This document shows, one piece after another, positions 1 to 64,000 of a stretch of 64,000 nucleotides of DNA. Under the pieces are notes generated by a model that ran no database searches, was not told the DNA's origin, and was given only the letters and a program-made list of their open reading frames with translations. Numbering within the stretch: position 1 is the stretch's first letter; every line of letters starts with the position of its first letter. The translations under genes and the position numbers were made by a program. This stretch comes from Mesotaenium endlicherianum (lineage: Eukaryota), in contig WELA01001056.1 in NCBI GenBank assembly GCA_009602735.1, positions 1-64,000 on the forward strand, in the 5' to 3' direction.

Positions 1-2983
1 AACGCTTACATTTGAGGTACTCAACACTGGTTTCTATGATCTCGTGCTAAGCAGGTCCTGGCTTAATAGACATCAAGTTGAAGTGTGTTGGAGCAGAGGT
101 ACTGTTAAAGTGAGAGGAGCCAGTGATGGGCAGAGTGACTTGGCACCCACCAGTGCTCTTCCTCTTGTCCTGTGTGGATGGCAAATGAAGGAAAAGAAGA
201 GGCTTCCAGAAGGATGCAAGTTGCTGAANACCAGTGCTCTTCCTCTTGTCCTGTGTGGATGGCAAATGAAGGAAAAGAAGAGGCTTCCAGAAGGATGCAA
301 GTTGCTGAATGCAATGGAGTTCGTCAAAAGCTGGAACCAGAAGGAAGACAGAATGTTCTTTCTGCTGCTAAGAGAGGTACCTCCTCAACCTGAAGAAGTG
401 GTTGAGAAAAAGGTACACCCTCCGGAACACCCTACTGCTGCAAACATTGTTGCTCAGTACACGGATGTGTTTAATATGCCTCCAGGACTACCCCCTAAGC
501 GGGAAGTAGATCATAGGATTGATTTATTACCTGGTAGCCAGCCACCCTGGCAACGCACGTATGGCTTGTCTTATTTGGAGAGTGAGGAGTTGAAAACACA
601 GATTGCAGAGCTGGAGGAAAATGGTTACATTTCTCCCAGTAAATCACCGTACGGCGCACCTATCCTATTTGTTAAGAAAAAGGATGGCAGTATGCGGATG
701 TGTGTGGATTATAGAGCCCTGAACAGAATTACAATAAAGAACAAGTATGCTTTACGCATAATCGAGGACTTGCTTGATACCCTGTCTGGCGCTAAGGTGT
801 TCAGTAAGATAGATCTCAAAAGTGGTTATCATCAAATTAGAATTGCTGAGGGGGATGAACACAAGACTGCCTTTCGCACACGTTGTGGACACTATGAGTT
901 CAACGTGATGCCATGTGGATTGACAAATGATCCTGCGACCTTCATGGGTGCTATGAATGACATTTTCAGGCCTTATTTGGATAAAGTTGTGCAAGTTTTC
1001 TTGGATGATATTTTAATTTTCTCTAAAGATGAGACTCAGCACGCTGAACACTTAAAGACAGTCATGAACAATCTGAGAAGAAATCAGTGATATGCTAAAA
1101 TGAGCAAGTGTGATTTCTTTAAGGAAAGTATTGAATTCTTAGGCCACGTTGTCAGTAAAGAGGGCATCAGTGTGGACCCTAAGAAAGTCCAGACCATAAG
1201 GGACTGGCCAGTACCACAGTCTGTCTCTGAAGTTAGATCCTTCCTCGGGTTGGCTAACTACTATAGGAGATTTATTGAGAATTATTCCACGAAGGCCAGT
1301 AAACTGACTGACCTTACTAAAAAAGACATAGGGTATGTGTGGGGGAAAGAGCAGCAGGCTGCGTTCCAGACCCTTAAAGATGATGCACTCTCTAGAAGAC
1401 CTGACTTGCAAGAAGGGAACTATCGTCAGCATGCTGTAGATAAAGTCCTGTGTGCACTCACTTCACCAAAGGTGAAAAAGTCCTTCCTTGAACAACTTAG
1501 GAAAGCCTACCTTTTTGACCCAACATTTGAGCCCAGCCCCACTACTGGTGTGTGTCGGGCTCCTGCACTCGGGTACCGGCTTAAAGCAGGGGTCTCGGTG
1601 ACTGAAACCACTTCAGGCAGGCTGAAGCTGGTCATTCCTAATAACTTGGAATTAAAGTCCTTTTTATTGGGTCAAGCACATGATAATTTACTGGGTGGGC
1701 ATTTGGGGCAAGCCAAAACTGTTGGCAAACTGGCAAAACATTATCATTGGGAGGGGTTGCCCCGAGAGGTCTTGAAATATGTGAAGTCCTGTGATTAGTG
1801 TCAAAGAAATAAGTCTAGGCACACACCACCGGGAGGTCTCTTGCAACCGCTGCCCATCCCAGCGGGACGCTGGGAAACTATATCCATGGACTGGGTGGTC
1901 ACACTGCCACGAACTGCTAATGGGCATGATTCAATACTGGTAGTCGTGGATAAACTGACAAAAATGGTCATTTTCATCCCCACAACTGTCAAAGTAATTG
2001 CAGTCGAAACAGCGAGACAGTTCTACTACCATGTAGTATGCCAACATGGGCTACCCTCTAATATCATCTCAGACCGAGACTTACAATTCACCTCTAAGTT
2101 CTGGAGAGCTTTAATGGGGTTAATGGGAGTCAAACAGCTGCTCAGCACAGCAAACCACCCTCAGAATGATGGGCAGACTGAAAGAACTAACCGAGTTCTG
2201 CAGGAGGTGCTGAGAGCATATATTAACCAAAAACAAGATAATTGGGATGACCTGTTGCCTCTAATTCAATTTGCGGTCAACAGTGCGGTGCACGCGTCAA
2301 CGGGCAAGACTCCTTTTGAACTCAGCCTGGGTAGAGCCCCTAAGCCTCCTTTAGATGTACTGAGGGAGTCATCAACTGACCCTGAAGGGATTAACAATCC
2401 GGTCTCCCTCCAGTTAACTCAGGAATTTGTTGACATACTGTCACCAGTCCAACAAAACCTGCACAAAGCCCACGAAAACCAACAAAAATACGCTAATCGA
2501 CACCGTCGGAAGCTGACATTATCGAAGGGCGATTTAGTCAAACTGCATTCTCAGCACCTGTACCTCCCTGGTGTGGTCAAGAAAAAGCTTGGCCCTGTCT
2601 GGGTCGGTCCATATTCGGTAGTGCATCGTGTCGATCAGAATGCTTACAAACTGAACATGTCAGCGGACTTTAAGGGTCACCCGGTCTTTAATGTCTCCTT
2701 CCTGGAACCGTACATCAAAGGTGACAAACTGTTCACAGGTCGGTTACCTGTCCAACCGGGACCGGTCCCCGCTGTCCGGGACGGCGATCTTGAGGAATAT
2801 GAGGTCGATGAGATTTTAGACGCTCGCTTGGTCCGTCGATCGTCTAAATATGTCATGAAGTACCTCATCCGATGGAAGGGTTACGATGCCTCTGGGGACA
2901 CTTGGGAGTTTAAAGACCAGCTGACCAATGCCAAAGGGGCGTTAATACGGTTCCACCTTCGGGCGGCTGAGGCACCGCCCTAA
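1..2983 (+). pseudogene. pol: Defective pol of A1 (protease C-terminus, RT, integrase, chromodomain; RNase H deleted)
   Basis: ORFs 44-1090, 1100-1798 and 1841-2983 share one frame, broken by stops at 1088-1090 and 1796-1798. RT has VFLDD; integrase has HHCC and GPY; the chromodomain reads YEVDEIL...YLIRWKGY...TWE. There is an in-frame 414-bp deletion at ~1380 relative to A2 8534-8947. Confidence 0.95.
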
Positions 2984-3330
2984 CTGTCCCTTCAGTAGAC
3001 ATGGGAAGGTGACAGGAGGTCCTGTCTCCATATAAGTTGGAGGGGAATGTGACAGTTAGTGACAGTTGTGACAGGCAGCCCACCTTTAAAATTAAGTCGG
3101 AGGGAGTGGTATTCTGTTTCGGGATCAGCCGGAAAATCTCTGATAACCATATTACACACTCAACCTGCGCTTACACTCACTTTCTCTCTAACTCAATTTT
3201 CCCTTATATTCACTCACACCAGGTATTTCACAATAGGATCTCTCTCGATCGCGTTCCTCTTCATCAAGGGCACTCAGTAACGGCAAAATATCATGACTTT
3301 ACTACTGCATTGTGTTTATGATTGAGCAGG

Positions 3331-4533
3331 ATGACTCAAAAGTCGGAACTCAAGAGGAAGAGAAGGGCGGAAGAGGCACATGCAGAATACTTGCAATTCC
3401 GTGGAGACTTTGAATCATCCTCCATCTCCGCTCTGGAATCACAACGACTCCAACAACAGCGGGAGGCACAGAAGAAGAAGGAGGAGGAGGAACAGGCCAG
3501 ACGGAGGCAGGAAGAACTGGACAGAAAAGCTGCAGAGGAGGCCAAGAAAGCAGAGGAGGAGAGGCAAGCTGAGGAGAAGCGGAAGCAGCAGGCTGAAGAA
3601 GAGCAGAGGAGAATCAGCAGCTACTGCTACACAGTACTGGGCAAGGGCTTCGATCTACTGGAGGAGGCCTTCAAGTATGCTCAGAGAAGTCGCAGTGAGT
3701 CACAGAAGGACATCCTCCAGAGGGAAGGGGAGACATCCGAAAACTTTGACAAGTATATAGAGGTCAGCACGGGGCTCCTCCTCTACCACGTTTACGCCAG
3801 GATGGTAGGATGTACGGTTAGAGAGGCCAAGGCAATGGCCCAGGTGAATGAAGCAGGGGCTGTATCTATTCCTGGTATCTGGGGGGAATAGGGTCATCAG
3901 GATGATTCCCATGGACGCGGACAGCTTTAAGGACTCTACACCCCATAACAGGTTCAAGGCCATGTATAATGAGGTGGAGAGAAGGAGCTGGGAATTCTTG
4001 ACCAGGGAAACCAGTCAGCTAGACTTTGCAGGGCACTGGTACCCTTGTACTCTTGAAAGGACAGACCCTGCCTTCTTCCAAAAGCCCACCAATTGGCGGT
4101 GGATGACCATCAACATGAGGGACCAGCAGAATGACAGGGCGAAGGATGAGGATTTCCTAAAGGGGAACATAGTATTGCCCCCTCACATTGCGGCTTGGGA
4201 CCCAAGATTGGATGGAGTCAGAGACTGCATGAGCCAAGAGATGCAGGGGGACAGAAGCAGGGCCCGAGAGTCATTCTCAAAAGGGAAGCACGCTTATGCC
4301 AAATGGGCAAGCAAGCAAGGGGAAAAGGACCTCTATGCGGTCCGGACTCAGCAGCCCCCACCAGCACCCAAAAGGGGAAGGTCAATAGGATATATTTTTT
4401 CTCGGGAAGAGCTGGAGCAGCCAACAGAAGAGACCCCAGAAGTCTCAAAGGAACCCGGGGACGGAGAGGAGGAGGAGTCAGAGGAGGAAGGCGAGGAGGA
4501 GGACATAAGCCCCGCCGTGATCCTGACGCCTGC
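3331..4533 (+). pseudogene. Extra ORF3 of A1 (unknown function), frameshifted and truncated
   Basis: ORFs 3322-3891 and 3848-4591 join at the G6 run 3881-3886 into a protein colinear with 10818-12494. Shared motifs: YNEVERRSWE, HWxPC, PTxWRWMT, LPPHIAxWDPRL, FSKGKHA. The LTR cuts it at 4534. Confidence 0.85.
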
Positions 4534-5252
4534 TGTAATGAATCAGTATATTAGTGGATATAATATTCATTTAAATCCAATAGTTAATTAAGTTCAGCCT
4601 GTTGTACTTTAGTTAATAATCAGTCTGCTGGACTTTACATAATTATCAGTTTAATGACTCGGCCGAAAGCAGCAGGCTGAAGTCAACTTAAGTCAGCTTG
4701 CTGACACATTCTTTGACAGCCAGCTGACTTCCGTGCTCGGTAGCAGCGAACTGCCTTGATATGCATCTAAGTACGACATGCTAGATGAATGGCCAGATGA
4801 CATCCCCATGATGGATGGCTATTCGGGATGATGGGAGATGGCGGTGGATTTGGTTAACCGAGGTCCTACCAACGTGGTTAACTCCCGGGTAGGCGGTGCC
4901 ATCGCACTGACCGTTGAACAGTAAACTCATTCCATGTACATATGCTAGGCATTGCTCTCGAGTTCGGCATTCGGAAACGAGGCCAACTCTCTTGTACAGC
5001 TTACTGAGAGAACTCTGAATCCAAGGCGAGAAGCCATTGATACGCACTGTCTTCTAACCTTGCTTATGTATGAGTTTACTGATTTGCATCATTGATGCTA
5101 GTTTACTCGCATTTGACTTACGAGTATTATTCCCTGCTAGTGTATTGTCCTTTGCCGTTTAACTAGTTAACGGAAATACCATAAAGATTACTTGCTGATA
5201 TAAAGATCTTTATTAATTGTTAATCGCCTATTTGGTAAGTCGATTCATTTCA
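4534..5252 (+). repeat. 5' LTR of A2 (719 bp)
   Basis: TGTAATGAATC...GATTCATTTCA (10/11 terminal inverted repeat). Direct repeat of 12608-13328 and inverted copy at 14745-15464. Confidence 0.96.
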
Positions 5253-5253
5253 G

Positions 5254-5265
5254 TGGTATCGGAGC
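5254..5265 (+). promoter_or_regulatory. Primer-binding site, initiator tRNA-Met type
   Basis: TGGTATCGGAGC lies 1 nt after the LTR and differs by one base from the canonical plant TGGTATCAGAGC. Confidence 0.9.
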
Positions 5266-5286
5266 AGTTATCACAGTCTTCTTTGT

Positions 5287-6765
5287 ATGGTAAGGACAAG
5301 GTCTCAAACTAGCAACTCCCGAGACATGGAGAACCAGGATAACGAGAATGTCGAAAACCAGGCGGAAAGCCATGTAGCGGGAAACCGTACCTATTCGGAA
5401 GCAGTAGCGGATACTGCAGCTAGGGAGGCTGCAGATGAGGCAGCTGCTATTGCCTCAGTCGCAGCTCAGCAAGCTGAGGAGGAGATAGCCAGACTAGAAG
5501 CTGAACAAGTAGCAAAGGCCGCTGAAGATATACAAAGGAGGGAAGGACAGCCAGCTGACGAGCGCACTGTTGAAGAACTTATGGCATCAAGGGCCAATGT
5601 TCTGAACCCACCTCCTGCCGTACAACTCAATGTACCCCTAGGTCAAATACGTGACCGGCTGAATGCGGCAGGAATTGCTGCTGCAGGAGCAAGAGGGATT
5701 GTTGAGGACACTACTCAGCGAGTAGATGCCAATGCTGCTGCTGCATTTGCTAATCTACCACCCCAAAATGTAGACTTGGGAGCATTGTTCGTTCAGATGC
5801 AGTCGCAAATGGCGACCATGTATCAGTCCCAGCAGGAGGACAAAAGAATCATAATGTCCCTACTCCGGGACAGAGACCAACTGGGGTCTCACACCACTAG
5901 TGGTGGTGGCCGAGGGCCTAGTAAGCCCAAGCCGAAACCTCCCCAGGACTATGATCCTGAGGGAAACAGAAAATATTACCTGATCAAGTTTCTCGCGGAT
6001 GTTGAGCAGTGGCTGGAGAACTACCCAGAACTGCAAGATTACGAGAAGGTCAGGCACACCGGTGCGCTACTGAAAGGCAGTGCCGCAGACTGGTGGCTTT
6101 ACTGGAAGGAAGAGCGTAAGGCTCGGCAACTCGGTGACCCTACGTGGGTAGAGTTTGTCGAGAAGTTGCATGAGAAGTTTGATGTCATCAACCAGCAGGA
6201 GAAAGCTATCTATGCGATGATCTCCCTGACACTGAAGCAGACCACTTCAGTTGCTGAGTTTGCTCAAAAGTTCCAAGAGAACATGATGAAGCAGCCTGAT
6301 TTGCCAGAACGGTATAGGATAGCATACTTCAGGTATGGCTTGAAATCCGAGGTCTCTGGTCATTTTGCTGAGAAAAAGTATGAGAAACTGGCTGACTTGA
6401 TCCAGGATGCTGACGCCTGGGATCAGCAGCAGTTCAATCACAAGCGCCAGAGTAACGCTTTGGTGTCTAAGATTGTCAAAAAGCCCCACGGTTCCTACAA
6501 TGCAGTTGAAGGAGACCAGGCTGAGGATAATCAGGGTGATGAATATGAGTATGAGTACAATGCTATTCAGTCTAGAGGTAGAGGTGGTCCCTCTCGAGGT
6601 GGCTATGGAAGGGGTGGTGGTAGGACTAAGCCGAGACCAGCCTCAGCAAAATCGACTTGCTACCATTGTGAGCAGAAAGGCCACTACAGAGTACAGTGTC
6701 CGGTCAGGCACCTGCCTAAGGTCGAGAGAAATGACCAGCCTTTAAAAGACAGCAACAGTCAGTAA
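5287..6765 (+). CDS. gag: Gag (492 aa) with C-terminal CCHC zinc knuckle
   Basis: Starts MVRTRSQ just after the PBS. Has a capsid-like region ([10 protein letters not shown]...[14 protein letters not shown]...FRYGLK), an RGG tract, and [14 protein letters not shown]. Confidence 0.95.
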
Positions 6766-9700
6766 TCCAGTCTACTGACTGTGAGGATGCTAGAGATAGT
6801 GAGTCGTCACTAGCTGCCCTCGTAGCAGGTATTATGGGTCCTGCTGAACTGGATTCACTATGCATGCCTGACAAACAGATAAAGGAGACCATCAGTAATA
6901 TAGACGTCCAGAGAGTGCACACTCTGGATGCTCTTGTTCCACCTGATGTCCAACATTTCTTTGCTACGTCAGGAGAACAATGCGAAAGTCAGGAAAAGAC
7001 AGTCCCCCCTATCCTACTGCATTGCATGATTGCAGGTAGGAAGGTGAGGGCATTTGTTGACGGAGGGGCGTCACATACCTTTATCCACAAGGACTTAGTT
7101 AAGCGGCTAAGGCTGCCTACTGTCACCCAAGGGAATAGAAAAATATTCCTTGGAGATGCCTCAAGTATCCCGGGAGGAGTTATAACCAAGCCTATTGAGG
7201 TCCAGTTAGGTTCTGGCATTGCAGTTCTAACTGAAACGCTTACATTTGAGGTACTCAACACTGGCTTTTATGATCTCGTGCTAGGCAGGTCCTGGCTTAA
7301 TAGACATCAAGCTGAAGTGTGTTGGAGCAGAGGTACAGTTAAAGTGAGAGGAGCCAGTGATGGGCAGACTGACTTGGCACCCACCAGTGCTCTTCCTCTT
7401 GTCCTGTGTGGATGGCAAATGAAGGAAAAGAAGAGGCTTCCAGAAGGATGCAAGTTGCTGAATGCAATGGAGTTCGTCAAAAGCTGGAACCAGAAGGAAG
7501 ACAGAATGTTCTGTCTGCTGCTAAGAGAGGTACCTCCTCAACCTGAAGAAGTGGTTGAGAAAAAGGTAAGCCCTCCGGAGCACCCTACTGCTGCAAAAAT
7601 TGTTGCTCAGTACACTGATGTGTTTAACATGCCTCCAGGACTACCCCCTAAAAGGGAAGTAGATCATAGGATTGATCTATTACCTGGTAGCCAGCCACCC
7701 TGGCAACGCACTTATGGCTTGTCTTATTTGGAGAGCGAGGAGTTGAAAACACAGATTGCAGAGCTGGAGGAAAATGGTTACATTTCTCCCAGTAAATCAC
7801 CGTACGGCGCACCTATCCTATTTGTTAAGAAAAAGGATGGCAGTATGCGGATGTGTGTGGATTACAGAGCCCTGAACAGAATTACAGTAAAGAACAAGTA
7901 TGCTTTACCCAGAATCGAGGACTTGCTTGATACCCTGTCTGGCGCTAAGGTGTTCAGTAAGATAGATCTCAAGAGTGGTTATCATCAAATCAGAATTGCT
8001 GAGGGGGATGAACACAAGACTGCTTTCCGCACACGTTATGGACACTATGAGTTCAACGTGATGCCATTTGGACTGACTAATGCTCCTGCTACCTTTATGG
8101 GTGCTATGAATGACATTTTCAGACCTTATTTGGATAAGTTTGTGCAAGTTTTCCTGGATGATATTTTAATTTTCTCTAAAGATGAAGCTCAGCACACTGA
8201 ACACTTAAAGAAAGTGCTGGACACTCTGCGGAAAAATCACTTGTATGCTAAAATGAGCAAGTGTGATTTCTTTAAGGAAAGTATTGAATTCTTAGGCCAC
8301 GTTGTCAGTAAAGAGGGCATCAGTGTGGATCCTAAGAAAGTCCAGACCATAAGGGACTGGCCAGTACCACAGTCTGTCTCTGAAGTTAGATCCTTCCTCG
8401 GGTTGGCTAACTACTATAGGAGATTTATTGAGAATTATTCCACAAAGGCCAGTAAACTGACTGACCTTACTAAGAAAGACATCGGGTATGTGTGGGGGGA
8501 AGAGCAGCAGGCTGCCTTCCAGACCCTTAAAGATGCCCTTTGTTCTGCCCCAGTGCTAGCCGTGTATGACCCCAGCAAACCGGTGCAGGTGGTTACTGAT
8601 GCCTCTGATTTTGCCATGGGTGCTATTTTGTTGCAGCCTGCTGACAAAACCACAAAGGATGGTAAGGTACGGCAGGAGTGGCATCCTGTGTTGTATGAGT
8701 CTATGAAATTTAATCCAGCGGAGATTAATTACTCAGTGCATGATAAAGAGCTGCTAGCTATCATTCATGTACTCAAACAGTGGAGAGCATACTTACATGG
8801 TAAAGCTTTTAAGGTGATTACAGATCATCTAGCTCTGACCCACTTTCAGAAGAAGTCCAAGCTGTCGAGGAGGGAGAACCGCTGGAGCCAGATGCTGGAG
8901 CAGTTCCAAGTCCAGATCGACTACAAACCAGGGAAGTTGAATCCTGCTGATGCACTCTCTAGAAGACCTGACTTGCAAGAAAGGAACTTTAGTCAGCATG
9001 CTGTAGATAAAGTCCTGTGTGCACTCACTTCACTAAAGGTGAAAAAGTCCTTCCTTGAACAACTTAGGAAAGCCTACCTTTCTGACCCAACATTTGAGCC
9101 CAGCCCCACTACTGGTGTGTGTCGTGCTACTGCACTCGGGTATAAGCTCAAGGGAGGGGTCTGGGTGACTGAAACCACTTCAGGCAGGCTGAAGCTGGTC
9201 ATTCCTAATAACTTGGAAATAAGGTCTCTCTTACTGAGTCAAGCTCATGACAGTCTCCTGGGTGGACATTTGGGGCAGGCCAAAACTGTTGGCAAACTGG
9301 CAAAACATTATCATTGGGAGGGGTTACCCCGGGAGGTCTTGAAATATGTCAAGTCCTGTGACCAGTGTCAGAGAAATAAGTCTCGGCACACACCACCCGG
9401 AGGTCTCTTGCAACCGCTACCCATCCCAGCGGGACGCTGGGAAACTATATCCATGGACTGGGTGGTCTCACTACCAAGAACTGCCAACGGGCATGATTCA
9501 ATACTGGTAGTCGTGGATAAACTGACAAAAATGGTCATTTTTATCCCCACAACTGTCAAAGTGACTGCACTCGAAACAGCGAGACAGTTTTACAACCATG
9601 TAGTATGCCAACATGGGCTCCCTTCTAATATCATCTCAGACAGAGACTCAAAATTCACCTCTAAGTTCTGGAGAGCTTTAATGGGGTTAATGGGAGTCAA

Positions 9701-10550
9701 ACAGCTGCTCAGCACAGCAAACCACCCTCAGACTGATGGGCAGACTGAAAGAACTAACCGAGTTCTGCAGGAGGTGCTGAGAGCATATATTAACCAAAAA
9801 CAAGATAATTGGGATGACCTGTTGCCTCAAATTCAGTTTGCGGTCAACAGTGCGGTGCACGCGTCAACGGGCAAAACTCCTTTTGAACTCAGCCTGGGTA
9901 GAGTCCCTAAGTCTCCTCTAGATGTGCTAGGGGAATCTTTAACTCACCCTGAAGGGATTGACAACCCGGTCTCCCTCCAGTTAACTCAGGAGTTTGCTGA
10001 CACCCTGTCAGAAGTCCAACGAAACTTGCACACGGCCCAAGAAAACCAACAAAAATACGCTAATCAACACCGTCGGGAACTGACATTTTCCAAGGGGGAT
10101 TTAGTCAAACTGCATTCTCAGCACCTGTACCTCCCTGGTGTGGTCAAGAAAAAGCTTGGCCCTGTCTGGGTCGGTCCATATTCGGTGGTCCGTCGTGTCG
10201 GTCAGAATGCTTACAAACTGAACATGTCAGCTGAATACAAGGGGCACCCGGTCTTTAATGTCTCCTTCCTGGAACCGTACATCAAAGGTGATACACTGTT
10301 CACAGGTCGGTTCCCTGTCCAACCGGGACCGGTCCCCGCTGTCCGGGACGGCGACCCTGAGGAATATGAGGTCGATGAGATTTTAGACGCTCGCTCGGTC
10401 CGTCGATCGTCTAAATATGTCATGAAATACCTCATTCGATGGAAGGGTTACGATGCCTCTGGGGACACTTGGGAGTTTAAGGACCACTTGACCAATGCCA
10501 AAGGGGCGTTGACACGGTTCCACCTTCGGGCCGCTGGAGTCCCTCCATAA
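6735..10550 (+). CDS. pol: Pol polyprotein: aspartic protease, RT, RNase H, integrase, chromodomain (intact frame)
   Basis: 1238-aa ORF from the first ATG at 6834. Motifs: [46 protein letters not shown]...CDQC, ISMDW/ISDRD/GQTER, GPY, and a C-terminal chromodomain. Confidence 0.97.
6741..6782 (+). other. Putative -1 programmed ribosomal frameshift signal (gag to pol)
   Basis: U_UUA_AAA heptamer in the gag frame (6741-6747), a 7-nt spacer, then a perfect 10-bp stem ACAGTCAGTA (6755-6764) / TACTGACTGT (6773-6782). The pol frame is -1 and open from 6735. Confidence 0.8.
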
Positions 10551-10572
10551 CTGTCATTTCAGTTGACACGGG

Positions 10573-10615
10573 AAGGTGACAGGCGGTCCTGTCTCCATTT
10601 AAGTTGGAGGGGAAA
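10573..10615 (+). promoter_or_regulatory. Internal hairpin plus PPT-like tract after the pol stop (also at ~3006-3047 in A1)
   Basis: GACAGG-N4-CCTGTC hairpin followed by TTAAGTTGGAGGG, a 13-mer identical to the terminal PPT region at 12593-12605. Confidence 0.75.
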
Positions 10616-10817
10616 ATATATGACAGTTAGTGAGCGAGAGCGATAAAAACACACTCATACGTTTATGTGTAGCGCATCGCAACTACGTCAACTTTTAGCA
10701 ATCATCCTGTAAGGTAAACAGCAGCGAAGCCACTATACTAAATACTAACATACTTCCTGCAATCCCTATGACAAAGGTCCATATCCTACTAACTTGTGCC
10801 CTGGTTACATGTGCAGG

Positions 10818-12494
10818 ATGGCGCCCACCACACAAAAGGAGGACAGAAAGCGCAAGGCAGAAGAAGCCAGGAGGACAATGGAGCAATACCAGAAGGAGCT
10901 GGCGGCGACGTCCCTCACCAGGAGAGAACAAGAAAGGGTCCGCAAACAACAAGAGGCGGCAGAAGAGGCACAGAGGAAGAAGGATCAGGAAGCGGAAAAC
11001 CTCAGGAAGGCTGAGGAGGAGAGACAGAAGAAACAGCAAGAAGAAGCGGCAGCGGCAGAAGAGGAGAAAAGAAAAAAGATTGAAGCGGACAGACAGAAGA
11101 GCTTGGCCACTTACAGGTATACTGTGGTGGGTGGCCAAAACTTCGATAACCTGAAGGAAGCATTGCTGGCAGCCCAGGAGATCAACAGGCTGGAACAGAC
11201 AACACTGCTACAGAAGGAAGGAGCTACAGCACTGGACAGGTACATCGAGACACACACCGGCGTGGTCCTTTACGAAGATTATGCTAAGATGGTGGGCTAT
11301 ACAGCAGAGCAGGCCCGGTATCTCGCAGATGATTCAGAGGACAAGCCGGTCCCCATACCGGGAATAGTGGGAGATCAGAGTCTCATCCGGATAGTGAGCA
11401 TGCGGCCCGATAGCTTTAAGGATACGGTATTCTACCTCACACTCCTGCCAGCTTATAATGAAGTCGAGAGAAGGAGCTGGGAGTACTTGGCCAGGGAAGC
11501 AGGACAGCAGATGTTCTCTCCCCACTGGTTCCCGTGTAAACTGAGGAAGGCTGAGCACGGACCCCAGTACTACCAGCAGCCAACAGACTGGAGGTGGATG
11601 ACCGTCACAAATAAGAAGCAGGAGTGTGACCGAGCCCAACCGGATGACTTCCACTATGGCCTAGACGGCTATCTCATCCTACCACCTCACATTGCCCCTT
11701 GGGACCCCAGGCTGAATGGATGCCTGAGCAATATGAATGCAGAGACCAAGGAACATAGGAGGAGGGGAAGAGACTACTTCTCTAAGGGAAAGCATGCCTT
11801 TGTCAAATGGGCAAAGAATGCAGGCCGGATAGATATCAGTAGGCTGAAGGCCAAGCAACCTCCAGCGCGCCCTAAGAAAGGGAGGTCGGTAGACTACTCC
11901 ATGTCTACTAGGGAGCAGGACGACTTAGTGGACGAGACCCCTACTCTCTCCGAGGAGGAGGATGAGGAGGATGAGGAAGAAGAACAAGGCAGAGGAGAAG
12001 CATCAGCAGCAGGTACTCAGGATACCCAGGGACAGGCAGTGGCACTTCCTAAAGAACCACGATCAGGTGTGTGGAATGTGATCCCCGTTATGGCGACAAC
12101 TGGACCCCGCGCTCGCTCCCCCAGCCCACCTGCCCAAGCAGGGGAAGAAGCTGATCTGACTGTACTGGGCAGCAGACACAGGCAGAAATCCCCAGAGGAC
12201 AGGGGTGCCAGAAGAGGGACACGCGGGTGGGCCAGAGGTATGCCAGCCTCCCCCTCCGCTCAGGGGCATGTACCTCTAGCCAATGTATTTCAGCATCCTA
12301 CTGGAATGCCTGTCTATGTGGGAATCAACACCCAAATAGTTGAAGAGCAGGCCACCATCCTCCGTTCTCCCCGAGGGCCAACTTTAGAGCAAACAGGGTT
12401 CTTTAGAAGGCCAGCTGACAGACCTAGAGGGCTGTCCAGATCTAGGTCCAGATCTCCGTCCCCTGATCCTGAAGCCCCAGGAACCACCCCTTAA
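10818..12494 (+). CDS. Extra ORF3 of A2 (~558 aa; coiled coil, Trp-rich globular core, acidic and RS-rich tail; function unknown)
   Basis: Long open frame between pol and the PPT, with a diverged homologue at the same position in A1. No hydrophobic transmembrane stretch. The start is placed at CAG|GATG, which both copies share. Confidence 0.88.
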   Translation: MAPTTQKEDRKRKAEEARRTMEQYQKELAATSLTRREQERVRKQQEAAEEAQRKKDQEAENLRKAEEERQKKQQEEAAAAEEEKRKKIEADRQKSLATYRYTVVGGQNFDNLKEALLAAQEINRLEQTTLLQKEGATALDRYIETHTGVVLYEDYAKMVGYTAEQARYLADDSEDKPVPIPGIVGDQSLIRIVSMRPDSFKDTVFYLTLLPAYNEVERRSWEYLAREAGQQMFSPHWFPCKLRKAEHGPQYYQQPTDWRWMTVTNKKQECDRAQPDDFHYGLDGYLILPPHIAPWDPRLNGCLSNMNAETKEHRRRGRDYFSKGKHAFVKWAKNAGRIDISRLKAKQPPARPKKGRSVDYSMSTREQDDLVDETPTLSEEEDEEDEEEEQGRGEASAAGTQDTQGQAVALPKEPRSGVWNVIPVMATTGPRARSPSPPAQAGEEADLTVLGSRHRQKSPEDRGARRGTRGWARGMPASPSAQGHVPLANVFQHPTGMPVYVGINTQIVEEQATILRSPRGPTLEQTGFFRRPADRPRGLSRSRSRSPSPDPEAPGTTP

Positions 12495-12592
12495 GGTGAC
12501 AGGCTGAAAAGATAGTCAGTAAGGGAGGCTGGTCAGGGTCAGTTTCTTTATTTAAAGCTTTTGCAGTTTAATGTTGTCGAGGCGACAACAAG

Positions 12593-12607
12593 TTAAGTTG
12601 GAGGGAT
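12593..12607 (+). promoter_or_regulatory. Polypurine tract of A2
   Basis: TTAAGTTGGAGGGAT immediately precedes the 3' LTR TGT, and is itself preceded by the hairpin GTTGTCG-AGG-CGACAAC. Confidence 0.88.
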
Positions 12608-13328
12608 TGTAATGAATCAGTATATTAGTAGATATAATATTCATTTAAATATAATAGTTAATTAAGTTCAGCCTGCTGAACTTTAAGTTAATAGTCAGTC
12701 TGCTGGACTTTACATAATTATCAGTTTAATGACTCATCCGGAAGCAACAGGCGAAGTCCATATAAGTCAGCTTGCTGACCCATTCTTTGACAGCCAGCTG
12801 ACTTCCGTACTCGGTAGCAGCGAACTGCCTTGACTTACACCTAAGTACGATATGCTAGATGAATGGCCAGATGACATCCCTATGATGGATGGCTATTCGG
12901 GATGATGGGAGATGGCGGTGGATTTGGTTAACCGAGGTCCTACCAACGTGGTTAACTCCCGGGTAGGCGGTGCCATCGCACTGACCGTTGAACAGTAAAC
13001 TCATTCCATGTACATATGCTAGGCATTGCTCTCGAGTTCGGCATTCGGAAACGAGGCCAACTCTCTTGTACAGCTTACTGAGAGAGATCTGAATCCAAGG
13101 CGAGAAGCCATTGATACGCACTGTCTTCTAACCTTGCTTATGTATGAGTTTACTGATTTGCATTATTGATGCTAGTTTACTCTCATTTGACTGACGAGTA
13201 TTATTCACTGCTAGTGCGTTGTCCTTTTGCCGTTTAAACAGTTAACGGAAAGTACCATAAAGATTACTTGCTGATATAAAGATCTTTATTAATTGTTAAT
13301 CGCCTATTTGGTAAGTCGATTCATTTCA
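12608..13328 (+). repeat. 3' LTR of A2 (721 bp)
   Basis: Direct repeat of 4534-5252 with about 35 differences counted by eye; same TGT...TCA termini. Confidence 0.96.
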
Positions 13329-14710
13329 ACACTGCTCTCTGAAGTGACCTGGCTGCTGGCAATGGAAGCAAATCGACTTTGCTGAGGTTGGTCTCGGCTT
13401 AGTCCTACCACCACCTCTTCCATAGCCGCCTCGAGGGAAACCACCTCTACCTCTAGATTGTATGGCATTATACTCATACTCATATCCATCACCCTGATCA
13501 TCCTCGGCCTAGTCTCCCTCAATTGCATTGTAGGAACCGTGGGCTTTTTGACAATCTTAGACACCAAAGCATTACTCTGGCGCTTGTGATTGAACTGCTG
13601 TTGATCCCAGGCATCAGCATCCTGGATCAAGTCAGCCAGTTTCTCATACTTCTTCTCAGCGAAATGACCAGAGACTTTGGATTTCAAGCCATACCTGAAT
13701 TATGTTATCCAACACCGTTCTGGCAAGTCTGGCCGCTTCATCATGTTCTCCTGGAACTTTTCAGCAAACTCAGCAACTGAAGTGGTCTGCTTCAGTGTCA
13801 GGGAGATCATCGCATAAATAGCTTTCTCCTGCTGGTTGATGACATCAAACTTCTCATGCAACTTCTCGACAAGCTCTACCCACGTAGGGTCACCGAGTTG
13901 CCGAGCCTTACGCTCTCCTTTCCAGTAAAGCCACCAGTCTGCGGCACTGCCTTTCAGTAGCGCACCGGTGTGCCTGACCTTCTCGTAATCTTGCAGTTCT
14001 GGGTAATTCTCCAGCCACTGCTCAACATCCGCGAGAAAATTGATCAGGTAATATTTTCTGTTTTCCTTAGGATCATACTCCTGGGGAGGTTTCGGCTTGG
14101 GCTTACTAGGCCCTCGGCCACCACCACTAGTGGTTTGAGACCCCAGTTGGTCTCTGTCCTCCTGTTGGGACTAATTCATGGTCGCCATTTGCGACTGCAT
14201 TTGAACGAACAATGCTCCTAAGTCTACACTCTGGGGTGGTAGTCTAGCAAATGCAACAGCAGCATTGGCATCGACTCGCTGAGTAGAGTCCTCAACAGTC
14301 CCTCTCGCTCCTGCAGCAGCAATTCCTGCCGCATTCAGCCGGTCACGTATTTGACCTAGGGGTACATTGAGTTGTACAGCAGGAGGTGGGTTCAGAACGT
14401 TGGCCCTTGATGCCATAACTTCTTCAACAGTGCGCTCGTCAGCTGGCCGTCTTTCCCTCCTTTCTGTATCTTCAGCGGCCTTTGCTAATTATTCAGCTTC
14501 TAATCTGGCTCTCTCCTCGTCAGCTTGCTGTGCTGCGACTGCGGCAATAGCAGCTGCCTCATCTGCAGCCTCTCTAGCTGAAGTATCTACCACTGCTTCA
14601 GAATAGGTACGGGTTCCCGCTACATGGCTTTCTGCGTGGTTTTCGACATTCTTGTTATCCTGGTTCTCCATGTGTCGGGAGTTGCTAGTTTGAGACCTTG
14701 TCCTTACCAT
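13329..14710 (-). pseudogene. gag: Degenerate gag of A3
   Basis: Fragments [12 protein letters not shown]..., [12 protein letters not shown]... and [16 protein letters not shown]... with stops, frameshifts and a 30-bp deletion. Confidence 0.93.
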
Positions 14711-14731
14711 ACAAAGAAGACTGTGATAACC

Positions 14732-14743
14732 GCTCCGATACCA
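14732..14743 (-). promoter_or_regulatory. PBS of A3 (tRNA-iMet type)
   Basis: GCTCCGATACCA on + equals TGGTATCGGAGC on -, 1 nt from the LTR end. Confidence 0.9.
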
Positions 14744-14744
14744 C

Positions 14745-15464
14745 TGAAATGAATCGACTTACCAAATAGGCGATTCACAATTAATAAAGATCTTCATATC
14801 AGCAAGTAATCTTTATGGTAATTTCCGTTAATTGGTTAAACGGCAAAAGGACAACACACTAGCAGTGAACAACACTCGTAAATCAAATGCGAGTAAACTA
14901 GCATCAATAATGCAATCAGTAGACTCATACATAAGCAAGGTTAGAAGACAGTGCGTATCAATGGCTTCTCGCCTTGGATTCAGATCTCTCTCAGTAAGCT
15001 GTACAAGAGAGTTGGCCTCGTTTTCCAAATGCGCAACTCGAGAGTAATACCTAGCATATGTACATGGAATGAGTTTACTGTTCAACAGTTAGTGCAATGG
15101 CACCGCCTACCCGGGAGTTAACCAAGTTGGTAGGACCTCGGTTAACCAAATCCACCGCCATCTCCCATCATCCCGAATCGCCATCCATCCTAAGGATGTC
15201 ATCTGGCCATTCATCTAGCACACCACACTTAGATGCATATCTAGGCAGTTCGCTGACCGACTACGGAAGTTAGCTGGCTGTCAAAGAATGTGTCAGCAAG
15301 CTGACCTAAGTTGACTTCAACCTGCTGCTTTCCGGCTGAGTCATTAAACTGATGATTTAATAAAGTCCAGCAGACTCAATATTACCTAAAGTTCAGCAGG
15401 CTGAACTTATTTAACTATATTATTCAAATGAATATTATATCAAGCAATATATTGATTCATTACA
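14745..15464 (-). repeat. 5' LTR of A3 (720 bp)
   Basis: Inverted copy of the A2 LTRs: TGAAATGAATC...GATTCATTACA on +. Confidence 0.95.
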
Positions 15465-17918
15465 GCTGAGGCGTCCCTGCCCTTCTGCTGAAAGCTTTTA
15501 TTTTTTGGCCCTGTGGCTGGGTTTTGGGAAGGCAGTCAGGACATTCCCACCGTCCTGCCATAATTTCTTCTTCATTAATGCAGAAGGTGTGCCAATGGGC
15601 ACCACACTTATCGCTGGTTACCATTGCTTCTTGATCATCCAGCACTTTGCAGCTGGCACAAGGCGTGGCTGGCACCACTTCCTCGGGCTTAGTCTTAATT
15701 GCAGGATCGATATTTGGCAAATGGCACAGCAAACAGTTTTGCACGTGATCTCTCATGGTCTTACCATCAGAACCTTCCAGTTCCAACACACCATTGTCGA
15801 ACGCATGTTTCACGCGTAAGATTATTGCACTTGAATTGGTGTCAATGGTGGTCTTAGTTTGGCGCATGCGGTAGACGAAGTCTCCTTCCTGGATCTGCGT
15901 CATTTGCAGGCGGTAGCTCCCATCTCGCGTCCTGGCGTAACGCTGTGTGTCTCTTTTCTGTGCAATTTTCAGATTGTCCAGGGCAACAGGCATCATGTGC
16001 TCAAATAACACCTTGCGGCGCAACATGACCTTTAACAGTTCATCAGGGTTGTCCAGATCTTTCACCTGCTCAATCTCCAGCTTGATGCTGCTGGGCACAA
16101 CTGGAGTTCTTCTAAACAAAATTTGATAAAGTAAGGAATTCGCCAAAGCTGCTTGCTTGCTAAATTTGCGAGATCGCAGCTCCACCGGTAGCCTAGGCCC
16201 ATGATTGGCAGAGGTTGCAGGTGTGGGTGTTGCTGCGTAAAACCAGCCTTGACGCGATCGCAGCTTGTACAGGCCTTGATCACATCCTCACACTGCTGCT
16301 TCATACCCCTCCACCAGTAAGACAGCTCCAGAAGACTGTATGTCTTCTTGACACCATAGTGTCCAGTAGTCTCATGCATTTCCTGCACCAAAGCTCGTCT
16401 TTTGGTGGGTTCTGGCACTAACTTTTCCTGACCAGTTTCTTCAATCTTGAAGAGGTTATTGCGTTTCTAGCAAAATCTTTCAGCTCGATGGCCTACCTGG
16501 TCCTTTTCTTTTGCCGATAATCCTTCTATATGGACCCCTGTCTTCAACCAATGCATAGTGGCTTGATCTTTCCAAATCTTTGGACTGAACAAAGGTAGGG
16601 GCTCAACTTCTCCTGATGCTACCAATTTAGCCATTTCGGCAAGGCAGGCGGCCAATTCTGTGGGGCTGCTCGGATCTTCGTCTTCTCGAGCTCCTGTTCT
16701 GTTGTCTGCAGATGGGTCCGGGTTCCTGCTGAGTCCATCAGCGTCGTTGTTGAGTATACCTGCTCGGTGTATCAACGTCATCTGGTACTTCTGGGGCTTG
16801 AGAGCCCAACGAGCCAGTCTACCAGTGAGGTCTCCATTCTTCATCAGCCAGAGTAATGGCGAATGATCTGTGATCAGCGTGAAGGGTCTTCTCCATAGAT
16901 ACTCTCTAAAATGTGCAACAGCCCAAACCACTGCCAGTAGCTCTCCTTTGTAGGACGAGTAGTTGCTCTCCGCTCGGTTGTTAGAGCTCGAGGCATAGGC
17001 AATGACGTACTCCTCTCTAGGACTTTCGTCCTGAGTGAGTACTGCGCCAATTCCCACACGACTCCAATCGGTGTGTAGATTGAACGGCTTGGAGAAGTCA
17101 GGTGTTCGCAAGACTGGGGCTGTTACCAGCCGCTCCTTGAGCTCGTTCATGGCCTTCCCCTGGGCTTCCGTCCACACAAAAGATACGTCCTTTTTCAGGA
17201 GTCAAGGGTTTAGCAATTTTGCTATAATCCTTCACAAATTTACGATAGTATCCGCTTAGCCCTAACAGAGCTTTCAACTTAGACACATTCGCTGGTGCAG
17301 GTATCTTGTAAATGGCTTCAGTCTTTACAGCCAGAGGGGACATAGCATTACCGTCCATTGCCAAAGTTCCCTTTGGGCCCAGAAAGCGGTCTTACCTCGA
17401 TCTTCTGTCTTCACAGGGATCTGGTTGAACCCTTGGTGTAGATCGATGATGCTGAACACCTTCCCGGTGGTAGCAATCGCAAAAATCCGCTCTGGTGTAG
17501 GCATCACATAGCTGTCTGGCTTCGTGAGAAGATTCAGTCGTCTGTAGTCTCCACACATACGAGTGGCTGTATAGTTGCCATCCTCGTCCTTCTTGGCAAC
17601 TACAACCGTGGGAGCTCCATGTATTGAGGTTGATTTCTCGATCATGCTGAGCTTGTGCAGCTCCTGGCAAGTTTTCTCCACACAGTCCCATTCGGTCTAA
17701 CTGAGCTTATGCGGCCCAAGTCTGACTGAATTATCAGCAGTTAGTGTGATCTCACACACACTGGCAGTGGTTCTACCAATCTTCTCTTTGGTAAAAGCAA
17801 ACACCTTGCGGTGCTTCTTCAGCAGCCTTTCTACTTGTGCTCTCTGTTGGGCTGAGACCATATTTCCAATGGTGAAGACCTCAGTTGCTGGCTGCTTTTC
17901 CCCAACACAGGCATCCAG

Positions 17919-17927
17919 TAGTTGCTA
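17919..17927 (-). other. Putative stop-codon readthrough signal UAG-CAA-CUA (B1)
   Basis: ...KPKE TAG CAA CTA continues in frame into QLLDACVGEKQPATEVFTIGNMVSAQQRAQVERLL and the RT. The same nonamer occurs at the same position in B2. Confidence 0.75.
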
Positions 17928-20099
17928 CTCTTTGGGTTTAGGTGGGGGCTTTCCGCCCTCATCCTGGCCTTCAGGCTTTTCTGCCTGATTGTTTGGCGGT
18001 GGAGTGGCAGGCTTTGCAGCTTGCTCCTCCGCTATCTCAGGCTTGGCGGCTTGCTTCTTAGGCCTCTTACCTTTCCCGATAGATCGTCGCCTTTCTGGTT
18101 GCGTGGTGTAGGTCAAGCGCCTCCGGATGGGCTACCTCAAGAATCTTTCTTCATCGGCCGCAGTCCAGGTGGTCCCTGTTCCTCCTTCTTCACGTGGTGG
18201 GGGTGGGTTTGGCAAAGGCCACCCTGCTGGATCTGCTCTGGGGTCGATTATCCAACCCCATTCGCGCTCAATGGTAGCTATGCGCGCAACGGTTGTGCCA
18301 AACTCCTCCCTGGCTGGTGGCGTAACCGTCCATGTTTGTGTCATAGTCTGCGATCTTTGGGCCGCAGCTAGTTGTGCGTATACAGCATTTTCTGCTGTTA
18401 AGCGGCTTATGGTGCTTCTTAGCTCTACCAATTCCCTTTTCGACACTGCAAGTGTCCTAGGAGCTGAACTGTCCTTCTCCCATGTTCCAGTGGATGAGAG
18501 ATGCACCATGGGAATGTGAATTCCCAAAGTCATGTCTTTGCGAATTAAGCCATCCTCTCCCTCTCTCTGCAAAATTTCTAGGATAGGTTGCGGAGGAGGA
18601 GCCGTGGTTCCTTTCGGAAACCCTTCTCTCTGAGCTGTTCCCCTGTACTTGAAGTAACGCATCAGCATCCGCCTAAAAGGTGCATTCCCTTTCCGGGCAA
18701 CCTTTCTTGGTCTGCTTGCACAACCGTGAGGATTTCCTTGTGTTGGTTCCACCTTAGCTGTGCAGGCAGCCACTTCCTGCGGTTGTTGTAGCTTATGTGG
18801 GGTAGCTTCTGGTGTTGGAAAACTAACGGTTGGAGTGCTGGATGTAGGCGACCTTAGATCGTTGTAAAGGTCGGCCGGGCTGGGTCCTTCCATCATCAAT
18901 TGGTCGTTCACCCAGTCATCCGTTCTGAGTTCTTGTAGCTCCAATAGTTCCGATTCTGGGGTAGGAAAACGTGGAATTGCTTCCTGAATCTCCTCTTCAT
19001 TGGTGACTGACGGCAGGTCAAACCTTGGAAGGTCTGGCATCTCTGCCTCATCTTCAACTGATTTCTCCGCTCCGGGTGGTGGCGTTTTCCCTTCATTATA
19101 TGTGTTGAGCTTTGCCAAGTTGACGATGGCTGATTGCAGAGCGCTTGCCGCCTTAGCCACTTCCCGTTCCTTGTGTTGTCCGGCGTCTGCGTCCAGCAGC
19201 TGCTCCATGATTTGCCTTGCAATGGATTCAGCTGTTTGACTGGCTGAACCCTGCCGTTGCCCCTTAGCTTGCGGCTCTGGGCTCATCAAGGCAGGTGTTG
19301 TAGACAATTTCTTGTCCAACTCCTCCTGGCGTTCTTCGAATATTACTTCGAGACATATGGTCTTTGCAGACCCTCCAGAATATCCTGAGTTCTGGCTACT
19401 CTCTTCGGCCCATTCACCAAGATTGCACTGGCGTTCTTGCCTTGGTACTTGGTTTAGGCAGTATCCAGTGTTTTCAGCTGTAGGCACAGGAGCCTTCTTC
19501 TCTGATTCTTTTGACATGTCTTGTAACGACGCTCGCTCTGGTGAAGACAATAGACACTCTTGGTTGGCTTCCCAGCTACTTGAGCTTTCCTGCCAATAGT
19601 CTCCGTGCTTAGCTGCTCTTGGGCTAAGGGGGGTATCATACCCTGACCTGGCCTCTTCTGGGGTCTCTTCACGTCTTGATGTCGTTGTTCCGGGAGGTGA
19701 GCTTCCAAAAATCTGGCTGTGTGTGGCGTTTCTCACAGATAATGGGGTGCCATGCGTATTGTCTTGCACTCCTGGTAGCGGTGCTGCTTGCTCAGGTGCC
19801 TGATCCCTCATGGGTGTATCCTCTCTTTCCAGAGGTGCTTGTAATTCATTGGTCCGGTTATCAATCCGGTTTAATAGCTCCTGACATCTCATCAGTTCTA
19901 CCATCCTATCTCCCTTGTATGCTCTGTCTACAGCGGCTTCCGCTGCGTCTCTTTGCACCCAGTATTCTTCTTGTTGCTGATGTGCCATTCTGATAGCCCT
20001 CTGGTCAGATGTTGGCACAACATTGATCCCAATTGTCACTGGTCATGGTCTCGGCATAGGCTTGTCAGTGAAGGTCAACTGTTGCCATGTCATGATTGT

Positions 20100-21060
20100 T
20101 TCCACCAACCAAGTCATAGAGTGCTGCCCGATCATGTTGCCGAAAATCTTTGCAGCCTCATCAAATCCTACAGCACCAGCTTTATGCCGAGCTATGTTTA
20201 CGGGTATTCCAAGGCATTTGCCCTTTTCCACCGCGGTGGGCTCTCTCCACACAGCGTCTCTTTTATAAATGTCTTTGACCATTCCTGGTCCACCTCCTTT
20301 GAAGGCTCGGGTTCCTGGATATGCTGTAAAGGTAGGCAGTACCACTCTTGGCTGACCTGGTTCATTGATGACACACTGTGGATAGGAATCCCTCCAGGTC
20401 ACTGGTCTGGTATGCACCGCCAGTGCCTTTTCCCCTGTCAATGCTGTTGGTGATCGCCGTGTAATGTCTTCCATTTCTCTCAGAACCTCGATAGACATGC
20501 CGTTGGTCCAAAGTATCCTGGCCCTATGAGAGAATCCTCCGTCTTGGCGTCGTTGATTAGCACATGATGGCCCAAAGTGGAGTAAAAAATCAGCCATGGT
20601 TCTCCCGGCTTCATCTGCTTGCGGTCCATTCCTGGATGTACGTTCTCAATCACAAACACAGGTGAGTGATAGTACTGACGTTCCCGCAGTATGCTAACCC
20701 ATCCATCCCCAGTGTTGTGCTCGTGGATCACTGAATCCCATCCTGTTTCCAGCTTGAGAATATGGTTGACAAGGGAATCCAGCAAAGATCCAATCAATCC
20801 TGTAGCCATACAGGTATTCAAGCTTCACGTTCATAATGTTGCCTCCAGCAATGCGCTCGACATTGCTATATGCAGGCGCCAACCTTTGAAAATGATGCAT
20901 TTGCCGCTCTGATTCATGACCTCTTGGAATGCTCGAAAAGCGTGGTCATTGTTGTCCACATACAGGACTTTGGCCACCTGTATTCCTCGCTGGATCAATG
21001 CTATGGTCCCAGAGCCAAGTCCGGCGAATAATTCCAACACCACCACTCCCCTTTTGCGGA
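20100..21060 (-). pseudogene. C5 cytosine DNA methyltransferase domain of B1 (frameshifted)
   Basis: Motif I VLELFAGLG is in the same frame as the protease C-terminus (ORF 20831-21550). Also IV AGFPCQPYSQAG, VI FVIENV, VIII SHRARILW, IX REPTAVEKGKCLGIP and X IFGNMI. Confidence 0.92.
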
Positions 21061-22799
21061 AAGGATCTTCCATCCTGACAATGCCTTGCGGCAACGGCTC
21101 CACTCCAGGCATCAGATTTGCAGAGGAGGTAACTTGGTAGGGTACTGGCAGCAGCTCTTGCGGGCCGTGGTCCCTATTACTTACAGTTTCCAGCTGCTTC
21201 ATGATCCGGGATTGCCATACCAAGGGTGTCGGCATGTTGATGCTTGTATAGCCTTCCTCTTCTTTCTTCATGAGGTCATCGCTGGCTTCTGGGTACCTGT
21301 CGTTAACGTAGCAGTCTAGCAGTCCGTAGTCTGCTTCTCCTATGCAAACCATTTTCACAAGAATTTCTCCTGCCGGCTGTCTATCTGTTGACTGGTAAGT
21401 CACTCTCTGTTTCCGCAGATCAATGATCATACCCAAGGGAATCAGTGCTTCTGTTCCCAAGAGAACATCATAGTTCTCAGCTTCCGTCACTGTGCACTCC
21501 ATGAATAGTGACGCCTCTTCAGGTTTCCCTAAAGTTAATGTGATTTTCACAGGCTTGCGGGTAATCCCACAAGACTTTGAGACTTATCCTGAGGCAGTTC
21601 TCAATTGAAAAGAACTCTCTTTCGAGTCCCTTGTCGTCAAACCTAGAACTTTCACAGCTAGTTTTCCCAAAATGACTGGCTGTGCGCCTGTATCCAACAG
21701 ATGGTTGGGAGCTGCCCAGTTGTTGAAGATCAATGCACCATCCTTATTTTGCACTCTCACGGTGCTAAAATTGGTGGGCAATGAGGCGCTATTTGCACCT
21801 TCCTCAGCTATATCCAGCTGATGTCCGGCCTCTTCAACCGTGAATGGGTAGGTGATGTGCAAATCAGCGAGAGAAAGCAAAGGAGCATGCTGGATCCGGT
21901 GTTCCACCAGAGCCTTCAGCTTCTCCAGTGAAAAACTGAATGTCTTGCACAACCCGGGCCTGGTTTGTCGTGGCTGCGAGATCTTGTTTTCATCCAGAGT
22001 GATCCGGAAAGTCTGAGGAAGCTTCCTAGCATTCCTTGGCACCAGACGGTTGTGATCTGCTTGCTCGGCAGCCGTTGCATCCACAGCCTTTTCAGGCAGC
22101 CGCTTCTCGCCTTTGCAGAAGGTCTTTTCTGCAATGTCTGCATCATAATAGACATTGGGCGCATTTAGTTTTGCAAACTGTGCTTTCAACTCAGCAATTT
22201 CTGCAATCATAGCTTCATACTTCTGGTTACCCTTGCGGTTACCAGAGCCACCCTTTTCTTTCTTTTTCTCTTTGTCTGCCTCTTTCGTGGCAGCATTTGC
22301 CTAGGGCGGCTTTAGATTTGGATTCTTAGACCAGCACTTCGAAAGTGAGACCATTTCCGCTGGTTCGTCTGCTAAAACATTTTGCAGACAGCTTGAACTT
22401 AGGATTTTCATCCCGATCATCACCGGCCATTTCGAACGGTGAACAGGACTCACTGACTCTTCCCCACACGTCTTGCTCTCTGCCCAAATTAGGTGTAAAG
22501 GCTCGTGTGTTATCTGGGTTCTCACCGCTTGCGGAGTTATAATGAGATTCGTCTCTCGACGTTTGCTCACTCCACCGGTTGTCAGTATGCTCAGACGTCT
22601 CAGTTTCTTGTTGACTCTGGCTAGAATTAGAACCTTCTGCAGGCTCCACAGAGTGGTAGAGTCTTCCAATCCTCAACCGCATATCCAGTTGAATTTCTCC
22701 GAGTCCCCTTCCAGGTTGAACACAAGCAGCCTTCACAGGCCTCAATCCCCAACTGACTTGGGAATTCTTGTTCACCTGAACCAATCAACCGAAGTTCTC

Positions 22800-24459
22800 A
22801 GAAGTAGGACAGAAGCGTCTTACTTCCACGCACGCTTTCGCCCAAGTTGAGGGTTTACAGAATTAACAAGTTGGTAGTCTGCAGAAATCACGTCTAAGCA
22901 GCTTAACAGGCAATGTCAAGTTCAGATAAAATCGCCTTTCAAGGCTTTCGCTTAACTTCCACGAGTCACAGCTTACAAAACTCTGAACTGCACATCTATG
23001 CTGGCCTGGTCTGAAATCTTCGCTCAACACCGCGCCTTAACAGCTCTTCACTGCTTGGCTGGGCTCACTCAGTTCTTCGCTGAGAGCTTTTGCTTGTTAA
23101 TACTACTCTTGCTATCAGCAATTCGACAATTGAGAATTCTGAGAACTTGGAAACTAACACAGCACTCACCATTTTAAGTGACCCTCGCACGCTGGTGGCG
23201 TTTGACCCTAGTCTGTGCTAATCTCCAAACAGATTCTATTTTGCAGCTCTCTTTCTACCAGAGAGATCCTCTCTTGGGAACTCCTGAGGTCCAACCTTTC
23301 TATGATACACTTTAGGACAAAATCTTCCAGCGTCGGCAGAAGCGTGGCGCCCTGGCTCTTCTATGGCCTTGGGAACTCCTTCTTCTTCGCGCTCCTTCTG
23401 CTTCTTTAGCTTCCTTCGACAACGATGCGGGCAAGAATGAGGCGGCTTCAGGCAAGACTCGTGCCTTTCACAGGCACCACACATTATCCTCTCTCGAGAA
23501 TGCCAGTGCTTAGCCACCACGCTTAGCTTGCATGCCGTCCTTACCCGGCAGTTCTCTCACAGCTTAGAAGTTGTCATTCAGCATGCATGCATGCATGCAT
23601 TGGAATTGTTGCACGTGACCACTTAGCCTTCCAGCTGACAATCACGCCTATGTGGCTGGCTGACAGCGTTTAGGATGAACGCTCAGGCCGTGACCAGTCA
23701 CCTGAGGGCCTAGCCGAGGCGGCACACAACGCCCTTTGCAACATCCCTGCTGTACTTGGCTTGGATAGCCGATTGATCGGTACCTTTCTTCGCACTTGCT
23801 AGTCTGGCTCATTGCTGGTTCCATGTCCCTAGCCTTTCGGCTGACCACTCGGTCCACATCGCCATCCCCCTCCTGGGTGTGGGTGTGACGTGTCGTGACC
23901 ACTTTGACAGTGACAACGACTTCAACATGACCGCTGACTCGGTCCTCTGGTCGGTGAGTCAATGCTGACTTCCCGTACCTGGGCGGCCGTGACTTGCGCT
24001 GCGCGTTCGGCACCGTCAAGTGGATAGCAGTCGCAACAGTGCATATGTTGATGTTAGCAGCGTTGTGTGATTTGCATGACTCTCTAAGGTGATGATAGCC
24101 GTGGCCCTAAGCTTGTCAATGGAATTGAGCGGCGAAATTGATTTTTTGTGACTTAGTGTCGTGCCTAACAGTGTCGGTCCCTTGGCACGTGCGTAGCCTT
24201 CCAGCACGTGTGCCTTCGGCCTGGTTGATGTGTCGGTGGCCCTCCTCATGTGTGGCAGACATGGTCGATCGACCTTTGCACGTGTGTCGGTGACAAGCCT
24301 TACCAGGGTTAACCCATCCCTGGGTTCCTGAACTTGCACCATGCAGCCTTGACCAACACTCAGGGTGACGTTCTCTGTCACCCGGCTCTCACCATCTGCT
24401 TATCCTAAGACTTTAGCAGAAAATTTAAAAATACTTGCCTTGCCTTAATTCCTCTTACA
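22800..24459 (-). repeat. Family B leader / putative LTR between B2 and B1
   Basis: On the minus strand it begins TGTAAGAGG directly after a PPT. 22800-24038 is homologous to 33500-34775. The inner LTR end and the PBS were not identified. Confidence 0.6.
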
Positions 24460-24470
24460 CCCCTCCCTTT
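24460..24470 (-). promoter_or_regulatory. Polypurine tract of B2
   Basis: AAAGGGAGGGG on the minus strand, ~35 nt after the polyprotein stop and followed directly by TGT. Confidence 0.8.
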
Positions 24471-24506
24471 CAGCTGAGGCGTCCCTGCCTTTCCTGCTGA
24501 AAGCTA

Positions 24507-27500
24507 TTATGTTCCAGCCCTGCGGCTTGGGGTTTTAGGAAGGCAATCAGGACATTCCCATCGTCCTGCCATAGTTTCTTCCTCGCCAATGCAGAAAGTG
24601 TGCCAACGGGCACCACACTTATCGCAAGTTACCATTGCCTCCTGATCGTCCAGCACTTTGCAGCTGGCACAAGGCGTGGCCGGCACCAATTCCTCGGGCA
24701 CAACCCTAACTTTGGGATCAATATTCGGCAGATGGCATAGCGAGCAATTCTGCACGTGGTCTCTCATGGTTTTACCATCAGAACCTTCCAGTTATAACAC
24801 ACCATTGTCAAACGCATGTTTCACGCGCAAGATCACTGCACCTGAACTGGTGTCGATGGTGGTCTTGGTCTGGCGCTTGCGGTAGACAAAGTCTCCTTCT
24901 TGAATCCGCGTCATCTGCAGGCGGTAGCTCCTGTCTCGCGTCCTGGCGTAACGTTGCGTATCTCTTTTCTGTGCAATTTTCAGATTGTCTAGTGCAGCCG
25001 GTATCATGCGCTCAAATAGCGCCTTACGGCGCACCATCACTTTTAACAGTTCATCAGGGCTGTCCAGGTCTTTCACCTGTTCAATCTCCTGCTTGATGCT
25101 GCTGGGCACTACTGGACTTCTGCCAAACAGTATCTGATATGGCGAGTAATTTGCCAAGGCACCCTGCTTGCTAAATCTGTAACCCATAACCAGCCATGGC
25201 AGGGCTAGATCCCAGTCACGCTTGTCATGCTCAAGGCAAAACTTGCGCAAAGCAGACTTAGTGGTTTGCACCATCCTTTCTGCCAGACCATCTGCTTGCG
25301 GATGATCTCTAGACGTAGTGCGATGATCGATGAAGCATCTGTCCAAGAGTTTCTAAAAAGACCCTTGGAACTCAGACTGTTGGTCTGTCAGCACTTCTGC
25401 TGGAGCTCCATGACGCACAATCACACCATTGAGGAATGCTTCCGCGGTCCCTAGGCTCTCCTTAGCAGTCAGAGGGACAACCTCTATCCACTTAGAGAAA
25501 TGCTCAATTATGACCATGATATACTTGTTACCTCGCTTAGATAGCGGTAGCTCACCTGCGAGATCGCAGCTCCAACGGTAACCTAGGCCCATGATTGGCA
25601 AAGGTTGCAAGTGTGGATGTTGCTGCGTAAAACCAGCCTTGACACGATCACAGCTTTGGCAAGCCTTGACCACATCTTCACACTGCTGCTTCATGCCCCT
25701 CCACCAGTAAGACAGCTCCAAAAGACTATATGTCTTCTTGACACCATAGTGTCCAGTGTTCTCGTGCATTTCTTGCACAAGGGCTCGTCTCCTGATGGAA
25801 TCTGGCACTAACTTCTCCTGACCAGTTTCTTCAATTTTGAAGAGGTTGTTGCATTTCCAGCAAAACCTCTTAGCTCGATGGTTTACCTGGTTTTTCTCCT
25901 TCACTAATAGTCCTTCCAAGTGAGTTCCCGTCTTCAGCCAGTGCATAGTAGCTTGATCTTTCCAGATCTCTGTACTGAACAGGGGTAGAGGCTCAGCTTC
26001 ACCTGATGCCACTATTCCAGCCATTTCGGCTAGGCAAGCCACCAACTCTGCTGGGCTGCTTGGGTCTTCGTCCTCTCGAGCTCCTGTTCTGTCGTCTGAA
26101 GATGGGTCTGGAATCCTGCTGAGTCCATCGGCGTCGTTGTTGAGCACTCCTGCTCTGTGCACTACCGTCACTTGGTACTCTTGCAGCTTAAGAGCCCAGC
26201 GAGCCAACTTACCAGTGAGGTCTCCATTCTTCATCAGCCATAGTAATGGTGAGTGATCCGTGATCAGTGTGAAGGGTCTTCCCCACAAATACTCTCTGAA
26301 GTGTGTGACAGCCCAAACCACTGCCAACAGCTCTCCTTCGTAGGACGAGTAGTTGCTCTCCGCTCGATTGTTAGAGCGTGAGGCATAGGCAATGACATAC
26401 TCCTCTCTAGGGCTTGCGGCCTGAGTGAGCACTGCGCCAAATCCCACACGACTCCAGTCAGTGTGCAGATTGAACGGCTTGGAGTAGTCAGCCGTTCGCA
26501 AGACTGGGGCTGTTACCAGCCGCTCCTTAAGCTCGTTCATGGCTTTCTCCTGAGCTTCTGTCCACACAAAAGGTACATCCTTTTTCAGGAGTTCCGTCAA
26601 GGGTTTAGCAATTCTGCTATAATCCTTCACAAACTTACGATAGTATCCGCTTAGCCCTAACAGAACTTTCAGCTTAGACACATTCGCAGGTGCAGGTATC
26701 TTGTAAATAGCCTCAGTCTTCACAGCCTGAGGGGACATAGCATTGTTCCCAATCTCATGTCCTAGGTAAGGCACGTGTGCCTCAAAGAATCTGCACTTCC
26801 CTAGATGCAGCTTCATTTGGAATTTCTCCAAGCGCTGGAACACTTGTCCCAAGTGCTCGAGGTGCTCCTCTATGGACTTGCTGAATACTACCACATCGTC
26901 TATGTATGGTTTAGCGAAATCCAGCCCCTCCAGCACTTTATCCATAGTCCTCTGAAATATGGCTGGGGCATTTTTCAGCCCAAATGGCATTATTGTCCAT
27001 TGCCAAAGTTCCCTTTGAGCCCAGAAAGCAGTCTTACCTCGATCTTCTGCTTTCACAGGGATCTGGTTGAAGCCTTGGCGCAGATCGATAATGCTGAACA
27101 CCTTTCCGGTGGTGGCAATTACAAAGATCCTTTCCGGCGTAGGCATCACATAGCTATCCGGCTCCGTGTAGAGATTCAGTCGCCTGTAATCTCCACACAT
27201 ACGAGTGGCAGTGTAATTGCCGGCCTCGTCCTTTTTAGCGACTACTACTGTAGGAGCCCCATGTACTGAGGTAGATTTTTCAATCATGCGGAGCTTATGC
27301 AGCTCTTCACAGGTTTTCTCCACACAGTCCCATTTTGTCTGACTGAGCTTATGCGGCCCTAGTCTGACTGGGTTATCAGTAGTTAGTGTGATCTCACACA
27401 CACTGGCAGTGGTTCTACCAATCTCCTCCTTAGTGAAAGCAAATACCTTGCGGTGTTTCTTCAGCAACCTTTCTACTTGTGCTCTCTGCTGGGCTGAGAC

Positions 27501-27565
27501 CATTTTCCCAATGCAAAAGTCTCAGTTTCAGGTTGCTTCTCCCCAACAAAGGCATCCAGTAGTTG
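24507..27565 (-). pseudogene. pol: B2 ORF2: RT-RNase H-integrase-PHD finger
   Basis: ORFs 25353-27503, 24792-25346 and 24507-24767 share one frame. Motifs: PYIDDVVVF, LHTDWS, HENTGH...CQSC, WSCD/LTDQ/GLAERM, then CASC...CDKC...HTFC...CPDC. Confidence 0.93.
24543..24671 (-). other. PHD finger (Cys4-His-Cys3) at the integrase C-terminus
   Basis: CASCKVLDDQEAMVTCDKCGARWHTFCIGEEETMAGRWECPDC, including the Trp before the last Cys pair. The B1 copy (~15533-15661) has one Cys replaced by Ser. Confidence 0.92.
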
Positions 27566-27568
27566 CTA
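27560..27568 (-). other. Putative stop-codon readthrough signal UAG-CAA-CUA (B2)
   Basis: ...PAPKE TAG CAA CTA CTG GAT GCC, the same context as B1 17919-17927. Confidence 0.75.
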
Positions 27569-30500
27569 CTCCTTAGGTGCAGGTGGGGGCTTCCCGCCCT
27601 CATCCTGGCCCTCAGGCTTTCTTGCCTGATTCTGGCTCTCAGGCTTTGCAACTTTATTCTTAGGAAGTGGGGTAACAGGCTTTGCAGCTTGCTCCTCCGT
27701 TGCCATAAGTTTGGCAGCCTGTTTCTTAGGCTTTTTACCTTTCTCAATGACGCGTCGCCTCTCCTGCGGTGAGGGGTATGTCAGACGCCTCCGGATGGGC
27801 TGCCTTAGGAACATTTCCTCGTCGACTGCAGTCCAACTGGTCCCGGTTCCTCCTTCTTCACGTGGCCAAGGTTGGTTTGCCATTGGAAAACCTGCGGGAT
27901 CTAACCTAGGGCTGATCGCCCAGCCCCATTCTGGCTCAATAATAGCCATGCGGGCGACGGTCGTGCCATACTCCTCCCTTGCGGGTGGTGTGACCATCCA
28001 TGCCTGCGCTAATGTTTGCGGCCTTTGAGGTGCTGCTAGTCGTGCGAGAAAGGCATCATCTGCTACGGTCAAGCGGCTGATGGTGTTTCTCAGATCCATC
28101 AGTTCCCATCCTGGGATTGCAGGTATCATGGGAGCAGGCTCTTCCGAACTCTGTATCCTAAGATCTGATAGTTGCAACAAGGGCGTGTTCATGCCTGGCG
28201 GCACACTAATGCCCAATGCCATTGCCCTGCGAACCAAACCGTCCTCTCCCTCTCTCTGCAGAATATCCCGCAGAGGCGGAGGAGGTGGAGCTGTGGTTCC
28301 TCGCGGAACGCCCTCTCTCTGAGCCTTCCTTTTATGTTTGAAATATCGCTTTAGCATCCTTCTAAAGATGCGTTACCCTCACGGGCCACCTTCCTTGGTC
28401 TGCTTGCGCAACTTTTGGGCTTTCCTCGTGCTGTCTCCACTTTAGCAGTGCAGGCAGTCACCTCCTGCTGGTGCGGCTATTGTGCGGCTGACTTGGGTTC
28501 TGCCACTGGAAGACTGGCAGAAGGAGAACTGGATGTTGGCGACCTTAATTCTTCATAAAGGTCTGCTGGGCTTGGCCCCATCAGGTGGTCAACCACCCAG
28601 TCGTCTGTCCTCAGCTCCTGTAAGTCAAGCAAATCCAACTCTGGCGTGGGAAAACGTGGAATTTCTTCCCTAATGTCCCCTTCATTGTTGAGTGATGGCA
28701 ACTCCAACTCCGAGAGGCCTTGCATCTCTGCATCCTCTTCCTCCTCCGGCTTCTCTGTTCCAGGAGGCGGCAGTTCTTCATCCCCTCCTGTGTTGAGCCT
28801 CGCCATGTTGATGATGGCTGACTGTAGAGCGAGAGCTGCTTTCGCCACTTTCCCTTCCTTGAGTCGAGGGGCGTCTGCTTCCAGCAACTGCGCCATGATT
28901 TGCCTGGTGATCGACTCAGCTGTGCTGCCAACTGTGTCTTGTGGTTGCCCTTTGGCCTCTGGGCCTGGGCCCATCAGAGCAAGTGTGGCGGGCAATCTCT
29001 TGGCCGTCTCCTTCTTGCGTTCTTCAAAAATCACCTCCAGGCAAATGGTCTTTCCAGACCCTCCAGAATTTCCTGAATTCTGACTGCATTTTTCGGCCCA
29101 TTTGCCAATATTGCACTGGCGTTCTTCATTTCTTGATGTTACCGCGTCTGGGGATGGGCTCCCGAAGACCTGGTCTGGAGCCATGTTTCGTAACTCAGAA
29201 CTGGTATATTCCTCCCATTCCGGCATCCTCCCAAATACTTGGCCGGAGCGTTTTGCAGATGCTGGGACCTCCTGTGATTTGCTCACTGCAGCGCTCACCA
29301 AAGGGTTTGCTGCACCAGTTGCCTGGTCTTCCATGGTTGCGTCTTCTCGCAGCCTCCGCAACTCTCTTTCCAGAGGGTCGCGTAGAGTCACCATTCGATT
29401 GTCAATTTGCGTCAGTAGGTCTAGAAACCTGGTCAGATCCACCACTCTGGTTTCTCTGAGTGTTTCATCTTTGTCAGCCTCAGCTGCGTCTCTTTCAACA
29501 CCATATTCTTTTTGTCGCTGATACGCTTCCCTGATAGCTCTCTGATCAGAGGTTGGCACCACATAGAGTCCAATCGTTACCGGCCTCGGCCTGGGCATAG
29601 GCTTGTCAGAGAACGTCATCTGTTGCCAAGTCATAATCGTCTCTACCAACCATGTCATGGAGTGATGTCCAATCATATTGCCGAATATCTTCCCAGCGTT
29701 GTCCTGTCCCACCATTGCAACAATTTCTTGTGCAATGGAGTTGGGTACCCCCAGGCACCTTTCCTTCTCTTCAGCTGTCGGCTCTCTCCACTGAGCCTCT
29801 CTGTCGTGCACATCTTTGACCATTCCCTGGTCCTCCATTCACGAAAGCGCGTGATCCTGGGTATGCTGTGAAGGTGGGCAGCACCACCCTCGGCCGGCCT
29901 GGCTCGTTGACGACGTACTGTGGGTAGGAATCCCTCCTGATCACTGGCTTGGTTTCCACCATCAGTGCTTCTCCCACAGATACTGCCGTTGGCGTGCGCC
30001 GCGTAATCTCCTCCATCTCCCTCAGGATTTCAATAGACATGCCGTTGGTCCAGAATTGTCTGGCCCGGTGTGAGAGTCCTCTATGCCTGGCGTTGTTGAT
30101 CAATACATGATGACCCAGGGTGGAGTCAAAAACCAGCCATGGATCTCCTGGCTTCATCTGGCTGTAATCCATCCCTGGATGTACATTCTCAATCACAAAC
30201 ACTGGTGGGTAGCGATGCTGGCGTTCTCGCAGCATACTGATGATCTTCACCATCCTTCCCCAGTGTTGTGCTCGCGGGTCATTGAATCCCCTCCCATTCC
30301 CAGCTTGTGAGAAAGGTTGACAAGGGAATCCCGCAAATATCCAGTCAATCCTGTGATCATACAGGTCCTCAGACTTCACATTGAGAATGTTTCCTCCACC
30401 AAGACGCACCACACTAGTAGGCACCAATGCCTTGAAATGGTACATTTGCCGCATCTGACTCATGACCTCCTCAAATGCTGTAAGAACACTCTCATCATTG

Positions 30501-33387
30501 TCCACATACAGCACTTTGGATACCTGGATACCTCGCTGAATCAGTGCGATGGTTCCAGTACCAAGTCCGGCGAACAATTCCAGCACTACTACTCCTCTCC
30601 TGCGAAAAGGATCTTCCATTCTCACAATGCCTTGCGGCAATGGTTCTACTCAAGGCATCAAATTGGCAGCAGTCTTAACTGGATAAGGAACTGGCAGCAG
30701 CTCTTGCGGGCCACGGTCCCTGTTACTCACAGCTTCTAGTTGCTCCATAATCCAAGGTTGCCAAATCAAGGGAGTCGGCATGTTGATGCTGGTGTAGATC
30801 TTCTCTTTGCGTTGCATGATGAGGTCATAATGGTCTGGATACTGGTTATTCACACAGCACTCTAGCAGTCCGTAGTTTGCTTTTCCCGAGCAAACCATTT
30901 TTACAGGAATTTCTCCTGTCGGCTGCCGATCTGTCGACTGGTAAGTCACCCTCTGCTTCCGCAGGTCGATGACCATACCCAGGGGAATCAGAGCTTCTGT
31001 CCCCAATAGAACATCATAGTTTTCTGCCTCTGTCACCGTACATTCTATGAACAGTGACGCTTCCTCAGGTTTCCCCAAGTTTACTGTGATTTCCACAGGC
31101 TTGCGGGTGATTCCACAAGACTTTGAAATCTGCCCAGATGCAGTCCTCAACTGGAAAGGACTTTCTTTCAGGTCCCTTGCCGTCAATCCCAGAGCTTTCA
31201 CAGCTCGCTTTCCCAAGATTACTGGCTGTGCGCCAGTGTCCAATAGGATATTGGGAGCGGCCTAGTTGTTAAATGTCAAAACTCTATCCTTGTTCTGCAC
31301 TCTCACAGTGCTGAAATTAATAGGCAGCAAAGCGCTGTTCGCGCCTTCCTCAGCTAGGTCCAGCTGCTGTCTAGCTTCCTCAATCGTGAAAGGGTATGTA
31401 AGACGCAGATCAGCGAGTGAAAGACAAGGAATGTGCTGAATCCGATGTTCCACCAGAGCTTTCAGCTTTTCTAGCGAAAAACTAAATGTCTTGCGTGGCC
31501 CAGGCTTGGCTTGTCGTAGCTGCGCAATCTCGTTCTCATCGAGAGTGATCCGAAAGGTCTGAGGAAGCTTCCCAGCATTCCTTGGAACCAGACGGTCATG
31601 ATCTGCACGCTCCGCAGCCGTTGCAGCCACGGCCTTCTCAGGCGTCAGCTTCTCGCCTTTGCAGACGGTCTTTTTGGCCACATCTGCATCGTAATAGACA
31701 TTAGGCACATTTAGTCTTACAAATTGAGCTTTCAACTCTGCAATCTCTGCACTCATAGCATCATACTTCTGATTATCCTTCCGGTTACCAGAGTTATCTT
31801 TCTCCTTTTTCTTACCCTTATCTGCCTCTTTCGTGGCAGCATTAGCCCATGGTGGTTTCAGATTTGGGTTCTTGGACCAACACTCATCTTCTGAGTGTCC
31901 CTTTTTACTGCAATGTGCGCATACCTGCGCCTTGCTAACAGACAATTTCTTAGCATCCGGGTACGGACAATCTCTCTTCTGATGTCCTGATTTCCCCGCA
32001 GTTCCAACAGCCCTCTGCTGTCTCAATAGTGTTGGCGTGCTTGGCAAACCTATTGAAAGACCCGCTCTTTTTCTTAAACTGAAAGTTAGAGCTGTTGGCC
32101 TTGGGCTGAAAGGATTCCTCCCTTCTCTCAGGAGCCATAAGCGTCCTGGAAGCCTCCTTGTACCAGACTTTACCTTCCTCGACATGGCGTGCTATTTCAG
32201 CAGCCTCGTCGATGTTCCAGTCGATACCGCGTTTCGCAGATAGGTGCGGCCTCACCTCCCGATCTGTATCTTTACCCAGACACAATAAGAATTTGTCAGC
32301 CACAATCCTAGGCTCATAGATTCCTGCCTTCTTGGCAAGGTCTACCAATCTGGATTTGACCTCCATCACTGTCTCGTTCTTCTGACGGACAAAATGCACA
32401 TAGCGGTGCACTTTAAGACTGCGATCCTTTGGGAATGTTGCTCCAAGAAACTTAAAGAAACGACGCAGACAGTGCTCAGAGTCTAACTGGTCATCCCCAG
32501 CCTCCATATCCCTACGGCAACTAGCCAACGCTTGCGCATGGCTTGCTTCCGTGGTGACACTATCACCATGCTGCCCTGTAACAGGTGCAGCTCTGCGTGT
32601 TACTCGTTCCTGAGCATAAGCAATATTTTCAGACAATTCCGCACACACTTTACGCAATTCTGCGACAGATTCAGCATCATCATCTCGAGTAGCCGCTCGC
32701 TGCTGACCCTCAGTGAGTTGCTTCATGGCATCAGTTAATTCTTGTGTTAGTGCAGCTAAGTCTACGCTCTCAACAGGTGCAGCAGGTATCGTTCTTCCTG
32801 ATGACAAAGCAAACAGGCGGGCTTTCGCAGCCTCTTTCTGGATTTTCAAATCTCTCGCCTTCTTTTGCTCGTCAAACGCCCATTCCTGGGTAAGGTTCTC
32901 ATCCTTCCGAAATTGGCGATGCAGCAACAAGGCATCCTTGTCCAAGTACTAAACCAAGCTTATAAAAGCGACTGACTGAGTGTAAGAAGAATCCTTTCGG
33001 ATTTTCTCAAAGAAGTCAGCCCCAATAGATCTCATCAAACTCTTCGAAAGTGAGACTATTTCCACTGGTTCGTCCACTAAAACACTTTGTAGACAGCTTG
33101 AACTTAGGATTTTCATCCTTATCATCACCAGTCATTTCGAGTGGTGACCAAGACTCACTATCTTTATCCCACACGTCGTGCTCTCTGCCCGAATTGGGTA
33201 CAAAAGCTCGCGCGTAATACGGATTCTCACCGTTCGTGGCAGTATGGCGAGACTCGTCTCTCGACGGTTGCTCACTCCACAGGTTATCCGTGTGCTCAGA
33301 TGTCTCACTTTCTCGTGGAGTCTGGCTTGAATCAGAACCTTCCACAGGCTCCACAGGGTAGTAGAGTCTTCCACTCCTCAACTGCAT
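27566..33387 (-). pseudogene. B2 ORF1 (~1,940 codons reconstructed): Gag, two CCHC knuckles, aspartic protease, C5 MTase, long linker
   Basis: Start MQLRSGRL; VRQKNETVMEVKSRL...KFLLCL capsid motif; CWNCGxSGHQKRDC and CAHCSKKGHSEDEC; LDTGAQPV. Where B1 can be compared, the B2 stops and frameshifts are not shared with it. Confidence 0.88.
29650..30600 (-). pseudogene. C5 cytosine DNA methyltransferase domain of B2 (one +1 frameshift at ~29826)
   Basis: VLELFAGLG (I), YVD (II), GNI (III), AGFPCQPFSQAG (IV, catalytic Cys), DPR (V), FVIENV (VI), SHRARQFW (VIII), REPTAEEKERCLGVP (IX), IFGNMI (X). Confidence 0.95.
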
Positions 33388-33499
33388 GTACAGTTGAATT
33401 TCTCCGGTTCCCCTTCCAAGTTGAGCACCGGCAGCCCTCACAGGCCTCAATCCCCAATTTGCTTGGGAGTTTCTATTCACCTGAACCACAGAACCCAAG

Positions 33500-34775
33500 T
33501 TCTCAGAAGTAGGACGGAAGTCTCTTACTTCCACATAGGCTTTATGCCTTAAGGTTCTTGGGTTTACAGGTGAGCAAATTGTAGTTTGCAGAAATCACAC
33601 TCTAAATAGCTTGACATGCAATGTCAGATTCAGAGAAAATTGCCCTTCAGGCTTTCGCTTAACTTCCACAAGTCAGCTTACAAAACTCTGAAACTACGTC
33701 TATGCTGGCCTGGGTCAAGCTCTTCACTTAACACCGCGCCTTAACAGCTCTTCACTGCCAGGCTGGGCTCACTCAGTTCTTCACTGAGAGCTTAATCTGT
33801 CAATACTACTCTNGGCTTTACCTGTCAATACTGCTCTCTCTCTTCGAGATGCGAATGCGACTTCTGAGAACTTGGAAATCAACGCACAACTCACCATTTT
33901 AAGGCTGCTTCACACACACACTCGTGGCGTTCGGCCGACTCTGTGCTAATCTCCTAGCAGATTCTATTCTGCAGTTNTTATTCTGCAGTTCTCCTTCTTT
34001 TACTGTGAGATTCCCTCTTGGGAACTCCTACAATCCTAACTTATCTATGATACACAGAAGAATCTTCGGTGTCGTCGGAAGCGTGGGGCTTTGGCCCTCC
34101 AGTGGCCTTGGGAACTCCTTCTTCTTCTTCGCGCCCTTCTTCTCTTTCCTTTTGCCTCTTGGCAAAGGTGCGTGAGAGTGAATGACATGTCTCAGACAAG
34201 ATACGTGCCTTTCACAGGCACCACACAGCGTCATCTTTCGAGAGTGCCGTGCTTAGTCACACAACTTAGCTGCATGTCGCCTCTGCCTAGCCATGCTCAA
34301 CTCAAACTCGTAGTCACTCAGCATGCATGCACACCTTGTGACTGTCGCGCGTGGCTGCTTAGCTTCTCAGCTGGCAGTCACGCCTAATTGGCTCATGGCT
34401 AAGAATTCCTGAGCGGCGTGCAAGCAAATGCCACCTGCTCAAGTTTTCCCAACCGGGCGGCCGTAACCTATCTTGGCATTGCAGCCATGACCTGGCTTAA
34501 TCTGCCAGTCGCACAGTACCTGACTTGGTACTTGCTGGGCGGCTCATTGCTGATCCCCAGCTCCTAGCCTCGCGGCTGTCTTGTCAACACCTCCCCCATC
34601 CTTGGGTGTGGGTCACACTGACATTGACCCCTTGCCAGTGGTCTTGACGCCGCCATAACCGCTGACTGCGATGTAATCAGTCAAGTGGTCGGTGAGTCAA
34701 CGTTGACTTTCAGCACTAGGTGGCCGTAGCTTGCGCTGCGCGTGCGACACCGTCAAACGGATAATAGTCGCGACA
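33500..34775 (-). repeat. B2 5' leader / putative LTR
   Basis: Diverged homology to 22800-24038, ending at ...GTCGCGACA (TGT on the minus strand). Confidence 0.6.
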
Positions 34776-37185
34776 CCAGGCCCCTCGATTAAACTAAATG
34801 TTTGGATTTCGAAAACCTCGTCTGGCCGCCGGTCAGGGTTTGAGAGAGCACCCGACACATTATATCCGGAAGATGTGGGAGTAGTCAATTGGATATGCTA
34901 TATCAGATGTTATAAAACACTACTTAAGAAGAAAATTTGCTTTATACAATCTTTAACATCGTGAGCAGATGTTACAGGAAATTCAAAATTTGGACAATTT
35001 CTGTTTGAAAAATGTCATGGGATGTTTCGAATCAAGGGGTCTCGTTGTGCACGACACAGTTCGTGACCCCGAACGTCCTGCCCCAATCGGCGTCCACTGT
35101 TTCTAAAGTCTCCACCTTCGATATCACTCCGGAGTCCGGCCAATCAATCGGAAGTTTAGCAAAAAGCCTTGTCCCGAAACCCGAGTCCCGAGTCAAAAGA
35201 GGAAAACAGTAGGATGTAAACGGGGTATAGCCGTACATACCGTACTCTGCAAGTATACAATCACAACAAAACTACCGAGAAACGCCAAGAAACGTCGACA
35301 ATGGAAGCTGAGAAGTGCTTGACCTGGCTCGATCTTACCCAATCAATGTGATGTATTAGGACATACTGGGATCTACTCCAGTCATACCTCTAGGTTCTGT
35401 AACCTCTTGTGCGCTTTTAGGCGTTTTCTGCTTGGTATAACTGTTGCTTCTCTTGCTCTTTGATTATTCTTGGGATCAATAGAATGGGTCCTGTACGTTA
35501 AGTAGTACGGTGGACCGGGGCGTTATCTGGGTTTGCTTTAGCTATATATGAGATTTGTCTCCGCAACTAATGATATCAATTTCTCAAAATCACGAGCCAA
35601 ACTAACGCTTTCCGCATTAACTTTCTGTGCTCGTCAGTCATGAAGGCCAATACTATGAGGATGCTCAGGTATGCTGGCCGGTACATAGAACAGATCGCCT
35701 TTCAGCAACCAGACCGGTATATCTACGTGACACTACTATAACGACACTGTCAGGAGCTACTTGCTGTTACGAGAGAACTATGCATCGATCGACGGTCAAA
35801 TTTGGATTGACATGAGAACGCTGGCTATAGTCGCTCAGCTTGGCTTGCCTCGACAGGCATGTATAAGATTTGCCGCATATCTTGAGAACGACACGAATCC
35901 CGTGCTTTTAACTTGCATGTGCCAGCCACGGTCTCATACGACATGGACGTCTCGTCACGAGCTACGCTAGATGAAACGAAACAGCAGGCACCCAAATTTT
36001 AGGCAGTGGGCACCCAAATTCCAGGCTGATGAGCCAGATGAAGCCAGGATGAATGAAGGCTGTTTCTTTCCTTTGTCTCGTCACACGGTGGCAGAGCGGT
36101 TCTAACGTCTGGAGTTGTTACCTATCAGAAAAAGAAACACGATCACCCGCGTACAGCACAAGAAAGTACCTATTATTTGTACATGTTTGTACAGGAGTGT
36201 GCATCGGTACTCACTGGACAATCCCTGACCGAAGCCATCGGGCTCCGACATCTCGATTCGAGCATTAGCAAACTCCAAGGAAAAGCAAAGAAGCACAATT
36301 AACGCCTGAAATTTTCCTTACAGCTTGCTTCCTTACAGCGGCAGGTGCTCACTATCTAGGTATAGCGCATACAAACTGCTGAAAATCGAGGCTTCAACTC
36401 AGACCTGGAGCAGTTTCCCGGTAGCCAGGTGAATGATCGCTGTTTTGTTGTGCTTTTCTTTTCCCTGCTCACCTCAAAGCAAGTGCATCGACTCCATCTC
36501 TTCTTACATTGTTCATGCTCGTATTGGAGAACAGAGGAAGAAGTTAGACTTTGCACCCAAGATTGATGGCCAGTTTGAGAACAAGCAGGCCAAGGCCATG
36601 GCCAATACGGGTTCGTCTTGAGAGTGTCGGTAAAGGAGGAAAAAATGAAGCATTCTGACCACATCAACTCATGCGGTGACTGCTGCAGAGTGGTCCGCTT
36701 TGGAGCGGAACGTCTCGAGTTGGCTATTGTTTGCTTCTTGCTCTCACGTTCGTCCACGCTTATGCAGCACGAACCTCGAAGCATGGCAGATTGAGCTGTA
36801 ATTGCATCCGTATTTGGCTCCCCAACTTGATTCACCTCCCTACAGGCCACATCTGCCTACGAGCATGTGAGTGATGATGGAGGGTCAGAACTAGGGCTAC
36901 TGCGCATTGTGCAAGCATCAGAGGTTTCTTACGAAGCCAAGCCCGGGGCCATGGTTTCAGGGCTAGCATGTACGGGGCTCCTTCAGAACAAGCGACATGA
37001 TTTCTGTCAATGTTCGACATCCCTCCCCTCTAGCCTGTCTCTCTGTCCCTCTGTCCCTCTTCCAGTTATCCGGCTGTCTCGAGCAGCTGGCCAGGCAGGC
37101 AAGCAGATCGCGGGGCGAGCCGAGGGGCACCAACACTCTGTGGAAAGGTGACGGGAAAGCTGCAATCGGATGCTCTGGCCTGGCC

Positions 37186-37263
37186 TTGTAGGCCTCATTG
37201 TAGGCTTTCTTGTAGGCCTTGTAGGCCTTGCTGTAGGCCTGGTAGCCCTCCTTGTAGGCCTTG
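37186..37263. repeat. Degenerate minisatellite, (T/C)TGTAGGCC core, 9- or 12-nt units, about 7 copies
   Basis: ttgtaggcctca ttgtaggctttc ttgtaggcc ttgtaggccttg ctgtaggcc tggtagccctcc ttgtaggccttg. Confidence 0.85.
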
Positions 37264-37681
37264 CTTGGGGAACTTGCAGGTCTCCCAGGCTCTTCTTGTG
37301 GGCTTTTTGGGTCTTGCAGGTCTTGCCTTGTGGACTTGCATGCCTCTCCCATCACATGGCCCACTCGCACTTCCCTCCTCCCAGCTGACGCTGCTCCCCG
37401 GTTGTAGACGACAAAGAACCCATCTTTGTACGGTGCCTTGGGTCACCTAAGAGGCCGGGTGTGGGGGGGGGGGGAAGGAGAGAGGGGTCTGTGTCCTGCG
37501 GGGCTGGCTTCAGACAGGAGAATGCACGCATCCACATTGCCGTAGCTCTCTCTCTCTTTCTCTTTCTCTGTCCTTCTGTGTCACTGTACTGAAACAATGA
37601 CGGCGGCTGCTTGCTGCTGCTGTTGCTGCTGTTGCTGCTGCATTGTCTCTCCTCTCGTGCCGGCAGGCCGGCGGCTCCCCC

Positions 37682-38657
37682 ATGGCCACCCAGGGCAACC
37701 CCCTGGGAGGGGGAGGCGGTGGGGGCGGGGCGCCGCTGTCGTCCATGCTCATGGCGGGAGGCACGTCCCCACAGAACCTGATGGAGGCTCTGGGGCTGCT
37801 GCAGCAGAAGATCGGGGCTCTGCAGACGCTCGTGCCCCTCATTGCTCAAGTGCGTGTGCGCGCGCGCGCTCCCCCTCTCGCTCTCTCTCTCTCTCTCCCA
37901 TTCTCTCTCTCTCGTTCTCCCTCCCGCCCCAACCTCCCCCTCTTGCTCTCTCGCTCCCCCTGCTCCACTCGCTGACATACTCTCTCTCGTTCCGTTGTGT
38001 CTCGTGTCACTTTGTTGCGCATGCGCTTTTCTGATCGGACGTCTTTTCAGGCTTCTTCATGTCCGGGTTTCCGTTCCGTTTGCCCTATCACATGTGGTAT
38101 TGCTGCAGCGCCAGTCCCCAGCTTGCCTGCCCACGCCTGCTCAGCCAGCTGCCTGGCCGGCTGCCTGGCTCTGTGTGTGAGTCATTGATGTCGTGCTGCA
38201 TGCACGTGCGCATGCATGCGTGCGAGTGTCCAGAGGTTCATGCATGAACCAGAAGCTTTCGTCAGCTCGCGCTCTGAGTCGCACGCTCATCCCAGGTCTG
38301 TGTGGGCTGTGTCCGCTTCCTCTCTGTCTCCCTTCCCCACTTCCCCTCCCCCTCCCCCTTCCCCTCCCCTTCTTTCTCCCTCTCCCTCTGCCTCTGCCTC
38401 TGCCTGTGCCTTGCCCCTCCTCCCCCCCTCCCTCTCCCTCTGCATATGCCTTGCCTCACTCTCCCTTTTGCCTCTGCTCTGAAGTGTGCATCACCACCCT
38501 CGTGCCCATCCCCTCTTGGTGGCGGTGAGCAGAGCGGAGGAAGCCCCAGCCCCCAGGTGGCGCAGCAGCAGGCGGCAGCAGCGGCAGGTGTCGCGACCGT
38601 GATCTCCCAGCTGGCAGTGGCTGCTGCCGGGATGCTGCCCCCCACGCCCTCCGCAAC

Positions 38658-38691
<34 letters not shown>

Positions 38692-39556
38692 GCCCAGATA
38701 GAGCAGGGGCGCTTCCCCTTCCACATTCAGCAGCAGTCCCACCAGCAGCAGCAGCAGCAGCAGCAGCACCACTTCCAGCAGCAGCTGCAGCAGATCACCC
38801 CTCCCCAGATGGTCATCCCCGGCATGCAGGTATGAGCGCACACAGGGTGCGCGCGCGCACACACATACTCACATGCACTTGCGCGCACGCGAACTCACAT
38901 GCGCACACGCACGCAAAAGTGTACCTGTGCATTGTACTGCTAGAGATACGGGCAGAGCCGCGTGCTGACATGTGGCGATGTGAGGTGCGCGTGCATGTGC
39001 AGTTATTTGACACGCAGCTCTTCCTGAACGCGACGCACAGCACCCCCTCGCAGCAGCAGCAGCAGCAAGCGTTCATGCAGCAGCAGCAGCAGCAGCAACA
39101 GCAACAACAGCAACAGCAGCAGCAGCAGCAGCAGGCAGACGCCTCATCACCGCAGCCGTCGTTTCTGGCCCTGCCCCCACCCCCACCCCCACCCCCATCT
39201 CCGCCCCTGGCTCGCATGGATGGAGCCAACAACAACAACAATAACAACAACAACAACAATGCCACCAGCGACGACGCCGATGATCAGCGGTGAGTCTGCG
39301 TGCATGTGCGATGAGCAGACTGACGGCGGCGCTGCTGACAGCTCGTCGCCCCTGGCACACTGCTGCGCACGCGTGTGTCAGCCGAGCAGCAGGCATGCTT
39401 GGCTCTGCCCCCCGGTCTCACCTTTCTTGCCTATGCTTTTGCTGCAGCCCCCACTTGCGTGCGCCCAGGACTCTTCCTGCTGGTCTTCCTCTCCCCTCGA
39501 AGCTGGGGCCTGTGGAGCGTTCTCACGAGCAAGCAAGGCTGGCGGTGCCTCGCCTG

Positions 39557-39593
<37 letters not shown>

Positions 39594-41137
39594 CATAGCA
39601 GGCGGGGAGAGAAGAGAAAGGATGGACGGTGCGTGGGGAGGATGGGAGGAAGGGAGGGGGAGGAAGGGGGAGCGGGAAATTTAAGGAGGCAAGGGCTGGA
39701 TTGCACGTGCATGCAGTCCATCCTGTTGTCAAGTGCAAGCCCGCGTTTGCACATGGGGCCCGGGTGGGTGCGATTGAGTCAGGAACACATGGGGGAAGCT
39801 GTAGCTCCTGCCACTCAAAGCGGCGCTGAGATTCGAGAGGGAGGAGTCCATCAGATATGCGCGCGTGTGTCTGTGTGTCTGTGCATGTGTGTGTGTGTGT
39901 ATGTGTGTGTGAGGAGAGGGGGGAGGAAGATTGGAGGTTGGGAGTTGCACGTGCGGTGCTCACTTGCGAGAGAGGGAGGGGCGCGCACTCACGCTGGATG
40001 CGAGTGGCTCAATAAGCAACGGCAAGTGGGCAAGGGCCATCGCACGCGAATGCTCCTGCTTCGATGGCTCCTGTCTTCCCACCTACTTGCTCTGCCCGTA
40101 TCTCTCTCCATGTGCATGTGTGGGGATGCGTGTCTGTGTGCGTGTACTGCGAGCGTGCATGCGAGCGTGCGTGCAAGCGTGCGTGCGAGCGTGCATGTGT
40201 CCGTGCCTATCTGAGCGTGCGCGTGTATGGCGGGGGTGTGTGGGTGTGCGGAGGAGGAGGAGGAGCAGGGACGCGGACGACGACGGCGACGCCGAGTGCC
40301 TGCCGCCCGGGTCGTACGAGCTGGTGGAGATGGACGCGCTGGAGATCCTGGCGGAGCACACCCACTTCTGCGAGATCTGCGGCAAGGGCTTCAAGCGCGA
40401 CGCCAACCTGCGCATGCACATGCGCGGCCACGGCGACGAGTACAAGACGCCCGCCGCGCTCGCGCGCCCCGACAAGGGCGCCGTCGACGCCGCCGCCCCC
40501 CGCCCCCGCAGGTGCGCCCGCCATCTGGCCNNCCCCCTCCTCTCTTGTTCCCCCTCATTTGTCCTGCTCTCTCTCCCTCATCCCCCCCCTCTTTTGTGCC
40601 AGAGTGCCTGTGCTGGTGCTTTCTTTCGTGGCCCCTGGCGGTGTGCCTCGTTGTGTTGATTTGCTGTTTGGCATGCAGAAAGCATTGCTCTCGGGATGCT
40701 CCCTCCCTTTTCTGCCATCTGTCGCCAAGCCTGACCGTGTCCCCGCATGGTGTGTTGCTCCACATAAATAATCTCCTCTTGCTCAGACCCGTAGGCCTTC
40801 TGAGGAGGCAAGGTGGAGCTGGGCTGGTTGGGCTGGGGTGGGGTTTCTGCAATGCACACATAAATACTGCCTGCTGCTGCTGCTGCTGCCACCACATGCG
40901 GTCCTGCATGAAGAGCAGGCACGCATGCGGCCTCCATGCGCCGCTTCCATGAGGAGGGCGGCGCTGCTGGTGCTTGTCGCCTGCCTCCTGGCCCCTTGGG
41001 CAGGGCGCAAGGGCGCGCCGTCCTCCTCCTCCTCGTCCTCCACATTGTCTAGCCAGCCTGGGCTGCCACACACAGCTGCTTCTGCAACTAGGCTGGTCGC
41101 CCGAGAACTGACTATCTTGTAAGGGGTGGCGGGTCTT

Positions 41138-41182
<45 letters not shown>

Positions 41183-43710
41183 ACGCGTGCAGGTACAGCT
41201 GCCCGTACTCGGGGTGCAAGCGCAACAAGGACCACCGCAAGTTCCAGCCGCTGAAGACGATGCTGTGCGTGAAGAACCACTACCGGCGCAGCCACTGCCC
41301 CAAAATGCTCACGTGCTCCAAGTGCCGCAGCAAGAAGTTCTCCGTTGTGGCCGACCTCAAGACACACGAGAAGCACTGCGGGCGCGACAAGTGGCAGTGC
41401 TCCTGCGGCACCACGTTCAGGTGCGCGCGCGCTTGTGCACTTGCCCCCCCCCCCCCCCCGCCNNNNNNNNNNNNNNNNNNCCCCCCCCCCTCCCCCAAAT
41501 TCTGCCGCCTGGGGTTCTTGCCCCCTGCACGCCCCCCCTTGCAACAGATTGCGCTACTGGTTTATCCTGCAGCTGCTCTGCTGCCATTTGATCGGGGACT
41601 CAGCACTCTGCTCGCATGCTGCCTCGCCGCTTCGCGACACGCATACGAAATGTGCGTGTGTTGTAGCCAGTGGGTGCCGCGCGTTCCGGTTGTGCATCTT
41701 TTCCTCGGCACTCGCGCGCATTCTGCAACCCGCCTGTGAGCAGGCCTGTGAGCAAATCAGCGTGCCGGCATATTGAGGTGGAAGAGGAGGAGAGGGGCCA
41801 GCCCTTTGTGCTCCCATTGCCCCTGGAGCCCTGAGATTTCTCACCCGCCCTGGCTGGCGTGCTTGACCCTCTCGCCAGCAAGCGTGCGAGCGAGCGTGAT
41901 GCGCCGGAGCGGGGAGTGTGTCTGAAGAGCAAGGGGTGGTGGCTCTCTGACGACGTGCATGTGCAGCCGCAAGGACAAGCTGCTGGGCCACCTGTCGCTC
42001 TTCACGGGACACACGCCCGCCATGCCCCTCCATGTCATGGAAGGCCTCGCCAACTCTGCCGCTGCGGCAGCAGGCAACACCGGCGGCAGCAGCAGCAGCG
42101 GCGGCGGTGGCGGTGGCGGTGGCGGTGGCGGTGGCGGCAGTGGCCGGGGCGGGGTCTCTGCCAACGACAGCTCCTCCCCCTTGCCGCTGCTGTTGACTAA
42201 CAGAAACTCGTCGCCATCGGCCCAGCCCCAACCCGAACCGCAGCCCCACCCTCATCCCCACGTCTCTGGGGGGGGCACCAATGCAACGCTGCTCCGCGGC
42301 ACCCCCCCGCAGGACGGTCTCGCAAGCGACCCCGCCAGCCGCAGCGGCCCTCTTTGCAACAGCGACGGCAGCCTGCGGAACAACGACATCATCAATTCCA
42401 ACACCAGCGGGGCTGAGCCTGGGGCTGGGGGTGGATTGCACCTGCAGCAACACCACCACCACCACCACCAGCAGCAGCAGCAGCAAAATGGAGTGGCGGG
42501 GTACAACTCCAGCCAGGGGCACAGGACCCTGAGCATGCTGCTGGGCCAGGGCGAGCCGCATCCCCTCGGGCACCACGCCTACAGCCACAGCCAGGGCCAG
42601 GGTCAGAGCCAGGGCCAAAGCCAGGGTCAGAGCCAGAGCCAGAGCCTGGGTCAGCAGCAGCAAGGGAGCCTCCTCCTCCTGGGCCAGAGCCAGGGGGGCC
42701 AGGGCCAGGGCCAGGGCCAGGGCATGGGCTTCTCTCACAGCCGCGGGGCAGGCCTGGGCGGAGGTGCGGGCAGCTTTACAGCAAGCCTGGGGCTGGACGA
42801 CACGCACACCCACATGCAGCAGCAGCAGCAGCATTCAGGTGGCAGGCTGCAGGGCCTGGGACAGCTGGCAAATGGAGCAGGCCTCTCATTGGGGGACGCG
42901 CAGAGCCAAGCGCACTCAAGCCAGCAGCAGAGCTTCAGCCGCCAGCTGGGCCTCAGTGCTGGCGGCGCCTTTGGAGGGGCGGGAGGAGGGGGGTTCATGG
43001 CGGTCAGCCACACTGACGGCAGCAACCTGGGCAGGCCCCTCCTTGGCACTGGGCTCTCTCTGGGAGACACCCTCCAGCAGCACCAGCCACAGGTAGAATG
43101 TCTCCTCTTGGCAACAAGAATGCATGCGCGCCCTCTTGTTGGCCGGCACGTGCGTGTGCAAGTGCTCCTGTGTTCATGTGCGTGGCGTGCGTGCGCACGC
43201 GTGCATGCGCGCGTATGCATGTGCGCCTGTGTGTGCGTGCACGTGTGTGCGGTTGCGCACGAGTGTGCACGTGGTGCGAGTGTTGGCGTGCTACTGCTGG
43301 CATAGTCTGGTGTATGTTTGTCTGAGCTCGTGCTCAATCTGAGGAACGCTCCAGCCACTAGTGGGACAGCTCTGCATGACGAAGAGGCAGTGGAGGGGCA
43401 AGGTAAGCAGGCAGGCTCCTCCCAACGACCCCATTCAACCAAAATCTGCAATGTGCACCAGAAGTGATTCGGGCACCTTTACCTGCGGTCTGTGAAAGTC
43501 ACCGTCTGTTTGATGCCCCTGTGATCTGTGTGGCAGCACCATCAGCACCATCAGCACCAGCAGCAGCAGCAGCAGCATGGTGGGCAGAGGGGAGGACAGC
43601 AAGTCGGCGACGCTGATGTGGCCGAGCGTTTCAGCGCCCAGTTTCCGGGGCCGGGCTTATTGCACGGCCTCTTCCCCACAAGCTTTCTGCAGCCTCGCCC
43701 CCCCTCTTAG
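37682..43710 (+). CDS. STOP1: STOP1/ART1-family C2H2 zinc-finger transcription factor (7 coding exons, ~835 aa)
   Basis: Exons 37682-37849, 38533-38829, 39018-39289, 40269-40511, 41193-41420, 41967-43092, 43537-43710; all GT-AG with compatible phases. Motifs: [109 protein letters not shown], and an N-terminal LQQKI..LQ.LV motif. The low-complexity exons are less certain. Confidence 0.9.
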
Positions 43711-45089
43711 AGCACTGTTAGGTCCTTCGACGCCGCTCCCATTCCCCCCCCCCCCTTCGGGAAGAGCTCCTGGCGCGGGCTTGACTTAACCCACTAAGCC
43801 CCCATTTTACAGTGATTTGCCTGTGCAAAGGAGAGAAGGGGCAGTACCGCCTAGTCCCCCCTTTTAAAATGATTTTCCTGAAGCTATGAAATATGCGAAG
43901 GAGAGAAGGGGCAGCAGTGACAGTTCGCCCAGAGACTCTTTTGCCCGGCCTGCCTGCATCACCACCACCAGCAACAGCAGCAGCGGCAGCGGTTGTTGAC
44001 GCCATGAATGGAAAGAAGGTTGTCGTTGCAATGATGGCACTTGTTAGTCGCTGATCGCAAGAAGAGACTGGGCTAAGGTTTGTGTCCCTGCCTGTCGGCA
44101 CACGTGCCAATCACACGTCCGGAAGGTTGAGCGAGATTGTGAATCTTGCAGATGCCTCGGGGGCGCACTTTCGCAGGTTGTTGAGCTTATGTAGTTTTGT
44201 GTAAATAGGGGCTTGAAAAGCAGTGTTTGGCTAGCCTAGTTATCTTTCATATATTAGTCTGAACTAGACCCCTTGTGGTTTTGTCTATTGTTCTAGTATA
44301 GCAGGTACGTTGCGAAGGAGCTTATGCACTGCTTCAGATCTGAGTTGGTTACCCTGGCACTCCCGTGCCTGTGAATGGCGTAACATAATGAGATGTGGAG
44401 CAGGATGACTCGCATATAGTTGCTATGTGGATAAGTAAGCCTTGGGGCAAGCAAGCAAGCACGTTATGACATATCAGCAGAATAGCATAAATCGCAAAAT
44501 AGTGTAGCGCGTACGCAATATAGACGCCATGCATGGACATTGGCCGCAAAACATCTACTGCAACTTGATTTCACATGCGCTTGTCCTGCTTGTGATTCAT
44601 TGCTGCTGCTGCAATTCTGGGCACATAGACAGATACATTGAAGCAGTTAGCATTCAGGCAAGGCATGTGCAGGCTTACTTGTTTTTACTGGGCTACAGGC
44701 TCATGCAACTGCACGAGGCATTTGGGCTTTAATTGTCAAGGCAAAGGCCCTTCTACACTGTAGTTATCAACAGGCACCTGCCTACTGGGTGGCTCCATGA
44801 CACTTTTAGGCTACCCGGAGTATAGGCACCAGATAGCACTTCTATAGCGGCAGCACAGGGTTAGCAAGTTCAACTTCAACAGATCAAAATTTTAGTACAT
44901 CCCTTCCACTCTTGCTTTCATTCAAATTTGAATGCAGATGGATGGAGGTCAAGTTAGACCTGAGACAGGTGTTCTGAATGCAGATGTGACAGCTGTGCCC
45001 GCCCACATCCCATCTTCCGCAATGCCTGGTCCACATTCACCTTCTCACAGCCACGAGCGTGCAAAAGAAGCACAACCTCGTCTGCGTGT

Positions 45090-48000
45090 CTATTGCGGAG
45101 AAGCGTTAGGAAGAATACTCCTTCCCGCATATTCAGCTCTCTCGCCGAGCTTTTCTTCGACGCGCAGGAGCTGCGCAGACAGGCGCCCCCATTCGATCCG
45201 AGCTTTGCCAGCAACGTAAGAAACTCAAGGAGAGGAAATAGCCGGTCACTGTGCAGCCAGACAACAGGAGCATGGTAGCCCTAAGACTGGCCAAAGAAGT
45301 GAGCGAACCAGTACTATCAGTACAAGCACACCCCAGGGAGTCGATAGAAGCTGACCGGCCATATCAGAACCACTTCAATACACACGTCTGAATCCATACG
45401 CCTCGCCAAGTGCAGCCCGAGAGCTAAACAAGTAAGCAAAGACTCCCAGTTGAGCGAGGGCAACAGATACCACTGGCACTGAGCGTTGGCTACAGCAGCC
45501 ATGCACATCGCGTCCTGCACCGTACATTCGGCACTCGATCTCTTCAAAGAAGGAAATATTCCTCACGTAAAAGTGCACATGCACCAAGGTAAAAGAGGGG
45601 GGGGGGNNNNNNNNNNNNNNNNNNNNNNNNNNNNNNNNNNNNNNNNNNNNNNNNNNNNNNNNNNNNNNNNNNNNNNNNNNNNNNNNNNNNNNNNNNNNNN
45701 NNNNNNNNNNNNNNNNNNNNNNNNNNNNNNNNNNNNNNNNNNNNGGGGTAGGGAGGGAGGGGGGAGGGGGGAAAGGGCGATGGCTCGCCACGTGAAGAGC
45801 ACCATGAGGGGAGTGCAGGGGCGGACATGCGCTACGACAGTACCTGGTTGAACTTGGCCAGCAGCTCGCCAGCAGGGCATGGTGCGCTGCTCTGGATACA
45901 ACCTGCCGCCAGCCCCACCGCAAGATCTGCGATCCAAGCGTCCTCGGCCTCCCCGCTCCCGAGGGCCGCCACGACGCCCCAGCCGGCGTCCCTGGCCAGC
46001 TTCACCGCCTCTAAGGCCTCGCTGACTGTTCCCACGTGGTCCATCTGCGATGCATAAATGTACAAGACTACTTTTTTTTTTTTCAAATGTACTTCAACAC
46101 AAGTAAGTGAACACATTACATGTGTTTTTTATGGATATGACAGAGTCTACGTGCTGAATTAGTGAATTACTGAAGACACGCAACACACCAGCAGCAGCAC
46201 CTGGAGGCGGCAGCAGCAGCCGCGCCACCAGCAGCACCAGGAACAGCAACAGCACAGGAGCAGGCAGCAGCAGCAGCAGCAGCCGCCCCGATGATGCGAA
46301 GCGAGGAAGCAGGAGGGAGGTGAAGGCACATGTATTCACAAAGACCGCCGCAAACATGTCCTGGGCCTCTGAGGTGCGCCCCTTGAGCATGAGAGGAGAC
46401 CCATGCCAAGCTGCGGGGCTGCAGGGTCCGGGAGGTGAAGGCCAAGGTCTCCTTCAGTGCAGCAAGGCGATGCCTCCGTGGCGTCAGTGCAATCAGCCAA
46501 CAAGGCAGTACCTTTCCGTACGACTGACCAATGATGGGGACACACTGCTTTCATCCCGACATGCTGCTGAGAAGCAACGCACAAAGGCCCCCGCCTGAGG
46601 GAAGAGCAGAGAGGAGCAGCTTGGCCCCTTCCTGCTTGAAGGATGTCTGGCTTATGTCTAAGCACGGGAATCAGCAACCTCAAGTGGCAGAGCAGAGGGG
46701 CATTCTCACGCGCACACGCACACATGCAGTGACGTGCACGAGTGTGCAATCACACATGCGCGTGCACGCGCGCGCACGCACACGCACGTTCACACAGAGA
46801 CATGCACACACACACACACACACACCTTGAGAAATAGCGCGTTACAAGTCTTTCTCTCGATGGCCTGGGCTACCTTCTTGTGATCCCCCACCAGCGAGCG
46901 GTCCCCCACCACCTGCACGTGTGCCATGTGGCAATACGAGCAGAGGGCGCGGCCATGTCAGCAGCATGCAGGCTTAGGAACAAACGCGTCGCCATCGTGC
47001 AACAGCGAGACACGCAGTTGTTGCATTACCGGCACAAAGGATCACATCATGACGACGCGATCAAACGTTCAAACTGCTGCTCAGTGGCCCAATAGCCGCA
47101 CTTCTTGTGAATGACTGAACCCCCAAGCCCGAAATCCTGAAACCAATGTCACTGAAAAACACACATGACAGTGATATCATCCGCATCAGGTGTGTGTGTG
47201 TGTGTGTGTGTGTGTGGAAGGGGGAGCGGGAGGGGCAGAGGGAGAGGGAGAGGGGGGAGGGAGAGGGAGGGGGAGGGGGGGAGAGAGAGGGAGGGGAAGA
47301 GGGAGAGGGAGAAAGATTGCTATGCCTCGACGGGGGGCAGAAGAGGAGAAGCGGACAGGAAGGGGGCGGGACCTGGCAAAGGTTGAGGGCTGTCAGCGCC
47401 CTGGAGGCCTCATCAGAGCCCTCCTGCTCAAAGGGCGCCTCGATCGACACCACGGGATAGTCTGCACACACGCATGCAGTGAGACACACACACACGCAGG
47501 CACACGGACACACATGCAGGCACACGAACGCACACGCAGGCACACAGGCACACACGCAGGCATGCACGCACAGACACCCGAGTGTGAGTAGCATGACTAC
47601 CTGAAGAGTATTCTCCGGAGGAAGCACACAGCCTCAAAGTGCACGGCAGTCAGGCGAGCATCAGGACCAGCAAATACACGAGAGACATGGATGCTCACAC
47701 ACGAGAGACGCGGCGCAGAGCCTCCTGCACGCCGCGAGCGCGGCCCATCAACGCTCTCCACTCACGGCTGCCTCTGACCATCTCCTCATCCTGAGCTCCC
47801 ATAGACGTAGTTCCCTCGCTCTGAGCTGCGCTGCCTGAGCTGTCGCGCAGCCGGTTGTACTGTTGGAGCTCAAAACGGACGCCTTACATTTGCAAGGTAT
47901 GACATGCGGAGGGGACGTGGGCATAGGCACCAGCTCTTGATCAGACGCGCCTCATGGGAGGCGATCCCTTGGGGGAGCTATCAGGCGATTGGCTTTGGAG

Positions 48001-51000
48001 GGGGGAGCTGTCGGTCAACTGGCCTCGCGCAGACGATGAGAAGCAGGACGAGGTCAGCGTGTACCCCTACACTAGGAGAACGAGGTAGAGTAATTGGACT
48101 CTAGTCTGCATACAGAGCGGCCCTCTAGTGAGGGAGGCAGGCGCAGGCGCAGGCGCAGCGCAACTGCAGCCGCCGCAGCAGCTGAAACTAAGCTTGCTAG
48201 GAAGCATCGCCTCAGTATGTTTGATCAAGCGCGTGAGGGACAAGTGTCGACCCCTGCGGCTCTCCCGGCTTTTCCCTCGCCGCCCGCACCACTCTGATCC
48301 CCGTTTTTGTCCCCGCCGCCCCCATCTCCTCACAGTCGTTCTCTTTTTGTGAGCACCCTAGAGCCGCCTCACACTGTCACCTCCCTCCCACAGGCAGAGA
48401 GGCTGGAGTGCGGGCGGCAAGCTTTGCCCTAAGCCCAAAACGTCAACTCCCTAGGTCCAAAATTTCAAAATAAAAAGAGAAGAAATAACCAAACCGTAAT
48501 TTGATAAGCTCACCTGAGCAGAAGCTCCTGAAGATCTCCACCGTTTCTGCGACTGTCTTGCCGCGTGACCCATGGCTGCCCGCGTCCCTTGAGTCTGCGT
48601 CTGAACAGGTGGCAGCCCGCCCGACCGCCAACGCTCGCCCCCCCACGCAAACGGCCCCAGAAACTTGAGTGCCCCAAATGGACGAGAGCTTGCAAGATAG
48701 GGGTGGGGATGCAGATGCTGGCAGTAAAGAATAGCCCACCACAGATAATAGACAAAAAGTTGTGTCATCTTTTATCACTACATTTCGTAACATGCAGAAC
48801 ATAAGACAAAATAAATATATGCAAGTCTGTCCATCACAGTAAGGGGAGCCATCAGCAGGCTTCTCCTAGAGGGCCGATTTAGAACCCAGTCTACTGTAAT
48901 TTACTAGCATTCCCTTGTCCTTTACTTTTACATATTACTCCATCCTGCAAGTCTGTATGTGAGTAAATTAATACGGGAACACGACAGAACACACATGATA
49001 TAGAACAACACGTACGACACAGCTTCAGTTAGGATACAATAAGAAGCGCCCAAACATACTTCATCTGTACCTGGGGATGCAAGCCCCCCCCCCCCCGCCC
49101 CCTCCCCAATATGCACCCTGGCACAACGTGTCAAGATTCAAAAGAGAAGGAGCTTGCATCGACGCGCTTGAAAATACACCTGGCAGAGCAGCACACCCTT
49201 GCACACCACGTATGCACGCACGCACGCACGCACGCACCCACTTGCATGTGTGCACAGTGACACGCATGCCGGTCCAGATCAGCGTCGCACCTGTGGCGGA
49301 GTCGGGAGCAGCTGCCCCCAGGCTGACCTTGACGGAGTCGGCGAGCCCGGCCCTGGCAATGGCCTCCTTCACCAGGCCCAGGCCCTCCTTGGTGCTGCAG
49401 CACGCTCGGACAGACAGAGCGACAAGGAGGCAGCCTCCTGCGTTTCAGATTGTTTTCACTCTCACTGTCTCTGCCTCCCCTCCTTCCTCGCTCTCTCTGT
49501 CCCTCTTCCTCGCCCCCCCTTGAGCCCCCTTCCCCCCCACCCGTACGCCCTCATTACCTCCCTTCTTCACCCTTCCTCTCCCTCTCCCGCTCGCCCTCCA
49601 CCATACCCTGCCCTACCGCTCGCCTCTCCCTCTCGCCCTCCCTCCCTCCCGTCGTCACTCCCTCTCCAGCAGGCTGATGATGAGCAGGCAGCCAGCCAGT
49701 GGCGTGGACTGCCGAGCAACCCGACTGCCGGACTGCCGGACCGGGAATCGGGGAGTCAGATTTGAACGAGCCCAGAGAGCTACAGAAATTCAGCCAGCGA
49801 GAAGTGCTGGGGACAGGTGCTCGGATGCTGGAAAGGGTCTCTGCTGGTGGACCTGGATGGGTGCGTACGCCTCCTTCAAAGCGAACGAGATTCAGAAAAC
49901 AGCAGTTTTCAGGACTACCATGTATTTCCACAAGGTCCTGGAGGACGCAGGCCCAGAGCTCTTCATTAGATGTGCGTGTATGTGTTTGTGTGCAAGCGAG
50001 CAAGCAGGTGAGCGAGGGAGGGAGGGAGGGGAAGAGGGAGGGATGCAGGGAGGGGGGAAGAGAGGGAGGAGGACGTGCAGGTCCTGGCACCATCCATGTG
50101 GACTTTTGGTGGCCAGCATGGCCGTGATCCTAGACCCTCAACCACAAACCTCGCACTAAACCTTCTGGTGTCCTTCTCCTCAAAGGCCCGACAGCCTGTA
50201 CTTCGGACAGAGACAATGGAGGCCTTTCAAGAGACAGACAAACAGAGCATACAGAACAACACAGCTGTGAACAACACAAAGGCGTTGTAGAAATGAAGAT
50301 CCACTGATGCCAAGGAGGCACCAGGGGACATGGCTCGTCCTTGGTGTCCCCACCCACGCAGCTGGTGTCTCTGCTCTCTTCAAGCAATAGCCCCTGCCCT
50401 GAATGTATGCATGCTGTGACGGCTGATGCGATCCCACTTATTAGGCCTCAGACGCAGCGAGGAACATATTAGCAGTGCACGTCTGCAACCCAGTGGAATG
50501 TAAGAACACAGGAGGCCCCAGAATGAAGGAACACACTCAGGCCCACGTGCGCACGCGGACGCACAGACACGCATTCACAGACACACACACACACCCACCC
50601 ACACACACACACACACACAAAAGCACATTCTCATGCAGGCGCATAAGCAGGCACGTATACGCGCATGCACACATGCACGCTGACGCGCACACACAGACGT
50701 CCCAAACATGGATGGCTATGCAAGCACTTCAGAGAAGGCATTGCGTGCAAAGAAGGCGCGGCCGCACCTCTGAAGGCCGGGAGGCAAGCCGCCCTCGCCG
50801 CCAGTGCCGCCCGCGCCTTGCCCGTACTTCTCCCTCATCGCTGCCTGCTCAGCAGGGACCAGGAGCAGAGACAGGAGGAGCGGGAGGAGGAGGGGCAGCA
50901 GCAGGAAAAGGAGGAGTGGGAGAGAAGGAGGCGTGGGAGGAGGAGGAGCAGGAGGAGAAGGGGGAGGAGGAGGAGCAGGAGGAGAGGGGTGGGGGAGGAG

Positions 51001-54000
51001 GAGGAGGACGACGAGGAGCCTGGAAGACGTGATCAGACGGTCGAGTCAGAGCCTCCAGGGAAGCCAGAAGCAGCAGCAGCAGCAGCAGCATCAGCAGCCT
51101 CCTCTATAATCCAAGTAACAGCAGTGGGGCCCCTCAGGCAACAGCACCACCAGCACGTGTACATCCATGGAGATGCTTTGGCAGCGACCGAGACAGACAG
51201 GGGCGACTGACGATGCTGAAGCTGCTGCCTGCATCCTCGGCCAGCATGTGTTCTAAACACACATACTCACACACAATTTTCTGGACTTTGTCCCAACTAT
51301 TGTTGCGACTGTGCACAACCCCCAACCCCTAAACACACCCACATACACACACACGCACAGACGCACGCACGCACACAGGTGTTCTGTGAATATGCACAAC
51401 AGATCCACATCTGAAACTGTACAATCAAATTCAGAGCATTCGCAAGGCGCGCTCGGAACATCCCGGCAGTGCTGGCGCATGTGTGAGCAGGAGAGGAGGG
51501 AAGGAGCAGCGGGTAGGTCACCTGGAGGTGGTGGCGAGTCTCGGCCCCCATGCGCAAGGCCTCTGTGAAGCTCCTCGCTCCCACTGGCAGTATCATAATC
51601 TCCTGCCAGGTGGCACAGCGGTCGACAGTCAACAAGCTCCCGAGCTCTGCTGTTTGCCTTGCATGAGGAACCGGCAGCCCCTTGAAGGGCAACACAGATG
51701 AGGGGGAAGTAGGGGAAGCAAAACGAGCAGAAGAAGCAGAAGCAAAAGGAGAAGAAGAGGAGGAGACGAAGACGAGGAAGAGGAGGAGGAGAGGGAGACA
51801 AGGAGGAGGAGAAGGAGGAATTAGAGCGGCAGCAGTGGTAGAAGTATTAGTGTGTAGAGGAGGAGGAGGAGAAGGAGGAGGATCAAGAGCAGCAGGCGCA
51901 CGACGAGCAGAGGCTTGGTTTGGCCACATGCGGCTAACATCTGCGAGTTTATATTCAAGCGACTGACAAAGTTAAGATCCTATAGAGCCATAAAAAAAGT
52001 AGCATAGGCGGGGAAAGCTTTAAATTTAGGAGCTGAGCATACGGCAGGGAGAAAAAAAGGACCATAAAAATTAAGCCAATCACAAATCAAATTATCAGAG
52101 AGCTGGGTATATGTTAAAGTACCTGGATGGCGTGCTCGCTGCCCGCAGAATGGGGGCCGCTGCTGATGGCGCTGAAGGCCGGCACGGGCAGCACAAATTT
52201 TTGGTTGCCCGCCAGGTCGCCTATATGCTGGTACAAGGGCACCTGCGCTCCCCCATCCCCCGCTTTCCCCGGAATCCAAAATAGTTAGCTTACTTTTTCA
52301 TTACTGGCTGCTGGGATAAGAAGAGACAGCCAAGGAGCATGTGTGACCACACATCCAGCAGTGCCTCGGCATGCAGTCGGTGGTCCTCGCCCGCAATAGG
52401 GTTCTAAATAAAAGTTCTGAAGTTCAGGGTTTTCCTCAAAGTGCAGCTCACAGGCATAGCAGGCGAGCGCACCGCTTGCACGACAGGCATTCCAACACTA
52501 ATCCCCCCCACCCCCCCCTCCTTCCCCCCTTCTGCCCGNACAGGTTCGCATGCAGCCCCTGCACTCAGCCCCTGCAGCACAGCCATGTCTCCAGGAGGCT
52601 CCCTTGGCTCCCTCCGATGCCCTTGTCTTATACTGACCTCTTTCTCGGCCGCCCCGGCCTTGCAGACAGCCAGCGAGACCGCCATCATTGCACTGCTGGC
52701 GCCAACTTCCGCCTGCACTTCACAGATAGCAAATCCCCCCCACCGCCCCCGCGCCACCCCGCCCCACCCAGGCCGGACCCACCCCACCCCGGGGGAAAAA
52801 AGCAGCACAGAGAAGTACACAACATAGTGATTGGAGTGCGATCAGCACGTAAGTAGCCTGACAAAGTTCTAATCCTATGACAATTTGTCCGGTAAAATGT
52901 AACGTCCCCAGACGTCCCCCTGCATGAAGCAGCTGCCAGCTCGACGTGCCAAGGCATGCAGGCACATTCAGAGGGAGCTTCCAGGGCAGAAAAAGAAGAG
53001 CATCATTCAAGTCGCCATCAGAAGCTAGGCTGAACCCTACTGTCAAACCCCAGGCTACAACCCCAGGTCTCAGACCTAGGCTTAAACCCTAGATCTCAGT
53101 CAAGCTCATGGCATGAGAGGAACTCCAATGTGCACGCAGGAGGCTTGCAAGTACCTCGATGGAGCTCTTGTCGAGCTCTGCCCTCATCAGCCTGTCGATA
53201 GAGCCCTGCTCCTTGGGGTCTTTTCCCACCAGAGCCGGTCCAATGACCCCGTTCACATGTGCAACCGCCTCCGCGACCCCCTTTTCAATTAACCTGCTCT
53301 TCTCATCGTCGCCCCCCCGCTCCCTTGGCTCATACCTGCCAGCATGAATATTTTATTTTGTCACGATTGCATTTATGGTTAGTATTACAGTGGTTTCAAA
53401 ATCTTATACTATAGTACATAGCAATATTTAATTTCACAAGTTATTCAATTAATTTATTTTCATTTCAAAGATACCTTATTAGATTCTTGTGCATCTTTGC
53501 CGAGGTGAGAAGGCGAAGCTGACAGACGAGCGAGTAGCAGGTGCACGCATAGCAGACGAGTGATTGCTTCTTCGGGTGCATGCATGACCGACAACAGTGC
53601 ATCGCTGACAATCGCTTCGTCAGGTGCATGCATGACCGCATTTCCTTCCCTAGGCTCAAGAATATGTGGTCGTCAGGCGTGTGGTCTGCTAAGGCTGCAC
53701 AGGAGTCCGGTGTGATAAATCTTGTTATTAATCTACTCAGAAGAACCTCAAGCGCAATAGAGGAATCCGTGCAAATCTCTGCAGATTGACCCATAGTATC
53801 TGCCAAAGTATTGGAAAGTCCGTCACTGACTCGTATGCAACGCTGTTTGACATTTATGCTCCTCATTGCCACGACATTTTATGACACTAGGCTCTGCCTG
53901 GGTGTCATAGAACCGGATCTGACTCATGTGCCATGCTCTTCGACATGTATGCTCCCCATCGCCATGCCCTCTTATGACATCTGTTATGTATATATCCACA

Positions 54001-55225
54001 CAAAAACACACACCATACACATACACGCATATACACACACATACGCACACACACAAACACACACACACATGTACACAAACATTCATTTTCACAACAGATA
54101 CGTAGACGTGATCAATCATGTATTCCTACCACGTGAGAGCACTTTCTGTGCCAGGGGTCAAGTAGATCACAACACATGGAGATAATTGACATAGGTCCTC
54201 AAGCATCATTTGTGCCGTGATTGGACTAGCAGAGAAAGTCCTTCAGATACAGCGGCCTTCATTCCAAAGAAAATATATCGCTGGGAACTCACATTTCTGA
54301 AGATGCCCCACTTGGGGCACTTGCTCGGTACATGCCCTTTGATGTGTGTAGGTCAACTTCCACCGCTGGATTGCCTCCATGGTCAAATATCTGACGGGCG
54401 TGGATCTTTGTTATCACTGACGGATTTGTCTTGGCCAAGTACTTGGCCTGCATACAAAAAAAAGAATGCAGAAATCAGATCTTCATGTGCTCATCATACA
54501 CTGTCACTGCTCCTTCTTGAGGGGAGGTAGTGTGGCAAGTACACCAGGCGGGGTACATTATTCCATCGCCTACATCCATGAGTCTTGAAGCCAAGCACAC
54601 TAGATTTTAAGTACATGCAGACACTTGTCTTTTTTCATGCATATTTCCCCGAATATATCATGACTTGGCTAGGCATGACGTTGCCCATTTCATGTCTGCC
54701 GTTTCTTTCAGTCGCATACGAGCATTTGCCCTGGACGAACAGAAGACAACCATGCTTTAAGAGAAATGCTTCTACTGCTGAGTTCCTTCGTGCACCTCAT
54801 TGTATCTGTCCACTTTCCACCTTCTATCCTAAACAAAGTTCTTGGCGTCCTCCATCTGTCTGAAATTAGTTATTATCTGCTTCAGTGCATCTTTTTACTG
54901 GAACATAATTAGAAAGAGCCTCTCATGGTACTGCAAACTGTCATAACCGGGCTGAAGAATTCTGTCTGGTTTAATAAAAACTTAGTCACATAATCCAGAA
55001 ACAAGAACATGTAAGCAGGATTCTTTGCATACGCTAGCTTCAAAGAAGAATCCAATGAAGCAATGTGATTTGCAACGAAAACAGAAGGCATACTCTTCCG
55101 TAGAGGATTCATTAGCTTACGATGTAAATCACCGGGTCGTCGGCTTTTGCTCGGACAGCTGCATTTACAGATTCGCCAAGTCGAGCATTTAATTTATGCT
55201 TATCCAGGTACTCTTGAACAGACAT
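45090..55225 (-). CDS. ENO3: ENO3-type enolase-like protein with N-terminal dimerization/docking-like extension (13 exons, ~480 aa); probable pseudoenzyme
   Basis: Exons 55225-55121, 54447-54293, 53335-53155, 52712-52638, 52242-52123, 51602-51522, 50844-50768, 49394-49291, 48600-48514, 47461-47373, 46912-46826, 46044-45844, 45170-45090. All are GT-AG with matching phases, totalling 1443 nt. Peptides: [91 protein letters not shown]. Confidence 0.92.
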
Positions 55226-55505
55226 ATTCTATGCCTTCAACAAACACTGAGAGTATCAAAATGAACCTTCGTTATCTTTCGTGGACAAACATATATGCAT
55301 GGGCTGGCATTATGGGCACGCTGGCAGTGGGGCCAAAACTCTTATTATTCTTCTATAGAGGCAACCCACACGATGACAAGCAGGAACAGATTGCAACAAG
55401 CTATAGCAAGCTAAAGCACTGAACCGCAGACGTTGACGAAAGCAACAATAACGGGTCAAAGTACAGAGCTTCGGGTCACCTTCAATGACCAAATCTTGTC
55501 CGTTG

Positions 55506-55818
55506 GGGACGCCCCAGAGATACGCAACCTGGGACGCCGGAGTACGCAGTCCGGGACGACACAGTACGCAAAATGGGTCAGGAGTATACGCAAACTGGTC
55601 CGAAGGAGAACGCGCACTGGGACGCCCAGACGTTCGCAGTCTGGAACGCTCCAGGCGTAAGCAATTTGGGACGGAGAGGTAAGCGAAGTGGGCACGCAAT
55701 ACGCGCTCTGGTGCCACTCGGAGGTATCCAGTTTCATGCAAATTGGGACCTCCAGAGTTACGCAAACTGAGACGTAGAGGAGGTACGCATATTGGAAGGT
55801 ACGAAAAACCTGCGCAAG
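55506..55818. repeat. Degenerate periodic array of about 12 TACGCA-N4-GGGACG motifs with variable spacers, in the divergent promoter region
   Basis: For example tacgcaacct-gggacg, tacgcagtcc-gggacg, tacgcaaaat-gggtca, tacgcaaact-ggtccg, taagcaattt-gggacg, tacgcaaact-gagacg. The period is mostly 22-25 nt. Confidence 0.8.
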
Positions 55819-56303
55819 ACGATGGCCAGGAATACGGTAGGAATGCCAATTTAGTAGCGTGGGGATGAACAAGGAGGGGTCGGGACCTGTGGAAAGTGGT
55901 GGGAGCAGTGGAAATAGTCATCTTTCAATGTCTTTGACCAAAATGCGGAACCGACCTTCCATTGCTGACGGTTTCTCTGTTCCGCAGGTGATCTCGTCTA
56001 GCTGAGACGGTCCCGAAGAAAGCGAAGGAGATCCCGAGGGGCTTGGGGTTCATCCCAGTTCAACCACGCAGTCAAACTTCATGAACTTTAGTCAGCACCA
56101 ACTGTTCGTGATTACATTTACAGGTTGGTTGAGACAGATTTGCAAGCATAGTCATTCAGAAGTAGTTGTTGTACATTGTGTCCCTGCTGTAGCATTTGTG
56201 TCTCCATAGTCATGACTAGTATACTATCTTGAAAAGGTGAAGCTCTTCCTTCATACTAGATTTCTTCTATCAACTTGTATTACGTCCAAAAACTTCGTTA
56301 AAT

Positions 56304-59300
56304 ATGGCTACTGTAGAGGGCGGGCGGCTCCTTTGGGCTGCTAGAATTTCACTCCTAGGTAAGCCTCTGTGACTTGCAGTGATGCCTGGCTTAGATTTCT
56401 CAGGATCTATGTTTGGTGCTGCTGAATGTACGTATCAAGCAACCGGATATTCAAGGATAGGGTTGTTCGTTAGGTCTGGCAATCCAGGGTTTGCTTTTCT
56501 GGTCTGATCAGTTCCGAAGTCAGTTATAGGGAGGTCGGATGAGGAACCCCATAAGCGAGGGTCAGATCAAATTCGTGTTACATCCAGCTCATCTTCATCT
56601 GCCGCTGCAGGACGGCTTAGAAGCTCCTCCGTGTGCTTGCAGCTACTGATGACTAGGTTTATTTTAGAAGAGAAGCGTAGTATGCTGCCTTTTAACATTC
56701 CAACGACACGGGTTGAACTAAGTTTCTTACGCCCGCTTGCTCGATGACGCTAGAGGTTCGCAAATGTATGTCCTCCATGAACAGAAATGATAACAAGCAG
56801 AGGAGTACTTGCCAAGCCTTGTGTTGAATGTATTGTCATTGGAGCTTGTAACTAGGTGTCTTCTCATCACACTCAGTCTCCTCACTCTTCACGGCGCAAA
56901 ACTGAAACGCAGGACCAAGAGCTCCCAAGCTTTAGTGTCAAGTTGAAAGGAAGCAATGGTTAAGGATCATGGCATGGGCTTGAACAATCTGCAGAAGAAT
57001 GACTGTTCTACAGTAGGTGTAAGTGGGTACAGGCCCTCCCAATAGGAACAAGTGTAACTAAAAGGGGGTGAACTGTGGCCTGAAAGTAACTCGGGCAACT
57101 TTGTCTCTATTATTTCTCTTCACCCTTATTGAGAACAAGCACAGCATGTCCTGACCTGACAATTGTATCTCCACACATACATCAGTCTTGGTCCGATGAG
57201 GTTCCGGAGTTGCCCCTAGCCTTCTCACCTGTTTGCAATGGTCGCCTGTGCCTTGTTGATGGCCTCGCAAGGCCTCAGAGGCACGCCAACAAGGCATAAG
57301 GCACATGGCATGGGGCAGACGGGTCGTGTGTCCAAAGGCCGTGCATCTCTGGCAGCTAGTTTCCACAGGTTATGCCAGCCACGCGGTCTCGGCTGTGCCA
57401 GATGTCGAGCAGGGAAGTGTCAAAGTATTTGTTGGGAACCTTCAGGTTTGATGTGTGGTATGCTCTGCCTGCCTGTGCCACACGGTCTCAGTTGCGCCAT
57501 GTGCCAAGTCGCAAAGCGTCAGTCGGGAACCGTCATTACTAAGTGCTCTGAAGCTCACCTCCTTTCGGTCGCCAGATGTGCCAAGTGCCGTTGGGACGTG
57601 ACCCCTTGGGCTCACTGCGTGGTGGCTGGCAGGTCTTTCTGTCGCGCCCCTGTTTGTAAACGTTGACCCGAATGTGAACGTGGTCCTCACGTCGTGCCTG
57701 ACGGTCTTCATCGGCTCGTGGGCATCTGTGAAAGCCGAGCCTCCTGCTGTAAGGCCTTCTAGATGCTTCTCCCTTGCCCCCTCTCACAAGAAGCCCTCGG
57801 ATCGAAGTTTGTTGTTCCCCAGATTGCATCTTCCCTCTGCCCTCTCCTCTCTTTCCTGTTCCCTCTTCAGAAAGCAGAGGATGACCCAACCTGTCCGGAA
57901 AAGCCCTCGTGTAGATCCTTGATCATATTTTAAACAAGGTAGGACTTAAAAGAATAAGTTTTACGCTAGGGGGACATGGCACAATCAGGCCTTAGCACAC
58001 ATCTCCCTCTCTCGAGTAGTATGCGACCTACCCTTGCGATATTTAGGAGACAGTGCTTACAGAACCCTAGACCTTTCACACTCTTGAAATAGCGCTGCAA
58101 AGTTGAACCTCAGTAAGCCAGGGCTTCAAGACTGGAGAGTTGCCCCCAGTGGACATGAGGGGAGGACATTTGAGGGGATGGGGTGGAATCTGAGCCTATG
58201 GTGGTGCTTCAAAAGCTAAGAAGGCCACTTTGACAGGGGGGGGGACATTGCCAGGCGGGCTTATGTCGGAACGTTTTTCAGAAGTGCAAACAAACCTGAA
58301 ATGGCTCGGCATTTTTAAGGCGTCAGTGTCGAGGGCTGCTTCTCTACAGGTGCCTTCAGGAAGGGGTGGGGTGGGGTGGGGTNNNNNNNNNNNNNNNNNN
58401 NNNNNNNNNNNNNNNNNNNNNNNNNNNGGGTTTCGGAGTGAGGGGGAGGGGAAGGGGAGGGAGAGGGGGAGAAATAGGGAGAGGGGGAGAGGAAAGGGAG
58501 GGAGGTGATGGAGATGGAGGCCTGAAAGCGGAGGGCAGTTAGGGCTGCCAGCTCACCCAGCTTTCTGAAGCTCCTCAGCTCCTCAGCTTCTTCAGCTCCG
58601 ATGCCAGGTGGCCCGCTCTAGCTTGTGCTTGAGACGCCCTCTTCCCGGCTGCGGTGCTTCTGTCCTGCACGATTGTTCCCCTCTTGGCGCATCGTCAGGT
58701 GGCAGTGGCATTAGAGGACAGCATGAAGGCTTGCAGCCAGAGCAGTGCCAGTGCTTCTTTAGTCTGCAAGGAGGGGAGGAACTGGCTAGAACGCCGAACA
58801 CGAATGCAGTTGGACGTAGTGCCGGGACAGTCTTGTGAGCCTTGGGCCAGGTGGCATTTCTACATAAGCTGATGAGCTGGGAGGTTCTTGTGCCGCTTTT
58901 TTCCCCTCTTCATTTCCATCTTCTGCGTGCTACCTGCCCCTGCGCCTGTACAATCAGCCGGCCTGGTCAGAGGCAGCAGCTTGCTTCCTTCTCCTCAGAA
59001 CTTCCTCCGCAGATTGTGCGCTGAAGCCGTATTAGCTGCGGCAATCGCAGAAGCCCGGCTGTGTGCAGTAAAGTTTTTGGATAGGCTTCCTCCTGACGCG
59101 GCAATGCTGCCCGTTTGGGTCCCTCTCCCACTCAAACTCCTTCTCCCTCCCGCCCTCGCTCCCTCCCTCCCTCCCTCCCTCCTCCCTCCCTCCCCTCCCC
59201 ATTCCTCCCTCCCCCATGGGCTTCGGCATGCGCTTGCAGGAGACCATGTCCAAGGAGCACGCAATGCGCTTCCCCTTCATCGGCAGCGCCGTGCTGTTCA

Positions 59301-61249
59301 GCCTCTTCCTGCTCTTCAAGTTTCTGCCCAAGGACCTCGTCAACACCGTGCTCAGCGCCTACTTTGTCGTCCTTGGCGTCCTCGCTGTCACGTACACCCA
59401 CCCGCCCGCCCGCCTGGCTTGTCGCACTCGCTCACTCCGTCCCTCCCTCCCTTCCTCAACCCTCCCCCGCCAGCCTGCCTGCCTGCCTGCCTACCTGCCT
59501 GCCTGCCTGCCTGAGTCACTTTTTCGTTGCTTTTGCTGTCTGTCCTCTTGCTTCCTGTCTTCTCGGGCGCGCTCGCCCTCTTCCTGCTGCCGTCGTTGCT
59601 CTGCTGCGTCCCGCTACCCCTTCCCCCTCTCTCCCTCTCCTGCTTCTCCTCCCTCCTGCCCTATCTGCCCGCCTGCCCGCTGCCTGCCTCCCTCTCTTCA
59701 TCTTGCTTGCTGGCCTCCTGCCTCGTTCTCCTCCTGCCACTCGTTGCATTCATCCTCCACTTCCTCTCGTCCCTCTCGCTGGTCGAGATGCTGCTAGATT
59801 TCCCATGGATGCCACTTAGGGGTCTTGTGCCCCAGCCTGCTCTTTGTATAAATGCCCCCCCAACCCCACTCCACCCCCCCCCTCCCTTACCAAACCCCAA
59901 TTTTCAGCAAGGAGGGCGGAGGGGCTCTGAGGCACCAACATCTGCATTCCAAGCTCCAAGTACAACCCTAAATCTAGTGGGAGCCTTCCCCTCCCGGTGG
60001 GGATGAGGAAGGGGACGGGCTGCTGAGGTGTGAGAGGAGAGTTCGAGATGCGTGGCAGGGGCTTGCTGTGTTTGTAAAACAGACGGGCACACAGGAGAGG
60101 TTCTGGCTTTCCCCAGCGTGCAGGCTGCCAAGAGCCTGCTCACATGGATTGTGTGCTGACCTTCCATCCACCCCGCGGGCAAGAGTTTCCACGCCGAAGA
60201 AGAGTAGTGAATGCGTGGAGCATGCGTAGGGGTCGATGTGCCCGCCTGCTATGTCTGACTAGGCGACACCCGCCTCTGTCAAACTCCTCTCACTGCGCAC
60301 AAAGCTCAGCCACCTGATTGCGAGGACGAAGAATGTTAGCTCCCGTCCTGTCCCTCCTTTGAAATTGCCTGAGTCATGCATACCTCCGTATGTGTGTGTG
60401 TGTGTGTGTGTTCCGGGGGGGGGGAAGGGGAGAGAGGGGGAAGGGAGGGAGGAGAGGGGTGGACAGTTCCAAGGAGCTGGGGATCGCAAGGGACAGAGAG
60501 TGCGCGTGAAGAGAGGGGTAAAGAGGGAGATCGAGGGAGGGAGAGAGAGATCCGTTCCCGCTGGTTGGTGCGCGTGTGTCAAAACTCAGGCCCGTGACTC
60601 ATCTTTTCATCAAATTACGGAACTTGCTGACGGCGCGCGTGCGTGTTTGGGGGCGTGGTGGGGGGGGGTTGGGGGGGGATATGTGAGCGTGCAGAGCGAC
60701 TATTGTGCCGGGGCTGGCGGTGTTTCTCCCCAAGAAGTGGAATGACGATGTCATAGTCCTGAGAGCGCCCTACTTCAAGAGTGGGTGCCCACCCGCAGCC
60801 CTCTCTCCTCCCAGCCCCTCTGCCGGCCTGCTATGGGATGCCTGCCCCCCGCCTGCTCCCACCACCTGAGGGGGAAGGGGTCCTGGCTCTGCAGGCTGCC
60901 CAGTGGTCCCAGCTGCAAAGATTCTGAAATGCCTTCTGGGTTTGGAATTGCCCTCGCTCTCTCTCTCTCTCTCTCTTCAACTGGGCAGGCTCATTCTGAT
61001 ATTGAGCTCGCAGCGACAGAGTGGGCTTCTGGAGCTTCTGCCAGGCACTTGTTTCCCACCTTGCCCGCGACAAAGACGAGGTTCATGACCAATCTTTATG
61101 AAGCGCTCGGGAGAGCATCTTCGAGGCCGTTGGGTGGCAGCAGGAAACAGTTCCTGTCGGGAACGTTGAGGAGGAGCACAAACTTACGTACAGACAGACG
61201 GGCAGACAGCCAGACAGACATACGCACACGCGCGCGCGCGCGCATGAGC

Positions 61250-61290
<41 letters not shown>

Positions 61291-64000
61291 GTGAAGCTGT
61301 TCAATTTTGAACCAAAGGCTATAGAGCCGCATGCAGGTGTGGCACCAGCAGATGGAAGGATGAGACACCCACTCTGCCAGTGAGGCACTCTGTGCAGGAG
61401 TGCACCCAGGCAACAGCTTCATGAATAGAAAAGGAAGACTAGCAGTAAGACAGCTACGTAAGGCATAGGTAATAAAACACCCAAGTGACTGCACGTATTG
61501 TGCACGTACGCGCGCCCTACGTACGCGCGCCCTACGTCAGCCCTTCCCTTGCTCAGAGCCACACGCTCCTCCCCCATTCCTAGCCCTACGAGAAGGCCGC
61601 TTGCAGCTGGAGCTCGTGCAAGGCATCCGCCTCAGTTGACCGCACGTCGACGGTCAGTTGACCGGCTGACCGTGGGTCAATCACGGGTTGACCTTCGACT
61701 CTTGACCGTCTGCGGGCGGGCGGCGCAGGCTTGGAGGTGGAGTTGACGAGGGCGTGGGGCGTGGCCATGGTGCCCGCGCTGGGCTTCTGCGTGTGGTACG
61801 TGCTGCAGAAGCACTGGTTGGCCAACAACGCGCTCGGACTCGCCTTCTCCATCCAGGTCCCTTTTCTCCCTCCCTCCCTCGCTTGCTCGCTCGCTCGCTT
61901 GCTCCTGCTCGCTCTCCGCTCCCTCCCTCCCTCCCTCTCTCCATCTCGCTCCCCCTCTCTCCCCCTCTCCCCTTCCCTATCCTTTGCTATACCTCCCTGC
62001 ATCCCTCTCCCTCCTCCCCCCCTTCCCCCAGTGCCCCCTCATATCTTTCGCACTCTCCCCCGCTCTCTCCCCCCCTCTCTCATGCTCCTTCCCTCCGTAC
62101 TTGCTGATCCATCCTCTCTCGTCTCGTCTGTGCATTTCTCTTCAACATTAGGGCATGTTGCGCGGTCGCTCTCCTGTGGTGTTCTGGAAGGACGTCCAGT
62201 CCCAGAAACTTCCCTGGAGAAGTGTGCCAGCTGTTCTGGACGCCCACCATTCCGTCTGGTTGTGCTTGCCAATCTCAACCAATTGCTACTGAAGCGCCAA
62301 AACCCTCTAACTGTGCTTCTGACAGACTATCGCATTGTCCTTGATACCACTCCGGGATGACACCCCAGGCTGTACACATGATAGATTCCTTGAATATTCT
62401 AAGCTCTCTCTCCCACCCCACGCCACCCCGCCCACCCCTTCTTCTGCTGAGCCCACCCTGCAGCACCCACCCATCCCACTTGTTCTGCCTAGTCTGTCTT
62501 TGTTGACTGAGCCCGCGGCTGCTCTGCTGTTCTTTTCTCTGCGCCTGCTCCGATGTGCTCTGCCCTTCTCTCCCCTTTCCCTCCCCTGGCTCCGCTCCTG
62601 CTGCTGCTGCTGCTGCTGCTGCAGGGCATAGAGATGCTGTCGCTGGGCTCCTTCAAGATCGGCGCCATCCTCCTGGTAAGCCACATGCCCCTCTGCCATC
62701 CTCTAGGCCTTTGCATGCATGCGTGTGTGCATTCGTGCGTAACCTTCGAGAAGTCTGATGTGAAGGTGTCTGGTGTGATTCTCACGTGCATTGCCAGCGG
62801 GCAGCTGTCCCCCCTAGAGCATGTGTTTCTGTGTTGCGCTGTCACGCATTGTACCAATATACATGACTTTACCAGACTGCACACATACACACATACACAC
62901 ATACACACACATCACGTGTTTCCCACCCTGGCAGCCTCCTACTCGAGCTCCCTGTGGACCGGTGGCTCCCATCCTCCCCTCCTCCCTCCGCTTCTCTTAG
63001 AAGCACGAACAGAATGGACGTCCGAAGAGGGATACATCCACTGGTAGCCGTCATTTGAGCTTAGGTGGCATCGCGAGGGCTTGCAAGCAAGGGTCTGCTG
63101 CGTTTGTACCCGCCGGCTGTAGTCCAGAGGAGGCAGCGAGTGCTGCTTGCTGCACGCAGGCCAGCTGCACGAGGACGAAGCGGTGAGAGGAGAAGAACCG
63201 GCGAGAAAGAGAGAGAGAGAGAGAACGAAAGCCTGTGTCTCTATGCACCTGGTCCTGTGGCCGAGCACATGCCAGCTGGAAGGGCCGCGGGGGAGGGAAG
63301 GGGGGGGGCTTGCAGGAGGGGATTGAGCGAGAGGAGGAGATTTGGGATGCTTCTCAAGGGGGATTGGGGTAGTCTACCACCGCCGCCTCGCGAGTCAGAG
63401 AGGGGGTTTCCTCTAGAGCCGGTTCAGGTCAAGACCGAGCAGAAGCGTGGGGAGCACCCGGGAGTGTGTGACGGGCTGCCCCCCCGCTCTTCCGACAGAT
63501 GGCGCCATTCTGAGGCGGTCTCGTCTTGTGTGCCCCCTCGCCTCTCCCTCTCCCCTCTCCTTGCCGCAGGGGGGCCTGTTCCTGTACGACATCTTCTGGG
63601 TGTTCTTCACGCCCGTCATGGTCAGCGTGGCCAAGTCTTTCGACGCCCCCATTAAGGTGGGCCCTCCCTTCCCCTCCCCCCCCTGCCTCCCGTCCCTCCA
63701 TCCTCTTCCTCGCCTCCCCTCTCCTTCCCTCCCTTCGCCTCGCCCGGCTCCCCTCTCCTCCTCCCTTCCTCCTAGACCCAGCAGGAATCTCGGTGCAGGC
63801 GCAGGCGCGGGCACAGCTCATTTGAGCGCGATCAAGACTCCATTTTCCTGCATCTCTGTGGACCCCGTCCTCGAACTCGGGAATGAATGTTGGTACGGCA
63901 GTCTCTCTTCTGCATTGACGCACAGTGGGGGTGCGTAGTTCGTCAGCGTTTGTTCTCTGTTGCACGGGAGGGGGGGCATTACTCTCCCTTCCCTTGTTGT
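56304..64000 (+). CDS. SPP: Signal peptide peptidase (GxGD-type intramembrane aspartic protease), 5' portion; gene continues beyond the window
   Basis: Exons 56304-56358, 57633-57748, 59240-59391, 60695-60780, 61729-61856, 62625-62675, 63570-63656, with compatible phases. Peptides: ETMSKEHAMRFPFIGSAVLFSLFLLFKFLPKDLVN, KHWLANNALGLAFSIQGIEMLSLGSFKIGAILL, GLFLYDIFWVFFTPVMVSVAKSFDAPIK (catalytic YD). The first exon is less certain. Confidence 0.93.

Follow-up and report, generated by a model that had tools for sequence, protein, structure and literature searches.

An extra gene in two deeply diverged versions behind nearly identical pol genes in a chromovirus family of a likely streptophyte alga

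Both extra ORFs at the 3' end of retrotransposons and recombination between elements are already known. In the accessible parts of a survey of plant elements, sense 3' extra ORFs (eORF-3'F) are reported at 74% for SIRE and 18% for Tekay and none is listed for Chlamyvir and Tcn1 (clades of algae and non-seed plants), Galadriel, Reina or CRM, and the question whether the extra ORFs of plant retrotransposons have any function is left open (PMC6317226). The available portions of further accounts describe spliced 3' ORFs in Bagy2 and the nuclear GENE23 of Grande (PMC7264820), an exchange of segments among variants of the grass CR/CRM chromoviruses with proliferation of the recombinants (PMC4079200), and modular, non-Env ORF3s of GDSL, DEDDy and coiled-coil type, said to be spliced, on the Ty3/Gypsy elements of bdelloid rotifers (PMC5408684).

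The DNA analysed here (the window, 64,000 nucleotides in its whole length) holds at positions 1-15464 three copies, A1, A2 and A3, of a chromodomain Ty3/Gypsy family that we call family A. Its domain order, chromodomain, LTRs of the form TG...CA, primer-binding site and polypurine tract are those of a Ty3/Gypsy chromovirus, and the nearest integrases among 120 matches listed are 30-44% identical. A2 lies on the forward strand in the order LTR-gag-pol-tract-ORF3-tract-LTR, and its gag, pol and ORF3 frames are all open. Its 5' LTR (TG...CA, 4534-5252) is 95% identical to the 3' LTR and is followed by a primer-binding site read from the sequence (5254-5265), which we take to be of the initiator-Met tRNA type, by gag with a Ty3 capsid and zinc knuckle (5326-6765), and by pol (6735-10550) with protease, RT, RNase H and integrase in this order, SH3, and at the C-terminus of the integrase a chromodomain (PF00385, E 2e-8) with Y/W/Y cage residues. 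Behind pol stand an inner polypurine tract (10601) within an inverted repeat (10540-10557 and 10620-10637), making up the left edge of the cassette at 10540-10637, a 270-base spacer, ORF3 (10818-12494, 558 aa), the terminal polypurine tract that forms the right edge (12595-12607) and the 3' LTR (12608-13328). A -1 frameshift is predicted in the overlap of gag and pol (6741-6790), where a slippery-type TTTAAAA at 6741 precedes a 10-bp hairpin (z -2.2).

Copy A1, on the same strand, begins with a partial and decayed pol (2-2983) that has stops at 1088 and 1796 and an RNase H short by about 410 bases, and that ends in SH3 and chromodomain. Its inner polypurine tract (3034; a second tract-like match lies at 3094) sits within a 9-bp inverted repeat (2980-2988 and 3051-3059; whole element 2980-3062), and its ORF3 (3331-4533) is read in two frames, with a break near 3.89 kb, until it is cut at 4533 by the 5' LTR of A2, ahead of which there is no polypurine tract. 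A3 is an inverted third copy on the minus strand (13329-15464), consisting of an LTR (15464-14745) and a gag cut at 13329. The two LTRs of A2 differ by 4-5% and no target-site duplication was found around this copy, the flanks CCTGC and ACACT being different. Because A2 is flanked on the left by the ORF3 of A1 and on the right by the cut gag of A3, the locus has been rearranged, and the missing duplication concerns the A2 copy and not the family. In a DNA sequencing run (X1), seven contigs pass position 4533 into non-LTR sequence and other contigs differ at the frame break, which assigns both defects of the A1 ORF3 to this copy.

Several observations concern the surroundings. LTRs of family A lie within other elements, namely in the A1 ORF3 and against the A3 gag, with A3 at the integrase end of a second Gypsy family; run X1 has further LTR joins at 6124 and 7084, and such placement would fit targeting to heterochromatin by the chromodomain. 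One contig of this run connects the gag end with the pol start (6697-6828) via a stretch resembling a polypurine tract, and an exact 80-base tandem duplication at 149-309 around a single N at 229 is a likely assembly seam. The second Gypsy family occupies 15460-35000 on the minus strand in two nested or tandem copies that are 73-87% alike; in its pol, protease and RT flank a C-5 cytosine methyltransferase domain (PF00145, E 1.5e-17), after which some 900 residues have no Pfam match. It resembles KnitGypsy-Dnmt3, a fusion described, in the available part of the source, from the charophyte Klebsormidium (PMC5890265). Host genes include a C2H2 zinc-finger gene of STOP1/STOP2 type, whose long exons are Q/G-rich (37600-43100), and a signal peptide peptidase exon (59240-59389). 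The window is eukaryotic, and these genes together with the methyltransferase fusion point to a streptophyte alga as the likely host.

With its 558 sense-oriented codons between pol and the 3' LTR, the A2 ORF3 is well above the 250-codon minimum of the eORF-3'F class, and it shares with the members of that class, as described in the accessible parts of the survey, its position, its unknown function and its strong divergence between elements, Tekay being the precedent among chromoviruses (PMC6317226). The difference is that here two homologous and saturated types stand on pol genes 93-96% identical; homology of ORF3 to the extra ORFs of that survey was judged solely through Pfam and general protein searches. 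Position, sense orientation and predicted spliced expression are also features of the Env-like genes of Bagy2, Athila and the errantiviruses, as far as these are covered in the text available (PMC7264820), but ORF3 has neither signal peptide nor membrane segment and carries basic patches of nuclear type. Exchange in grass CR/CRM elements is described for LTR, UTR and polyprotein segments (PMC4079200), whereas here it concerns an accessory gene with two ancient types, and the rotifer ORF3s in the portion consulted are family-specific members of recognisable enzyme families, none of which the algal ORF3 matches (PMC5408684).

The comparison of A1 and A2 gave two very different pictures on the two sides of the inner tract. 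DNA identity is 95.6% between 230-1382 and 7383-8535 and 92.5% between 1381-3062 and 8948-10633, and beyond 3062 and 10633 the only significant DNA match is a 66% patch in the ORF3 core; the collapse after more than 90% identity is thus where the original prediction had placed it. Divergence in pol does not increase near the junction in 11 blocks, a point against the reading favoured below. The ORF3 proteins are nonetheless clear homologues (tblastn, 38.6% over aa 12-209 and 45.7% over aa 206-402 of protein P0001, E 7e-72), with 41-49% identity in all six segments along their length, close to the roughly 40% estimated earlier by eye, and with the five motifs named at that time all present in the alignments. 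In pol, pS ranges between 0.12 and 0.16, replacement difference between 0.02 and 0.04 and dN/dS between 0.18 and 0.25. For ORF3 we obtained pS of 0.71-0.74, pN of 0.31-0.37 and dN/dS of about 0.2 or less, values that compare only two sequences, one of them the decayed A1 copy; with a lower bound of about 0.62 for pS, dS comes to about 1.3 or more, no less than seven times the pol value. Codons are shared at 72 of 164 identical residues in ORF3 against 67 expected (z 0.83), and at 712 of 795 in pol against 292 expected. The synonymous sites of ORF3 are fully saturated. Since silent sites have diverged further than replacement sites, rapid evolution of the protein cannot account for the split, and positive selection as its cause was discarded on the same ground. 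ORF3 has been under long-term purifying selection as a protein, as had been proposed, and because pol and ORF3 are of different ages at least one recombination is required.

Both types are common in the sequencing data. Relative to gag-pol, the summed contig depth in run X1 is 0.34 for the A1-type ORF3, 0.55 for the A2-type and 1.96 for the LTR; these depths count contigs at 90% likeness and give rough ratios, not copy numbers. The two types together reach 0.89 of gag-pol depth on this rough scale, which places ORF3 in most copies of the family and leaves about 0.11 unaccounted. The abundance of both types in a single DNA run shows a family-wide dimorphism rather than a single odd copy, in agreement with the discrete ORF3 types predicted, and the ratios fit one pool of gag-pol and LTR with two ORF3 types. 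Twelve contigs branch off the A2 spacer at 10647 into other sequence, which hints at a further type. Among 84 contigs that reach the beginning of the LTR from outside, the majority show the tract behind a different upstream sequence, though at low agreement. At least half of the words of the A2 stretch were found in 20 of 24 runs listed (seven studies and five organism labels, some of which may be the source sample).

Taking these results into account, we lean slightly towards a reading in which a conserved extra gene, existing in two ancient and abundant versions and moved by recombination, encodes a nuclear helper translated from a spliced message. Recombination has likely moved the ORF3 block between lineages behind nearly identical gag-pol and LTR. 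Template switching by RT between co-packaged RNAs would very probably be the route, with crossover only in the shared pol and LTR, so that whatever lies between the two polypurine tracts would be transferred as a unit. Whether this exchange occurred repeatedly has about even odds. The original view of a module swapped between lineages therefore stands as regards the mismatch in age, which needs one recombination or more, but not as regards repeated swapping, as one old event yields the same two-copy picture. The main alternative, to which we assign somewhat less than an even chance, is a one-off capture, by a single old recombination or from a horizontally acquired sister element, after which the subfamilies were separate and no selection kept both. 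With two copies, one event and many look alike, the pol genes of A1 and A2 differ by 5-7%, and such events are documented for grass CR elements in the part of the literature available (PMC4079200). At four informative sites among 19 listed pol sites (there are 434 further sites) the frequency of the A1 letter in X1 is 0.28, 0.64, 0.55 and 0.32; the two sites at 0.28-0.32 are near the A1-type ORF3 share of 0.34, as a single capture would have it, but the other two, at 0.55-0.64, are not, and the contigs leaving the A2 spacer at 10647 also speak against it.

Examination of the A2 protein identified a basic patch at aa 10-13, a charged helix at 8-96, a conserved core at 97-345, an acidic run at 369-390, a PKKGR patch and a P/R/S-rich tail. 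The core of about 250 residues with W/H/P-rich blocks, the N-terminal basic patch and the PK(K/R)GR motif are common to both types, while the tail of A1 is missing beyond the cut at 4533, so that the RS-rich tail is observed in A2 only and cannot be counted as an addition of A2, as the original prediction had it. The E/K/Q/R segment had been described as a coiled coil. A charged segment is indeed present in both types, but with 8-9% LIVMF and 23 E-K/R pairs at i+4 against about 11.7 in shuffles (none of 2000 reaching 23) it reads as a charged single helix and not as a classical coiled coil; we take it to be a charged single alpha-helix. No hydrophobic segment was found in the A2 protein, the highest 19-residue Kyte-Doolittle mean being 0.93, and the signal peptide and transmembrane anchor that define Env are both missing from ORF3, which bears out the earlier statement that it is not Env-like.

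Searches for relatives were uniformly empty. Residues 95-365 and the two-type alignment gave no homologue in a set of 5.8 billion proteins (searched at lengths 306-977 and 106-350, respectively), the two-type profile gave none at E 0.001 among 1.84 billion representatives, and there was no match in viral and metagenome contigs. No homologue was found in Pfam (none above cut-off), PHROGs or PDB sequences, and thus, as predicted, ORF3 matches no well-characterised domain in these collections or in the profile searches. In the ESM Atlas the best scores were 0.79 and 0.83, under the level of 0.9 taken as a lead, and catalase-fragment matches were rejected; an HMG-box identity was also rejected, as the matches (UBF1, E 0.31; HMGB1, E 3.5) were partial and driven by composition. 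AlphaFold2 models were poor (pLDDT 33 and 40) for want of an alignment, and the second of these low-pLDDT models had no Foldseek match at E 0.001 in PDB or BFVD. The ORF3 profiles matched none of 78 related chromovirus-like metagenome loci, and an ORF3 domain fused to pol was found in none of 120 pol proteins listed. In the 24 related loci with at least 2 kb downstream, 16 sense ORFs were scanned, of which 13 were gag or pol, two had a zinc knuckle only, and one was neither. This last, a sense ORF of 728 codons (L046:5388-7571), lies 1.3 kb downstream of an integrase of chromovirus-like type; it matches neither gag nor pol, is unrelated to ORF3, and could represent a divergent gag or a further extra ORF. 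Since the host's own element is absent among the 120 integrase matches listed (best 44%), the empty ORF3 searches partly reflect sampling.

The spacers ahead of the two ORF3s are unrelated, their score being equalled in 375 of 1000 shuffles, except that both starts read GCAG|GATG. GCAGG precedes two of the 290 ATGs on the plus strand of 1-15464, exactly these two, and a donor-like site lies 103-107 bases upstream of each start. The predicted 5'-UTR introns are 3223-3329 in A1, with the donor CAG|GT at 3223 and the acceptor GCAG|G ahead of the ATG at 3331, and 10714-10816 in A2, with the donor AAG|GT, a branch-like CTAAC at 10789 and again the acceptor GCAG|G ahead of the ATG; further donor-like GGTAAG sites are at 5234 and 5289. 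From these signals we infer expression from a spliced message: ORF3 would probably be translated from an RNA using the AG just before its ATG, with the donor about 105 bases upstream or in the LTR or leader. Three poly(A) runs from one study, of each of which 6-12% was read, gave 885 reads on a 9.65-kb stretch, 32 of them at 99% identity or more; depth on the A2-type ORF3 stretch 10678-12287 was zero in all three, and no splice joint was listed among them. These runs may come from another strain and a silent state, and none of the 24 runs listed is an RNA run holding the A2 stretch. RNA reads at 4469-4501 were rejected as expression: they match over 33 bases of acidic codons and hang loose at either end. 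Poly(A) reads of diverged copies cover 4560-5525 (LTR) and 9390-10677 (integrase end, in opposite orientation by first mate) and break off at the fixed points 5252, 5355 and 10152; they are likely host transcripts containing fragments of family A.

As to what the protein does, the motifs make a nuclear regulatory role the most economical suggestion for ORF3. There is about an even chance that nuclear import is mediated by the basic patches and that inside the nucleus the core, carried by the charged helix as a spacer and bordered by the acidic and RS-rich tails, would regulate transcription, chromatin or RNA export of the element in trans. The anti-silencing or counter-defence function originally proposed is one sub-case of such a role and is unsupported: the domain searches offer no evidence for it. 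In its specific form ORF3 would resemble VANC, the accessory protein with a helical segment encoded by Mutator-like elements, acting as a sequence-specific factor, and an arms race against methylation by the host would maintain its types. VANC, as presented in the sections available, belongs to DNA transposons and is related to MAIN, and ORF3 has no sequence match to it (PMC13547354). This proposal is consistent with the acidic and basic tracts and with a divergence that is old and evenly spread, and the depletion of CpG in the element (0.35-0.6 of expectation), along with the cytosine methyltransferase domain of the neighbouring Gypsy family, makes methylation pressure likely real; but no VANC/MAIN-type domain passes the Pfam cut-off in ORF3, there is no sign of positive selection (saturation would hide such a signal), no type-specific repeated target motif was noticed in the shared LTR, and the three poly(A) runs show no expression. 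We consider a VANC-like factor unlikely.

A regulator of RNA export or splicing comparable to Rev, binding the stem at the inner tract and releasing unspliced genomic RNA, is quite unlikely in our judgement. A role of this kind has been proposed for plant extra ORFs in the part of the literature available (PMC7264820), and the conserved acceptor before the ATG, the Arg/Ser-rich tail and the inverted repeat conserved at the cassette edge agree with it, but the stem has modest folding support (z -1.6 and -0.9) and is common to both types, and no RNA-binding domain was found in ORF3. Slimmer still is the prospect that at least two ancient allelic classes of ORF3 are under balancing selection, each countering silencing differently while gag-pol and LTR recombine freely; if true, this would be the LTR-retrotransposon counterpart of VANC with an allele-like polymorphism.

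The edges of the cassette bear on a further alternative, namely that the inner tract and the TG behind it are a fossil, marking where an older, long LTR once began, and that ORF3 was formerly a gene borne on that LTR or a separate nested element. The polypurine tract motif occurs at four places in the 64 kb, all at cassette edges. In A1 two bases separate the inner tract from a TGTG, which recalls the TGTA behind the real tract; however, the TG is further away in A2, and TGACAGTTA, the 3' arm of the inverted repeat around the inner tract, pairs in both copies with the region of the pol stop codon, which the 5' arm spans 62 bases away. The homology of A1 and A2 stops at this 3' arm, and the end of a conserved cis element accounts for the boundary no less well than a nested LTR beginning at 3048 would. 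The LTR depth is also twice that of pol, as expected if the present LTR is common to all copies. With the A1 type abundant as well, the nested element beginning at TGT 3048, held out by the original prediction as a possible refutation, is weakened, and we regard a fossil LTR as very improbable. Clusters of GTGACAG/TGACAG adjoin each polypurine tract (3009-3075 in A1, with four in 65 bases; 10576-10627; 12496) and presumably resemble a TALE-homeodomain site. That the join of pol and ORF3 in A1 is an assembly artefact is scarcely credible, for although the missing target-site duplication of A2 and its LTRs 4-5% apart indicate rearrangement or misassembly somewhere in the locus, both types are abundant, together at 0.89 of gag-pol depth, and the two spacers share a homologous starting point and the acceptor-ATG at their end.

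A search of mostly openly available literature found no published report of the ORF3 protein, of a deep two-type split of ORF3 in an algal chromovirus, or of an accessory gene with two saturated types on a shared pol. The family adds, from what is likely a streptophyte alga, a chromovirus with an extra ORF; for the algal clades the reference survey, in its accessible parts, lists none (PMC6317226). Silent sites at saturation, a protein identity of 41-49% and a common acceptor-ATG show an extra ORF kept by selection as a protein over the long term, and its two types are in effect a swap experiment done by nature on a single gag-pol background.

Follow-up and report, generated by a model that had tools for sequence, protein, structure and literature searches.

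Element organization and decay

Two decayed copies of a Gypsy element, designated B2 and B1, lie on the - strand of the window (the whole 64-kb stretch of DNA that was analyzed) in the order gag-protease-C5 methyltransferase-spacer-RT-RNaseH-integrase-PHD (Table 1). Pfam searches, proposed as a check in an earlier note on this DNA, recovered protease, DNA_methylase, RT/RNaseH/integrase (25356-27521) and PHD from B2 and confirmed that order. B2 is a pseudogene whose reading frame shifts ~5 times and meets 6 premature stops; B1 is a pseudogene with large deletions and carries a chromovirus LTR in place of its right end. The gag of B2 was weakly matched by the gag of two relatives (P0221 and P0068). 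Repeat A of B1 starts directly beside the end of repeat B of B2 and is 78% like repeat A of B2. A Pfam 'Conotoxin' match on a repeat-A ORF (E 0.003) fell below the cut-off and was taken as chance. Evidence on copies was taken from contigs of sequencing runs (X1, X7 and X10), of which X1 is possibly the assembly's own sample. From 6.9 million polyA reads, 35 were placed, almost none of them on the methyltransferase.

Table 1. Features of copy B2 and extent of copy B1, in window coordinates.
Feature	Position	Strand	Evidence
Repeat A, natural 5' end of B2 (TG start at 34775)	33510..34775	-	Depth drop and contig exits
gag with CCHC knuckle; frame shifted near 33020 and 31994, interrupted by stops near 32949 and 31262	31262..33387	-	Weak relative match, dN/dS
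Aspartyl protease (LLDTGA)	30962..31249 (Pfam match 30653-31261)	-	PF13975 E 1.4e-7, family HMM
DNMT3-like C5 cytosine methyltransferase; frameshift near 29826, stop 30650 upstream	29611..30604	-	Pfam, family HMM, PDB profile, fold
Long spacer, end of ORF1	27569..29610	-	No Pfam family; in-frame dN/dS 0.16-0.22
In-frame TAG (27566-27568) then CAA CTA, predicted leaky stop ORF1/RT	27550..27571	-	Same in B1, homologous TAR-CAR in relatives
Reverse transcriptase (YIDD) plus RNase H; upstream frameshift near 27512-27521	26145..27371	-	Pfam
Integrase (HHCC, DDE), stop at 25353	24798..25811	-	Pfam
C4HC3 PHD finger (core 24540-24671) on the integrase tail; upstream stop 24792	24507..24791	-	Pfam PHD E 1.3e-6 (24510-24791)
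Polypurine tract adjoining repeat B	24460..24470	-	Sequence
Repeat B of B2 (TGTAAG start), apparently shortened by B1 insertion	24039..24459	-	A-to-B contig joints
Second copy B1, with deletions	15465..24038	-	A 22805-24038, methyltransferase 20073-21058, TAG 17925-17927, PHD 15532-15660

Methyltransferase type and constraint

The DNA_methylase match in B2 (29774-30649, E 1.5e-17; family HMM 180+18 bits) contains LELFAG, FPCQ, ENV and RAR, with motifs I-VIII in one frame and IX-X (29611-29835) in the next. The earlier note had placed a full ordered motif set between protease and RT in both copies; the set is indeed complete in B2 and kept in B1, but it is split by a frameshift in the former and spread over several frames in the latter. 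That motif I shares a frame with the protease in B1, also noted earlier, holds equally for B2, and in each copy a single stop falls within the protease or past it.

The domain is intronless, unpermuted and DNMT3-related with key residues. When a profile of 38 sequences was searched against the PDB, DNMT3A scored highest (82 bits; DRM 46-55, HhaI 43), and for the predicted structure (pLDDT 85) all Foldseek matches listed were DNMT3A/B/C, with DNMT3A/B on top; by profile and modeled fold the enzyme is thus classed as DNMT3-like. Word-indexed searches with the methyltransferase only returned just weak bacterial-type methyltransferases (40-56 bit), and a single-sequence PDB search ranked HaeIII/HhaI first. 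A bacterial-type assignment was dropped on the family matches, the DNMT3A profile score and the DNMT3 fold matches. Viral contigs yielded phage methyltransferases only, with RT in 0 of 80 loci.

The methyltransferase is under purifying selection (dN/dS 0.17, bootstrap 0.12-0.25, over 320 codons of the single pair B1 vs B2), so the selection check proposed earlier came out against neutrality. Values for gag, protease, RT and integrase were 0.07-0.14 (protease 0.07, gag C-part 0.13), the gag N-part gave 0.39, and off-frame controls gave 1.2 and 1.7. The spacer holds no known domain and is still coding-constrained. Across 180 family domains the catalytic Cys is retained in at least 164, EN in 164 and RxR in 167; in a sub-clade (P0124, P0135, P0144 and their kin) the domain is retained, its catalytic motif being altered.

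Candidate leaky stop

Methyltransferase and RT are in frame in both copies and are separated by a TAG in the same context, so that they do not form one ORF. Around this TAG a 22-nt run is identical in B1 and B2, and the next 14 codons have a dN/dS of 0.18. The stop and its surroundings match the type I readthrough signal UAG-CAR-YYA, the tobamovirus consensus (PMC3159437), in frame with the downstream ORF. A homologous UAG/UAA-CAR stop occurs in 16 of 19 comparable relatives, and the exact UAG-CAR-YYA in B2, B1, L081 and L083. Fourteen of the 16 stop-bearing loci belong to one family (the L082 family); these carry CAA-CCC/CCT and, for the most part, an in-frame ATG, found two codons past the stop in 13 of the 14; in both window copies an in-frame ATG (27503 in B2) lies 62 nt 3' of the TAG. 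Stop-bearing lineages form no single clade in the tree, and in many relatives (e.g., P0064, P0068, P0074, P0087) no stop separates the methyltransferase from RT. On the codon context, the TAG is likely leaky and read through to RT. Because this predicted leaky stop separates the methyltransferase ORF from RT, the enzyme would likely be made at Gag level; a clear prediction of enzyme dose comes with the stop. This stop, like the split ends described below, had escaped the earlier note.

Relatives and placement

As far as seen, the family comprises at least 150 clusters when grouped at 50% identity, with two methyltransferase positions, and has named members in Klebsormidium, Mesostigma and Closterium. 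Among the best 150 methyltransferase matches, 100 carried protease, RT, RNaseH or integrase, and dozens of relatives are uninterrupted with the same domain order. L081 is merely 40% like P0184.

A protease-DNMT protein of Klebsormidium nitens (GAQ93235.1) is 30% identical to the B2 domain over 260 aa and falls in the same clade. In a methyltransferase tree restricted to retrotransposon, phage and bacterial enzymes, 39 retrotransposon domains including B2 and P0237 grouped together, apart from the 15 phage/bacterial rows (SH-aLRT 80.7, but FastTree 0.40). P0237, which is marked partial and ends 10 residues past the methyltransferase domain, was equated with KnitGypsy-Dnmt3 by species and architecture rather than by name. 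The methyltransferase clade had a support of 0.94 in an RT+RNaseH tree that retained 83 of 108 usable rows, after removal of 25 from outside the clade, vs a weak 66.8 in the RT-only tree. Six relatives with Dam and PHD are the sister group of this clade in RT trees, and the element lies far from the window's own chromovirus.

Since they share one family with the K. nitens protein, B2 and B1 are very likely of the published KnitGypsy-Dnmt3 kind and not a new class. The earlier note could not tell whether the lineage had been described; its novelty is not supported, given this membership and the split repeats shared with KnitGypsy-Dnmt3.

Integrase-terminal PHD finger

The C4HC3 PHD reported earlier at the integrase end was verified in B2 (8/8 zinc ligands); B1 has lost the third Cys. 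A PHD, and no chromodomain, occupies the integrase C-terminus. It is C-terminal in 48 of the 64 relatives with integrase among the best 150 methyltransferase matches, and is the rule in the family, being missing in 7 of 48 methyltransferase-bearing relatives. A writer coupled to a reader had been proposed: a real DNMT3-like methyltransferase and a real PHD do occur in one Gypsy element, but the coupling is looser than proposed, as the enzyme belongs to ORF1 and the finger to the integrase past the stop, and some relatives lack the finger.

The nearest solved PHDs are those of KMT2C, WSTF and KDM5B/lid PHD1; ING1, an H3K4me3 reader, is also among the top matches. PHD readers of the H3K4me0 type lack the cage tryptophan that may stand two positions ahead of the zinc His; at this position 85% of 78 family PHDs have Gly and B2 has Arg. 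The finger is predicted to read nucleosomes with unmethylated H3K4, and the ING1 match speaks against this.

Termini and integration route

At 34775 depth drops from about 200,000 to about 80, and 42 X1 contigs exit there with unlike flanks (agreement 0.37). In X1 and X7, contigs connect the end of A (33508-33514) with 24459 or with a position ≤14 nt from it. The contigs cover the window family short of its final B end, and the full repeat structure was taken from relatives: A-coding-B-A-B is seen whole in L099 and L111, and A-coding-B in L091. All three complete relatives are flanked by 4-bp target duplications. In relatives the internal B|A junction is palindromic (GACA-GC-TGTC in L082 and, as read, L099), A|B joints are ragged by a few nt between copies, and left ends consist of a single A in L082, L091, L099/L100, L101 and L111. 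No tRNA primer site was identified 3' of A; TGGTGAG at 33897 is equally splice-donor-like. DIRS/PAT elements use a tyrosine recombinase, have no DDE integrase and leave no target duplication; the DDE integrase and the duplications of the complete relatives place the present element outside that class.

Foamy virus integrase is reported to cleave palindromic LTR junctions (PMC1180852). The A-coding-B-A-B ends, the 4-bp duplications and the palindromic B|A junction together point to integration via a DNA circle. From a symmetric 2-LTR circle A-B-A-coding-B would also be expected, and the single-A left ends count against it.

Interpretation

The joint reading that we prefer, at a probability of roughly 0.55, is that B2 and B1 are decayed copies of a multi-copy Gypsy-DNMT3 element with a methyltransferase surplus from a leaky stop, a PHD-tipped integrase and a circle route. 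ORF1 would encode Gag, protease and the DNMT3-like methyltransferase, and its stop would be read through to give RT, RNase H and the PHD-tipped integrase. Intact copies would thus supply many methyltransferase molecules per particle, and because the domain is part of the polyprotein in both positions the enzyme would be packaged with the cDNA. There it would likely methylate CpGs of the element's own new cDNA, and the PHD would be predicted to direct insertions to nucleosomes whose H3K4 is unmethylated. An ordinary B-A...B-A cDNA may be closed into a circle, which the integrase would open again at the palindromic internal B|A junction. Self-methylation is plausible by analogy to SymbioDIRS-Dnmt3, for which CG activity was shown (PMC5890265). 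An element-specific CpG footprint was not found when transitions and CpG o/e of B1/B2 were compared with the window chromovirus: CpG-biased transitions had an OR of 1.7 for B1/B2 and 1.8 in one of the chromovirus comparisons, and CpG o/e (B2 0.58, B1 0.54) was not below that of the chromovirus (0.43). In a more far-reaching version, which we hold to be unlikely, an old green-lineage-wide Gypsy clade would flood its particles with DNMT3 via the leaky stop, the methylated cDNA would be circularized and reopened by the PHD-guided DDE integrase at a palindrome inside the LTR to yield A-coding-B-A-B insertions, and methylation of the end sites, which contain CpG, may control the choice of cut; if true, nature would here offer an example of an element that integrates through circles as a matter of routine.

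The strongest competitor, tentative and less probable than the circle route, is that the split repeats work in a DIRS/PAT-like manner, with the internal B|A as a template from which both ends of a full-length A-to-B cDNA are rebuilt and without a two-LTR circle. It would account for the occurrence of A-coding-B-A-B and A-coding-B and of no other arrangement, and de Mendoza et al. themselves liken the structure to DIRS (PMC5890265); the polypurine tract nevertheless adjoins B as in a normal LTR element, the ragged A|B joint is what end-joining would leave, and A-coding-B with a duplication in L091 fits the opening of a one-LTR circle at B|A, although it would also arise by B-B recombination. 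Rather unlikely is an ordinary terminator at the TAG, with RT-integrase produced from the downstream ATG by reinitiation or splicing. The ATGs in both window copies and in the L082 family suit this, and the CAA-CCC/CCT loci fit reinitiation as well, but the exact CAR-YYA of four elements and the mostly silent changes between stop and ATG, over 14 codons only, argue for readthrough.

Quite improbable, in our judgment, is a methyltransferase that works in trans by methylating host or rival DNA, or that serves without catalysis to bind nucleic acid or SAM in the particle, rather than acting on the element's own cDNA. Gag-level expression would provide the surplus, the missing footprint and the sub-clade with an altered catalytic motif agree with it, and yeast expressing the K. 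nitens domain showed no methylation, a result that also speaks against the preferred reading and that its authors call inconclusive (PMC5890265); against action in trans or mere binding stand the retention of catalytic residues in most family domains and the place of the domain in the polyprotein. It is hardly credible that the methyltransferase is carried along neutrally, or that its arrangement is an artefact of assembly or nesting: both copies are broken and nested, but the methyltransferase is constrained, dozens of uninterrupted relatives repeat the order, and contigs (X1, X7, X10) cover methyltransferase bins like protease bins.

Comparison with known systems

For comparison the family offers many diverged methyltransferases that are naturally uninterrupted, in two domain positions, together with branches that lack the PHD or have an altered catalytic motif, and a sister group with Dam. 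Its split ends and target duplications make circle integration, disputed for retroviruses, testable in an alga. Animal DNMT3A combines a DNMT3 catalytic domain with an ADD domain; the element likewise has a DNMT3 domain and a finger predicted to read unmethylated H3K4, but here the finger is on the integrase, in another protein product.

Why retrotransposons carry an enzyme that normally silences them is an open question (PMC5890265). The closest system is KnitGypsy-Dnmt3 (de Mendoza et al., 2018; PMC5890265), which shares the Gypsy set, A-coding-B-A-B and an intronless DNMT3-like domain under purifying selection (Ka/Ks < 0.2 there). Its DNMT is described in the Pol ORF with RT, whereas here the two are TAG-split (and RT-joined in other relatives), and it is reported there from one species. 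The main text of that paper, apart from Fig. 4c and the main supplement, mentions no PHD, homeodomain, readthrough or target site; statements of novelty are limited to the open-access literature. EpiLTRs and DAM-LTRs (bioRxiv 10.64898/2026.05.21.726589) are LTR retrotransposons that also pair a DNA methyltransferase with a histone reader, but there the reader is a chromodomain and the enzymes are Dam and a DNMT that is sister to DNMT4, unlike the DNMT3-like domain and PHD without Dam found here. Chlamydomonas Gypsy-7a_cRei (PMC9940879) has a PHD in a green-algal Gypsy polyprotein and inserts with a bias toward intergenic DNA; its listed domains include no methyltransferase, and the legend puts its PHD before the integrase. 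With tobamovirus-type readthrough (PMC3159437) the element shares the exact consensus, but here the candidate stop lies past protease and methyltransferase, not directly past gag.

Structure and state of the element copies

Features of the window
Feature	Position	Strand	Description
B2	24039-34775	-	main copy, very likely of the Gypsy-DNMT3 kind
B1	15465-24038	-	second copy
Candidate leader intron	33897-33482; 23172-22780	-	present in B2 and B1
Chromovirus	4534-13328	+	near-intact; open gag, 1271-aa pol with chromodomain
Chromovirus extra ORF	10749-12494		581 aa, between integrase and 3' LTR; no known family
Chromovirus tandem partial copy	1-5252
Chromovirus inverted piece	13329-15464
GACGCCT before LTR start	4521-4533	+
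GACGCCT before LTR start	15465-15477	-
STOP2-like C2H2 zinc-finger protein	40250-43300 and 59000-63940 (pair, listed first)	+	host gene; polyglutamine tracts
Signal peptide peptidase	40250-43300 and 59000-63940 (pair, listed second)	+	host gene

Pfam domains were ordered protease, DNA_methylase, RT, RNase H, integrase and PHD, bearing out the earlier note's observation of a methyltransferase and a PHD finger in one Gypsy element. B1 and B2 were 74-89% alike, depending on region. Both are dead copies, B2 with ~5 frameshifts and 6 premature stops and B1 with large deletions; several B2 breaks are copy-specific, since other copies (contigs of sequencing runs) differ there. The split end repeat A of B1 was only 78% like that of B2, so B1 appears to have inserted into the B repeat of B2. 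From one polyA run, 35 of 6,908,460 reads (~6% of the run) were placed on B2, mostly in repeat A and none at ≥99% identity; the family looks largely silent in this run. A segment (ATG/GTGAGT ... TTCAG/G) spanning the end of repeat A resembles a leader intron; no spliced read across it was listed.

Selection, type and origin of the methyltransferase

Neutral evolution of the methyltransferase, listed in the earlier note as a refuting outcome, was contradicted: between B1 and B2, dN/dS was 0.17 (0.12-0.25) over its 320 codons and 0.07-0.14 for gag, protease, RT, RNase H and integrase, against 1.2 and 1.7 in off-frame controls. A 38-sequence methyltransferase profile gave 82 bits for DNMT3A, 46-55 for DRM and 43 for HhaI. 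Motifs I-VIII were modeled by AlphaFold (pLDDT 85), and every Foldseek match listed for this model was DNMT3A/B/C. The enzyme is genuine, selected and DNMT3-like. The donor may have been a DNMT3 or a phage-type enzyme: phage methyltransferases L005 and L007 scored 76 and 73 bits on the profile, versus 82 for DNMT3A, and when a tree was built without host DNMT3, they branched as the sister group of the single retrotransposon clade.

CpG-biased change between B1 and B2 (OR 1.7) was not distinctive as a self-methylation footprint, because such bias was also found in one of three chromovirus comparisons (OR 1.8); a separate chromovirus comparison had none.

Domain layouts and the PHD finger among relatives

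An unindexed methyltransferase search yielded 1071 proteins at E≤0.001, and the best 150 of these were analyzed. Protease, RT, RNase H or integrase was present in 100/150, 49/150 were methyltransferase-only pieces, and one had a PHD alone besides. A PHD ended 48 of the 64 integrase-bearing matches in this best 150 of 1071. Among the matches listed, 48/120 RT-integrase relatives carried the methyltransferase; a PHD followed integrase in 38 of these 48 by strict test, P0167 and P0169 adding 2, was absent in 7, and 1 sequence ended early. The C-terminal PHD, previously noted at the integrase end in the window, is thus a family rule rather than a one-off. Named relatives came from Mesostigma, Klebsormidium and Closterium.

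The methyltransferase occupied two positions in the family, before RT (as in B2 and B1) or between RNase H and integrase, the latter forming a single clade in both the RT (99.6) and methyltransferase (99.8) trees. A PHD-bearing sub-clade (P0124, P0135, P0137, P0138, P0142, P0144, P0146, P0151, P0152) had a diverged methyltransferase domain missed by Pfam; no catalytic Cys motif was seen in the 5 members inspected. The sister group of the clade (P0139, P0149, P0154, P0158, P0161, P0177) had its PHD before integrase, together with a Dam adenine methyltransferase.

A cage tryptophan is typical of H3K4me3 readers; Gly held that position in 85% of 78 aligned PHDs, and the closest solved PHDs were KMT2C, WSTF, KDM5B and lid PHD1; ING1 ranked eighth. 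On these grounds the family PHD is predicted to prefer unmethylated H3K4.

The shared stop before RT

B1 and B2 shared, at a matching position after the spacer and before RT, an in-frame TAG with CAA CTA directly behind it; this matches the readthrough consensus UAG-CAR-YYA (PMC3159437). The 22 nt spanning it were identical in B1 and B2 (the second-longest identical run in the spacer), and changes in the next 14 codons were mostly silent. Of 19 metagenome loci with the methyltransferase before RT, 16 had TAG/TAA-CAR 205-226 nt upstream of RT. These were counted irrespective of reading frame, and for most of them the frame was confirmed; the signal was absent from the examined stretch in L110, L118 and L122. 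Fourteen of the 16 were one family, with CAA-CCC/CCT after the stop, usually then ATG. The exact consensus occurred in L081 and L083, and in L081 it was the sole stop between methyltransferase and RT. Many protein relatives were open from methyltransferase through RT, and stop-bearing lines did not group as one clade in the RT tree. The shared TAG is likely leaky, as predicted from its context; stop-bearing lines would then make methyltransferase at Gag level and RT-integrase-PHD at a few percent. Three proteins (the K. nitens protein P0237 and the relatives P0283 and P0387) ended ≤~10 residues after the methyltransferase, hinting that this line may also have a stop directly after the domain.

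Split ends and integration

The start of repeat A was taken as the natural 5' end, because 42 contigs of host run X1 departed at 34775 into dissimilar flanks and X1 depth fell there from ~200,000 to ~80. Repeat B began directly after the polypurine tract, and the end of A was joined to the start of B in X1 and X7 contigs, the joints ragged by a few bases. A complete A-coding-B-A-B was seen in loci L099 and L111 and A-coding-B in L091; each had inverted TG...CA ends, and all 3 complete relatives had a 4-bp target duplication. The internal B/A junction was GACA-GC-TGTC in L082 and L099.

On the simplest reading of these ends, ordinary B-A...B-A cDNA would first be circularized and the circle then reopened at the internal B/A site; integrase is reported to cut palindromic LTR junctions in foamy virus (PMC1180852). 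Against this route, its expected mirror product, A-B-A-coding-B, was found at 0 of 5 independent left ends.

Remainder of the window

The LTRs of the near-intact chromovirus were 95.7% alike. GACGCCT preceded each of two chromovirus LTR starts, possibly through target preference or by chance; neither had a polypurine tract before it, and one of these LTRs cuts into B1 immediately ahead of the B1 polypurine tract. Intron-rich host genes lay at 40-64 kb and mark the window as eukaryotic; STOP-type zinc fingers are plant-lineage genes. Given the named relatives of the element, the host is likely a streptophyte alga.

Comparison with published elements

The element very likely belongs to the published Gypsy-DNMT3 kind, so the earlier note's main claim is less new than first rated. 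KnitGypsy-Dnmt3 is described in PMC5890265, in whose available text CG activity is shown only for SymbioDIRS-Dnmt3, and the K. nitens protease-methyltransferase protein GAQ93235.1 (P0237), among the matches, was 30% identical over 260 aa to the B2 domain. KnitGypsy-Dnmt3 shares the split-repeat layout, which was already known, since the Fig. 4 legend gives DIRS-like repeats; 4-bp duplications, B/A junctions, PHD, readthrough and target sites go unmentioned in that available text, although its figures may show a PHD. As excerpted, EpiLTRs (10.64898/2026.05.21.726589) combine a methyltransferase with a chromodomain, whereas the B2/B1 family combines it with a PHD. Retrotransposon PHDs have been reported (PMC9940879, PMC6673714, 10.1101/2021.11.30.470311), and the available portions of PMC12344493 and PMC6338049 held nothing further on PHD. 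What appears to set this family apart from these systems is that a PHD regularly ends its integrase, that its stop is likely leaky and that its ends look like those of integration through a circle.

Follow-up and report, generated by a model that had tools for sequence, protein, structure and literature searches.

A candidate readthrough stop downstream of protease and a Dnmt3-like methyltransferase in a Ty3/Gypsy retrotransposon family of Mesotaenium endlicherianum

Two nested Gypsy families and the coding order of family B

The window analysed here, a 64-kb stretch of Mesotaenium endlicherianum DNA (contig WELA01001056.1, positions 1 to 64,000), is filled over bases 1-35,000 by a nest of two Ty3/Gypsy families that show no relationship to each other at the DNA level. 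Family A, of the chromodomain type, lies on the plus strand and family B on the minus strand. The latter is present as two copies, B1 (15460-24038) and B2 (24468-34775), arranged head to tail with a junction region at 24038-24471; all family B features below are on the minus strand and are given in window coordinates. B1 carries a gag deletion, six private stops and several frameshifts, and its 3′ end adjoins a family A LTR. A purine tract followed by TG at 24459-24471 is, from its sequence, likely the PPT and the start of an LTR, and an LTR starting after the tract at 24459 may be common to B2, at its 3′ end, and B1, at its 5′ end. An upstream repeat is seen in the 73% similarity between 22337-24038 and 33042-34775. 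No intact LTR pair was found for family B. An inverted and rearranged piece of family A occupies 13329-15475, and its LTR starts at exactly the point at which B1 would meet a purine tract of its own.

Family B has the Gag-PR-RT-RH-IN domain order of the Ty3/Gypsy type, Gag being recognised from an Atlas lead and from CCHC zinc knuckles seen by eye. The likely Gag N-terminus of B2 (33016-33387, with the ATG at 33387) has no Pfam match; it aligns with an ATG region of B1 near 22686 and shows a frame change near 33030. The capsid region follows at 31950-32948, as an Atlas lead (Retrotrans_gag/Ty3_capsid, score 0.92) without a Pfam match at the cut-off, and then two CCHC knuckles of NC, read by eye from the translation (31850-32010). 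The capsid region is missing from B1, whose deletion corresponds to B2 33042-31884, and 1.16 kb of gag is readable in B2 only. This stretch contains two frame changes, the one near 32000 falling inside the first zinc knuckle, and one in-frame TAG near 32950, which is 5′ of the capsid region and has no CAR-YYA after it. Judged from this one copy, the frame changes and the TAG look like decay. The aspartic protease of B2 (30950-31261; PF13975, E 1.4e-7) has an LLDTGA motif that is also found in B1 near 21700. From NC to the start of the methyltransferase the two copies align over 349 codons without a gap; the three stops in this block are all private, no break is common to both copies, and the NC-PR junction, the usual place of gag/pol recoding, is colinear.

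Downstream of PR lies a Dnmt3-like C5 cytosine methyltransferase (DNMT), at 29600-30620 in B2 (PF00145, E 1.5e-17) and at about 21070-20050 in B1, where it is broken by frameshifts. The domain is intronless and its motifs FAG.G, GFPCQ, ENV, R.R.FW and GN are found in both copies. Taken alone, the B2 domain ranks HaeIII/HhaI first, and a joint profile, led by the metagenomic relative described below, ranks DNMT3A/B first; these are rankings and not a tree. A DNMT search of longer proteins returned five distant methylases, all without RT. Between the DNMT and the stop there is a linker of about 670 codons (27569-29599 in B2, 17928-20040 in B1) with a K/P/E-rich tail that runs up to the stop. It gave no family match and no hit among 4,079 and 1,382 candidates in protein searches; it is nevertheless under purifying selection (dN/dS 0.20-0.21), and a W/P-rich conserved block near its C-terminal third may be an unrecognised domain. 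An exact protein look-up left 10 of 10 ORFs without a match.

On the Pol side, B2 encodes RT, RNase H, the integrase zinc finger and the start of the integrase core at 25353-27521 (RVT_1, E 1.2e-28; RT_RNaseH; Integrase_H2C2; rve), and the rest of integrase together with a C-terminal PHD finger at 24507-25352, the counterpart of B1 15460-16287. The PHD finger reaches an E of 3.8e-4 in B1, under the Pfam cut-off. The order in family B is therefore Gag-PR-DNMT-long linker-UAG-RT-RH-IN-PHD.

A stop codon shared by the two copies

The stop that separates the linker from RT reads TAG CAA CTA in both copies (27568-27560 in B2 and 17927-17919 in B1). The two sites align codon for codon, and the in-frame stop with its CAR-YYA context makes a candidate readthrough site. 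Is this stop just one more lesion in two damaged copies? Across 2,086 aligned in-frame codon pairs, taken from gap-free blocks of at least 45 nt with shorter blocks and a poorly aligned stretch near B2 29126-29362 excluded, there are 10 stops, six private to B1, three private to B2 and a single one, TAG CAA CTA, shared. A second frame mapping (2,122 pairs) gave six B1-private stops, four B2-private stops and again one shared. CAR-YYA follows a codon in both B1 and B2 at 4 of 2,050 positions when the shared stop is included, and at 3 of the 2,049 others.

These counts bear on a sequence-only reading of the locus, which had claimed that only one stop is common to B1 and B2; one shared against nine private stops confirms it. 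Translation likewise bears out its statement that the B1 frame continues from the stop straight into RT. It had also placed protease and methyltransferase upstream of the stop in the Gag frame, and between the second zinc knuckle and the stop no shared break was found; in particular, none is shared from NC to PR, where a conserved break was named as one of the results that would speak against the idea. The distance of about 20 codons from the stop to RT holds for the N-terminal part of RT and not for the Pfam RVT_1 core, which lies about 112 codons downstream. A conserved in-frame ATG is found 22 codons downstream of the stop in both copies, and the 21 codons of the interval (27501-27565 in B2) encode similar protein in the two.

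Contigs of other family B copies came from three DNA runs (X1, X5 and X7), each of a different study, and were aligned on 27250-27950; one of the runs may be the window's own source. Run X1 provided 437 aligned contigs, in which the changes private to B2 are near-complete (21,296/21,913 at 27335 and 19,199/19,269 at 27806) and the third positions of the codons just 5′ of the stop vary (27569, 27572, 27575 and 27593), synonymous variants being frequent. No variant at 27560-27568 was present among the best 40 of 99 listed, and because the lowest X1-only share among these 40 is about 45%, this speaks for a majority state and not for invariance. Nor was there a variant anywhere in 27490-27568 among the same 40 of 99, so that in these 40 the site does not stand out against its 3′ neighbourhood. 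Record 11 of X5 spans the stop with three differences, all outside the site. For the spanning contig of X7, 33 of 39 changes were listed, among them all 11 A>G changes, none of which falls at 27568, and this excludes CAG there. The frame break of B2 near 27512-27521 is absent from B1 and from the other copies aligned (X5, X7). About 6% of one RNA run (X24) gave 0 reads on this region, a sample that speaks neither for nor against transcription. The stop is the majority state in contigs of other family B copies from three studies, with minority sense-codon copies possible; the sense codon that the sequence-only reading had regarded as the contrary outcome is not what the majority of these contigs carry.

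Between B1 and B2, 28-58% of synonymous sites are changed (dS 0.35-1.1), and dN/dS ranges overall from 0.06 to 0.21, with 0.12 in NC-PR, 0.16 in DNMT, 0.06 in RT and 0.12 in RH and IN. That RT has been selected to this degree after so distant a split argues against a knock-out inherited by both copies, and the two lineages therefore kept making RT long after they separated, with the stop in place. The stop is real and very likely functional.

Decoding of the stop

How could RT be made downstream of this stop? In TMV, CAR-YYA after UAG is described as the essential signal, sufficient alone, with 6-10% readthrough in transgenic Arabidopsis and Tyr inserted at the leaky stop (PMC2754532). The sequence-only reading had assigned UAG-CAR-YYA to the tobamovirus-type leaky-stop context, in agreement with what this source describes. 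Family B resembles the type I sites of TMV and BNYVV in having UAG followed by CAA CUA, with the polymerase downstream and no need for a 3′ structure; it differs in that the codon 5′ of the stop is GAG instead of CAA, and in being a retrotransposon and not an RNA virus (PMC2754532). By analogy with the viral sites, GAG at this position may lower the efficiency of readthrough. Downstream of the stop, no RNA fold beat shuffled sequences (z of -1.5 and -1.6 in B1 and of +0.6 in B2, with pseudoknots outside the model), which agrees with the TMV-type class because sites of this type need no stable 3′ structure.

TMV-type programmed readthrough is probable in family B. Most ribosomes would halt at the UAG and yield a Gag-PR-DNMT-linker protein of about 1,940 residues, and the minority that place an amino acid there would add about 1,020 residues comprising RT, RNase H, integrase and PHD. 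Cleavage of both products by PR would give capsid, PR and DNMT in a ratio near 1:1, with RT and IN scarce. The whole explanation, in which Gag-PR-DNMT-linker is followed by readthrough of a few per cent to give RT-RNase H-integrase-PHD, asks for more than the readthrough step and ranks just after it, and it is the one that we favour as likely.

The best placed of the alternatives, itself unlikely, accepts the readthrough and adds a second recoding point in gag, which would make PR and DNMT rarer than capsid, in the manner of the three-tier expression of betaretroviruses. The frame changes of B2 near 33030 and 32000, in the part that B1 lacks, would suit such a point. However, the change near 32000 interrupts a zinc knuckle at a point between Cys and His, the change near 33030 and the TAG both lie 5′ of the capsid, no known shift motif was seen by eye at the B2 gag breaks, and private 1-nt breaks of this kind occur at other places in B2. 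Judging from the aligned copies, we have good confidence that the frame from Gag to DNMT would be unbroken in live copies. This frame matters, since the upstream protein would be abundant under readthrough, splicing or restart alike, so that for the argument on DNMT dose an open gag frame counts for more than the way in which the stop is passed.

Next in rank, and again unlikely, Pol might restart from the conserved ATG, 22 codons past the stop, through reinitiation or from a short internal transcript. That ATG is in frame in both copies, and Tca2, for which a promoter at the junction and an absence of local readthrough in yeast are described, illustrates that local readthrough may not be measurable even at a conserved in-frame stop (PMC2194720). 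Against a restart, the residues encoded from the stop to the ATG are similar in the two copies and several of the changes there are synonymous (dN/dS 0.17 for the first 77 codons past the stop), and the CAR-YYA context would be left unexplained. A free Pol would moreover lack the Gag anchor for packaging. Placed after the restart, and improbable too, the stop could be a hard end of ORF1, with Pol translated from a spliced RNA as in Ogre and the TAG possibly serving as the 3′ splice acceptor. TAG does fit YAG, but the 30 nt upstream of it hold one or two U and three competing AG, which makes a poor acceptor, and coding selection on the linker extends as far as the stop. The Ogre spacer is a separate region of about 274 bp, whereas family B has a single codon with coding selection on both sides, unlike a spliced junction of that type; here too the rare CAR-YYA would have no explanation.

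It is very improbable that the stop goes back to two independent CAG-to-TAG mutations, or to one inherited knock-out, in dead copies. Private stops do arise mainly at CAG and TGG, and they are common in B1, with 5 hits at 137 prone codons (1 in B2). Nevertheless, independent hits at the 137 transition-prone codons lead to an expectation of 0.09 shared stops, and for a shared stop and CAR-YYA to coincide in B1 and B2 the joint chance is about 1.7e-4, a figure drawn from few events but with ample room to spare; the stop is moreover the majority state in contigs of three further studies, and RT has been under selection after the B1/B2 split. Finally, a host code in which TAG means Gln (NCBI table 6), as in some green algae, and in which there would be no stop here at all, can be dismissed, because among the 2,360 codons of the three family A2 ORFs there are 145 CAA/CAG and no TAA/TAG, and TAA ends each of the three; the host code is the standard one, with TAG as a stop.

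Related elements and other features of the window

Alpharetroviruses make Gag-PR and pass a junction after PR by -1 frameshifting, with no DNMT, and the stop of SIRE1 reportedly has a CAR-YYA context. SIRE1 is, like family B, a plant-lineage retrotransposon with stop suppression, but it is a Copia element whose suppressed stop lies between pol and env, and not before RT (PMC2829016); the parallel with SIRE1 drawn by the sequence-only reading does not extend to the place of the stop. Tj1, Tosmo1-3, Tcry1, Tca2 and MuLV are described as setting their Gag:Pol ratio with a single in-frame stop between Gag and Pol parts, as the stop of family B would (10.1101/2022.12.06.519325, PMC2194720, PMC8310308). 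As these sources describe it, their stop precedes PR and is accompanied by GAA-TGA-CT or a pseudoknot, whereas that of family B follows PR, the DNMT and the 670-codon linker. A GAG-PROT / RT-RH-INT split is reported in Ogre, by splicing, and in other plant Gypsy lineages (PMC6317226), whose regulated junction after PR, like the predicted one of family B, has PR made with Gag; unlike that of family B, the Ogre junction is an intron, and no DNMT is reported. In this light the sequence-only reading went too far in calling the position of the recoding point unusual.

KnitGypsy-Dnmt3 of Klebsormidium nitens likewise belongs to Gypsy and has an intronless DNMT that is related to Dnmt3 and under purifying selection; this domain is reported to share the Pol ORF with RT and RNase H (PMC5890265), where family B has a conserved stop between DNMT and RT. 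The DIRS-like A-coding-B-A-B repeats described for KnitGypsy were not found in family B, both copies of which are truncated or interrupted. The KnitGypsy-Dnmt3 domain showed no activity in yeast, a result given as inconclusive by its authors (PMC5890265).

Locus searches gave one relative in metagenomes (contig L001) and none in the viral contigs or prokaryote genomes searched. At 699-6803 this contig has an apparently intact Gypsy pol ORF of 2,034 codons, which encodes RT-RH-DNMT3-like-IN-PHD and about 300 further residues, without a protease match. The start of the pol ORF shares about 10 bases with an ORF lying upstream in another frame. L001 and family B are 43% identical in RT-RH, share an integrase followed by PHD and have homologous DNMTs (29% identity, E 5e-28); among solved structures the L001 DNMT is closest to DNMT3A, with DNMT3A/B ranking first. 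Unlike in family B, the DNMT of L001 sits between RNase H and integrase in one ORF, and a stop with CAR-YYA was not found in the first 1,500 bases of the contig. On these gene orders, the DNMT appears to have changed sides of the recoding point among related elements (family B compared with L001 and KnitGypsy), a comparison that gives no direction of the move.

What would family B gain from this arrangement? The gene order puts the DNMT likely on the abundant side of the recoding point, and we lean towards its being packaged in excess. Methylation of the cDNA by the DNMT inside the particle is speculative and, in our opinion, rather doubtful. More tentative still, and on the unlikely side, is the full scenario, in which the Dnmt3-like domain would have moved from Pol to the Gag side of the leaky stop, raising its dose roughly ten- to twentyfold to capsid level, and hundreds of methyltransferases per particle would mark the cDNA before PHD-guided integration. 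CpG observed/expected is 0.54-0.58 in family B, 0.43 in family A and 0.62 in flanking DNA, with no CpG loss specific to B.

Gag-PR / RT-RH-IN splits and retrotransposon readthrough are already known separately. Their combination was not found in print, and a literature search that was thin on subscription journals gave no report of readthrough after PR and DNMT in Gypsy elements. The case made in print for self-methylation depends on DNMT and RT lying in one ORF; in family B the enzyme would be uncoupled from RT and tied to the dose of capsid, and its presence on either side of the recoding point in family B and L001 offers a direct test of its role. If true, this would be a TMV-type readthrough site 5′ of RT in a Gypsy element, of which the search found none, and translational recoding would be used to dose an epigenetic enzyme.

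The part of the window at 37000-64000 is GC-rich host DNA with dense CA, CAG and CT simple repeats, and a third TAGCAACTA at 44425 has no relation to family B. Within family A2, the gag/pol overlap (6735-6765) holds a T TTA AAA heptamer just 5′ of the gag stop, likely a -1 frameshift site at the usual recoding place. Family A also has a third sense ORF 3′ of pol (10749-12494, 581 codons), which has no Pfam match at the cut-off and is rich in coiled coil, and a diverged version of it is found at about 3300-4590.
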